This document shows positions 1 through 64,000 of a stretch of 64,000 nt of DNA, one piece after another. Both the position numbers and the translations under genes were made by a program. Position 1 is the stretch's first letter; the number at the start of each line of letters is the position of its first letter. Under the pieces are notes generated by a model, which saw nothing but the letters and a program-made list of their open reading frames with translations, did no database searches and was not told the origin of the DNA. The stretch is from Macrostomum lignano (Eukaryota): NCBI GenBank assembly GCA_002269645.1, contig NIVC01002490.1, positions 38,855-102,854 of the forward strand, read 5' to 3'.

Positions 1-540
1 GACCTCGGACCGGCCAAGGCGCCATTCCAGCATCTCCGTGCTGAAGTCGTCGCGCCCGCCAAGATCGTCAAAGCCAACAATATAATCCTTGGTCTTCTCC
101 TGGCGCACGATGCACAGGGTGGGGATGACCCGGATGTTCAGGCGCTGGGTGAGGAACGGCGCCTTGTCAACTGACAGCTTAATGAACTTGCACTCCACGT
201 GTCGCGGAGCCAAGATGGCCAGGTGCTTGTCGAATATCTTGCAGCGGAACGTGCTGTCCCGGTAGAAATGGCACACCAGATTGCGGCTTTTCTTGCCCTC
301 CTCGAAGAACTCCTTCTCGTTGGAGATTTCAAAGTAGCGGCCGTGGCCGTTGGCCACCCACTCGTCCCGCTGCTTGGCCTGCTCCTTCATCTGCCGCAGC
401 CGGCGCTCCCTCAGCTGCTCGATGTCGTCCTCTTTCAGGTTGTCCAGCCGCTCGATCTGAGAGTCCAGGCGCTCCTCAATCACTTGAGCAGCTTTCACCA
501 GCTGCGACTCCAGCGCTTTGCCCATGTTTGAGCCTGCCAT
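1..540 (-). CDS. TXNDC9: Thioredoxin domain-containing protein 9 / phosducin-like protein 3 (3' end lies outside the window)
   Basis: Hand translation from ATG at 540: MAGSNMGKALESQLVKAAQVIEERLDSQIERLDNLKEDDIEQLRERRLRQMKEQAKQRDEWVANGHGRYFEISNEKEFFEEGKKSRNLVCHFYRDSTFRCKIFDKHLAILAPRHVECKFIKLSVDKAPFLTQRLNIRVIPTLCIVRQEKTKDYIVGFDDLGGRDDFSTEMLEWRLGRSEV. The helical N-terminus, GHG, VCHFY, FRCKIFDKHL and IVGFDDLGG-DDF-TEMLEWRL motifs are characteristic of TXNDC9/PhLP3. It is absent from the ORF track because it has no stop inside the window. Confidence 0.93.
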   Translation of the reverse strand, partial: MAGSNMGKALESQLVKAAQVIEERLDSQIERLDNLKEDDIEQLRERRLRQMKEQAKQRDEWVANGHGRYFEISNEKEFFEEGKKSRNLVCHFYRDSTFRCKIFDKHLAILAPRHVECKFIKLSVDKAPFLTQRLNIRVIPTLCIVRQEKTKDYIVGFDDLGGRDDFSTEMLEWRLGRSEV

Positions 541-596
541 TGAGCTGCAGGTTGATGCGGACAGGTGGGACCAGGTGATGCTACAGCTGCCTATCC

Positions 597-1800
597 TAAT
601 TCCGCTGTCTGCACTACACATCCGCTGTCTACCCTACAAATCCGCTGTCTACCCTACAAATCCACTGTCTACCCTATAAATACACTGTCTACCCTACAAA
701 TCCACTGTCTACCCTACAAATCCGCTGTCTACCCTACAAATCCGCTGTCTACCCTACAAATCCACTGTCTACCCTACAAATTCGCTATCTACCCTACAAA
801 TTCGCTATCTACCCTATAAATCCACTGTCTACTCTACAAATTCGCTGTCTACCCTATAAATCCACTGTCTACCCTACAAATCCACTGTCTACCCTACAAA
901 TCCGCTGTCTACCCTACAAATCCGCTGTCTACCCTACAAATCCACTGTCTACCCTACAAATTCGCTATCTACCCTACAAATTCGCTATCTACCCTATAAA
1001 TCCACTGTCTACTCTACAAATTCGCTGTCTACCCTATAAATCCACTGTCTACCCTATAAATTCAGTGTCTACCCTACAAATTCGCTGTCTACCCTATAAA
1101 TCCACTGTCTACTCTACAAATTCGCTGTCTACCCTATAAATCCACTGTCTACCCTACAAATTCAGTGTCTACCCTACAAATTCGCTGTCTACCCTATAAA
1201 TCCACTGTCTACTCTACAAATTCGCTGTCTACCCTATAAATCCACTGTCTCCCCTATAAATTCAGTGTCTACCCTACAAATTCGCTGTCTACCCTACAAA
1301 TCCACTGTCTACCCTACAAATTCGCTATCTACCCTATAAATCCACTGTCTACTCTACAAATCCACTGTCTACCCTATAAATCCGCTTTCTACCCTACAAA
1401 TCCACTGTCTACCCTATAAATCCGCTGTCTACCCTACAAATCCACTGTCTACCCTACAAATCCACTGTCTACCCTACAAATCCGCTGTCTACCCTACACA
1501 TCCGCTGTCTACCCTATAAATCCAGTGTCTACCCTACAAATTCGCTGTCTACCCTATAAATCCACTGTCTACTCTACAAATTCGCTGTCTACCCTACAAA
1601 TCCACTGTCTACCCTACAAATCCGCTGTCTACCCTACAAATCCGCTGTCTACCCTACAAATTCGCTGTCTACCCTACAAATCCGCTGTCTACCCTATAAA
1701 TCCACTGTCTACCCTACAAATCCGCTGTATACCCTATAAATCCACTGTCTCCTTATAAACCCGCTGTCGTCTCTATAAAAATCCGGTGTCTACCCTAAAA
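597..1800. repeat. 20-bp minisatellite (ACCCTACAAATCCACTGTCT) directly upstream of TXNDC9
   Basis: Dozens of near-identical 20-bp units are visible; ORFs 565..819 and 1525..1758 are repeat translations. Confidence 0.97.
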
Positions 1801-2374
1801 ACCCGCTTCCTCACTCCTATAAACCAGCAAAGTAGTTTAATAAACGAAACTAAAAAAACAAAAATTCGAAGATACCGAAGCAAAAAAGACGCTGCATAAA
1901 AAATAATATGTATTAAAAGTACATTTTGTACTGCACAAAAATACTTAAAATCAATCGATCGAAACGATGGGAGGGGGTAGCGGCTAAACTAGAGGCGGTC
2001 GCGCTGATAAAATATACAAAATCCATCAGTTTCTACAGTAATACGATTTCCCAACTGATTTGCCAGGAGAAAATAAACTTTTATTAATAACCAACATGGC
2101 CTATGAGTACGTAAGCGAGAATACAGCTTTGATTGCGCAATGGCTACAAAAATATATAAATTTGATTATAACAAGCAAATTAACACTTGATAAACGCGCG
2201 ATGTAAAATACAATTTTTTATCAATTTTCATTGAGTATGAGAAACTATTCAAACAAATTAATTTGCGGCTAAGGCTCGAATAGCGAAGACATCGTTTAAC
2301 AGTGCCATTGTGACTTTGTAAAATAATATTATAAAATATATTGGTGAGACAAGAAAAGTACACAGGTTTTGAGA

Positions 2375-3110
2375 TGCCAGTGATATCATTGAGTCATTGT
2401 GCCACTCATCACTGATATCATCATGAGTCATTGTGCTACTTATCACTGATATCATCATGAGTCATTGTGCTACTCATCACATATCATCATGAGTCATTGT
2501 GCTACTCATCACATATCATCATGAGTCATTGTGCCACTCATCACTGATATCATCATGAGTCATTGTGCCACTCATCACATATCATCATGAGTCATTGTGC
2601 CACTCATCACTGATATCATCATGAGTCATTGTGCTACTCATCACATACATCATCATGACTCATTGTGCCACTCATCACATACATCATCATGACTCATTGT
2701 GCTACTCATCACATACATCATCATGACTCATTGTGCTACTCATCACATACATCATCATGAGTCATTGTGCCACTCATCACATACATCATCATGAGTCATT
2801 GTGCTACTCATCACATACATCATCATGACTCATTGTGCTACTCATCACATACATCATCATGACTCATTGTGCCACTCATCGCATACATCATCATGACTCA
2901 TTCTGCCACTCATCACATATCATCATGACTCATTGTGCTACTCATCACTGATATCATCATGAGTCATTGTGCTACTCATCACTGATATCATCATGAGTCA
3001 TTGTGCCACTCATCACTGATATCATCATGAGTCATTGTGCCACTCATCACTGATATCATCATGAGTCATTGTGCTACTCATCACAAATATCATCATGAGT
3101 CATTGTGCTA
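2375..3110. repeat. ~28-31-bp minisatellite (ATCATCATGAGTCATTGTGCCACTCATCAC[TG]AT)
   Basis: Tandem units with small indel variants are directly visible. Confidence 0.95.
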
Positions 3111-3666
3111 CATGAAAACACATGAAAACAAATCATTTTGCTCCGGGGTAAAAAAATTGACGCAGAAAGCAAACTTGCACTTGTGCCAGAACGATTTGTT
3201 GCCAGAATATAGAAAGACTGCGACCAAAATCTACTAGATAACGTACAATACTAACACAAGTTACTGACTAACACTACTTGTATAAATTGATTCAAGTGGT
3301 ATATACTATAGTATAAAGTAACGTCATTCAAACATAGCGAATGACAACGGGACAATGGGTTCGCTCGTGTAGCTTTCTCGTCTGCAAATCGCGTGTCAAT
3401 CAAAACTGGAAGATGTAATTCTATTGCGAATAAAAAACAAAATTAATTACACACGAAACGTAATGCAAATCAAATGACAAATAGTTACTGACACTAATGA
3501 TACTGTGCGGGATGCTACTTGATTAAAGCAGCAATATTGATTTCACAACAGTAGGAGCGGACGCCGTAAACGCTGAGTGTTGTGCAAATACAAGTATTAA
3601 CACTGATGAATACTTGTCCGAGAGACTTTGGTCTGGGATTCAATGGGCAGACAGATATAGAGGAAG

Positions 3667-4031
3667 AAAGCTAACACTGGGCTTACAGGCCAACAGACAG
3701 ACTAGTTCAGGCATTCACGGGCACCAAGACAGTCAGTAGGATGCACTGAGGGAAAATACACTTTACGACAGACAGTGAGACAGACACCAGGCCAGACAGG
3801 TAGACACATAGATTAAGACACACGGGCAGACAGACAAACAGGCATACAGACAGACGGACAGACAGACACAGGCAGACAGACAAACAGGCATACAGACAGA
3901 CGGACAGACAGACACAGGCAGACAGACAGGCAGGCACATAGATTAAGACAGACAGGCTAGACAGACAGGCAAGCATACAGACAGACAGACAGACAGGCAG
4001 ACAGACAGGCAGACGACAGACACAGGCAGAC

Positions 4032-4078
<47 letters not shown>

Positions 4079-4089
4079 GGCAGACAGGC

Positions 4090-4176
<87 letters not shown>

Positions 4177-4240
4177 AAGACAGACAGGCAGACACACAGG
4201 CAGACAGACAGACACACAGGCAGACAGGCAGACAGTCAGA
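3667..4240 (+). repeat. Degenerate (GACA)n array with a ~90-bp unique head shared with 14668-14760
   Basis: The head AAAGCTAACACTG...GGCCAACAGACAGACTAGTTCAG...CACCAAGACAGTCAGTAGGATGCACTGA is followed by (GACA)n. The array ends about 10 nt from the SIDT stop codon. Confidence 0.9.
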
Positions 4241-4250
4241 GACGGAACGC

Positions 4251-7200
4251 TCAGAACACGCGAATCCGGTCGCGCCTCACGTAGGCGAGGTCGTCATCCA
4301 TAGTGAGGATGATGTTGAAGCCGAGGAACATGGCCACCGCGGACAGGAAGTGCCAGATGTCGTGCACATCGTAGAAGCCGGCCAGCACGCAGGCCTGGTT
4401 GCGGATGCGGGAGCCGCTGGCGCTGTCCTCCCAGTTGGTGGGGCTCTGCAGGAAGAAGTAGCCAGCCCCAGCCCAGGCGGCGATGTCCAGCAGGGTGAAG
4501 GCCACCGGGGTGAAGGCGAGCCGCTCGCCGTTGCGCAGCTTCATGATGATGTAGAACACAAAGTACATCATCATGTTGACCATGAGGATGCTCAGCATGA
4601 AGGTGCTGAAATCTTCTGGCCGCTTGAATGCGCCGTAGAGGCCGATGGACCAGTTGATGGAGTTGGCGAAGATCAGCAGCACCAGGCGGTCCCGCCGCTG
4701 CGGCCGGAAGCAGGACAGCCCGTCTGTGCGGACCAGCAGGTACAGCCGCTTCAGCCGGCCGACGTTCATCTTCCAGCGGCCAACATAGTACACCTCCAGG
4801 GTGAGCAGGATGCTGGTCACGATGACCAGGATGCAGAACAGGGTGTAGAATGTGGTGCTCTCTTTGCTGTAGAAGACACCAAGCAGGCCGGTGAAGATGA
4901 TGATGGCCAGGGCCATGTAGGCCATGTGGGCCGAGGCGTTCACGTCTGGGTGTCTGGGGGTTGGGGAGAGGGTATGACAGCTGATATTATGACAGCTTGC
5001 GATTGTACATTTAAAGTCTCACCCCTACATAGTACATTTGTTAAACTCTCACCCCTGTGTAGTTTGATGTTTGATGTCTCAAAATCTCACACCTGCATAG
5101 TAGATGTCTCAAAACCTCACCCCCAACACAGTAATGTTTCATTTCAAAATCTTAGCCCTACATAGTTAGATGTCTCAAAATCTCACCCCTGCATAGTAGA
5201 CGACTTAAAACCTCACTTATACGTAGTTAGATGTCTCAAAATCTCACCCTTCGTAGCTAGATGTCTCAAAATCTCACCCTACGTAGTAGATGTGTCAAAA
5301 TCTCACTCATAAATATTAGATGTTTCAAAATCTCAACCCCTGTAGTAGATGTGTCAAAATCTCACCCTTAAATAGTAGATGTCTCAAAATCTCAACCCCT
5401 GTAGTAGATGTGTCAAAATCTCACCCTTAAATAGTAGATGTCTCAAAATCTCAACCCCTGTAGTAGATGTGTCAAAATCTCACCCTTAAATAGTAGATGT
5501 CTCAAAATCTCAACCCCTGTAGTAGATGTCTCAAAATCTCAACCCCTGTAGTTAGATGTCTCAAAATTTCACCCCTACATAGTGGATGTCTCAAAATCTC
5601 ACCCATCGTAGCTAGATGTCTTGAAATCTCATCCTTCGTAGCTAGATGTCTTGAAATCTCATCCTTCGTAGCTAGATGTGTCAAAATCTCACCCTTAAAT
5701 AGTAGATGTATCAAAATCTCACCCTTAAATAGTAGATGTCTTAAAATCTCACCCTTAAATAGTAGATGTCTCAAAATCTCACCCTTAAATAGTAGATGTC
5801 TTAAAATCTCACCCTTAAATAGTAGATGTCTCAAAATCTCACCCTTAAATAGTAGATGTCTCAAAATCTCACCCCACGTAGTTAGATGTCTCAAAATCTC
5901 ACCCTACATAGTACCTCTACCCCTACATAGCCAGCGCCGCGCTCACCTAGTCTGGTAGATCTTCAGCATGCAGAGTCCGGACAGCATGTACATAAACGCC
6001 GTATCGAACTGGAAGTTATTGTAGCTGGGACAGATATGATAGCAGCCGGAGAGTACACCCTCCATGATCAGGGCGATGCCGATGGCATAGTACAGTCCGT
6101 AGTGATGCGGAATGCCGTACTGGCTGGCCCGGGGGTCGCGGCGGACCAGATTCTGGTGCAGCAAGTCCCGGCGCCAGCACAGCAGAAGAAACAGCAGGCC
6201 CAATAGCACGTAGCTGATGTTGGAGAAGACATTGTTGAACGAGGAGATGACGCCCAGAGTGTGGGCGCAATCGAAGTTGTAATAGCACATGTCCTCGTCT
6301 CCGCTAGTGTTCAACACTTTCTGGTAGGTCAGCACCAGCTGGATCACCGGCAAGCAGTAGAAGATCGATATGATGATTAAATACCAATAGTACAGCTTGT
6401 ACTTTTTGCGCAGCCTGCTGGGCGGCTTTCTGGACAAATCCTGCACCGTCATGTCTTTGCGCAGGCGAAAAATCTCCTTCTCCTGGTTGGCCTCCGCCAT
6501 CAGGTCGACAAATCCGCCGTCTTCGCCGACTCCCGTGCCGACGCCGACGGTGGCAGAGGCGGAAGCGGCCGAGGTCGAAGCCAGCGCATCCGATGCGTTC
6601 GTCGACGCCGAAGTTGTCGCCGAATTGGCCGAGGCCGGAGGCTCAACGACGCTCATCTGGCTGGGCAGGGTGCCTCTCTGCATGGACAAAGACGACATTG
6701 CCGCGGTAGAGAAGGTGGCAGTTGTCGACATTGTCGCCGTTCTCACCGTTGGAGTCTCCCCCACGGCGAGATAATTACGCGGCGATGAATTTGACGCCTC
6801 GTTAAAATCTGTCGAGTTATCACCAACGTCGGCTGCATCGCCGCGTTGACGAAGCGGCGACTCTGGAGTGTCCTCGGTTGGCGCGCTGTTGCCGTCGTAG
6901 TTGTTAGCGGCGCCGGCGCGGCTGCGAGCCAGCAAGCGCCTGGTCTCGTAGGTGTGATGAAGCAGCGCTATGATAAAGGCGGCAGCGTAGAACAATAGAA
7001 AGAAGAATATTGTGCCAAACACTGGCAGAAAGTATTCGTTGATGCCAAGCGAAGGCAGTACGGTGATGTTCAACTGTTTGGTGCGCCGGTACAGTTCCCG
7101 ACCGTGCTCTCCGGGATCTGGCGGCACCAGCTGGGCGGGAATATTTGGCCGGCAGTTGGCGTCAGTGGGGTACACGACCAGCACCACGTAGAATGCTGTG

Positions 7201-8093
7201 GCCGAAGCCAGCGCCGGGTCGCTGGTGGTAACACTCAGACTGGCCTTCTTAGATGCCGTCTGCCTGATGCCAGTGAATTCTACATTCCTAGCCAGATCGT
7301 ACACTGGGCAGTTGACCGCCTGTACAGACACCCGCATGCACAGCATGTCGTCTGACACCATTCTAACCTGCACAGACGAGACATTGGGAGGAAACTCAAA
7401 CTTGTAATACTTCGGCTGCGATGGAGACACGTGGGCCGATCTGATACCGTGACTAGCGCCCAGATACAACTGGAAATTCGGCACTATTGAAGCGTTCAAA
7501 GAGAATGCCGTCATGTTGGGATTCTGAGTTGTCACCTCAACAAAGATGGTGTGAACCCGGCCAGTGACAGAGCCACCCAGCGGCAGCGTGGGACAAAGAG
7601 TCCGCGACACTATATAGTAGGGGAACTCTTTCTCCTCGCTGGAGTAAAACAGCGGCAATCGCCATGACACAATCTCCCGCTGTTGCCTAGCAACTACAAG
7701 CACGGGATGGTCTGAACTGGCCGATTCGCTCACGATTGTCAACCGAACAGCTTGAGTAACATCGACAATCTCTGTATAGTTGAATCTGAACACCAATTCG
7801 TTAGTGCTGGACACGCTGTAGTTGTAGGTGAGGTTGAACTCTCCAGCTACAATGTGCCGCTGCGGCTGCTGCTCGCCACCATCGCCAACAGCCAGCGGAG
7901 GAAGTGACAAAATCAGCAGACTAAAGATCAATAGCGACAGGTGCTCGTACGGCAACTGGCGCTGTGAGCTACGGGCAGGCAGCGCCATAGACAGGAGGCT
8001 GAACGGCCCCCCCACAGTCCCGTAATCTGCTTTGTCTCTGCTAAGCCGTGAGCTGAGTAGCAGGCGTCGCAGAAATGATGGCCGGATGAGCAT
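4251..8093 (-). CDS. SIDT: SID-1/SIDT (ChUP) family multipass membrane protein, paralogue A; exons 8093-5947 and 4953-4251
   Basis: Family motifs include [96 protein letters not shown] and [12 protein letters not shown]. The intron 5946-4954 (ACTAG|GTGAGC ... CCCCAG|ACAC) restores the conserved [13 protein letters not shown]. Product is 949 aa from ATG 8093; an alternative ATG at 7988 precedes a signal-peptide-like stretch. Confidence 0.95.
4990..5920. repeat. ~29-30-bp minisatellite (AGTAGATGTCTCAAAATCTCACCCTTAAAT) filling the SIDT-A intron
   Basis: Tandem units occupy nearly the whole 993-bp intron. Confidence 0.95.
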
Positions 8094-8759
8094 TGCTGGA
8101 TCGGCTGTAGGACACCCCCATCCCCTCCTGAGCAACAGGCGAATCAGCTCAAGGCTCAGTGCCGATCTCCGCTAAATCCCCGGAGCCATTTCCGCAGCAA
8201 GGCTTAGAGAAGGGGGGAGGGGAGAGCATGTCAGAGAGGAAAAATCAGACGGGTAAGCCTAGTTAAGCCTAGTTTTCATCTGCAAGACAGGCACTGCTAG
8301 GCTGGCCCTGTTGCATTTGATTGAGAGGCCGGAATGTGTAGTAGCATAACAGCATGACAAAAAGCACACTCGAGAAACTGACAAGCGATCATCAGTGAGA
8401 CGGCTCAGTCAAGGAGAAAGTACTCCGCTTAGCTCCGCCCATCTTCCTCTCCATCTCCCATCTATTTATAGCAGTCCTCGAGCTGGCCTCAACTGCACTC
8501 AGCGCTGCCGCATGCAGGCTGTTGTTTAAAGTGTGACTACAGGCAGAATGAGGGAAACCTCTGTAAGATTTGGCCTACAGCTGCTGTATCAAAAACTCGT
8601 ATTGACACGGTTTTCGCGTCCGGGGATTCGCTTTTAAAAAGTAGCTTTCTAAGAATTTGGCAACGAACACGGTTTGGACCACTACTGCAGGCTTCTTGCT
8701 GCCCGCTACTTTGCTTATACCGGGGTTTGTGAGTCCAGTCTCAGCTTGTCTAGTGCAGT

Positions 8760-9655
8760 CCAATCTAATCTAGTCTTAATCTAATCAACTCCAGCCTAGT
8801 CCAATCTAATCTAATCTAGTTTAATCTAGTCTAGTCTAATCTAATCTAGTTTAATCTAGTCTAGTTTATTCTAGTCTAGTCTAATCTAATCTAGTTTAAT
8901 CTAGTCTAGTTTATTCTAGTCTAGTCTAATCTAATCTAGTTTAATCTAGTCTAGTTTATTCTAGTCTAGTCTAATCTAATCTAGTTTAATCTAGTCTGTC
9001 TAATTTAGTCTAGTCTAGTCTAGTCTAATTCGATCTAATCTAATCTAGTCGTATCTAGTCAGTCTAACTTTATCTAATCTAGTCTAGTCTAATTCAGTCT
9101 AGTATAATTTAGTCTAATCAAATTTAGTCTAGTCTAATCTAATTCTATCGAATCGGATATAATCTAATTCAGTCTAATATAATCTAGTCTAGTCTAATCT
9201 AATCTAGTTTAATCTAGTCTGTCTAATATAATCTAGTCTAATCTAGTCTAGTTTATTCTAGTCTAGTCTAATCTAATCTAGTTTAATCTAATCTAGTCTA
9301 ATCTAATCTTGTTTAATCTAGTCTAGTCCAATCTAATCTAGTCTAATGTAGACTAATCTAATCTAGTTTTATCTAGTCTAGTCTAATATAATCTAGTCTA
9401 ATCTAGTCTAGTTTATTCTAGTCTAGTCTAATCTAGACAGTTTAATCTAATCTAGTTTAATCTAATCTTGTTTTATCTAGTCTAGTCTAATCCAATCTAG
9501 TCTGATCTAAATCTAGTTTAATCTAGTCTAGTCTAATATAATCTAGTTTAATCTAGTCTAGTCTAATATAATCTAGTTTAATCTAGTCTAGTCTAATCTA
9601 ATCTAGTTAAATCTAATCTAGCCTAATCCAGTCTAGCCCAATCTAACCTAGTCTG
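8760..9655. repeat. Pentamer satellite (TCTAG/TCTAA)n
   Basis: Mixed TCTAG/TCTAA/TTTAA pentamers are directly visible. Confidence 0.95.
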
Positions 9656-9974
9656 TTCCACACTGTAGTCGGGCCACTTGCCCCTTACTGTACAAAGAAT
9701 CTAGCGAGGTCTACTAAGTTCTGTTAGCCCTATTAGTTCGGGACAAAAAAACAAATTCAATCGAATGGAAAATGTCAGTCAGATAGGCGGAGGGAACTGT
9801 CTCTTCGCTAACTCTGCTGCTTTGAAGGGCATTCGTTTGCCAGCAAGCATCTCAATATTAGTAAATATCAACTATGTCAATGTTTGAGGATCTCCATGCA
9901 CAGGTCTGAGAGTAGAAATCCCCCAGACTAAGAAAAAAAGTCAACAGACATTTCATCAGCAGGCTTGAGGTTTA

Positions 9975-10903
9975 ATAGTCTAGTGAGTCTAGTGATTCTA
10001 GTGAGTCTGAGTCTAGTGAGTCTAGTGAGTCTGAGTCTAGTGAGTCTGAGTCTAGTGAGTCTGAGTCTAGTGAGTCTAGTGAGTCTGAGTCTAGTGATTC
10101 TAGTGAGTCTGAGTCTAGTGAGTCTAGTGAGTCTGAGTCTAGTGAGTCTGAGTCTAGTGAGTCTGAGTCTAGTGAGTCTAGTGAGTCTGAGTCTAGTGAT
10201 TCTAGTGAGTCTGAGTCTAGTGATTCTAGTGAGTCTGAGTCTAGTGAGTCTAGTGAGTCTGAGTCTAGTGATTCTAGTGATTCTAGTGAGTCTGAGTCTA
10301 GTGAGTCTAGTGATTCTAGTGATTCTAGTGAGTCTGAGTCTAGTGAGTCTAGTGAGTCTAGTGATTCTAGTGAGTCTGAGTCTAGTGAGTCTAGTGAGTC
10401 TAGTGAGTCTAGTGATTCTAGTGAGTCTAGTGAGTCTAGTGAGTCTGAGTCTAGTGAGTCTAGTGATTCTAATGAGTCAGAGTCTAGTGAGTCTAATGAG
10501 ACTAATGAGTCTAATGAGTCGAGTGAGACTGAGTCTGAGTCTAATGAGCCTGAGTTTAGTGAGTCTAATGAGTCTAATGAGACTAATGCAGTCAAGTCAG
10601 TCAGTCAGTCAGTCAGTCAGTCAGTCAGTCAGTCAGTCAGTCAGTCAGTCAGTCAGTCAGTCAGTCAGTCAGTCAGTCAGTCAGTCAGTCAGTCAGTCAG
10701 TCAGTCAGTCAGTCAGTCAGTCAGTCAGTCAGTCAGTCAGTCAGTCAGTCAGTCAGTCAGTCAGTCAGTCAGTCAGTCAGTCAGTCAGTCAGTCAGTCAG
10801 TCAGTCAGTCAGTCAGTCAGTCAGTCAGTCAGTCAGTCAGTCAGTCAGTCAGTCAGTCAGTCAGTCAGTCAGTCAGTCAGTCAGTCAGTCAGTCAGTCAG
10901 TCA
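9975..10903. repeat. Compound array: (AGTCTAGTG/AGTCTG)n grading into pure (AGTC)n
   Basis: 9-bp and 6-bp units run to ~10590, then ~300 bp of perfect (AGTC)n. Confidence 0.96.
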
Positions 10904-11959
10904 GAACACACGAGTACCAAAGCAGAATCAGGTTTCGTCACGAAGAGGGGCACACTTGGCTGATCAATAATTGCTATTCGAAACTCCTCTTCAGCCAGTC
11001 ACGCTCGGTGCATATAAAGGTATTTAGTGTCTCAGGACTAGAGCACACTATATATAAAATACACCCGCACTGCAGGATACGCAACTGGAAAGTGCACACA
11101 AAGGGTTGGCAGCAGGGGAGCACAGGGAATTCGGGAGTTTATATGGGGCATATCAGTAAGACGCGACTTTCTGCTTAAATAATGAGAGCTCACGCCATGA
11201 CACTGAGAGCTTAGCCAAGGGAAAAAACTGACTGAGAGAGAAGGTCAGTAGAGAACAGGCAGACTAAGGGCTTAGGTCTCAGATGCTAGGAACTAGCCAG
11301 ACAGACATGATATACATGTAGCCTCCAGTGTATAATTAAAACTTAAGATATAAAACTAACGCTCAAAGGTTAGTGTTGAAATTTCTGCAGAAAGTAAATG
11401 GAAATTGGCTGAAAAGACCTCAAAACTGACAAATCTCAAATCCCATTTATGGAATTTCATACTTTTAAAGTACAAGTATCGCATGAATATCAGGTAAAAA
11501 TACTCCGCTATAAGCCAATAAGTCAGGCAGAAAAATGGCTAGATCTAAATGATCAAAGCAGCACGCAATTTATTAGTAGGCAAAAATCACAGCGAAGCCC
11601 CATATAATATGACGAAATCAAGTTGAAGCAGAGATGCAGGTACACTGCAGCCCAGGGTGTAGCAGAGAAGGGGAAGAGACAGGGGATTAGCAATGGGGAT
11701 ATTTCAGCCTGTCTGTAGGCTGTGCAGGTCATAACAAGGTTTCACGCTCCAGTAGTCGTTTCCATTAAATGTAGGAGGCACACTTCGGCTGATCAAAGGG
11801 GCGCTATCTCTCATTATTAGCACAGGTCCGTGCAGCCCAGCACTCAGCCGGTTCAAGGACAATAAAGGTCGCAAAAGGAAAGAAAAATACACGTAAAATA
11901 TTCTGAGATTAGGTGGGATGAATGAGAGTTGCAGGGTGGGAAAACACCTACCTGAGGGG

Positions 11960-12415
11960 TAAGAAGAGACGGGATCTCAGAGATGAGAAGAGACGGGATC
12001 TCAGAGATGAGAAGAGACGGGATCTCAGAGATGAGAAGAGACGGGATCTCAGAGATGAGAAGAGACGGGATCTCAGAGATGAGAAGAGACGGGATCTCTG
12101 AGATGAGAAGAGACGGAATCTCAGAGATGCGAAGAGACGGGATCTCAGAGATGAGAAGAGACGGGATCTCTGAGATGAGAAGAGACGGAATCTCAGAGAT
12201 GCGAAGAGACGGGATCTCAGAGATGAGAAGAGACGGAATCTCAGAGATGAGAAGAGACGGGATCTCAGAGATGAGAAGAGACGGAATCTCAGAGATGAGA
12301 AGAGACGGAATCTCAGAGATGAGAAGAGACGGGATCTCAGAGATGAGAAGAGACGGGATCTCTGAGATGAGAAGAGACGGAATCTCAGAGGTGAGAAGAG
12401 ACGGGATGATAAAAT
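11960..12415. repeat. 24-bp minisatellite (GAGATGAGAAGAGACGGGATCTCA)
   Basis: Tandem units are visible; they translate as MRRDGISE repeats. Confidence 0.96.
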
Positions 12416-12940
12416 CTCTAACATCTCTCATACCTAAGCAACTAAAAGCCTGCAGTTAAAGGACTGCAGTTAAAAAATCGAAGTAAAGACACAAAACTAC
12501 TCGTGCTCAATCGTAAACAACCAAGAGGTCGAGTATTATTATTAATTACATCCATAAAGCAGTACGATTATTACTGAGCAGTACTGTAACAACATATATG
12601 CAATAACTGAAAGACAAGCATTAGGCAGTTTAATAGCAAATAGAGCACATTTGAGTACTGTAGAAGCTTATTACAAGACTGAACATATGGCTCTACAAAA
12701 AAGCACAATCTAACGACAACAAATAAGCATTCAGAAGCAGATAATTTTTCTTTTCAAATCCATAACGCCAGAGCTAACTATTGGTGGCAATGAAGTTTAA
12801 ATTGACTTAATACTTCAAAAAGGATGGTTATACATGTAAATACCTTGCCGACTAGACAAACATAACAAGCCGCACTTTGTACTGCTGATCAATGGTGTGC
12901 AATGCAGAAAGAGCCGGACAGGAAGTGCTTTATCGACTTT

Positions 12941-12991
12941 GTCTGTCTGTCTGTGTGTCTGTCTGTCTGCCTGTCTGTCTGTGTGTCTGCC

Positions 12992-13032
<41 letters not shown>

Positions 13033-13035
13033 GCC

Positions 13036-13082
<47 letters not shown>

Positions 13083-13155
13083 GTGTCTGCCTGCCTGTCT
13101 GTCTGTCTGTCTGCCTGTCTGTCTGTGTGTCTGTCTGTCTGTGTCTGTCTGTCTG

Positions 13156-13228
<73 letters not shown>

Positions 13229-13235
13229 GTGTCTG
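12941..13235. repeat. (TGTC)n microsatellite immediately after the mLST8 stop codon
   Basis: Directly visible. Confidence 0.96.
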
Positions 13236-13236
13236 C

Positions 13237-15139
13237 TCAGTCATCAGCATAGCTGTCATCAACAAAGGCCAGGCAGGTCATGGGCTTGGCTGAGGTGCTG
13301 CCGTGCCCGGCAGACTTAGTGGAGCCGCGGTACTCCCGCCTGGGCTTGGCGCCGTCGTCAATGGAGTAGAGCCGGGCGCAGCCGTCGGAGGACACGGTGA
13401 CAACGAACTCGGAGTCGGCCGAGAAGGCGCAATCCCAAACCCATTTGTCGGCTCCCGATAGTTCAACCTTAAGCGGGTCGGGCAGCGGTCATTGGTTGGG
13501 TCTGCCTGCGGTAGGCCTAACTCAATTTTTGCTTTTCTAAGCTTTAAATCTGCATAGCGGAGAGTGCTGTGGTGCCGCTGTGGGACAGGGAATTGCTTCT
13601 GTGGGATTCTATCCCATTAGCTACTGGCTTATATGGCTTTTCATACAGTGCGGCGGCTATCGGAGGGACTGGTATTAATGGGGAGTAATAGAAAGAGGAG
13701 AGAATAAAAATAAGGAAAGAGAAGGGGAGATAAAAGAAATTGGAGAGAGTGGGAGAAATGAAGAGGGAATTCTCTCCCCCCTCTCGAGAGAGGGAGCGAG
13801 AGGGGGGAGAGAGGGAGCAAGAGGGGGGAGAGAGGGAGGAGAGGGAGAGGGGGTTGGAGAGGAAGAAGAGACGAGGAGGAGAAATGGAGAGGGAGAAAGA
13901 GGGAATAGAGAGAGGGAGGAGTGGGAGAGGGGGGAGAGTGGGAGGGAGAGATGGAGAGGGAGAGAGAGGGGGAGAAGGAGAGAAGGAGAGTGAAAGAGAC
14001 GGGGGAGAGTGGGAGGGGAGAGAGGGAGAGATGGAGAGGGAGAGAGAGGGAGAGGGAGAGACGGGAGGGAGAGATGGAGATAGAGGGAGGGACTCTGGAG
14101 AGAGAGGAGGGCAAGTGTCTCGGGTAAAGAAAAGGTAAAAGGTAAGAAACCGAAGCCCAGCAAGACCCAACAGAGAAGAAAGGGAGAAGGGAGAAGGGAG
14201 AAGAGAAGAAGGGGAGAGAGCTCAACTCAAGCGCACCTGTTTCTGATAGTCGGACGTTTTCCAAACGTTGCACAGGCGGTCGGAGCCGCAGGTGGCCAGC
14301 AGGGTGCTGTCAGGTGAGAAGGCGCACCTCAGGCCGTAGCCAGAGTGGGCAGCGATCCGAGCCTTGGGGACGGCCTGGCTGCCCGACACGTTGGTGACGG
14401 CGCTGGCCAGCGACCACATGAAGCAGCTGCCGGTGTTGGCCAGAGCGGCCAGGTGCGTGCCGGCCTGATTGACAGCCACGGACTGAATCCGGGCGTCGAG
14501 GTCGGGCACCAGCGAGCAGCTCTGGTTGCTGCGCAGATCCCAGATGTGCACCGCGCCGGTGGCGTCGCCGACAAATAACTCGATTTGATTGGGGTGCAGG
14601 CACACCGACGTGATGGGGCCGTTCACCTGCCCAGGTGAAAGTGCGATAGCAGACTAATATCAACACTAAAGCGAACACTGAGGGAACGGGCCAACAGACA
14701 GACTAGTTCAGACAGTCATGGACACCAAGACAGTCAGTAGGGTGCACTGAAAGAGAAAGACGGACAAAAAGACACGTATTGACAGACAGGTAGACACACA
14801 CGCACACGCTAAGATAGACAGACGAACACGTGAAGACAAAGAGACTAAAGTCTCGGTCTAAAGACACAGACAGACAGACAGACACACAGACAGACAGTCA
14901 GACAGACAGACAGACAGACAGACAGACAGGCAGACAGGCAGACAGACAGACAGACACAGAGACAGACAGACAGACAGACAGACAGGCAGGCAGGCAGACA
15001 GACAGACAGGCAGGCAGACAGGCAGATAGAAAGACAGATAGACAGCCAGACACACAGACAGTCAGGCAGACAAACAGACAGACACAGACAGTCAGGCAGA
15101 CACACAGACAGACACAGACAGTCAGGCAGACAAACAGAA

Positions 15140-15184
<45 letters not shown>

Positions 15185-15202
15185 GGCAGACAGACAGACA
15201 GG

Positions 15203-15252
<50 letters not shown>

Positions 15253-15683
15253 GCGGGCAGACATAGTGAATAAGACAGCATTAGCAGTGATGATTTGCAC
15301 GCCAACCCCACCTGGAACAGTCTGCTGCAGGGGTTGCCGCCCTGCCCGCCCCTGGCGTGTCGCAAGTCCCACACCCGGCAGACGCAGTCCTCGCCGCCGC
15401 TGTACATCCACTTGCCGTGGCCGTCGAAGCCAACAGCCGTGATGTTCTTCTGCATGTCGAAGGACAGCGAAGGCGAGGTGACCAACGTGTCGCCGATGTC
15501 GTACAGGCGGATGTGCTCGTAGCCGGCGGCTGCCAAGGTGCGCCTGTCTGGGGAAATGCTGAGCGCATTCACCTGGGAGCCGGCGTGCTCAAGCTGCCGG
15601 ATAAGCTGAGCACTGTAGGCCTGCCACAGCTTGATCACATTCTCGTAGCCGGCCGTGGCCAAAATGATCGGCTCCTCAAACAT
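13237..15683 (-). CDS. MLST8: Target of rapamycin complex subunit LST8 (WD40); exons 15683-15312, 14626-14237, 13467-13237
   Basis: [22 protein letters not shown]...[27 protein letters not shown]...[29 protein letters not shown]...LFQ|[31 protein letters not shown]...[20 protein letters not shown]...QKQ|[34 protein letters not shown]...[11 protein letters not shown]. Both introns are GT-AG, phase 0. Product is 330 aa, typical for LST8. Exon 3 is not in the ORF track in this frame. Confidence 0.95.
13680..14220. repeat. Homopurine (GA-rich) low-complexity tract in mLST8 intron 2
   Basis: About 540 bp of almost only G/A on the plus strand (pyrimidine-rich in the pre-mRNA). Confidence 0.9.
14668..15265 (+). 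repeat. (GACA)n array with conserved head, in mLST8 intron 1
   Basis: The head AAAGCGAACACTG...GGGCCAACAGACAGACTAGTTCAG...CACCAAGACAGTCAGTAGGGTGCACTGA matches 3667-3760 and is followed by (GACA)n. Confidence 0.9.
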
Positions 15684-15724
15684 TAGCTGGGGCTGCAGGC
15701 AGGAACGGTACATTGGGATGTTAT

Positions 15725-18220
15725 TGTCAGCTCACAATCAATCCCATTGTTTTCTAGCTGCCCTAAATCAAATCCATTGTGTTCTAGCTGCCCTAAATCA
15801 TTTCCATTGTGTTTTAGCTACCCTAAATCAAATCCATTGTGTTCTAGCTGCCCTAAATCATTTCCATTGTGTTCTAGCTGCCCTAAATCAAATCCATTGT
15901 GGTCTAGCTGCCCTAAATCATTTCCATTGTGTTCTAGCTGCCCTAAATCAAATCCATTGTTGTCTAGCTGCCCTAAATCATTTCCATTGTGTTTTAGCTA
16001 CCCTAAATCATTTCCATTGTGTTCTAGCTAACCTAAATCATTTCCATTGTGTTCTAGCTAACCTAAATCATTTCCATTGTGTTCTAGCTAACCTAAATCA
16101 TATCCATTGTGTTCTAGCTAACCTAACTCATATCCATTGTGTTCTAGCTAACCTAAATCATTTCCATTGTGTTCTAGCTAACCTAAATCATATCCATTGT
16201 GTTCTAGCTAACCTAAATCATATCCATTGTGTTCTAGCTACCCTAAATCATTTCCATTGTGTTCTAGCTGCCCTAAATCATATCCATTGTGTTCTAGCTA
16301 ACCTAAATCATTTCCATTGTGTTCTAGCTGCCCTAAATCAAATCCATTGTGTTCTAGCTAACCTAAATCATATCCATTGTGTTCTAGCTGCCCTAAATCA
16401 AATCCATTGTGTTCTAGCTAACCTAAATCAAATCCATTGTGTTTTAGCTACCCTAAATCAAATCCATTGTGTTCTAGCTGCCCTAAATCAAATCCATTGT
16501 GTTCTAGCTGCCCTAAATCATATCCATTGTGTTCTAGCTGCCCTAAATCATTTCCATTGTGTTTTAGCTACCCTAAATCATTTCAATTGTGTTCTAGCTA
16601 CCCTAAATCATTTCCATTGTGTTCTAGCTAACCTAAATCATTTCCATTGTGTTCTAGCTACCCTAAATCATTTCCATTGTGTTCTAGCTGCCCTAAATCA
16701 AATCCATTGTGTTCTAGCTGCCCTAAATCATTTCCATTGTGTTCTAGCTGCCCTAAATCATATCCATTGTGTTCTAGCTAACCTAAATCATTTCCATTGT
16801 GTTCTAGCTAACCTAAATCATTTCCATTGTGTTCTAGCTAACCTAAATCAAATCCATTGTGTTCTAGCTGCCCTAAATCAAATCCATTGTGTTCTAGCTA
16901 ACCTAAATCATATCCATTGTGTTCTAGCTAACCTAAATCATATCCATTGTGTTCTAGCTGCCCTAAATCAAATCCATTGTGTTTTAGCTAACCTAAATCA
17001 TATCCATTGTGTTCTAGCTGCCCTAAATTAAATCCATTGTGTTCTAGCTAACCTAAATAATTTCCATTGTGTTCTAGCTAACCTAAACCATATCCATTGT
17101 GTTCTAGCTAACCTAAATCATATCCATTGTGTTCTAGCTAACCTAAATCATATTCATTGTGTTCTAGCTGCCCTAAATCAAATCCATTGTGTTCTAGCTA
17201 ACCTAAATCATATCCATTGTGTTCTAGCTGCCCTAAATCATATCCATTGTGTTCTAGCTGCCCTAAATCAAATCCATTGTGTTCTAGCTGCCCTAAATCA
17301 AATCCATTGTGTTCTAGCTAACCTAAATCATATCCATTGTGTTCTTGCTGCCCTAAATCAAATCCATTGTGTTCTAGCTGCCCTAAATCAAATCCATTGT
17401 GTTCTAGCTAACCTAAATCATATCCATTGTGTTCTTGCTGCCCTAAATCATATCCATTGTGTTCTAGCTAACCTAAATCATTTCCATTGTGTTTTGGCTA
17501 CCCTAAATCATTTCCATTGTGCTTTAGCTACCCTAAATCATATCCATTGTGTTCTAGCTAACCTAAATCATATCCATTGTGTTCTAGCTAACCTAAATCA
17601 TTTCCATTGTGTTCTAGCTAACCTAAATCAAAATCATTGTTTTCTAGCCACCCTAAATCAATGGTTTAGCCACCCTAAAACATCTCTTTTGCATTCTAGC
17701 CACCTTAAATTATTCTCATTGTGTTGTAGCCACCCTAAATTATCTCCATTGTAATTTGCCTACCCTAAATCATCCCCACTGTGATCTAGCTACCCTAAAT
17801 CATCCCCACTGTAATCTAGCTACCCTAAATCATCCCCACTGTGATCTAGCTACCCTAAATCATCCTCACTGTGATCTAGCTACCCTAAATCATCCCCACT
17901 GTAATCTAGCTACCCTAAATCATCCTCACTGTAATCTAGCTACCCTAAATCATCCCCACTGTAATCTAGCTACCCTAAATCATCCCCACTGTGATCTAGC
18001 TACCCTAAATCATCCTCACTGTAATCTAGCTACCCTAAATCATCCTCACTGTAATCTAGCTACCCTAAATCATCCCCACTGTAATCTAGCTACCCTAAAT
18101 CATCCCCACTGTAATCTAGCTACCCTAAATCATCCCCAATGTAATCTAGCTACCCTAAATCATCCCCACTGTGATCTAGCTACCCTAAATCATCCCCACT
18201 GTAATCTAGTTACCCTAAAT
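15725..18220. repeat. 30-bp minisatellite (CCATTGTGTTCTAGCTGCCCTAAATCAAAT) with a second subtype from ~17750 (CATCCCCACTGTAATCTAGCTACCCTAAAT)
   Basis: About 2.5 kb of tandem 30-mers starting ~40 nt upstream of the mLST8 ATG; ORFs 15655..17031 and 17756..18241 are repeat translations. Confidence 0.97.
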
Positions 18221-18569
18221 CATTGTGTTGTAGCATCTTAATTACTGGATAGAATTTTTAACCAAAGTCAATAAGCGACAATGTGAAGACACAGAGCGAA
18301 TACGATAGCAATAGCAATGCTGATTTGCATTGAAAATACTGAAAAGTACAAATTACTATTAACAAATAATAAAAATTCACCACTTGTCCATCGAAAAGGA
18401 TTGTATACGTAGTATTTACTTGAAGTATTATTAGCAAAGTGGTATTTAAAATGCGTATGTATGTACATATCCAACTCAAATATACATGCGATGTACAAGA
18501 GCGCAAATATTATTATGCGCGTCAACAGCCAGCGTGCAACTTGCAATTCTAATTAATGGTTCAATAAAA

Positions 18570-19300
18570 GCGCGCAGTTGATCTAGATGTCACTCACTAA
18601 GCGCGCAGTTGAGATCTAGATGTCACTCACTAAGCGCGCAGTTGAGATCTAGATGTCAATCAAAGAGCGCGCAGTTGAGATCTAGATGTCAATCAAAGAG
18701 CGCGCAGTTGAGATCTAGATGTCAATCAAAGAGCGCACAGTTGAGATCTAGATGTCACTCAATAAGCGCGCAGTTGAGATCTAGATGTCACTCAATAAGC
18801 GCGCAGTTGAGATCTAGATGTCACTCACTAAGCGCGCAGTTGAGATCTAGATGTCAATCAAAGAGCGCACAGTTGAGATCTAGATGTCACTCAATAAGCG
18901 CGCAGTTGAGATCTAGATGTCAATCAAAGAGCGCGCAGTTGAGATCTAGATGTCACTCAATAAGCGCGCAGTTGAGATCTAGATGTCAATCAAAGAGCGC
19001 ACAGTTGAGATCTAGATGTCACTCACTAAGCGCGCAGTTGAGATCTAGATGTCAATCAAAGAGCGCACAGTTGAGATCTAGATGTCAGTCAAAGAGCGCA
19101 CAGTTGAGATCTAGATGTCACTCAATAAGCGCGCAGTTGAGATCTAGATGTCAATCAAAGAGCGCACAGTTGAGATCTAGATGTCAATCAAAGAGCGCAC
19201 AGTTGAGATCTAGATGTCAATCAAAGAGCGCACAGTTGAGATCTAGATGTCAATCAAAGAGCGCACAGTTGAGATCTAGATGTCACTCACTAAGTGCGCA
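18570..19300. repeat. 33-bp minisatellite (GCGCGCAGTTGAGATCTAGATGTCAATCAAAGA)
   Basis: Tandem units with an internal AGATCT/TCTAGA palindromic core are directly visible. Confidence 0.96.
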
Positions 19301-19476
19301 GATAATTATAGACTGAATGGGATAAGCACATAGTAAGTTTTACAGATTCCTGTATCGACATGTTGGAAATTGATGTAGCCAGTTCCTCGCTAGCAAATAA
19401 CCCAACTTTCTTGATAAAAAATATATCGATAGTTAGCATTACTTCCGTATTCTAAATCGAAAATAACGCGCTAGAA

Positions 19477-19845
19477 TTAATTGCCACCAATCAGTGACTC
19501 AACATTGGTGTAACGCCACTCGTCATCAACCAAGTCTCTGGCTAATTGGCGCATCTCTCTGAGCCGGGACTCGTGCAGATCCCTGGCCAGTTGGGCGAGG
19601 CCCGTGTTCACCTCCTGGCACACCTGCAGGCGGGCGTCAACAGCGCGGCTGCTGTGCAGATCCGCCGCTGCAGCCGACGCTCCCGCAGATGAGCTGCCAT
19701 CGATGGACCGCCTGAACAGCGGGCCGCAGAGGTCGTCCAGACCTACAAAAGATGAACTGGCGGCTGCGGCTGCTGCTGCTGCTGCTGCGGCGCTTCCGCT
19801 GATGCGAATGCGAGGAGCCGCTGTGACCGAGGACGGCATCGACAT
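19477..19845 (-). CDS. ANAPC16: Anaphase-promoting complex subunit 16-like small protein (122 aa, intronless)
   Basis: The C-terminus CQEVNTGLAQLARDLHESRLREMRQLARDLVDDEWRYTNVESLIGGN matches the APC16 signature as I recall it (..L..L..DEWRF..IE.LLG at the extreme C-terminus). The low-complexity Ser/Ala N-terminus and small size also fit; codons are GC-rich like the neighbouring genes. Confidence 0.75.
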   Translation of the reverse strand: MSMPSSVTAAPRIRISGSAAAAAAAAAAASSSFVGLDDLCGPLFRRSIDGSSSAGASAAAADLHSSRAVDARLQVCQEVNTGLAQLARDLHESRLREMRQLARDLVDDEWRYTNVESLIGGN

Positions 19846-19974
19846 GACGGATGGGGAGCCGAGATTTGTTTAGTATGGAGCGCTACCAACTGGCATGCAT
19901 TCGGTTCAGTTCGGGCTTCAGTGGGTGGTTACCGAGTAATGAGAGAAACCAGTCTCAGTGACTGCATGATGGCT

Positions 19975-20190
19975 GGCAGCTTAACCTGAAGGACTGGGGG
20001 CATGGCAGCTAAACCTGAAGGACTGGGGGGCATTGCAGCTCAACCTGAAGGACTGGGGGGCATTGCAGCTCAACCTGAAGGACTGGGGGGCATTGCAGCT
20101 CAACCTAAAAGACTGAGGGAGGGCATGGCAGCTTAACTTGAAAGGCTAGGGAGCATAGAAGATCAACCTGAAAGACTAAGGGACATACTA
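19975..20190. repeat. Short degenerate ~29-30-bp tandem repeat (GCAGCTCAACCTGAAGGACTGGGGGGCAT)
   Basis: About 6-7 decaying copies upstream of the ANAPC16-like ATG. Confidence 0.85.
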
Positions 20191-20318
20191 CCTCAACTTC
20201 TATCCCCATATTAAATAACAAACATTAAAACTATGTCTTCATATATACTAAATGCATACTCATAATATACTAAATTTTGAATGATTTAGCAGGAAAATTT
20301 GTACATAATCATGCTTGG

Positions 20319-20474
20319 GCGCAACCTTGGGATTCACCCGGCCGTTTCTATTGGCAACACACGCATGTAAGTCGCTATTGGCTGAGAGCAGTCACGTGAC
20401 TACTGTTCTGTCCAATAGCGACTTACATGCGTGTGTTGCCAATAGAAACGGCCGAGTGAATCCCAAAGTTGCGC
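20319..20474. mobile_element. 156-bp near-perfect palindromic element (MITE-like)
   Basis: Arms of ~63 bp (GCGCAACCTTGGGATTCACCCGGCCGTTTCTATTGGCAACACACGCATGTAAGTCGCTATTGG and its reverse complement, 2 mismatches) flank a ~30-bp spacer centred on GTCACGTGAC. Confidence 0.75.
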
Positions 20475-21103
20475 ATGTATGTACATAATACCAATGCTAG
20501 GACAATAATTAAACAACAATATAATTGATGATGTTAATATATAACTTAACTATTGAGACATACACTTTCCTTATTGTTAGATAACTTTATTTATTTTTAA
20601 TAGTAATTACTTTGATTTTAATACTATTTATGCTTGAATAAATAATTGCATTTATTCTAACTCTTTTAACAAGTATACTTTTTAATTTATACAATATATT
20701 CCATTTTTATAACAACCTTTTGGCAACACTATGCAAATAAAAACTAGGTGCTATTGTTAAAAATGTAATGAACTTGCTTTGTTTATTGACAAATATAGCT
20801 TGTATTGATTCATTGCCATTTTTGTTTTGTGTACCTTGGACAAAATTGCCTAGAGATAAGACAAATATTTAGAATATTTGGAATTTCAAATTAAACAAAT
20901 TTTCATTTCAAATCAGAATTCAAAAAATAATAATCAGAATATCAAATATTTGCCAATATGAGCATATGAGCATGTAGAACAAAGATTTAAGATAATTCAA
21001 GAATAAAAATATTGATGTTGTAGCTTAAAATTTAGAGAAAGAATTAGGGATCATTGTGCTCTGAGAAAAGGTAGAGAGATTAGAGATGTAACAATTGAGT
21101 ACA

Positions 21104-21281
21104 TTAAGTTAAAGTTGAGAAGGCTTTAGGAGGAATGGAGGACTAAGACATTGAAGCTTAAAGAATTATGTTAGAGGTTATAGGCGAATTATGTTAGAGG
21201 TTAAGTTAAAGTTGAGAAGGCTTTAGGAGGAATGGAGGACTAAGACATTGAAGCTTAAAGAATTATGTTAGAGGTTATAGG
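21104..21281. repeat. Direct duplication of ~80 bp
   Basis: TTAAGTTAAAGTTGAGAAGGCTTTAGGAGG...GAGGTTATAGG occurs at 21104 and at 21201. Confidence 0.9.
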
Positions 21282-23444
21282 CTATAAGCTTGTGGCTTAG
21301 AAATGAGGGGAAAAAATTAAAAATGGAACAATATAGGACAATTCTTAAGAAAAAGCAAGGATGATTAAGTAGTCTCCATGCTTAAATTGAGGTTTTAGAG
21401 GGGGGTCACTAGGAATTAAATTTATAGAACATTGATTCAAGAGCACTGGTTCTTATAAATGTAGAGTAGGATTGGCATTTGGTTTAAGTATATTTCATTG
21501 AAAAAGAAATATAGATACTAGCCTATTACTTTTTGTTGAGGGCTACTAAAAGGAAATTTTTACTAAAATATTTGTTTGTATTTAGTATTATTTGGTATTT
21601 GAATCTGTTTTATCAGATATTTAAATCAAATCAGTTGGAAATAAAGGAAAATAGTATTTTAATTAATGTTTATATATTAGATATGAGCTGGGTTTATTTT
21701 TTGTGCGTAAAGTATGCATATGCACCTTAAATTAAAAAATTGCACCCTGAAATTGAAATGTAGGTGCAGTTTAGGTGCGGTCTTATAACCTATTTTTCCA
21801 TTAAAACCTCATTTGCACTGCTTTGAAATAAGAAAAAAGAGAAATTGCACTTTGAGCCTTACAATCGCACCATGAAAGTAAGCGCATTATAAGTTAAGGA
21901 TAGGAAAAAAGCAAATTGGAATTTTGGAAAATAGATAATATAATTTAATTTCTATACTTTACATTTTTTACTTAATAATAGGTCTGAGCCATTTTAAAGC
22001 CAATGTCAACCTAAAGCCAAGGAGCTTATATTGCTAATAGCCAACAAGATGTTGACTATTTGCTAGTTGGCTATATATCGTGTATGGGCTCCTGAAGAAA
22101 TTCTTGGGTCTATGAATGATGTCTTAAGACTCCAGCTATGCAGCAACAGTGACTAAATAAAGAGAGAGCCCAGTTTGTTGACAGCTACTGCTGATCATTT
22201 CCTACCTGCAGGACACAGAAGGCCATCCCAAAGGGCAGTTTTTTTCCTGGGCAGCCATATCTAACCCTGTTGCAGCTGCTGAAGCTGCTGACTTATGCAC
22301 TGCCTCGCCTTTACTGGGTGGCTCACTATTATTAGTAGGCCTAGGCCCTATTATTTAATTAATATTACTGATCTGACAATACTTACCTGACACACTTATT
22401 ATAATATGCCTGCTACTCATATTCTGCCTGTTATGACCATTTCTGTGTGAAAAAAATGATAAATAATTTAACGCAGCAAACTAAGACTTAGAGATTCATT
22501 CATATTAAAATATGCCTTCATACGTAAAAATTAAGACAGACTGTGAGTCTGTAAATAGGTACCAGGTGACATTTTAGTCCGTTAGTTATAGCCAAGGCAA
22601 AAAATCTTAAACTCCATGGTGACATTGTGGACGTGACAACAAACACTTAAAATTATGAATGTCAATGTTCCCAAGTCTAATCGGTGTGATCGTGTGATGT
22701 GATTGTCAATCAATCAATCAACTAATTCGACAACGACGATGATCTCTATTTTCACAACATGATTTAAAATAAAATCATTAGAAAATTGGAATTCTTTGTC
22801 TTGTTTGTTTAGACTATAAAATTTTAAATAATATATCTATTGTTGGCCTCGGCTAACCATAGTTTAGAAAAATGCACCTTTCTAAAAATATTGTTGCCTA
22901 CGATTGTTTTAACGTCAGAAAAAGTACATTTGAGCGTAACTTTTTATGCTTTTCATATTTACCGATTCCGGAACCAGAATCGATTCCGATCTTCAAAGAA
23001 AAGCAGTATAACTATTTAACTTTCTTGAATGTTTGACTGCCTTAACAGCCTCACTTTGCACAATTTTTCACTTTCTTTTTTGCTATTATTTCATGCATTC
23101 AATAAATAAAACTTTAGCAAGTATATTCTAGTTTAGAAGACAAAAATTTTTACTTTAGAAATTGGATCTGGTTCTAGAACCAGAACAAGCAATATTAAAA
23201 GGCCCATTTAGAGGCGGCTCGAAATGGGTATATGACAAATGATTCTCACAAATTGACTGCTACTACAAATGACGTCCAACAAAACTTTTGCCGTGTATAA
23301 TATTGACTGCTGGCGGCAGAAATTCTTGCACATACAATATTTTGACTGCGACCAATTAAAAATTAGATCGAATAGCAGAAAGTCAAGACAATAAAATGAA
23401 TATATGGATTAATGCCTAGCTAATGCACGCCTATGCGATTTCGA

Positions 23445-23956
23445 CGCGGCATCCTGCAGCAAGGCGCCACAGTGACGGCAGAATGGTACAGCACCGCGTC
23501 TGCTTGCCTCAGGTTCTGCAGGCGCTCGCACAGCAGCGGCCAAAATGCTTGACAAAGGCATGTTCCTCCATCAGGACAGTGCTCCCGTGCACCGGGCACG
23601 AGTAACCCAGGAGTTCCTTCAGGCGATCCAGCTGCCGCATCCCGCATATTCGCCGGACCTGGCGCCTGCTGACTTTTTCCTCTTTCCCAGGATGAAGAAA
23701 AATCTGAAGGGGAAGCGCTTCGACTCGAGGAAGGAGCTGGTTGTTGCGCTGCAAGCTGAGCTGGACTGAGCTTCAGCAAAGCTGATCTCAGGGGGTGCTT
23801 CGGCGCACATGGTTCCAGCGCCTGCAAAAGTGCTCCGATTTGGGTGAAAATTATGTTGAGAAGTTATAATAGACTGCAGTTGCTACAGGTAAAATTTCGC
23901 ACAGAAGCAACAATCAGAATTGAACTTTTCCGGGAATTTAATCAGCACCCCTCGTA
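23445..23956 (+). mobile_element. 5'-truncated, frameshifted mariner transposon relic with right TIR
   Basis: Translated fragments QQGATVTAEWY..LPQVLQALAQQRPKMLDKGMFLHQDSAPVH...LPHPAYSPDLAPADFFLFP..K..LKGKRFDS match the mariner DD34D C-terminal signatures (HDNAPxH, HPPYSPDLAPSD, KGKRF). A decayed WFQRLQKC..GENYVEK follows, then ...CAGCACCCCTCGTA|TA, a typical mariner TIR end plus TA. I found no left TIR. Confidence 0.9.
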
Positions 23957-24514
23957 TAGTCCCGTTCCAAAAAAGTCTAACAGAATTGAAGAAAAGTCGA
24001 ACTTTCTTTCATGTTGGTTTCCCCATGAGACACATCTTAAGAAAGGCGACGTGAAATTCCAAATGTATGAACCATAGACCAATTAATGTGGCATTGAGAT
24101 GTCGAAACGAGATGTCAATTAACATTAATTATGTACTTTTACTTTAACATTCAAGGCTTTCTTGCATGTACTATATTGCAAATTTTACAATCCATGTACA
24201 TGTAAACTGAAAATTTTAATCATTTGAAAATTTATCTATATGCCTTTTGTACTGTATGTACAACTGCATGTACAATTTGCATACCAAATCGTGTAAATCT
24301 TGATTGACAGCCTGATGAAAAAAAATAAACAAATAACACAAAAAATGAATGTTTATCTTTTTCAAGCATTTGAAAAGAAGATGTTAACTGAAAAAGTCCC
24401 TTTTTATCGACGATTGACTGATTATAAGCATGCAGGCTTATGTTATAACGATGCACACATTTTGAGGAAGCTTTGGCTGAACGAAGACGCGCGTGCATTG
24501 AACTTTTATATTGT

Positions 24515-26459
24515 TTAGCGGCAGTACTTGTTGTTGTCATTTGTCTTATCGTCGAGCGCGATTCGTACCTCATGAGCCTCGGCTGTCTCGCTAGGATTGT
24601 CTCGCCTAGATTGCTCCTGAGGATCCACGCCGTGACGCAGTCGCCGAAAACTCTTGATTAGTCCGCGCTTGACCCGTCTAAAACGAGAGCTCATCCAGTT
24701 GCTCTGCCGCCTGGGCTCCAAGTTCTCCGGTTGAGCTGATCTACTACCTGCTGCTTGAGTTTGTACGCTGCTGTCAACGTTCGAGCCAGACTGCGGCACA
24801 GAAGCCGCGCTGGAGGCGGACATCACCGTGACTGGAGTGGACACATCGCAACTGTCGAGCTCTCCGCCAGGGCTTGTTTGCGACCGACTCGCAAGCACAT
24901 CCTGGTGGATTGCGATTTATTGCATGTTTCATTCTATACTCAATGAAAAATGTTAAGGCTTGATGTTTTACAGCGAACGAATTTTAAGGACAAGAACAAC
25001 TTTCCAACCAGTTTTGAAGAAGTATCGAGTACCATCAATACTTTTAAAAGAAATTACATGCAGATCCAATGGTTTATGGATATTACATACCGGCATGCAT
25101 CTATACATTTGTGATCACACAAATTTCTGAATCTCATTCAACTACCTGAACATGCAAATACCCTTGCTGGTCCAGAGCCAACCAAGCTGCAGGTTTAAAA
25201 TATTTCACCTGATCCGTGTCGCTTAAGTCCGACAGCAGATCCGGCGGCAGGTCGGACGCCTCCGACTTGTTGCTGTCCGGAACGTCTGACTGTCCGGCTG
25301 CGATCAGAACAGGAACTGTGTCCAGCTCCTCGTCCTCATCTTGGAGATTGGTCTCGAACTCAACACCGCTGGAGAGAGGAGCTGCTGGAAGCTCTAAGCT
25401 CTTGACGTCAGCCACAGCGCCACACAGTTCAAGTTCGGCACCGGATTCGATTGAAACAGTGTCACTGAGGACTGCTGGAGACTGAACTCTGCATGTTGGT
25501 GGTATAGTTTATGAGAAGTAAGACAGTGAGTTGATTCAGCATTCTGCAGAACCTGACTTATGGTGTAGCATGTACACATGTAGCTACGATCTAAAAAGCT
25601 TCATTGTTTTCAAAAATTGCATCGCAATCCTAGCCAGACAGCTCCCTAATATCAGCACCTCAATACCCGCACCTCAACTTAAAGACCAACGACGTTCAGA
25701 CTCAACAACCCCATTAAGTGCACCCCAGCACCACCAACCACTTATACGAGTACAGCACCTCAACATTCACAGGTCAAAACATCAATACCCCAACAACAAT
25801 ACACCAAGATCAGCTCAACATCAACACCCTAACATCATCACCCCCCGACACCAACATCACAACACCACAACATGGCAACACCACAACATCACAACACCAC
25901 AACATCACAACACCACAACATCAACACCCCAATATCAACTATCCAACACAAACAGATTTCAGATATTTCCCAAACCAGAAAACCACCCGATTAAAACCAA
26001 CCGCTCCCATTACCGCATCGGAGAATGGCCAGTCCACACGTCCTGAATTTGATCGCACTCGAAGCCAGCTCCGCTCTCCAGACTGAAGCTGTCACTCTCG
26101 CGCATTAGCAACGCGGGATCGTCCATTGAACTGTTGCTTTTCGGACTCAACTCAACTTGGCGCTGAGGTGACTGGTAATTAAGCATCAGATCACTGTTGG
26201 AGCTTTGATGAATTGTCGTACATTCCGTTCCTTTATTGCATGTTGACCTGCTGCCAGATTTGCCGCGGTTCGTACCCGATCGGCGAGCTGTGCGGCACTG
26301 CAATGCTCGGCTAAATGCGCTGTTCGAGTTTGACGTCTCGGTTAGTTGCTGAGGCCTCTTTAGCTGGCAGGCTGAGCGAACGGCTCGAGCAGCTGAAAAT
26401 TGTTTAAAATGATAAAAATTGTCGTCCAAAAATGCATTGGGTCCCAGAAAGGGTGCCAT
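24515..26459 (-). CDS. Orphan, Ser-rich low-complexity protein; exons 26459-26014, 25488-25209, 24901-24515 (may have further 5' exons)
   Basis: Three GC-rich ORF segments join through canonical phase-matched sites: ATGCG|GTAATG...CATGCAG|A (phase 2) and GATCAG|GTGAAA...CACCAG|GAT (phase 0), giving 370 aa. I recognise no domain. Confidence 0.55.
25700..25950. repeat. Degenerate CAA/CAC-rich repeat in intron 1 of the orphan gene
   Basis: CAACACCACAACATCA-type units are visible. Confidence 0.8.
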
Positions 26460-27279
26460 CCAGAAAAGTTAGGGGCAAATCCCAGTTATGTGATAACTTG
26501 AATGTGCTGAACCAATTTGAGTACTGCATCAAAGAGGAATCCAAAACCCTGGTGGTCCACACGTTCAGGACCGACGCGCTTTGTGTTCTGGCCTCAGCAG
26601 TTTTTTTCACAGACGCTGCAGACGCCCCATGCACCAGTGAGGTGAGGACAGGTGCGCACTCGGCATTCAGTCAGTGGTTTTCACGTTTCACCTTGAGCAC
26701 CAAGAGTTGTTTTGAGACGAACCATCTACAACACTGCTTTAGGAGTTTATATTGTACAGCATATTTTAGTTCAGCGTTGGTTTAAGTACTATACGGGCGC
26801 CAATTTGGTTGTCAGGAGCACACCGGCTTGGTTGCTAGGGGGCACCGATCATCAAACTGAACTGGGGGTTGCTACGAGGATAATTTGTTTATTAGATTGT
26901 TCACCTTCATTGTCGCCATAGTTCGAATGCAAGATGCGAGATTTCATGCGTTTTTTAGAAGTAAAAAGGCAGAAAAGCTTATGTGGATTATTAAAACATA
27001 CCAGATCGTAGAAACTGCATTGCATTGCTTCCAAATTCTTTTATGTTCGTCATGGCCACTGTTCGCCGTACGACTTGTAAGTCAGTTTATCCCAAGCCTG
27101 CAGATTCTATTCGAGAGTTGGCCAAGTGTTTAAAACCGGGAATAAGCTGTTTTGACTACCTGCTGCAGTGCGCGCATTTGATTTCATCCTTTAAAGCTTT
27201 CAAAATTGATCTATGGCATGGCAGAGGCTCTCGCACTCTAAGTTTATTTTTAACATAAAGCTTGACTACAGTATAAATA

Positions 27280-27344
27280 AGTCTGTGTGTGTGTGCGCCT
27301 TCTCTGCGTCTGTCTGTGTGTCTGTCTGTCTGTCTGTCTGTCTT

Positions 27345-27407
<63 letters not shown>

Positions 27408-27488
27408 TTCTGTCTGTCTGTCTGTCTTTCTGTCTGTCTTTCTGTCTGTCTGTCTGTCTTTCTGTCTGTCTGTCTGTCTGTCTGTATT

Positions 27489-27519
<31 letters not shown>

Positions 27520-27555
27520 GTCTGTCTGTCTGTCTGTCCGTCTGTCTGTCTGTCC
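27280..27555. repeat. (TGTC)n microsatellite
   Basis: Directly visible. Confidence 0.96.
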
Positions 27556-28314
27556 GTCTAAACAAATATTTTGACCAACAAAATTTTTCTAGCTCGCGGC
27601 GAGCTGTTTGACGTCAAAGAGGCCCATGCATGGGTAAGAGATTTCTTTACCAAATTATTGCGTACCTTTGCTTTTTCACAGCTGCTATGCGCCTCTCTTC
27701 ATGTGTCACTGGCGGCCATTTTACGTGCAAGAAGGCTTGACCCTCATTTTGTTTATTAATTTTTTAATTAAACAACGCAGCTGAAGGTTGCCAGCTGATG
27801 GCTGTTTTAAGTGCATTTCATCTGCCCCTCTCCCCCACTTGTATTCGAGCGCATTAGTTATAAATGCGATGCAAATTCTGGTTGGCAATCAATTCTCGCT
27901 TCGAATCGAATATTCAAACACATTAAAATCCAATGTCCTACGCACTCGGAGATCCTTCGCAACGAGAAGCAGAAGCGGCTGCTGCAGAGCTTGACAACCC
28001 GACGCTGATGATAAATCAACCGCGATTGAAGGTTCGACGAAATGCCATCTGCGTCATCGACGTTCGTCAGGAGGTCCCGACTTTCGATGGAATCCAACGA
28101 TTTCCGATCGGCTGCGCGGGCAAGCCGGATGAAGCTGCGATTGGCTTGTCTGAGATTCTGGACTAGCTAAATCAATGTTCCAATAGTAATCGCTTCATTG
28201 CATGCATTCTTTTTTTTTAACGAAAATAACCAAATTTGCAACATCAACAAATTAACATATTTTCTATTGATTCTTATTTTTTGGTACATTAAAAACAATT
28301 GCTGCTAGCCGTAG

Positions 28315-31010
<2,696 letters not shown>

Positions 31011-31137
31011 TCTCTCAGAGCACGGTTGTTTGCTTTGATTATATACACATTTATAATTGCAACTTAAAAGTTTGAATCGCGCTAAAACCATGCAGAAACC
31101 ACCTGCGGTTCTCGTCTCAACTTTGGGTGGATAGAAT

Positions 31138-32908
31138 TCACGCCTCCCCTGAAGAGAGAATTCGGTCGATACAATATGCCCTGAAAACTACTGATTTCCC
31201 ATGAATCCATGACCCAGCAGAAGTCCAAAAAAGCAATCCTAGAAATCCTATCGCATTGTCTGCAGTGTACAGGTATGCAAAATATTACAGTGACTTTAGT
31301 TGATATCGGTATAGAATGAAACTAATCCATTCTGCCAGAGCCTCAGAAGTTGGCCTTTCATGGCTGAGTATCGCCTCAGGCCAATCGCACGGAATCGAAC
31401 CAACTATACATGCATACATTTTTCGCAAGAGGCAGCTGCTCAGCCTCTCAATTGCTTCATCAGTTGTTTATTATTAAAGTGCAGCCGAGCTCTGGCAGCC
31501 CGTCTCTATTCTGTCCAGCTCTCGGCCGCAGCAATTCGCTGCATTTTGCATTCCTGCCACCTGCAGCCAGCAGCAACAGACAGGCTTGAGCACGCACTGA
31601 ATGGTCTGAGAGCCATCGAATTATGATATGCGAGCATGGTCACAATGGCTTTTTAAGACAAAACGCAGTCGAGCTGTAGGCAGCGGGTGGTTAGAGAGGC
31701 CAGCTTAACCTCTCTGTATCTCTGCTCGCTCGCTATTCTCAGGCCAGCTCACCGCTCTGTCAGCCTCCCTGCAGTTTGGCAGACTCCGGGGCAACCAGCA
31801 GTGCTGTACTCGGTCTGTTTTGAGTAGTGAGCTGAATGGAGCTGCATTCTAGCTAGACTTATTTATTATCTCAGGCAGGAGTTGCGGGGGTTGGGTGGTT
31901 CGAGAGGCCAGTATGGGGTGATTGCGAACTCGAGTAGTTTTCTCTTTGCGGGCTTTTATGACGCCAGACTGTCGCACTGCGAGTGCTGAGCTGGGTGGGG
32001 CCGTTCCAGATGAAGCTTGGAGATTCATTTAGCGATGAGGCTGCCGAGATGACCAGCGCAAAGCTGAGCTGTCTGAGGCTGCAGTGGCAGCTGCTCCCGA
32101 AAGAGTTGCAGCCCCAGCCTTGCACAATGGAGACTCTGCATTGTGCTTTAGCACCCTGCCTGCCCCCTCACTGCACCTTCGCTTCTGTGCTCAGAGATGA
32201 CGGGCGGAGGCTGGGCTGCCAGCCAGCTGCATTTTTTTGATAGTTTAGCGCTTTCTCGAAGCATGAGAAAACAAGCGTTTATTGAGCGGAGTCTGCATGA
32301 TCTGAGCTGGGATCTGATAGAGAACAAAGAAGCTGAGCTGGGATCTTATGGAGAGTAGAGAAGCTGAGCTTTCGAGTTGACAAATCTCAGCAGTGAAATG
32401 CTAAAGTGCCGGTCACCAAGTGCAAAATGCAATAAAAAAGCCAGGCAGCCGCAGTGCACAGATAAACCGTGTGAAATCCAAAATCAGCCTATATGTGAGT
32501 CCCGCACTGTCCTGGGCAGGCCGAGAGCTGGACAGAACAGAGACGGGCCGCCAGAGCTCGGCTGCACTTTAATAATAAACAACTGATGAAGCAATTGAGA
32601 GGCTGAGCAGCTGCCTCTTGCGAAAAATGTATGCATGTATAGTTGGTTCGATTCCGTGCGATTGGCCTGGGGCGGTGCTCGGCCATGAGGGGCCGACTTC
32701 TGAGGCTCTGGCAGAATGGATTGGTTTCATTCTATACCGATATCAACTAAAGTCACTGTAATATTTTGCATACCTGTACACTGCAGACAATGCGATAGGA
32801 TTTCTAGGATTGCTTTTTTGGACTTCTGCTGGGTCATGGATTCATGGGAAATCAGTAGTTTTCAGGGCATATTGTATCGACCGAATTCTCTCTTCAGGGG
32901 AGGCGTGA
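31138..32908. mobile_element. Non-autonomous foldback-type DNA element with ~390-bp terminal inverted repeats
   Basis: 31138-31527 (TCACGCCTCCCCTGAAGAGAGAATTCGG...CTCTCGGCC) is the near-identical reverse complement of 32519-32908. The ~1-kb interior has no recognisable transposase; I see no clear TSD. Confidence 0.88.
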
Positions 32909-32944
32909 GAAACCCTAGAGGACATTGACTTGTTGATTCTTAGC

Positions 32945-33120
32945 AGATCTTATATCTATTTTCTTGGGTTGCTGCACAAGTACTTGCAAGAACGTGCAAG
33001 ATCTTCGCTATGCTAATACTTAGGTAAACTTACCAGATCTGGGCAACTTGCTACATCGTCCAGGATCTTATCTTTTATATCTTGCAAGATCTTATTAGTA
33101 AGATCTTGCAAGAGCAGCAA
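32945..33120. repeat. GCAAGATCTT-rich short repeat remnant (possible MITE fragment)
   Basis: Several copies of (CTT)GCAAGATCTT / AGATCT. Confidence 0.45.
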
Positions 33121-36008
33121 ATAACTTCCGTGATTAGCCAAAGCTATATTATTATTAGTTTATTGTAACCTTTCTGTATTGTATATCTGTTTTCAAAACT
33201 GTGCAGTAGACAGTAATGTTAAATAAGAAAGACAATTAATGACATCATTTTCAGTAATCCTTACAAATATATAGTACTGTATAAAATTATTATATTATGT
33301 ATACTCGTAATATGTACATAATTAAAATTAATAAATATGTATGTATTACATTATATCACATGATTTGGCAAATTAAGGTAAAACAATATTGATCAAGTAA
33401 TAGAGCGCATTAAAACAAAATGGCAATTGTGAGCAAATTAAAAGTACAAGTAGCATATTTATGCAGCAGGCTATGGAACAGGTATGGCAGGTATGGCTAT
33501 TGGCTAGAGTTGGAGTAAAACTGCCAATTTAATTTTTACCACTGCATTGGGGTATAGAAACTTAAACATATTGCTATAGTAGTATGGTTCGGGTCCACAG
33601 GTAAACTTGCAACAACTGATAAGCATTACGTACAATCTCTGCTGCTGTTAAAGTACATTTACAACCCCCGTCTGCGTCAACCCCTCCCCTAAAGCTGTCT
33701 GCACTCAACCTTCAATGTCTTCTGTCCCAGGCAATACGCATGCATGCAGATTGAGCCCCTGTACCAATTTTGGCATGACGATCATCATTGCATTTCTAGC
33801 CAATTCTATATGTATATCAATCAGTGCCATAATCACAGCATACGGGAACTTTACCAACTGAACCTGTGCGTGGCTGCCCGACGCATCCCGCTTGATTGCC
33901 TCCAAACTCAATCCAGACAGTGCATGGGCTGATCTCGGAAGCGCTTCCTAGATACATGTAGTTATATAAATCCACGTTTACTGCGACCACACGTGCATGT
34001 CGCAACGCTGTACACGTGCATTTTACATACTCAGCAACTTCAAAAGTCGCCATCACAGAAGATTCCGTCGGTGCATATCGCCACTTTTGAAAGTATACAG
34101 GTAAAGTCTCTCAATCTTGCGAGTGACGCAACAATTACATATAGCTATAACGCTGCGGCAGACTTAAGTTGAGGAATGAAGTGGGGGGGGGCGGCCGTGT
34201 GCCTGTTGGACAGATAAAAGCTATCCCAATGAGTTTCTCTAATATTTTTCAGAATAGTACAAGAGATATTGTTCACTGGTGCATGGAGTGGTGACTCGTC
34301 AAACGTTGCTGAGTATATCACTCTAGCTTGATGTACATTAGACTAAAAATATTGCATAAATCGCATTTATCCCATCAGTAAATTACTAGCTGGAAGACAG
34401 CCTGCAGGAACGAGATTATATTATTATACATGCAATTCTGTACTGATGTACATGTACAAAATATACATAAAATTTCGGGAATATTAACATGCGATCGATG
34501 CAAAGGATGGCGCGGTCTGAATATTGAATATTGAATTGCTTAAAAATGCATTAGCGTCATAAAGTCGGGAAACTTGCATTGTACAGATCGTCGAAATCGC
34601 GGTGAAGTTTCCAGCTTGTGAATGACAGTAATTGCTAGCACTATTCTAGAAAAAAAGAATAAATTTGCAGCCATTAAAACATTAATATTATTCTATAACG
34701 CATGTAGAAACGTCATTTTAAAATATAGTCTAAATACTAAAAATATTCTTGCTGTGTCTATGTGATCGACTCCAAAGTTAAAATTATGGAAATAATGTTG
34801 TTTTATCGTTTTAGTGTGCGTGCACTAAACTTTTGAATTCGGTATTTTGGGTCATTTTAAACTACGTCGCGGTCAGTCACGCTTCACGCGTATGATACGT
34901 GCTCGAGTTGCACTTTTGCTAATTCTTCCAATAGTATTTAACGCAGGTTCGTCCTCAGTACTCTGCCACATACTGAGGCTTTTAGCGAAGCAAGTACTAA
35001 AAAATGCTTTCACAAGCTGTTTAACAGATTAGACTTATCCTTATCGGCTCTTAACTAAGTCTAACCATAACTATTTAGGTTAATTAAAACGCAACTCAAA
35101 GACACTTGACTAAAAGGGCAAAAACGAAGTCTAGTTTCCTTTCATTTTATTTAAATTTTTTTAATACGTTTATGGAGTCAACTAAGACCAGACTCAGACT
35201 CTGAGTTTAAGTCTGACTCTGAGGTTTACTAGATAGACTGATGATAAGAAAAATGTTCTACCAAATGAATTGAAATAGGCCTATGAATCTAATTTTCCAA
35301 ATTCTGAATCACACTCATGCCATTTAATTTGGCAAAGCATGTCAGAATTTATTGTTTATTTTTCTCTTTTTATTTCGTACATTTACATTTTACAAGATTC
35401 AGCAAATCTGCAAATTTACTAACAAGAATGTAATGTACCAATACAATAAACAATAATAGGCCTATGACTTGACTACTGACCAACTATGTTTAGTAAACTA
35501 TCTTTTTCTTGTTTTTAAAATTAACTTTTATATCAATATATCATTTAGTATTGATTTGATAAAGAAATTTAAAATAAGGTCAATTGGTACTAGTCAATCT
35601 TGTATACCAAGGGTGCCAGTCACATAATTAATTAGGAACAGAGTCAACAACTATAACAAAAAAGCATTATCATTATTTAGGCTAGGCTTAATTTAAGTAT
35701 ATCATTTATAAATATTGAAAAAAATGTTGCGTAACTAAGTGTAGATCTAAAATAGGCTATTTGCTTTTTTTCTATTTTGCCTTTGCTAAAATGATAATTT
35801 GATAAATATTTGTCTTGTCCTTTTTGTCCTGATCTGGATCTTTATTTTTTGCCTTTGCATTATATACTTTTGGTTATGACTATATAACCTATGCTTAAAG
35901 TTTCAATATATTTTAATAAATAACTAAATAAAACCAAAGCTAAAAATTGATTTTGTTTCAATCATTTGTTCCAGCTTATCTTTCATTTGAAACTAACAAG
36001 CAAAAAAT

Positions 36009-39000
36009 ATGACTAACAACAAGCCTAAGCCATTCACCATTGGAGTCCTGCGTGAGACTATGGTGCCAAATGAAACTAGGACTCCATTGACTCCTAACCA
36101 ATGTGCCAAGATACTAGCTCAATATGGTGACAAAGTGGCCATTGTGGTTGAGAAATATCCATTTCGCTGCTATAGTGACAAGGAATATGAAGATCTTGGA
36201 ATAAAGCTAGTTGAGAAGGTAAGTATATACTTGTATATAGAGACCATATTTTTCTTTATTTGCTAAAATGTTGTATAGTATATAGTTGTATAGTAATTTC
36301 AGGCTATGGATGGAACTTGCTATTATATTATGACTTAATGCAGTGATTATATACTGGATAATTGTATGCAGTTAATTTTTCAGCTTTGAATCTGTACAGA
36401 TTTTATATTTTTCGGTTCAGTTCAGAAGTTTTTTTGTTGCAGAATATGTTCAATTTGCATCAAAAAAGTTTAAACTACAATTTTTATTACCTACTTGTTT
36501 AAGGTACTGTTAGTAGAACTAAAGGCATTTTTTCTATGATTTTATTCTTTCAAACAAAAATGTTACAAAATTTAAATATTAAAAAATCGCAGGCTGAAAA
36601 TGTAGATTTGCTACTGGGCGTCAAGGCGGCTTCCATTGAGTCGCTGAAGGACAACTCAACCTACGTGATGTTCTCGCACACAGCCAAGCGGCAGCCGCAA
36701 AATCGCACGCTGCTTAGAGCAATCCTAGCCAAAGGTATTCGCCTAATGGATTGGGAATTTATGCGTGACGAGAACAAAGTTCGCCTAATTGGTTTCGGCC
36801 GCTGGGCCGGCATAGTCGGGGCGCACAACACCATAGCGGCTTGGGGTAAAAAGACTGGCCGCTTTGATCTGTTCCGCCTGTGCAAAATCGCCGACTGGGA
36901 GGCGGCGCAGAGGCGCTACCGCGAGGAGCTGCCCATTGAACTGCTGCGCGGTGAGTATAGCGGCTCCTCTGATTTGAGTAGAGCTGTCTAATTATTACTG
37001 TTTTCGCTCTCTCGTCTCTTCCCCACCTTAGTCAGGGGGCTTTGATGCAAATCAAGGCAGTCGCCAGCCGACCTGCAGCCAGCCTGGACACCTGACGCCT
37101 GGGCACGCACACGGATATGTCCGCAGGTACACACACAAAGGTGTACAAACGTTAGACTGAGGAGTAGTGTTAAGCGCTAAAATTAGGCTTTAACGCACCA
37201 AAGGTTATGCTCTATGAGGAATTCCTGAGATGCCGAGGGTCATTAGGGGATTTCTTAGATATCAAAGGTAATAAAATGGAATTCCTTAGATTCCAAGGGT
37301 CATAGGGAGTTCCTTAGATGCCAAGGGTCATAAAGAGGATTCAATGAGATGCCAAGTTTCATAAAGGGAATTGCTGAGATTTTAAGGGTCATAGATGAAA
37401 TTCTTTAGATATTATGGGTCATAGAAGTAACTGCTGAAATGCCAATGGTCATAAAGAGAATTGCTGAGATGCCAAGGGTCATAAAGGGACTGCTGAGATG
37501 CCAAGGGTCATAGAGGGAATTGCTGAGATCTCAATGGTCATAAAGGGACTGCTGAGATGCCAAGGGTCATAGAGGGACTGCTGAGATGCCAAGGGTCATA
37601 GAGGGAATTGCTGAGATCTCAATGGTCATAAAGGGACTGCTGAGATGCCAAGGGTCATAGAGGGAATTGCTGAGATCTCAATGGTCATAAAGGGACTGCT
37701 GAGATGCCAAGGGTCATAAAGAGAATTGCTGAGATGCCAAGGGTCATAAAGGGACTGCTGAGATGCCAAGGGTCATAGAGGGAATTTCTGAGATGCCAAG
37801 GGTCATAGAGGGAATTGCTGAGATCTCAATGGTCATAAAGGGACTGCTGAGATGCCAAGGGTCATAGAGGGAATTGCTGAGATCTCAATGGTCATAAAGG
37901 GACTGCTGAGATGCCAAGGGTCATAAAGAGAATTGCTGAGATGCCAAGGGTCATAAAGGGACTGCTGAGATGCCAAGGGTCATAGAGGGACTGCTGAGAT
38001 GCCAAGGGTCATAGAGGGAATTGCTGAGATCTCAATGGTCATAAAGGGACTGCTGAGATGCCAAGGGTCATAGAGGGAATTGCTGAGATCTCAATGGTCA
38101 TAAAGGGACTGCTGAGATGCCAAGGGTCATAAAGAGAATTGCTGAGATGCCAAGGGTCATAAAGGGACTGCTGAGATGCCAAGGGTCATAGAGGGAATTT
38201 CTGAGATCTCAATGGTCATAAAGGGACTGCTGAGATGCCAAGGGTCATAGAGGGAATTGCTGAGATCTCAATGGTCATAAAGGGACTGCTGAGATGCCAA
38301 GGGTCATAAAGGGAATTGCTTAGACGCCAAGGGTCATAGGGGAATTGCTGAGATGCCAAGGGTCATAAAGGGAATTGCTTAGACGCCAAGGGTCATAGGG
38401 GAATTGCTGAGATGCCAAGGGTCATAGAGGAATTGCTGAGATGCCAAGGGTCATAGAGGGAATTGCTGTGATGCCAAGGGTCATAGAGGGAGTTGCTGAG
38501 ATGCTAACGGTCATAGAGGGAATTGCTAAGATTCAATGGTCATAAAGGGACTGCTGAGACGCCAAGGGTCATAGAGGGAGTTGCTGAGAATGCGGGGGGC
38601 AATTCAAAGTGGGAAAGCAGATATCTCATGCTTGAAAGTTGGATATCTGTGCTAGATAAAAAATTTTCTTATTGTTTTCTATTTGCAATCTTCATTTAGT
38701 GATTTTACTAAACAAACAATGATTTGCTTATCTAGCGCTTATCAACAACTGGGGGAAGAGCTAAGACTGCCAGTGTATTTTATATGATCGCTAATACTCG
38801 ACCTCGCCATTCCGCAGGCATGCGAGTTGTCCTCACCGGCAGCGGTCGGGTCGGCACCGGCTGCAGAGAGATTCTGGATTTGCTCGGCTTCGAAAAGATC
38901 TCGCCAGCCGATCTGCTGGCCCGCGACTGGTCATCGGCCGATCATCCGCCCGTGTACGCCCAGCTGCCCGCCGACCACCTGTTCCGCCTTGGCCCGGACA

Positions 39001-41297
39001 ACAGCTGGAGTCCCGACTACTATGCCAACCCCACCGGCTACCACAGCATCGCCTGGCCCTACATGGTCAAGGCCAACATTCTGATCAACGGCATGTACTG
39101 GGACAACCGCTGCGGCCCGTTGCTCACCATCGAGCAGATGTGCCAGCCGGAGATGGCCGTCCGACTGATTGGCGACATCACCTGCGACATCGCCCCGGTG
39201 GCCTCGCTGCCCTGCACTGTGCGGCCCACCGTTGTGAAGGATCCGGTGAGGAGTGTCAGAGTGTGGGATTGTTACTTCGAGTTTGAGATTTTATAAGACT
39301 CTTTTGGCCCATTAGTTTTGAGTCTGGATGTCGCAAATCCTCGCACCAAAAAATTCAAGAATCCCAATTCTGAGGTTTTAGAATTCCCTTTCCTTAGTTT
39401 AGAACACCATACCGTAGCTAAATTCCCTTCCATACCGTAGCTAATTCCCTTCCATACCGTAGCTAATTCCCTTCCATACCGTAGCTAATTCCCTTCTATA
39501 CCGTAGCTAAATTCCCTCCCATACCATAGTTAAAAATCTACCGTAGTTAGGAATCCCCATACCGTAGTTAACAATCCCCATACCGTAGTTAAGAATCCCC
39601 ATACCGTAGTTAGGAATCCCCATACCGTAGTTAAGAATCCCCATACCGTAGTTAACAATCTACGTTCAACCGTAGTTAGGATCACCATACCATAATTAAG
39701 GATCACCATACCATAGTTAAGGATCACCATACCATAATTAAGGATCACCATACCATAGTTAAGGATCACCATACCATGGTTAAGGATCACCATACCATAA
39801 TTAAGGATCACCATACCATAGTTAAGGATCACCATACCATAATTAAGGATCACCATACCATAGTTAAGGATCACCATACCATGGTTAAGGATCACCATAC
39901 CATAGTTAAGGATCACCATACCATAGTTAAGGATCACCATACCATAGTTAAGGATCATTATACCATAGTTAAGGATCATCATACCATGGTTAAGGATCAT
40001 CATACCATAGTTAAGGATCATCATACCATGGTTAAGGATCATCATACCATGGTTAAGGATCATCATACCATGGTTAAGGATCATCATACCATAGTTAAGG
40101 ATCACCATACCATAGTTAAGGATCATCATACCATAGTTAAGGATCACCATACCATGGTTAAGGATCACCATACCATAGTTAAGGATCACCATACCATGGT
40201 TAAGGATCATCATACCATAGTTAAGGATCATCATACCATGGTTAAGGATCACCATACCATAGTTAAGGATCACCATACCATAGTTAAGGATCATCATACC
40301 ATAGTTAAGGATCACCATACCATGGTTAAGGATCATCATACCATAGTTAAGGATCATCATACCATGGTTAAGGATCATCATACCATAGTTAAGGATCATC
40401 ATACCATAGTTAAGGATCACCATACCATAGTTAAGGATCATCATAACATGGTTAAGGATCACCCTACCCAATTTAAACAGCATACCGTAGCGAAGAAAAT
40501 CCATTGTAAAATTTGATATTTTCGAATCCTCGCCATCTTCTGTCCATAGTAGCAGCAAGAAATTTAACCCGCAGTAGATGGTCTGAGCTACCCAATTCTC
40601 AAACAAAAGACTCGCCCTCTCAAACTGCTGTGAGCAAGTGAATAGCATTTATTGTCGAGTAACTTCGCAGTCCTGAGCAGAAAGGCGGGCTGTTTAGAGT
40701 TTAGAAATGGGGCGACATTGAGTGAACTCAAGCAGTGCTCTCCTTGCTTGTTATTGTCCACGCTCGCCCTGCGTGTTGCGAGCCTGCACTGCCCAGGTGC
40801 TTGGAGTTCGGCTCGCCATCTTGCTTGCTAGCGAGGTCAACCTGCCTGCCCGATCTAATTCAAGCCGTTCCAGATGGAGGTATTAAGAATATGAGCGCAG
40901 TTTCCAGCGCTTTGCACCCACCCATACCGTAGCTTGAGGATCTCAAATTGAATGTGGAATCCTGAGTAAGAATGGCTGCCCGACTTCTCCCAAACCCAAG
41001 GTGCTGACCTTCGACCCGGAGCTCGGTCGCGAGCTGCAGCCAGGCGAGCCGCGTTCAGCCCTTGCCGTTGACGTCATGGCGGTGGACAACCTGCCTAGCG
41101 AGCTGCCTCGGGATGCCTCCCGCGACTTTGGCGACATGATTCTCAACAAGGTGCTGCCGGAGTTCCTCCAGGCGGCTGCTGCTGATGGCAATCAGCGGGT
41201 CAGCCCGGTGCTGGAGGGCGCCACCATCACGGAAGCCGGCAAGCTGACAAGCGTGTTCGCCTACCTGAGCGACTTTGTCAACGCGGCCGAGGACTGA
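36009..41297 (+). CDS. Stand-alone saccharopine dehydrogenase / lysine-ketoglutarate reductase-like enzyme (AlaDh/PNT fold), copy 1; exons 36009-36218, 36593-36950, 38818-39245, 41001-41297
   Basis: IGVLRE...[43 protein letters not shown], Rossmann VVLTGSGRVGTG, INGMYWD, IGDITCDI, VMAVDNLPSELPRDASRDFG, ATITEAGKLT..FAYL.DFV. All introns are GT-AG with matching phases (0,1,0); 430 aa; AATAAA at 41349. Confidence 0.92.
37205..38590. repeat. ~30-31-bp minisatellite (TGCTGAGATGCCAAGGGTCATAGAGGGAAT) in intron 2 of SDH-like copy 1
   Basis: Directly visible, with a decayed 5' edge. Confidence 0.96.
39410..40500. repeat. 21-bp minisatellite (CCATAGTTAAGGATCACCATA) with CCATACCGTAG-type edge variants, in intron 3 of SDH-like copy 1
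   Basis: Directly visible; ORFs 39530..40648 and 39776..40516 are repeat translations. Confidence 0.96.
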
Positions 41298-43012
41298 TTG
41301 ACAACTGGAACTGACCAAGACTTTTAATAACTTTTAATTACTTTTAGTAATAAATTAGTAAAGGTGACGGTGTTTTTCTCATGTTTCTATCACAATTAAT
41401 TATATTTCTCTTGCCTTATCATTTCCACATAGCAATGGGAGTAAAAAAATAAAACAGAAGTTTTACTAAACAACTAATAAAATTCAATTTTTTTCGTCCT
41501 GTTTCTTAGAAACTCCTGTTGCTATGCGGATCGCGCGTTTTCCGGGTTACGGACGTAATAAAAAATCGGTATTGGATGTTTCGTACTATGTTATTATTTT
41601 CTATAGTAATCGAATTGTTATATTGATGAATAAAACATATTTTTTTAATTTTTTAAGTTTTTTGCTACTCCGTGCTAAAGCTTTGTTGTTCTAATCGTAA
41701 CATAAAAATTTAACCTTAGCGTCTTTTTCCCAGCGCTTGCGCTTTTTGTTGTAACCCCGCCGCCCAAGCACTTTATTTTTACGATATTTTTTTGCGATCT
41801 GCATATTGCGTAATTATGGTAGTCAGCTTTTTCGTATTATTATATTTACCAAAACGTGGCCATTTTTCTATCTGCTGATTCACCTACAGTACTTGGCCTT
41901 TTGCTCCTTTACAGTCAGAATATCTCATTGCGCGCTGGCGCCGTTAAATCAGAGACCTGATAAGCTCGTTGAACTATTTCCTCCATCTTTTTGCAAACGC
42001 GGCAAAGATAAAACTTTTATCTAGTTCTTATTAATTGTTATCCTTTTTACACTCTGCGATGACCAAAGTAATATTTTTTTCGGAACTAACATTGCCGTTT
42101 TGAACAGCTTTGTGAATAAAAAACCTCTGCTTGATGTTCCAGCTACTTAGGATCTTCAGGCATAAAATTTTAAAGAATTATCCTTCGTCTTTTTTTGAGT
42201 ATAATATTTGACCTTCATGTAGCAGGTCTCTGAAACATGTTTTGTTGTCTGCAGTCTGCCTCGTGTAACGTAAAGTAGTACATATAATTTTACAAACTGT
42301 CTTAAATCCAACTAGAACTTCAGATATTAAAGCCTTTGGCCATTGGCCGAATTAAATGAACTTGACTGATTAACTGAATTCTTCGAAAATGTAAGCCTAT
42401 TTGAACAGTAAAATAGCCTATAGAATATAGAATATATATATAGAATAAAATGCCTTTTTAACCTCATTAACACCAAAGCCATATTTAATGGATTTAACAC
42501 ATGCCTTAGTTATATAATGCAATTTTCAGACAATTTTTTAGAGCTCACACTTTTGAAAAAATTCCAGATCGTTTAAGCAATATAAAGACAGTGTTGTTTT
42601 GTTTTACTTTACAGTAGAATTACGTATTATATAAAAAATTAAACCTCTAGTTTTCTTCGAACTATCATTACCTTTGTCTGGCTCAACTCAGCATGTAAGA
42701 TTTTAGCACTGCGTCAGCCCTTTCTGAAAACTGTGCCTTAAAATCGTGGTATTATTTTGTTACAATCTTAAAAACCTTTCTTTGATATAGAGAATACTAA
42801 CTCTAGAGGGCTTTTTTATTTACTTGTATGCATTTTATTGACGCAAACAAGGAAACTGGGAAAAACAAGTGGACGTTTTGACTAAAATGCCAGAGACAGA
42901 GGAAAGTAAACTTAGATGTTTTTTCTAAGAAAGAACGTTTTGGATAACACAATTCCATAGGCTTAGTCATAAAGGTGGCCTTTGCTAGGCCTAAAGAAAA
43001 ATTGGTATACTT

Positions 43013-43200
43013 CAGTAGCGCAACCAGAAATTTTTTGAGGGGGCGGATTCTGGAGGGTAAAGTCTTGGGAGGCCCGGAGGGGTGGCTCTGTTTTTGGCAA
43101 AAATTTGCTTGGTCTTCCTTTGATTTTTTTGGGTCTCCACCTAAGGGGGTGACATTTCTAAATTTGCTTCCAAATATGAAAAAAAGCAACAAACCAAAGC
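43013..43200 (+). mobile_element. Possible end of a non-autonomous hAT-like element
   Basis: CAGTAGCGCAACCAGAAATTTTTTGAGGGGGC resembles the common CAG(T/G)GGCG..CCAG..TTTT..GGGGG termini of such elements; I found no partner end. Confidence 0.35.
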
Positions 43201-44918
43201 AATTACAAATGTAAAAGTAATAATATTTCTTTTAAAATAAGAAAGTAAATTAAAAAATAAGAATAGGCTTACAAAATTTTATGGACCTATTTTTTTTACA
43301 ATTGTCAGTTTTTGCAAAAACATATTTAAAAGTTTATATCAAAATCAAGTAAAGTTTGTAAAATTTGGCCTTGAAACCCTTGAGGCATTAAAACTAAATT
43401 CATAAAAACATTCTTTAGGTAATCATTATTTAAGTATAATTATTACTTTTTTTCAAAATGCAAATGCATATAGGCTTAAAGTAAAATTATTGAATTGCAC
43501 AAATATAATATCAGTTATTAGTAATTTATTAGTAATAAATTAAAATTAGTTAGATAAGATATACAAAAATTAATTTCAATTCAAACTTATTTACTCTTTA
43601 CTAAATTTGGTTTTGATAGGTACTAGATAGATATAGTATAAGGCATAAGCCTAGGACAGATATAATCTTGAGAGTCAATTCATATGTATCACTAATTAGA
43701 TGAGGAGGCAATTGTAATTAAATGTGTCAAGTTACTCCCACCACTTTTTGCTTACATTTGGAAACACATTTTGATATTGAAATTTGGATTCAAAATTTTT
43801 TGTGCATTAGTATTTGGTTTTGAAAACTTGTAAAAATCCATATTCAGTCCATTACTAATTCTTACTAAGATCTTCTGTAAGAGTAATGGCATACTTATCA
43901 GTTGGTTTCCAAGATGCTTCCTTTAGCATTCTTTGATAATGGCAAATGCTGGGCAGCTTTCCCTTTTGGCTTCATTCATCTTTATTTAAGTCCCCACTAT
44001 CCTAACCACAGTATTCATATGGTGTCAAAGTCCTAATGTGTGTTGAGAAAATAATGAGTTAACTAATCTAAATTTAGACATGGCCCCACATTAGACATGT
44101 TAAAAAAACTAAGACAAACTAATCTAACTTGAGTTACATTTAATAGTAAGACAGAAGTGGTCAGTATATAGTCAATAAGCAAAGCCTACAACATTTTTTT
44201 TTATATTAAAATTGTGGGGCAGCAGGGGGGTTAAGGCATGCAAAGAGGGGGGGTAGGTTAGCTATGCAAAATGAATGGAGGGTTGGAGTGAGAACAAGAG
44301 GCTAAAGAGGGAGGATTAATCAGAGTGAATAGAGGGTAAGGAAGTCTAGACTGAATTGCACAAGAGAGTAAATAATGAAGAGTGCTAAGTGAATTGAAGG
44401 AGGGCAGAAGTTGCTATACTCTACTATTTGGGGCTTCTGCAATTCACATCCATGCAGGCCAACTCCCAAGATACTTTGGACTATAGATTCTAGATGATTA
44501 GAATGTTATGGCTGCTGGACACCCTATGTATGTGTATGAGTGTGTCTATGTACAGTATATGTGTGCTTGTATATGCTCAGGAGTCAGAAGAATATGCAGA
44601 CTGGTTGTTGGATAGTTGTGGAAAGAGTGCAAATATTTATACTTTTCATCCTAATTGTCCAAAATCACGGGATCCAAATGAACATCTCTATTCGAAACTT
44701 TGTTAATTGTAAAAATATTTGATCCTAGCCATCTTTAAACATATTAGATAAATATTATCTATTATATATTAATAAATATTATCTATTATATATTATTATA
44801 AATATTATGATAAATATTATCATATATCAGATAAATATTATCTTTGCTTGTATTGCTTGACTGACTTGCTTATCTAATTGGCATTCCCACTCCCACAGCA
44901 ACTAACTAATTACACAGA

Positions 44919-46735
44919 ATGTCCAGCACAAACACTGAAGCTAACAATTCTGGTGCTCCAGTCACCATTGGCATCATCCGCGAGACTCTGATTCCTGATG
45001 AGACCCGGGTTCCGCTGACTCCGGCCAACTGTGAGGAGATCCTCTCCCTGTACGGCTCCAGAGTCACTATCCTTGTTGAAAGCTGCCCATTTCGCTGCTA
45101 CAGCGACAAAGAATATTTGGCCGCTGGGGCGAAAATTGTTGAGAAAGCAGTTGGCGCCGACTTCCTGCTCGGAGTGAAGCCGCCTGCTGTGGACACCCTG
45201 CAGCCCGGGGCCACCTACGCCCTGTTCTCGCACACTATTAAGAAGCAGCCTCACAATAGGGATCTGCTGAGAGCTGTCCTGGACAAAGGCATCCGCCTCA
45301 TGGACTGGGAGTGCATGCGCGACGCCCTAGGCATCCGACTGGTAGGATTCGGTCGCTGGGCGGGCATTGTGGGCGCGCACAACACCATGATGGCCTGGGG
45401 CCGGCGCTCTGGCTGCTGCCAGCTGTTCCGGCTGAGGGAGGCGCAGGACTGGGAGGCGGCCAAAAAGCGCTACGCTGATGAGATCAAGCCGGAGATGATG
45501 AGCGGTTTGTGTCTTTGGTTCCTTGAAAACCCAAAAGTTGTCACACGAGACGATTTTCGATTATTTTAATTCAAACGGTTTCTTATTTGGCACCCAGGTA
45601 CGAGGTATTGCATTTCCAAGAAGTTTTTGTCCGGATGAGCCTTTATTTTAGGTCGATTTATTTGCTCCTTATCTTGAAGACATTCCACGTTTAAGCGTCA
45701 ATAATGGGATGTTTCTGCATGTGAAAAGTCGCTAGGTTAAATATTGAATTCTTAAAAAAGACCAGCAATGCTTCCAATATCTGACTTGCCGCGGGAAATT
45801 ATGTTGAACAGATTATTTAGCTAGGGAAAAACTTGAAAATGCCCCTAATACATAAAAAATTGTTGAGACGCCAAGGCTCGCAGGGAGAACTCATGAGATT
45901 AGCAGCAATGCTGGGATGCCAAGGGTCAGTTGGAAGTTGTTGATAGGCGAAGCATCAAAGGTAGGTTAAAAGTTAAGCCATGGCTCAAAGGGAGGCTTTG
46001 AACATCGTTTTCCTAAAGGAACTAACAATTTAGTGACAAAATTGTAAAAGATTGTATAAGGTCGACAGATATATAAGTAGTTAAGTAAAAAAAATTACTG
46101 CTTTTTTGCCTCCCCAACGGGGGGCGCAGGTTGCTAGTCCACTATACTAAAAATCACTTGTCCGTAGGTATCTTCTTTGCACAGTGAAAATCGAAAATAA
46201 GAATCACGCGCAAAGCTCGAAAAGCAGTTCTAAAAGGACTTTCCCGGGACAGCATTCCTTCTGTCACTTTTTGAGCACTTGAGAGCAAGCATCAACTACT
46301 TGAGTCCAGCTTGACGGATCCTCGTGAACTTCAACAAGACAGAATCAAGAAAATAAGAAATTTTCGCGTTTTCAAAAAATACGAACTAAAGCAGTTGCTA
46401 TGGCTCCTGCTTGTACATAGAAAAGTCATTTAATTTTGCTCGTAACGCCAGATCTTCGCGTGGTTGTCACTGGCGACGGTCGGGTTGGCAACGGAGCCTG
46501 CGAACTGCTTAACCTGCTGGGCCTGGAGCGCCTGGCGCCGCAGGACTTTCTGGCCCGCGAGTGGCAGCCGGGGCACGCGGGCACGTATACCCAGCTGCCT
46601 GCGGACTGGCTGTTCCGCAAGGTCTGTTTGCTCACAGGTAGCGGCTGCGGATTCCGCCAGTCTCTAGAGCTGATTCCATGCCTCCTGCTAATTCACCTTT
46701 ATTAGCTTACTGATTCAGTTTAGGGATTTCTACCC

Positions 46736-46792
<57 letters not shown>

Positions 46793-46805
46793 TTGTCTGT
46801 CTGTC

Positions 46806-46860
<55 letters not shown>

Positions 46861-47823
46861 TTGTCTGTCTGTCTTTGTCTGTCTGTCTGTCTGTCTGCCT
46901 TCGTGTATGTGTGCCTGTCTGTCTTTCTGTCTTACTCTATGCCTGTGTCTGTCTGTCTTAGTGTATGTCTGTCTGCCTTTGCCTGTCTGTTTCTATGTCT
47001 GTCTGTCTGTAAGTATATATATCTCTCTCTATCTTCTATCTATCCATAATTCTGTCTGTCTACAAAAGCCTCGCATTAAATCAACATATTCTTGTAAATC
47101 CGGACATTTAGCCAGCGCACAATTGGCTGATTGCGTGACTACTCAAATCGTCCTGGATATTGTTTCTCTGAGTCACTGTCAACCCCGGCTCCGGGCTATA
47201 GCGGAGGAAAACTGGAAACAATCGTAAAAATGCACGAATTTCAGTACATCGAATCTGCCCTGCACCCATCCGCCAAGGGCCCCGAGGCCGGCTGGAGCGT
47301 GGAGTTTTTCTCCGACCCAACCGGCTACCACAGCGTCATTTGGCCGTTCGCCACCAGGGCCAACGTGCTGATCAACGGCATCTTTTGGGACCACCGCTGC
47401 GCCCCGCTGCTCACGCTTGAGGACATGCGCCGGCCCGACTTCGGCATCCAACTTGTCGGCGACATCACCTGCGACATCGCCCCGGTGGCCTCGCTGCCGT
47501 CCACTTTACGAGCCACCACCGTGGACGACCCCATCTTCACCTTCGACCCCAGCAGCGGTTGCGAGCTGCCCTCCGACAATCGAAATATCGACAAAGCCTA
47601 CGTCGACGTGATGTCGGTTGACAATCTGCCGATCGAACTGCCGCGCGATTCGTCCAGCACCTTCGGCGAGCTCCTCCTGCGCCGGGTGGTGCCCGAGATG
47701 CTGCTGCCGCACGTGGCCCCCGGCGGCTGCAGCCGCGTGCTTCAAGATGCCACCATCGCCGAGAACGGCAAGCTGACCTCCGCCTATGCCTATCTGCAGG
47801 ACTATGCCGACGGCGAATGCTGA
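44919..47823 (+). CDS. Stand-alone saccharopine dehydrogenase / lysine-ketoglutarate reductase-like enzyme, copy 2; exons 44919-45504, 46452-46621, 47278-47823
   Basis: [149 protein letters not shown]. Splicing gives WLFRK|GPEAGWS, colinear with copy 1 HLFRLGPDNSWS; 433 aa. Confidence 0.92.
46735..47010. repeat. (TGTC)n microsatellite in intron 2 of SDH-like copy 2
   Basis: Directly visible. Confidence 0.95.
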
Positions 47824-48639
47824 TTGGGCGGGGTCAGCCGTTTGTGCGAGCCTGGTTTGAGCATGGTTGGGGAACTCAATTCAAATCAATAGGACTTTGC
47901 CATTGATGGCTTGTTAATTAATTATGAAAAAATAGTTATCTGAATCTTTGCGTGGGGAGCCTTTAAGTATTTTAGGGGGGGGTTTAGTGTCTCATGGTGA
48001 GATTACATTATCTCAGAGGGAGAGTTAAGTATCTCAAGGTGAGATTACATTATCCCAGAGGGAGATTTCAACAGTATCGCATAGTGAGATTACATTATCT
48101 TAGAGAGAGATTCAAGCATCTCAATGAGATTTTCATGTCCTAGAGTCAGATTGTAGTATTTCGAAGTCTCACCTTGCAGTGCAGATCATTTTTGCTTCTC
48201 TATATCTGGCGGGTGTTGCGCCCCAGTCTCAGGTTGCCCAATCGATTGTTTCGTGTTTCCCTTGCATGCCTTTTGATTTTCCGAAGTGCAGTGTTAGCTT
48301 TTTGCCCCTCGTCAATATGGACGTAGCAGGTTTAGGTTCGGTTTTTGATTGAGCCATGACTAGCACTATATATATTCAGCTGGTTTTGATTAAGGTGTTT
48401 CTTCTTGGGTGTCTCTTTAATCTGAGTAGTCTTGTTTGTTTGCTAAGTATTTTCAAAGTATTCACTTTTTAACAAACTGACTGTTCGTTTTTTGCGCAAG
48501 TCTTTGTTCGTTGTCTTTAGTTCGATCCACACAGTATAAGCGCTTAGCAACGTTCGATTTGCTTCTGTTTACTGCCCGATTCTCTGACTGCACTGTGACT
48601 TACCTTTTCTTAGAAATATAAGAATCGAATAGACTTCCT

Positions 48640-48950
48640 AGAAACTACCAGAATCGAGCTGGTTTTCCTAGAACCTACCAAAAGTGAACTGGTTTTCCTA
48701 GAAACTACCAGAAGTAAACTGGGTTTCCTAGAAGCTACCAGAATTAAACAGGTTTTCCTAGAAACTACCAGAAATGAATTAGTTTTCCTAGAAACTACCA
48801 GAGTTAAACTTGTTTTCCTAGAAACTACCAAAATTGAGCGCTTTTCCTAGAAACTACCAGAAGGGAACTACTTGTTCTAAAAACTACCAGGATTTAACTT
48901 GTTTTTCCTAGAAACTACCACAATCGAGCTGTTTTTCATAGAAACTACCG
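48640..48950. repeat. 30-bp minisatellite with core TTTTCCTAGAAACTACCAG
   Basis: About 10 copies are visible. Confidence 0.92.
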
Positions 48951-49529
48951 TCGTTTTTTAATCGCGTTATCGACAACAAAACAATAACAATCCATGCAAT
49001 TTGCTAATAGAAATATTTTTAACTGCTTTCCTATGACAACACGGCACTAGGTCGGCCTGCTCTTTTTTTCTCCTAGCAATAACCCTGCAGCTTTCGCATT
49101 GATCTGCCCTTCTGTTAACACGATTAGCACCTCTTGCTTAATTTTAATCCCCCAAAGTTACAAAAAATCTTTTCTTTATTCGGTTGAATTCAGTTTTCTG
49201 GGCCACTTCACTTCATTTCGCAGTGCACAGGTTGTTCAAGTGTTCTCCAGCTTGTGCCTGCTGGCAATTATTGAAATGCCCATTTATTTCAGTGGAATAA
49301 TTTTATTTGTCGGTATTCGACATCAATAATAATTATTATTATTGCGATTCTAATTTAGCATCGCCATCTGCTGTCTGGGTGCGGGAAAATTTGAGATTGC
49401 GCTGCACCTGCACTGCATCTCGGAAACTGCTTGGTTTCTCTTTAAATTTCTACTCATTCTCTGTGGGCACTGCTCTGTTATTTCTCATTGTGGTGGGCAG
49501 ATATTTTGTCTCATTGCAGTCTCTATATC

Positions 49530-50220
49530 CACTCCCTTCTCATGTGATCTCTGCTCTCTCCATTTCCATTGTGATCTCTGCTCTCTCCACTTCCATCTCA
49601 TCTCTTCTCTGCTCTCTCCACTTCCATCTCATCTCTTCTCTGCTCTCTCCACTCCCATCTCATCTCATCTCTGCTCTCTCCACTTCCATCTCATCTCTTC
49701 TCTGCTCTCTCCACTCCCATCTCTTCTCTGCTCTCTCCACTCCCATCTCATCTCTGCTCTCTCCACTCCCATCTCATCTCATCTCTGCTCTCTCCACTTC
49801 CATCTCATCTCTTCTCTGCTCTCTCCACTTCCATCTCATCTCTTCTCTGCTCTCTCCACTTCCATCTCATCTCTTCTCTGCTCTCTCCACTCCCATCTCA
49901 TCTCATCTCTGCTCTCTCCACTTCCATCTCATCTCTTCTCTGCTCTCTCCACTCCCATCTCATCTTTGCTTAGCTCTCTCCACTCCCATCTCATCTCATC
50001 TCTGCTCTCTCCACTTCCATCTCATCTCTTCTCTGCTCTCTCCACTCCCATCTCATCTTTGCTCAGCTCTCTCCACTTCCATCTCATCTCTTCTCTGCTC
50101 TCTCCACTCCCATCTCTTCTCTGCTCAGCTCTCTTCACTCCCATCTCTTCTCTGCTCTCTCCACTCCCATCTTATCTCTGCTCTCTCCACTCCCATCTCA
50201 TCTCTGGTCTCTCCACTGGT
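49530..50220. repeat. Pyrimidine-rich repeat (CTCTGCTCTCTCCACTCCCATCTCAT variants)
   Basis: Directly visible; ORF 49307..50305 is mostly this repeat. Confidence 0.94.
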
Positions 50221-51243
50221 CTCATCATCTATGCTATCCACCCGCATTAAATCTTCTCTCATCTACTCTGTTTTCACACATGTCCCTTTTCATCCCTTCA
50301 TTTAATCTTATCAACTTTATCTTTGTTATTTTCCTGAAACTTCTGAAACTTATATACCTGATTTCTTTTTCTGTAAAGCCCAAGCCGTGACTCAGCCAGT
50401 CGGAAATATTTTTGTCTTGCACTGTCGAGTGTCAGTGCAAGGTTGAACTTTAGCCTCACTGCATGGGCTGGCTGGCTGGCTTTGGCATTTACGTAGTAGG
50501 TACGAACTTTATTCTAATTGCACGAAGGCCTGCGGGACAGAAATATATTTTTAGCACTGCTGCACGCTTTGCTTGCGCGCGCGCGCAACACTTTGACCTT
50601 CACGCGTCTGCTTCGGAAACGTAATTCAAAACACGGTGCTGCTGGAGGTGCACATATGTAAGCTACATGAAGTTATACAGTACATGCAAACCTTAATTTT
50701 GACGCACTAAATGTGCGATTATGCAGTTTTTATTGCATAGTAAGTTGGAAAGTTGTAAATGTGTTTATGATGTGGGTTGTCAGAAACAGGTGACGACACT
50801 CATTTACAGTGCGAACTACACTCCTACAGTATGACAAAAGTTACCCAACAGATTTCAGGTTGGAAAATTAACATTTTACAGTGCGTGTAAGATCAAAGTT
50901 TCAGAAACAGACTGCATGGTCTCTTACTCTCTACATGTAGCTCGAAGTGTACGCCAGCTGAGGCTTGGAAACAATTTTGCCTCTACTGCTAGAAAAAATC
51001 CAGCTCAATGGCTAGGTCTGCTGAGAGTGGAAAGGAGGGATCATGATCATAGATATGAGAGATTGGAATCGGCATTAGAGAAAAGAAAAGATGACAACGC
51101 AATTTGTTATATTGCGCGTTGGGGTTATTTAGCGCTGGGGCAAACGAGGTAGTACGGAAATGTCTATGGGTGAACTAAAGCGATTGGAATGTAGAATAAG
51201 AAAGAATTAGAATAAATGAATGCTTTGGTGCTGCTACAATTAG

Positions 51244-51549
51244 CATTAACTGCCCGCTAATTTTGTCCCTCTTTGTCAAGGACAAATGTCTATGGCACAA
51301 TATAGTAATACCCATGCCTTAAGGGCGTTAAAGGGAAAATCAGAGGGCGCCGTTAATGTACTATTAAAGAAGCTTAAAGTATTAAAGTCCTGCAAGCGGG
51401 CTTAAATGTAGTGGGCACGCTAAGTGCCCACACATACATATGTAAGTGCCCAGCGGCACCCGCTGGGCACTTATTCTTGCCTTAATGCCATAGACTACAA
51501 TTAAGCCCGCTTGCAGGAAAGAAATATCAAAATTAGCGGGCAGTTAATG
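51244..51549. mobile_element. Palindromic element with nested inverted repeats
   Basis: Outer perfect 21-bp IR (51244-51264/51529-51549); inner 25-bp IR (51388-51412/51494-51518, 1 mismatch); two internal hairpins (51411-51431, 51443-51473). Confidence 0.75.
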
Positions 51550-51677
51550 ACATTTTAACGCCCGATTGTCTATGTCAAACTTACTTTAGTGCAAATTTAC
51601 ATTTAACGCCCGATCGATTATTCTGTCCCACTTTGTCAAGGACACAAATGTCTATGGCACCACATTTTTTCACCACC

Positions 51678-51895
51678 ACACCTTTTCACCTTCAATTTTG
51701 ATCAAAGTCCAGTTCTAAAAAACTAGCGGAAATTCATGAATTCAGACAATTTAGACTGGGGCCCAGTCTAACCCCAGTTCAAAACATTCTAACCGAAGTA
51801 AGGTTTAGCCATAGACAAAATTATCCTCAGTCTGAATTGAAGTTCCGCTAGTCTTTAGAACTGGACTTTGATCAAAATTGAACGTGAAAAGGTGT
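51678..51895. mobile_element. ~220-bp MITE-like element with ~70-bp imperfect TIRs
   Basis: ACACCTTTTCACCTTCAATTTTGATCAAAGTCCAGTTCTAAA...CTAGCGGAA has its reverse complement ending ...GTGAAAAGGTGT. Confidence 0.8.
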
Positions 51896-51912
51896 ATTAC
51901 CGCCCCATATAA

Positions 51913-52572
51913 CGGGTGTCCCAAAAAAGGGTAACACTTTGTGCGCTCACTGTGAGTGAGCGTTAGGCAGCTATAGCACAGTAATTTAACAGGTCCACAG
52001 TAAACATTTGTAAGTTTTTCCCACAAACATTTGGTTGCGAAAAATTGCTCCAGAGGCGAGTTATTGAGCACAGAAGTGTACGCTAGCTTTTCTGCCAAGC
52101 TTTGCCATACACAGCTGCCATAGACAATCTTTTGCTTTAAAAAATCTTAAGGAGCATAGACTCTGAGACGGTGTGTGGTCAAATACCAGTTTATTTGAAA
52201 AATCGTTATTGATTTTTTGAGCTTGTAAGTGTACGCTAGCTTCTCTGCTAAGCTTTGCCATAGACGGAGGCGATAGACAATCTTTTGCGTAAGAAAAATG
52301 ACAGAGCATGCATAGACTCTGAGACTGATCTAACGTTAAAATTTCTTAAACGTTAAGATTGTCTATGGCAGCTGTGTATGGCAAAGCTTGGCAGAAAAGC
52401 TAGCGTACACTTCTGTGCTCAATAACTCGCCTCTGGAGCAATTTTTCGCAACCAAATGTTTGTGGGAAAAACTTACAAATGTTTACTGTGGACCTGTTAA
52501 ATTACTGTGCTATAGGCCTAGCTGCTCACTCACAGTGAGCGCACAAAGTGTTACCCTTTTTTGGGACACCCG
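51913..52572. mobile_element. Tc1/mariner-type MITE with ~218-bp TIRs
   Basis: 51913-52131 is the reverse complement of 52355-52572. The termini CGGGTGTCCCAAAAAAG have TA on both flanks, and there is an internal direct duplication of the subterminal block. Confidence 0.88.
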
Positions 52573-53665
52573 TATAGCTAGTGGTGATTGGTGAAAAATG
52601 TATTTCGTCTTCTATTTGGCCGTATACAATACAGAAGCTGGCTAACTTTCTATGGTATACAGTATGGACTGCACTTTGGAAAGCAAGCCCAGACTTTGGA
52701 TTTATTATGCAGAAAGGCGAACCCAGCTAGCAGTCTACGTAGCTATAGACAATTACATGTATTAACTGCATTTGGGCGCATGTACAGAAGTATGTAGCTG
52801 TTTTAGGCTCGCGCGTCTTAGTTTGGTATGCATTTAAGTTTTATTTCAGCGAGACCGATCGTAAACAACGCATGCATATTCCGTGATCGACTGGATCAAT
52901 ATTTTTGGAAGTTGAGATCAAAAAACTTTTTGCTCGCATACCGCGGCCCTATGGTCGTTGCATTTGACAATTAGAAACTATAATTTTAACCATACATTTT
53001 GAGAAGAACCGCGAAGCATTTGTTCTGCATAGTTATTTTATAGCCCTTGAAATGACAAATTATACTGGAGCTACATGTAACTTCCTGCTATAAACATGTA
53101 CTACATTTTACATCTGACATACTATACAATAGCTCCTAATCCCAATTTTTTCTTGATGTCTACGTCACAACGTAATGTATATAAAATAAGTAAAATAATT
53201 GCTGTACTTCACAAAGCTACAATTGTGTACGACTAGAGTAAATTGGCAAACTAATCTTTAATCGAGTTTATTACGATATCCACATGCTTCTTGGAAGATC
53301 TAAAAAATAAAGCCTCGTATTACGTACAGCATAGTGTAGCGAGCAACTCTAGCTGGTTGTTGCGAGTGTTAGTTAGCCACTCAAAAAGGTGAAGAAATAG
53401 AATGTGGCTGTGCCTGTATGTTTATTGTCTGGTAGAACACAGATTTCCGGTTCATTGAGTGCGCGTTGGGATGTGCTCGAGCAGAGGGAAGTGGATAGGC
53501 TGGGTGGGGGTCACGGAGTGCAAACTAGGTGCCCGAACTGCCTGCCTGCGCATGCTACATATAGTAGCTATTGTCAAGGAAGTGAAAACCGGTCCTTGCT
53601 TTATACTGACACTGACAGTACATGCTTGGGAGAACGCCATATATGCACTTCACATTATCAGCGAG

Positions 53666-56600
53666 TCAGAAAACCTCCAGCCTATAGCGCGGCACATCGG
53701 CCACATCATCGTCCAGGGTGAGCAGGAACAGGAAGCTGAAGAAGATGGCCGCGGAGCTGGCAAAGTGCCATAGATCGTGCGCGTCAAAGAAGCCCAGAGC
53801 CGCGCAGGGCCGGTTGCGCGCCGAGCGGGACTGCGCGGGCGACAGCTTCCAGTCTGTCGGCGACAGCGAGAACTGCCACAGCGCCACGCCCCAGGCCGCC
53901 AGCGCCACCGTCAGGCAGAAAGTCGACGCCGACGCTGCGGCGATGGTTGATCCCACCGAGCGGTGCACCTCGCAACGCGGAGTTCGAGCCCAGGACTGCA
54001 GCTTCTTAGCCAGGTAGTAGGCCAAGTAGCAGGCGGTGTTGGTGAGCAGGCAGGCCAGCAGCAGCAGGCTGTAGGAGGCCGACATCACCGGGGCGGAGCC
54101 TCGACCAGCAAAGTAGGCGGCGGCGAAGACGGCTGCCGACTCGGAGAGCCAGATGCAGCCGTAGGCGACTTCAGCTGGGCTGACGCTGCCGCGGCAGCTG
54201 CGCAGCCGGGCGCACCGGACGGCCACAACGGCAACTGGCGGCGTCAGCAGCAGCAGGCCGGTGGCGGCGAAGACCGCGGCTCGAATCGCGGGCTCAGAAT
54301 TGACGGACGAGCCGAGCGAGTTCAGCAGCAGCAGGCCGGCGATGGCCAAGCAGCCCCAGTGCGCCGGCGGCCGCAGTCCGGGACGCCGTTTCGCCAGCAC
54401 CAGCAGCGCCAGCAGCGACGCCAGCACCAGCATGAAGGCGGTGTCGAATTGGAAGCTGGCGGCGCTGGGGCACAGGTGGTAGCCAGCCGACAGCAAGCCC
54501 TCAACGCACATGCACAGTCCGGAGGCAAAGTGCAGGCCGTGGCTGTGCGGTACGCCGAACTTGCCGCCGCTGTCAACCGCTAATTGTCGCCGTCTCGCTA
54601 ACCGGCGCGCCTTCATTGAGCGCCGGTGCACCAGAGTGCAAATTAGAAAAGTGACACCAAGAATTGCGTAGCCAATGTTGGAGAACACGCTGTTGGAGGC
54701 GTAGATCACGTGGCCCAGCACCGTGACAGGCAGCAGGCAGGCGAAGTTGTAGTAGCAGAGGTCCTGGTCGCCGGACTCGTGCAGCAGCCGTTGGCTGGAC
54801 ATCACCAGCTGCAGAGCCGGCAGGCAGAAGAAGACCGCTGCCACCGCGGCGTGGACGCAGTACCGAGTCTGCCGACGGCCGTCTGCCGCGTCCACCGCGT
54901 CGCTGATGACGTCTTCGAGGCTGACAACGCCATCCGGCAGTGGCCGACAGGTGCAGAGCTGGCTCTGGTCGACTGTGTCCACTGGCGTGTCGCGTACTGG
55001 TGATCCGAGTTCGTAGTTGGCTTCTGGTGATGTTCTCTTGAAGGTATGATTTTTATAGTGCAGGCATGCATTTGAATTCAAGCTGGGGTGAGATTTCAGG
55101 GCTGAGAGTGAGCTTGCAGAGCTGGGAGTGAGATTGCAGAGCTGAGAGTGAGATTGTAGAGCTGGGAGTGAGTTTGCAGAGCTGAGAGTGAGATTGTAGA
55201 GCTGGGAGTGAGATTGCAGAGCTGAGAGTGAGATTGTAGAGCTGGGAGTGAGATTGCAGAGCTGAGAGTGAGATTGTAGAGCTGGGAGTGAGATTGCAGA
55301 GCTGAGAGTGAGATTGTAGAGCTGGGAGTGAGATTGCAGAGCTGAGAGTGAGATTGTAGAGCTGGGAGTGAGATTGCAGAGATGAGAGTGAGATTGCAGA
55401 GCTGAGAGTGAGATTGCAGAGCTGAGAGTGAGATTGCAGAGCTGAGAGTGAGATTGTAGAGCTGAGAGTGAGATTGCAGAGCTGAGAGTGAGATTGCAGA
55501 GCTGAGAGTGAGATTGCAGAGCTGAGAGTGAGATTGCAGAGATGAGAGTGAGATTGCAGAGCTGGGAGTGAGATTGCAGAGCTGAGAGTGAGATTGCATC
55601 TCTGAGTGAGATTGCAGAGATGAGAGTGAGATTGCAGAGCTGAGAGTGAGATTGCAGAGCTGAGAGTGAGATTGCAGAGCTGAGAGTGAGATTGTAGAGC
55701 TGGGAGCGAGATTGCAGAGCTGAGAGTGAGATTGTAGAGCTGGGAGCGAGATTGCAGATCTGAGAGTGAGATTGTAGAGTTGGGAGTGAGATCGCAGAGC
55801 TGAGAGTGAGATTGCAGATCTGGGAGTGAGATTGCAGAGCTGGGAGTGATATTGCAGATCTAAGAGTGAGATTGCAGATCTGGGAGTGATATTGCAGATC
55901 TAAGAGTGAGATTGCAGATCTGAGAGTGAGATTGCAGAGCTGGGAGTGATATTGCAGATCTAAGAGTGAGATTGCAGATCTGGGAGTGATATTGCAGATC
56001 TAAGAGTGAGATTGCAGATCTGAGAGTGAGATTGCAAAGCTGGGAGTGAGATAATTGCAGATCTGGGAGTGAGATTGCAGATCTAAGAGTGAGATTGCAG
56101 ATCTGGGAGTGAGATTGCAGATCTGGGAGTGAGATTGCAGATCTGGGAGTGAGATTGCAGATCTGGGAGTGAGATTGCAGATCTGGGAGTGAGATTGCAG
56201 ATCTGGGAGTGAGATTGCAGATCTGGGAGTGAGATTGCAGATCTGAGAGTGAGATTGCAAAGCTGGGAGTGAGATTGCAGATCTGGGAGTGAGATTGCAG
56301 ATCTAAGAGTGAGATTGCAGATCTGGGAGTGAGATTGCAGATCTGGGAGTGAGATTGCAGATCTGGGAGTGAGATTGCAGAGCTGGGAGTGATATTGCAG
56401 ATCTAAGAGTGAGATTGCAGATCTGGGAGTGATATTGCAGATCTGGGAGTGAGATTGCAGATCTGAGAGTGAGATTGCAAAGCTGGGAGTGAGATTGCAG
56501 ATCTGGGAGTGAGATTGCAGATCTGGGAGTGAGATTGCAGATCTGGGAGTGAGATTGCAGATCTGGGAGTGAGATTGTAGAGCTGGGAGCGAGATTGCAG

Positions 56601-57693
56601 AGCTGAGAGTGAGATTGCAGATCTGGGAGTGAGATTGTAGAGCTGGGAGCGAGATTGCAGAGCTGAGAGTGAGATTGTAGAGCTGGGAGTGAGATTGCAG
56701 AGCTGAGAGTGAGATTGTAGAGCTGGGAGCGAGATCGCAGAGCTGAGAGTGAGATTGTAGAGCTGGGAGTGAGATCGCAGAGCTGAGAGTGAGATTGCAG
56801 ATCTGGGAGTGAGATTGCAGAGCTGGGAGTGAGATTGCAGATGAAGGCCATGAAAAAGATGACACACTGTCCTTTCTGTATCTACTTTAGTATTGAAGCC
56901 GCGAATTTACCGCCTTATTCCGATCAGCAACCGCCGCAGGGCCTGGCGCCTTCCAGCAGATGCGCGCGCACACGGGCGCCAGCAGGAGCAGCAGGAGGAG
57001 GCAGCCGGCTGTCAGAGCCACGGGCAGGCTGGCCGCGTGAACTGGCAGCGACTGGACAGTCAGGCTGAAATTCGTCTGGCCGCCGCCGACATCGCTAATT
57101 CCGGTGTCCAAGATGCCGCACTGGCCGCCCCCGTCAGGAAAAGTCCGGACAGTCAGGAAAAATGTCGATAGCGTGGAATTTGCGCTTCGAATTGTGGCGG
57201 CGGCTGCACTGACTAGAAGGTAGCCGCTGCCTGTCAGGGTCTGCGCACTGATGACGCTGCTTCCCGAGTCGCTCAGCGGACATCGAGCCTGATGCAGCTG
57301 TACCAGAGCGCAGCGAATCGACGGCGCCGCTCTGAAGGCCAGCCGCCACGCTGTTTGGAGCGCCGCTGGACCTGACGGCACGCGAATCGCCAGCAGTTGC
57401 GGAGAATCCGCCGATTCCACCGTGAAACTGACGCTGGAGCCCGGAGTCACGGTGAAGTCCGACATCAGCTGGCCGGAGAACTCAACCAGCACCGGCCGGG
57501 CAGACTGGGTAGCGATGGTCAGCGTCAGCAGCTCCCAGTCTGTCGCCAGCTCAAATTCTCTGCTCAAACTCATTGGAGGGCAAAGCGTCCTAGCAACGGT
57601 TGCCAATGGCGCTGTAATTATCCAAGATTCGACAGACTCTCTGTGCTGCAGGCCAATCAGAACTGGCGCGACAGCTGAGGCATTCGGCGACAT
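53666..57693 (-). CDS. SIDT: SID-1/SIDT family protein, divergent paralogue B; exons (57759 or 57693)-56911 and ~55036-53666
   Basis: The 3' exon has [90 protein letters not shown] and TLDDD. The 5' exon has an ectodomain-like region and a TM segment, and AFRLRVM..PVLIGLQHRESVESW aligns with paralogue [23 protein letters not shown]. Donor is GCG|GTAAAT at 56911; the acceptor at 55036 (TTCAAG|AGA, phase 0) and the true start are uncertain. Confidence 0.85.
55085..56840. repeat. 20-bp minisatellite (GAGTGAGATTGCAGAGCTGA/GG) filling the SIDT-B intron
   Basis: About 1.75 kb of tandem 20-mers. Confidence 0.97.
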
Positions 57694-58671
57694 GACTCGG
57701 AGTCTGAAGGCCGCATCGAGAAGCTGCTCAGCGGTATGGAGAACTCGGCCTGGTACGGCCTGAGTCGGGAGACAGCAGCTGTGTGCGCTTCATCAATGGA
57801 TGCAGACTCAGATGGAACCCAGCTGACTAATAGCATTTCCAACAAAGTAGAGGATATAATTAAAAGCCTCTATAATATTCTGCACGGGCCAGCTCAACTT
57901 CGCCATTTTATACTCTTGATTCTCAGCATGTGTATCCTCTAGCTACTCTGTGCAACAGAGCCTTGAAATTCTATTTTTAATTAATGAGCTGATATAGCTA
58001 ATTAATTTTGCAAATAAATGGCCGCATAGTTCAATTTGGCCGGATGTGGTTTTTTTAAAACAAAAAATTTCGAATGTTTTTCAAGCAGTTTACTTATAGC
58101 CAGAAAGCTTTAATTCGCCTCGCGTGTACCTCATACACTACACTATCTTGCATTGCTCAGTGTTTTGAAAAAAAACTTGATAAGTGACTCTCTTGACCTT
58201 TAAGTCTATATTCTTAACGTCATTTAAGACGCCTAACTTTTTCGGTGTGAAGGATTCACTTGAATTTTTATTACTCTATTTCCGTACTGTAGATTGTGAT
58301 GGGTTTCGGCCTTTCGGCCCCCTTGTGGGGAAGCCTTCGGGCCTCAGGTCTTAGAAATAAATCAATTAGAGTCCTGGCCCCCACTCCTGTCAGATGGTCA
58401 GCCCCATGGTAGCTGTGATCTGTGGTGAGCAGTCTAGGTCCTATAGCTAAGAGAGGGACAGCGAGAGACAAACGGAGAATTTTGAAGGTAGAAATTAGTT
58501 AATCCGCAGATTAGCTAACTCGCTGCCACCAGCCCGTTCGTCCTGGCTCACCACACCGGGACTCTCAAAATTGGGCTTCCGACTAGAAGGGGCTTTGCAC
58601 TTACCTGCTGCCAACTAGTGTCTTTTTGCTGTCAATCTCGAAGTCATAGCCGATGATAAGGGACACTGGTT

Positions 58672-58773
58672 GGTTATTCGTAAGTGAGACTTTAGGATAA
58701 TAGTCCTATGCTCACTCGTGCGCGCGCACTCATGAGCCGGACTATTATCCTAAAGTCTCACTTACGAATAACC
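58672..58773. other. Perfect 35-bp inverted repeat (hairpin) upstream of the Crypton-like relic
   Basis: GGTTATTCGTAAGTGAGACTTTAGGATAATAGTCC (58672-58706) and its exact reverse complement (58739-58773); the spacer is itself partly symmetric (GCTCA..GTGCGCGCGCAC..TGAGC). Confidence 0.9.
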
Positions 58774-58989
58774 GCATTGTCGAATTTCAGTGGGGCCATA
58801 GACAAAAAGGGCATTGAAAGGAGAGAGGGGTTACCGAGGAGAGAGAGACATAAAGACTGAGGTGGTTTACTGGAGTTTGGGCCATAGACAACGAAGTTGC
58901 AAACAGGCTGGGGGTTAAGAGGGTGGAAAGGAAGGAGATGTGGAGAGAAAGAGAGAATAAAACGTAAATAGCTACATTCGCTTGGCCAT

Positions 58990-59457
58990 GGAGAACCAGA
59001 CGTCATATCCGATCAACTGGGGCAATATGCCTGTCGAAAGTTTAGCCAACGTATCTAGCAGCGAACTCAATTGGATCTCAAGACTTTCCACATCTCAGAA
59101 GGACATGAAGGATAACGAAGACTTTTTGAACTTCTTGCACTTTCTTGAGACCTGGAATCGGCTGGGCATTCGATGAGCGAGATCATGGCTATCACGGGTC
59201 AAAAGTCCGAGAGCACGGTCCGGCGCTACCTGGCAGTTAAACGGGACAAGTCCCTGCAACAATGCAGCGATGCAGTGTCGCGTGCGTTGAACATGGGACA
59301 AAGCGCCGCGACCCACGGTCAAGTAACAATGCCTGCTGACATCAGCATCCAAAGTTCCATCGTGCAAGAAGCAGTGAGCGTGTCTGATGGTCGTCAGATG
59401 AACGATCGGAATATCTTTATTATGAACAACTGCACTTTCAACAATTGCAATCTGTAA
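58990..59457 (+). pseudogene. Internally deleted Crypton-like (DUF3504-type) tyrosine recombinase remnant
   Basis: From 59149 the frame reads DLESAGHSMSEIMAITGQKSESTVRRYLAVKRDKSLQQCSDAVSRAL...IFIMNNCTFNNCNL*. This matches the YR C-terminal box (L..aG....ImaiTGH.s..s...Y) and the NCTF tail of animal Cryptons; the box-II His is replaced by Gln. The preceding short ORF (58982..59176) is out of frame. Confidence 0.7.
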
Positions 59458-60919
59458 TGGTCTTCGGCACTATGACAATTGCGCCATATTGATATTGCAC
59501 AATTAACTTTCCATAGCGCTAATCTTTTGTTGTTGGTGTTTGCTGTTTTGTTCTAAAAATAGGCGTCCATTATCCCGAGTTTGAAATCATTATCCTGAAG
59601 TTTAAGTGAAAAAAATAAATAAATGTGCTCATGGTTTAACCATAGACGATTGCATTATCCTAAAGGCTGATTTTTGACAATGCTGGGACTCGATCGCATT
59701 GGCCATGCAGGTACAGAGGGGACTTGTGCAGGGGATTCTTGCGGTGGCGAGTCTATGGGGTAGCTATACATGTACTATTACATTGCTAAATACGAAGAAT
59801 TGTACTTTTGGCCTTCAACGCGCCAACTAGCCTCTCCTAGCGCTGATGATAGACTAACTCGAACTTCAGAGACCGCATGATTGATCACCCGAGCCACTTG
59901 GCTAACCTAGAGTGCACAGAGTACATCTCTGGAGCCGATTCTGCACTATTGGCAATTTCGCTAACGATTTGATAGCTCGTAGATTGATCGACTGAGAACT
60001 GCCTTGCCATTGGTCCACTGTGACCGGCGCCTACTAGCTTAGCTATTTATCTGAGCCATCGGCGAACAAAGAAATAGAATTGATAAAAATAACTGTTAGA
60101 TTTAACCTTCTCTTTAGATCACAATTCACACTTCAGATTGAATTGGGGTTTAGACTACTAGCAGTATTATTGAATGACTTCTGCCTCGATTAACAGCACT
60201 ACTGAATAAAATGAGCAAAATTTTGCGCCTAATCCAGCTACTGAAACAGGGGACAGATAAGGAATCATCCAATCAAGCAAGTCTAGGCAGCCTCTCACCC
60301 AACCAATCAGAAACTCAACAGCCGGAGACCAGGTAATCCACAGTGACCGAATCGGCTTAGTGCTTCGCAGCTGTAGGCCCGGGATGATGCTGATGTCGTA
60401 ATCTTCGCTAATAGCTAGCAGGTGATGCACTTCACTTTGATGTTCACTGCTGATGACCGGGGGGACTCGCCCTTGATGATGATGGGGGGGGGGGTCGCAA
60501 TCCGTGGATCAAGAAACGACGGTCAATTCCTGGCCGGTCAATAGGCCCTGACCTCATAAATCTTGATGGCCTGTCAAAATGATGAGAAAAAAGCTTTCAT
60601 TCGCATCCCCTCAGACCATCTGGCGCCCGCCTCAACACTGAGTGAGGCGCAGGTGGCTGTCAGAATAGCTTCGAAAGCGATGATTTATGACCCAAAAAGC
60701 TGCGCCTATGTTATTATGACTACTAGTATGACCAAACATTATATCTAGTATAGATTCCATGACAATTCGCAGAAAAAGGATAAAAATGCCCATTGTTGCC
60801 CACTGTTAGTAGGCTAGTAAGTTTAGAGCCTATGTGCTAGCGCGGGATTTGGAAAAAAAGTGCGTCCTCATCAATTGTAGGGCTGACTTGAGATTGCAGA
60901 GCTGGGAGTGAGATTACAG

Positions 60920-61179
60920 CTTCTGGCGCCGCGCAGGCTTTTTTTGGCGCCACAGCAGGCATTTCCTTTGGCGCCGCAGGCTTTTTTTTGGCGCCGCAGG
61001 CATTCTTTATATTTTGGCGCCCTATTTTAGCGCCCTTCTCTATATTTTGGCGCCTTGAGGTGAAAAAAAAATAATTTCACTATAGTCACAAGGTTTGGGG
61101 GAGGGGACAAAGCATTGACATGTCCCCCCATAGCTTTTACTGGGAGGATAGCCCCTGTCCCCCCCCAGCGATGCGCCTG
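60920..61179 (-). mobile_element. Possible non-autonomous hAT-like fragment rich in GGCGCC
   Basis: The minus-strand end CAGGCGCATCGCTGGGGGGGACAGGGG resembles hAT-type MITE termini; multiple TTTTGGCGCC repeats. Confidence 0.4.
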
Positions 61180-63444
61180 GCTGAGTGAGGTTGCAGAGCA
61201 TTTCAAAAATTTATACCTCCATAAGCCATTTTAGCACACAGAGCATTCTTAAAACGCTGTTGGTTGGTTGGAGCATGCATGGACCCAAACCCCGGATTCA
61301 CATTTAGCCCCAAATTAATCATGTGACAGCACTTGGGCAGGTAATTGAGCAGTCAAAATATTTTATTGTATTGTATAGCTACGAGTACATAGTTCTTTAG
61401 CAAATGGTAAAAATAAGAAACTGCACTTGCATGTATTGATTGGGATCATTCAACTAGCAGTGCACACTCGATCTGCCCTCTATTGCATGCACAGTTCCTC
61501 TCAGAATTGCCTCTCCTTATGATGGATGCATTTAAAATGCATTTAATTTGAGGTTGTTAAAATCTAAAATCACAATTGACAAATTCAAAATAACCGCGCC
61601 CTGACCTTTGACCTTGGAGATTGAAGTTCTTTCGTCGTCTGTCTAGCTGTCTCACTGATCTCTGATTACATGTAGTTGTAGAATTAATAAAAAAAAAATC
61701 AAAGTTACATTGAACTTAAATTTACAAGGCCTTAAATAATTTTGGTTGCAACTTGGTAATTTTGAATCTGCACGTTCTAGAATCCAGAAGCTACATGTAT
61801 AATTACTAGAACTTTCTAGCAGTCGGTTGCTTTGCTTTAACTAGGCCTAGCTATAGGGCCGCGCCTATACGGTAGTAGGTGCGATAAAAGTAGGAGGTTC
61901 CAAGGGAGTTTCTGGTTTTCTAAAAATGCATTTATTTTTCCTCAAGTCTGATCTGGTCTGGTCGTGTCTCGTGTCGTGGTGTTATTTTAAGCTAGGCCTA
62001 GGCCTAGCAATGTAAAAGCTTTATTTTTGTGAAAATTCTATCGGGAACAGAATCTCAAACTCATATACATATAGTCGTCATACATGTACAAACTACCTGA
62101 TCGAGACATAACCATGCCCAGGTAAAATGAACCTTATAGCACACAAGTAGTACAGCTATAGGGCCTAATACAGCAGTACTACATTTATGATGAGTTTAGA
62201 ATTTTGGACAGGTAGATATTCTCTAGACTTGAGAAATGATATTAGTAGGCCTACATAATATCAATTATTTAAAATTGCAATTTGAAGCTCAAAAGTCTCT
62301 GTCTAAATCCTGCACTTTTTATATTAATAAATAATTTATGCCCTAGTAGGCCTACTTGTTTTTGTTTTGTTGTAGGTTGAATTAGGACAAATATTATAAT
62401 CTAAGTCTAATAGAAAGTACAAATGATGAAGTGCGTAGCAGCCATCTGCTACGTACTTCATCCAGAATATCTGGTATTTCCAGAATACCGGAAAATGATT
62501 TCACACTGAACCCTGTTTGTTATTTTTGGCTTATTAATTCATGCTCACGATTCTTTAAGTCCATGATTATAATATTAAAATATACTTGTAGGCCCGCAAT
62601 AGTAGTCATGGATTTACGAATTTTGTTTAAGTGCATGAGTCTATAATTGTTAAATCAAATTAGAATAAAAATTAATAGACAAAATGGAATTTTTTTAAAT
62701 TATAACTCAACACATATCGGATTGCTATACTCGTATTGTGTTGTTCAGGGATGCATTTGGGAACAACAAAAAGTAGGCCCAGTTCATTTCAGTTTATGAA
62801 TTACAAATGAATTTTTTAATAGAAACTTATTGGAATGCCAGTTTCAAAATATCTTGACAAAAGTCCGCAAACATTCAAATTTGCACCAGGCTATAGACAC
62901 TTACTTTTTGCACCATAGGCACTCATTTTGTGGCATTGCATGTGCTCATTTAAGTGTTTTAAACATTCATTTTGGCGCTAGTGGTGCTATATTTTGGCAC
63001 TTTAAAACAAATCTATTGATTGGGAAACAGTGCAAATTAGGCCTACCTATATAGCATCAATCTCATAGCTTTTTTAAAGAGAGGGTGGCCCACGTATAAC
63101 ACGCCAAATTTAAAGTAAAACATTAATAACTTTGTCATTTGCAACCTATACGAGGTATTGACAAAATTTTAACACTTAATGTTGCCACAAGTATAGCATA
63201 CTAGCCATGTAGCCCCCCACTGGGGGGCCTTAAAAATGACACCAAATTGCCATAAATCAAAACTTTAATCAGCCAAAAAAGTTTCCTTCATCAACCCAAA
63301 ACCCTTTCTCAATCAGGCAAATAGTGCTTATCCTTTCAAGCACTAACTCTTAGTGCATATTGTCACTATGGCCGGGGCATATTCTGGTCTACAGCGGAGC
63401 TCACAGCCTTAGGCCCCTCTTTATTAGCCTAACTCAAAGAATCC

Positions 63445-64000
63445 CCCAGAAAGCAAGCATCCCCCAGACAGCAAGCATAAGCAAACATCCCCCAGACAGC
63501 AAGCAATCCCCTCAGACAGCAAGCATTCCTCAGACAGCAAGCATTCCTCAGACAGCAAGCATTCCTCAGACAGCAAGCATTCCTCAGACAGCAAGCATTC
63601 CTCAAACAGCAAGCATTCCTCAGACAGCAATCATTACTCAGACAGCAAACATCCCCAGACAGCAAGCAATCCCCTCAGACAGCAAGCATTCCTCAGACAG
63701 CAAGCATTCCTCAGACAGCAAGCATTCCTCAAACAGCAAGCATTCCTCAGACAGCAATCATTACTCAGACAGCAAACATCCCCAGACAGCAAGCAATCCC
63801 CTCAGACAGCAAGCATTCCTCAGACAGCAAGCATCCCCCAGACAGCAAGCATTCCTTAGACAGCAAGCATTCCCTAGACAGCAAGCATTCCTCAGACAGC
63901 AAGCATCCCCCAGATAGCAAGCATCCCCCAGACAGCAAGCATTCCTCAGACAGCAAGCATTACTCAGACAGCAAGCATAAGCAAGCATTTCTCAGACCCA
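63445..64000. repeat. 18-bp minisatellite (CAGACAGCAAGCATTCCT), runs off the window end
   Basis: Directly visible; it translates as QTASIP repeats. Confidence 0.95.

Follow-up and report, generated by a model that had tools for sequence, protein, structure and literature searches.

Tandem, intron-containing genes of bacterial saccharopine dehydrogenase type in Macrostomum lignano, a flatworm: probable acquisition from Bacteroidota

The stretch of Macrostomum lignano DNA analysed here (64 kb in all, hereafter the window) carries, on its plus strand from 36009 to 47823, two multi-exon genes in tandem whose products of 430 aa and 433 aa are 57% identical to each other and whose five introns are all of GT-AG type. 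The spliced models match, letter for letter, the annotated M. lignano proteins PAA57439.1 (P0002) and PAA57440.1 (P0330) of assembly Mlig_3_7. This confirms an earlier note, made from the DNA letters, which had described two single-module AlaDH/PNT-fold genes with spliceosomal introns and whose coordinates prove to run exactly from the ATG of gene 1 to the stop of gene 2. The motifs that it quoted are likewise present (LGVK, FSHT, TGxGRVGxG, DITCDIAP, VDNLPxELPRD and, at the C-terminus, ATIxExGKLT..YL.D).

Gene 1 (Mlig019856.g3, PAA57439.1; plus strand) has four exons: exon 1 (36009..36218) runs from the ATG to codon 70 and ends at a phase-0 donor, GTAAGT; exon 2 (36593..36950) encodes K81 (in LGVK), H99 (in FSHT) and R134 and is followed by a phase-1 intron; exon 3 (38818..39245) contains the Rossmann motif; and exon 4 (41001..41297) encodes VDNLPSELPRDAS and extends to a TGA stop, past which an AATAAA is found at 41349. 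Gene 2 (Mlig010543.g1, PAA57440.1; plus strand) has three, the first (44919..45504) encoding R30, K87, H105 and R140 and ending at a phase-1 donor, the second (46452..46621) containing the Rossmann sequence TGDGRVGNG and the third (47278..47823) reaching a TGA stop. An alternative in-frame acceptor for this last exon at 47245 would lengthen the protein by 11 aa; we rejected it, since the annotated 433-aa product and the alignments with gene 1 and with bacterial proteins all fit the acceptor at 47278. Intron 2 of gene 1 and intron 1 of gene 2 lie at the same position and in the same phase (phase 1). In both genes, in-frame stops are found 4-5 codons upstream of the ATG, so the first exon probably encodes no presequence; in both proteins the first strand begins after only 9-15 residues, and the N-terminus of the gene 2 product is devoid of Arg and Lys.

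The neighbourhood of the pair is that of an animal genome. Upstream, on the minus strand, are a SID-1 family dsRNA channel gene with two large exons (4251..8135; PF13965, E 1e-117 and 7e-71) and a gene for a WD40-repeat protein, LST8-like by sequence reading (14222..15713), an intron of which contains a (CTGT)n-type repeat; downstream, also on the minus strand, is the C-terminal exon of a second SID-1 family member (53666..55081; PF13965, E 8e-80). Host-type repeats extend into the introns of the pair itself, as had been noted earlier: repeat analysis identified a 59-bp minisatellite of about 23 copies in intron 2 of gene 1 (37217..38589) and a 21-bp minisatellite of about 44 copies in its intron 3 (39539..40468), and intron 2 of gene 2 contains a (CTGT)n microsatellite (46735..47010) of a type that recurs across the window. 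At the paralogous locus L089, intron 3 of gene 1 reaches about 15.5 kb owing to related arrays. Codon usage is also host-like, with RSCU correlations of 0.87-0.90 to the flanking host genes and a GC3 of 0.72-0.78.

Bacteria and diatoms are present in M. lignano cultures and the proteins are of bacterial type, so that contamination or chimeric assembly had to be considered. Against this, the tandem pair occurs on three contigs (103, 354 and 702 kb long) that differ from one another by real substitutions, the introns, three for gene 1 and two for gene 2, are all GT-AG and host repeats lie in them, host genes lie on both sides, and the RNA-seq-guided annotation yields the same spliced products. 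The probability of an artefact is therefore practically negligible: introns (one of them common to both paralogues), host microsatellites, host codon usage, the SID-1 and WD40 flanks and the recurrence of the pair on three long contigs together exclude contamination, and the linkage to animal genes that the earlier note had described holds on each of those contigs. The genes thus show the physical integration usually sought in cases of horizontal gene transfer (HGT).

Copies of the locus are 98-100% identical in exons and 83-99% identical in introns, and comparison between them gave 12 synonymous and 5 non-synonymous differences (omega 0.13, P = 7e-5). In two loci neither the reading frames nor the splice sites are disrupted; the two genes are intact and subject to purifying selection. 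The third copy (L090, on NIVC01000227) has a frameshift; as this amounts to a single base missing from a C4 run in a PacBio assembly, we did not take it as evidence of a pseudogene. A UniRef variant, P0001, is distinguished from the window protein by S195R and matches the L089 copy. Exact look-up in the protein collection found no encoding contig for P0001 and returned the NCBI genome contig alone for P0002, and neither paralogue lists a Logan source there. The M. lignano annotation was guided by RNA-seq (PMC5730564), and its products are exactly those of our models, which supports the transcription of both genes, if only indirectly.

Using Pfam, AlaDh_PNT_N (PF05222) was the only domain recognised (E 1e-18 to 6e-20), and NCBIfam gave weak, sub-threshold pntA matches and nothing else. 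The fold predicted by AlphaFold (AF2; pLDDT 90.9) associates an N-terminal AlaDh_PNT substrate domain with a Rossmann domain, the two-domain arrangement of the Lys1/LKR family. Foldseek placed the LOR/LKR domain of human AASS first (TM 0.80), then Lys1 (TM 0.63-0.73), ahead of alanine dehydrogenase, and sequence matches to the PDB follow the same order (AASS LKR 259 bits, Lys1 120 bits). The AASS LKR (LOR) domain (PDB 8DDA/8E8U; TM 0.78-0.80) shares with the worm proteins the catalytic Lys/His and arginine columns and the motifs FSHTIK, GxGxV and DNLP..LP. By contrast, its identity to them is only 25-31%, it has three insertions that they do not have, and it belongs to a mitochondrial protein fused to a C-terminal glutamate-forming SDH, whereas the worm proteins are stand-alone and phylogenetically remote from it. 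Fungal Lys1 (NAD+, L-lysine-forming; PDB 2Q99/3UH1) is a stand-alone single module like the worm proteins, but is about 22% identical to them (120 bits with a profile), has FAHCYK in place of FSHTIK and is biosynthetic, acting in the alpha-aminoadipate pathway. No glutamate-forming SDH domain was found in the two proteins with Pfam or in the 64-kb window by tblastn with four SDH halves, and in both genes the stop follows the LKR-like module, as the earlier note had it.

Alignment to Lys1 and AASS verified the catalytic Lys, the His and the Rossmann motif picked out in that note. The columns of Lys1 K77 and H96, which we take to be the acid-base pair, are K81/H99 in gene 1 and K87/H105 in gene 2; those of Lys1 R18, R131, K99, E122 and D319, the two arginines being presumably carboxylate-binding, are R24, R134, K102, E125 and D361 in gene 1 and R30, R140, K108, E131 and D367 in gene 2. 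All seven columns are kept in both paralogues and are invariant in the family alignment, so that every catalytic or substrate-binding column common to yeast Lys1 and human AASS LKR is retained. In the worm proteins the columns of Lys1 K13 and E78 contain I/L and P/A; these two columns are not conserved in AASS either.

Substrate and cofactor are assigned from AASS-LKR and Lys1, homologues with 22-31% identity, and on this basis we lean, by a small degree, towards the worm enzymes being specific for lysine and 2-oxoglutarate. It is possible, if rather unlikely, that the transfer is real but that the enzyme, rather than being an LKR, uses a different pair of amino acid and 2-oxo acid; it would then be an opine-type dehydrogenase or one for some other amino acid, and might serve, for instance, as a sink for NAD(P)H under anaerobic conditions or in the osmolyte metabolism of an intertidal animal. 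The divergence at the K13 and E78 columns is in keeping with such an activity, as is the bacterial subfamily to which the proteins are related: in the literature searched we found no characterised enzyme of this ~400-aa subfamily and no reported function, its members have been annotated under different names (alanine dehydrogenase, saccharopine dehydrogenase, NAD(P)-dependent oxidoreductase), and an SDH partner gene is not conserved, a glutamate-forming SDH gene adjoining in 1 of 80 bacterial loci. This one locus (L056) nevertheless does pair the two genes, the carboxylate-binding and acid-base residues of Lys1/AASS are all invariant, and lysine/saccharopine enzymes are the best matches by structure and by sequence, far ahead of alanine dehydrogenase.

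After the two paralogues themselves, the best matches are ~400-aa proteins of Bacteroidota (Chitinophagales, Saprospiraceae), with 40-48% identity and 300-386 bits. About 30 of the best 120 matches listed have a source name, and every one of these, the two M. lignano proteins apart, is bacterial (41-48% identity, 355-386 bits); among the best 150 representatives about 30 likewise have one, and for the others a bacterial origin is partly deduced from where they sit in the tree and from what surrounds them on their contigs. When 1.84 billion representatives were searched exhaustively with HMMER, the top non-self score was 354 bits, and the bifunctional eukaryotic AASS-type proteins of 880-1076 aa reached only 158-175 bits. 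The nearest relatives are thus stand-alone Bacteroidota proteins and not AASS or Lys1, as the earlier note had suggested from family motifs.

At least 597 bacterial species genomes contain a relative, and the best 80 are nearly all from Bacteroidota. The closest matches are intronless genes in ordinary bacterial neighbourhoods (four Pfam-annotated contexts), and no conserved operon partner was found in those four contexts or in 80 genome loci. Stand-alone ~400-aa proteins of Bacteroidota and Cyanobacteria (Chitinophagales MGC6420240.1, Lewinellaceae P0026, Pleurocapsales P0100) are 40-48% identical to the worm pair over their full length and have in common with it the single module, the indel pattern and the family-invariant residues. 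By contrast, the worm genes contain spliceosomal introns, follow the codon usage of the host and are tandemly duplicated, and their products have 9-15 additional N-terminal residues and three small lineage-specific insertions near 236-239 (in both paralogues), 357-360 and 396-402.

A tree was built by neighbour-joining on corrected p-distances with 200 bootstraps, its deep nodes being weak. The worm pair is monophyletic in 200/200 bootstraps and in each of them falls within stand-alone, mostly bacterial sequences, at least 100 such sequences being nearer to it than any AASS-type sequence in 200/200 replicates. Its sister in 75% of bootstraps is the metagenomic protein P0003, which points only tentatively to the exact donor.

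Three eukaryotic histories can be set against a direct transfer. The two genes could descend vertically as diverged paralogues of the LKR part of animal AASS that have lost the SDH half, and the closest solved structures are indeed those of the human AASS LKR domain. This is barely conceivable: AASS-type sequences score 160-175 bits and bacterial ones 300-386 bits, the pair groups with them in 0/200 bootstraps, its indel pattern is that of the bacterial proteins, the three AASS-specific insertions being absent, and no other animal homologue of the bacterial subtype is found among the named and UniRef-sourced best matches, in a collection from which other Macrostomum transcriptomes are apparently absent. 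Being nested in the donor clade and, among the matches checked, absent from other animals is the pattern usually looked for in HGT.

Alternatively, a stand-alone gene could be ancient in eukaryotes, kept in M. lignano and Rhizamoeba and lost nearly everywhere else. A transcript of bacterial type (P0122, 327 bits) from Rhizamoeba saxonica, the only other eukaryotic homologue among matches with a checkable source, is what makes this worth considering. P0122, however, is nearest to Cytophagales (Algivirga, Limibacter, Sediminitomix; 51-55% identity) and 40% identical to the worm proteins, and no other eukaryote is found among its best 120 matches. Worm and amoeba sequences fall in different bacterial subclades and hence have independent origins, unless the amoeba transcriptome is contaminated, and we regard an ancient eukaryotic gene as extremely unlikely. 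A transfer by way of a second eukaryote (an alga or protist taken as prey, for example) that had itself acquired the gene from Bacteroidota is very unlikely; the worm feeds on diatoms and at least one protist transcriptome contains a bacterial-type copy, yet neither the searches nor the tree place any eukaryotic sequence between the worm pair and the bacteria.

Bacterium-to-animal transfer is thus very likely, and the main proposal of the earlier note, that a bacterial gene was acquired, intronised and duplicated, is supported by relatives, tree, indels and linkage alike. Taken as a whole, the acquisition, intronisation and duplication of a Bacteroidota-type gene for a lysine/saccharopine enzyme is likely to be the best explanation. 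The donor would most probably have been a Bacteroidota of the Chitinophagales/Saprospiraceae group and the recipient the nuclear genome of an ancestor of M. lignano, the transferred gene presumably encoding a stand-alone ~400-aa NAD(P)-dependent dehydrogenase of saccharopine dehydrogenase (L-lysine-forming)/LKR type. In the worm, the codon usage of the gene would have become that of the host, and one spliceosomal intron or more would have been gained, before a tandem duplication, after which each paralogue would have acquired further introns of its own. M. lignano has undergone a recent whole-genome duplication, by which the pair was probably copied again later.

Animals do not make lysine by the alpha-aminoadipate route and normally degrade it through the mitochondrial bifunctional AASS. 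Judging by sequence, each worm enzyme may catalyse the reversible conversion of L-lysine and 2-oxoglutarate into saccharopine with NAD(P)H, by means of the conserved Lys/His acid-base pair and the two carboxylate-binding arginines, and would probably be cytosolic because it appears to have no presequence. The worm would thereby gain a lysine-catabolic (or saccharopine-forming redox) step apart from AASS.

Few transfers of working metabolic genes from bacteria to animals are well documented, and these come mostly from rotifers, nematodes and arthropods. Among those documented are the beta-cyanoalanine synthase of mites and Lepidoptera (PMC4011162) and eleven HTGs of amphioxus (PMC13350694), which resemble the worm case in the event and in the evidence (bacterial nesting, introns, host linkage) but concern other enzyme families and other recipient phyla, the worm being a member of the Platyhelminthes (Macrostomorpha). 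In the literature searched we found no prior report of a saccharopine-dehydrogenase-type transfer into Macrostomum or flatworms; the present transfer is well supported and apparently unreported. It brings together the usual lines of evidence, namely phylogeny, introns, linkage, codon amelioration and purifying selection, and in addition has internal time markers, in the intron common to paralogues of 57% identity and in the copy number, probably raised by the recent genome duplication.

M. lignano is genetically tractable, RNAi and transgenesis both being available (PMC5730564). The role that such an enzyme, a lysine/saccharopine-type dehydrogenase of foreign origin, plays could therefore be tested directly in this animal, and this would offer a first functional handle on a large and apparently uncharacterised enzyme subfamily of Bacteroidota. 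One such role, which we consider doubtful, is that of a cytosolic, AASS-independent saccharopine- (or other opine-) forming dehydrogenase that would act as a redox/osmolyte valve in hypoxic intertidal sand of variable salinity, the two paralogues having diverged in substrate or cofactor; if true, this would be a metabolic capability otherwise absent from animals.

The ORFs and splice sites of the window, which comes from the Mlig_3_7 assembly (GCA_002269645.1; contig NIVC01002490.1, 102.8 kb), allowed us to confirm the two intron-bearing stand-alone genes proposed in the earlier note at 36009-47823 and give them exact coordinates. Gene 1 (+) has exons at 36009-36218, 36593-36950, 38818-39245 and 41001-41297 (430 aa; intron phases 0, 1, 0) and gene 2 (+) has exons at 44919-45504, 46452-46621 and 47278-47823 (433 aa; intron phases 1, 0). 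Every intron is GT-AG, in-frame stops lie 4-5 codons 5' of each ATG, and the spliced models match the annotated PAA57439.1 and PAA57440.1 at every residue. As the M. lignano annotation is a genome-guided transcriptome assembly from RNA-seq (PMC5730564), this agreement points indirectly to transcription of both genes and to splicing in line with the models. The two proteins are 57% identical (243/425 aligned residues) and their genes have one intron in common, at the same codon and in phase 1 (G190 in gene 1, D196 in gene 2), the remaining three each being private to one paralogue. Gene 2 exon 3 has an alternative in-frame acceptor at 47245, 33 nt upstream of 47278, use of which would lengthen the protein by 11 aa. 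Among the products annotated for other gene 2 copies (P0329, P0331, P0332) are truncated or frame-shifted forms of 242 and 225 aa, which read like intron-retention or mis-spliced isoforms.

Both proteins match only AlaDh_PNT_N in Pfam and no glutamate-forming SDH domain is found throughout the 64-kb window, which bears out the absence of this C-terminal domain. Against a family profile, human AASS-LKR scores 259 bits, yeast Lys1 120 bits, and alanine dehydrogenases and transhydrogenase dI less than 36 bits. The AlphaFold model (pLDDT 90.9, pTM 0.90) superposes best on human AASS LOR/LKR (TM 0.78-0.80), then on Lys1 (0.63-0.73) and then on AlaDH. Lys1 residues R18, K77, H96, K99, E122, R131 and D319, which have catalytic roles in that enzyme, correspond to R24, K81, H99, K102, E125, R134 and D361 in gene 1 and to R30, K87, H105, K108, E131, R140 and D367 in gene 2, and all seven columns are invariant across an 18-sequence family alignment. 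The worm genes therefore show the testable features of the saccharopine dehydrogenase (L-lysine-forming)/LKR family, and profile scores, fold and invariant columns make the reversible reaction lysine + 2-oxoglutarate + NAD(P)H <-> saccharopine their most likely putative chemistry; substrate, cofactor, in vivo direction and location are likewise inferred.

A word-indexed similarity search of 5.8 billion proteins returned, among the best 120 matches, the worm proteins themselves as the top two, followed by 118 at 41-48% identity (355-386 bits), of which those with a name are all bacterial (Saprospiraceae, Lewinellaceae, Chitinophagales, Phaeodactylibacter, and Pleurocapsales or Rivularia cyanobacteria). 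In an exhaustive HMMER search of 1.84 billion 50%-identity representatives, the best non-self match scored 354 bits and bifunctional proteins of 880-1076 aa scored 158-175 bits; the three bifunctional matches with a checkable source are eukaryotic AASS-type sequences (Pigoraptor, Choanoeca and an MMETSP transcript). An alien-index-style contrast, of the kind suggested in the earlier note, comes to roughly 136 from single-library HMMER E-values (ln(1e-41) - ln(8.6e-101)). At least 597 bacteria carry a relative in a scan of one genome per species, the best 80 being nearly all Bacteroidota, and the closest bacterial matches are intronless genes in ordinary bacterial neighbourhoods.

All 200 bootstrap replicates of a neighbour-joining tree (147 sequences, 397 columns) recover the worm pair as monophyletic, and its sister, in 75% of them, is the metagenomic protein P0003, the nearest named genome of which is a Chitinophagales MAG. 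In each replicate, the AASS-type sequence nearest to the pair is farther away than at least 100 non-bifunctional sequences, so that the grouping with metazoan AASS LKR domains, the result that would have spoken against a transfer, was not seen. Indels follow the bacterial pattern, without three AASS insertions. The worm proteins thus differ from metazoan AASS in the fused SDH domain, the insertions and the phylogenetic grouping, and they belong to a Bacteroidota-type stand-alone subfamily. The sole other eukaryotic sequence of this type among identifiable sources is P0122, a Rhizamoeba saxonica transcript product (EukProt EP01130; 490 aa, with an extra N-terminal stretch of ~84 aa). Since it is closest to Cytophagales (Algivirga, Limibacter and Sediminitomix, 51-55% identity) rather than to the worm proteins, and its best 120 matches include no other eukaryote, there is no sign of a eukaryotic clade, and P0122 is either an independent acquisition or culture contamination.

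No conserved neighbour of the bacterial LKR-like gene was found at 80 loci, and a glutamate-forming SDH gene lies beside it at one of the 80. At this locus, in a Marinilabiliaceae MAG (L056:1778-4419), the SDH gene follows immediately 3' and shares 30-37% identity with the C-terminal halves of eukaryotic AASS. P0181 (1052 aa), from a 106-member cluster of Schleiferiaceae/Tara Oceans contigs (marine Bacteroidota), has an LKR-like module at residues 2-397, and the cluster also contains proteins named M3 family metallopeptidase or peptidyl-dipeptidase Dcp; the fusion, if true, hints at a link of the module to peptide and amino-acid catabolism. We found no published characterisation of the bacterial subfamily in the searchable literature.

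Within the introns of the pair lie minisatellites with 59-bp and 21-bp units and a (CTGT)n array, and (CTGT)n-type arrays occur throughout the window, host-gene interiors included. Two genes of the SID-1 family (PF13965, with E-values as low as 1e-117) and one for a WD40 protein neighbour the pair. Exon GC3 of the pair (0.72 and 0.78) is inside the range of flanking host genes (0.68-0.92), and RSCU correlates with theirs (r = 0.87-0.90). Intron repeats, host neighbours, host codon usage, the presence of the pair on three contigs and its intact, constrained copy in L089 together exclude contamination or chimerism. The (CTGT)n/(GACA)n-type microsatellites are very long, up to ~2.8 kb (28264-31091, 3707-4215, 12892-13319, 14830-15273, 27213-27611 and 46735-47010), with one in a WD40-gene intron and another in gene 2, and on both strands they give rise to long ORFs that are spurious (SVCL... 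/ DRQT... repeats). The two SID-1 (dsRNA channel) genes are distinct and flank the region at 4251-8135 and 53666-57693, both (-); the second may have its N-terminal exon in ORF 56887-57693, which has no significant Pfam match. Upstream of the pair lie exons (24515-26459, -) that encode an annotated 365-aa protein without Pfam match, and the same gene precedes the pair in the paralogous locus L089.

The tandem pair is also annotated, under consecutive protein accessions, on two more contigs, of 354 and 702 kb. Identity to the 354-kb copy (L089) is 98-100% in exons and 83-99% in introns, and every splice site and both ORFs are intact there; of the coding differences, 12 are synonymous and 5 non-synonymous (omega 0.13, binomial P = 7e-5). 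The third intron of gene 1 measures 1.75 kb in the window (39246-41000) and ~15.5 kb in L089 (12077-27553), where arrays related to its minisatellites take up much of it; the intron is also expanded in the third copy, L090. In L090 (NIVC01000227.1), gene 1 exon 3 (13026-13452) lacks 1 bp of a CCCC run, at the equivalent of window position 39032, giving the truncated annotated product PAA87532.1; this may be a PacBio homopolymer/assembly error or mark a pseudogenised copy. The search collection seems to be without Macrostomum RNA-seq assemblies, as neither worm protein has a Logan source and exact look-up gave nothing for P0001 (the L089 variant, S195R) and only an NCBI genome contig for P0002 (gene 1). 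Neopolyploidy is known in M. lignano (PMC10733133), so the extra copies most simply come from that genome duplication and the tandem pair would be older than it.

The bacterial nearest relatives, the tree, the shared intron and the 57%-identical tandem pair support the acquisition, intronisation and duplication that had been proposed. A Bacteroidota donor would have passed the gene to the worm lineage, after which codon usage was probably ameliorated and at least the shared phase-1 intron gained. A tandem duplication would have followed, presumably old because dN is 0.35 and dS ~1.05, near saturation; further private introns may then have been gained or lost and minisatellites have invaded, before the entire pair was apparently duplicated along with the genome. 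The transfer seems, from how far the paralogues have diverged, to be much older than the species. We found no earlier report of this M. lignano transfer in the literature. The event is a bacterium-to-animal HGT of a metabolic enzyme, a category already known, and would represent a new category of biology only if the enzyme proves to give a new physiological capability; it provides a clean case of HGT in a model flatworm that is open to experiment.
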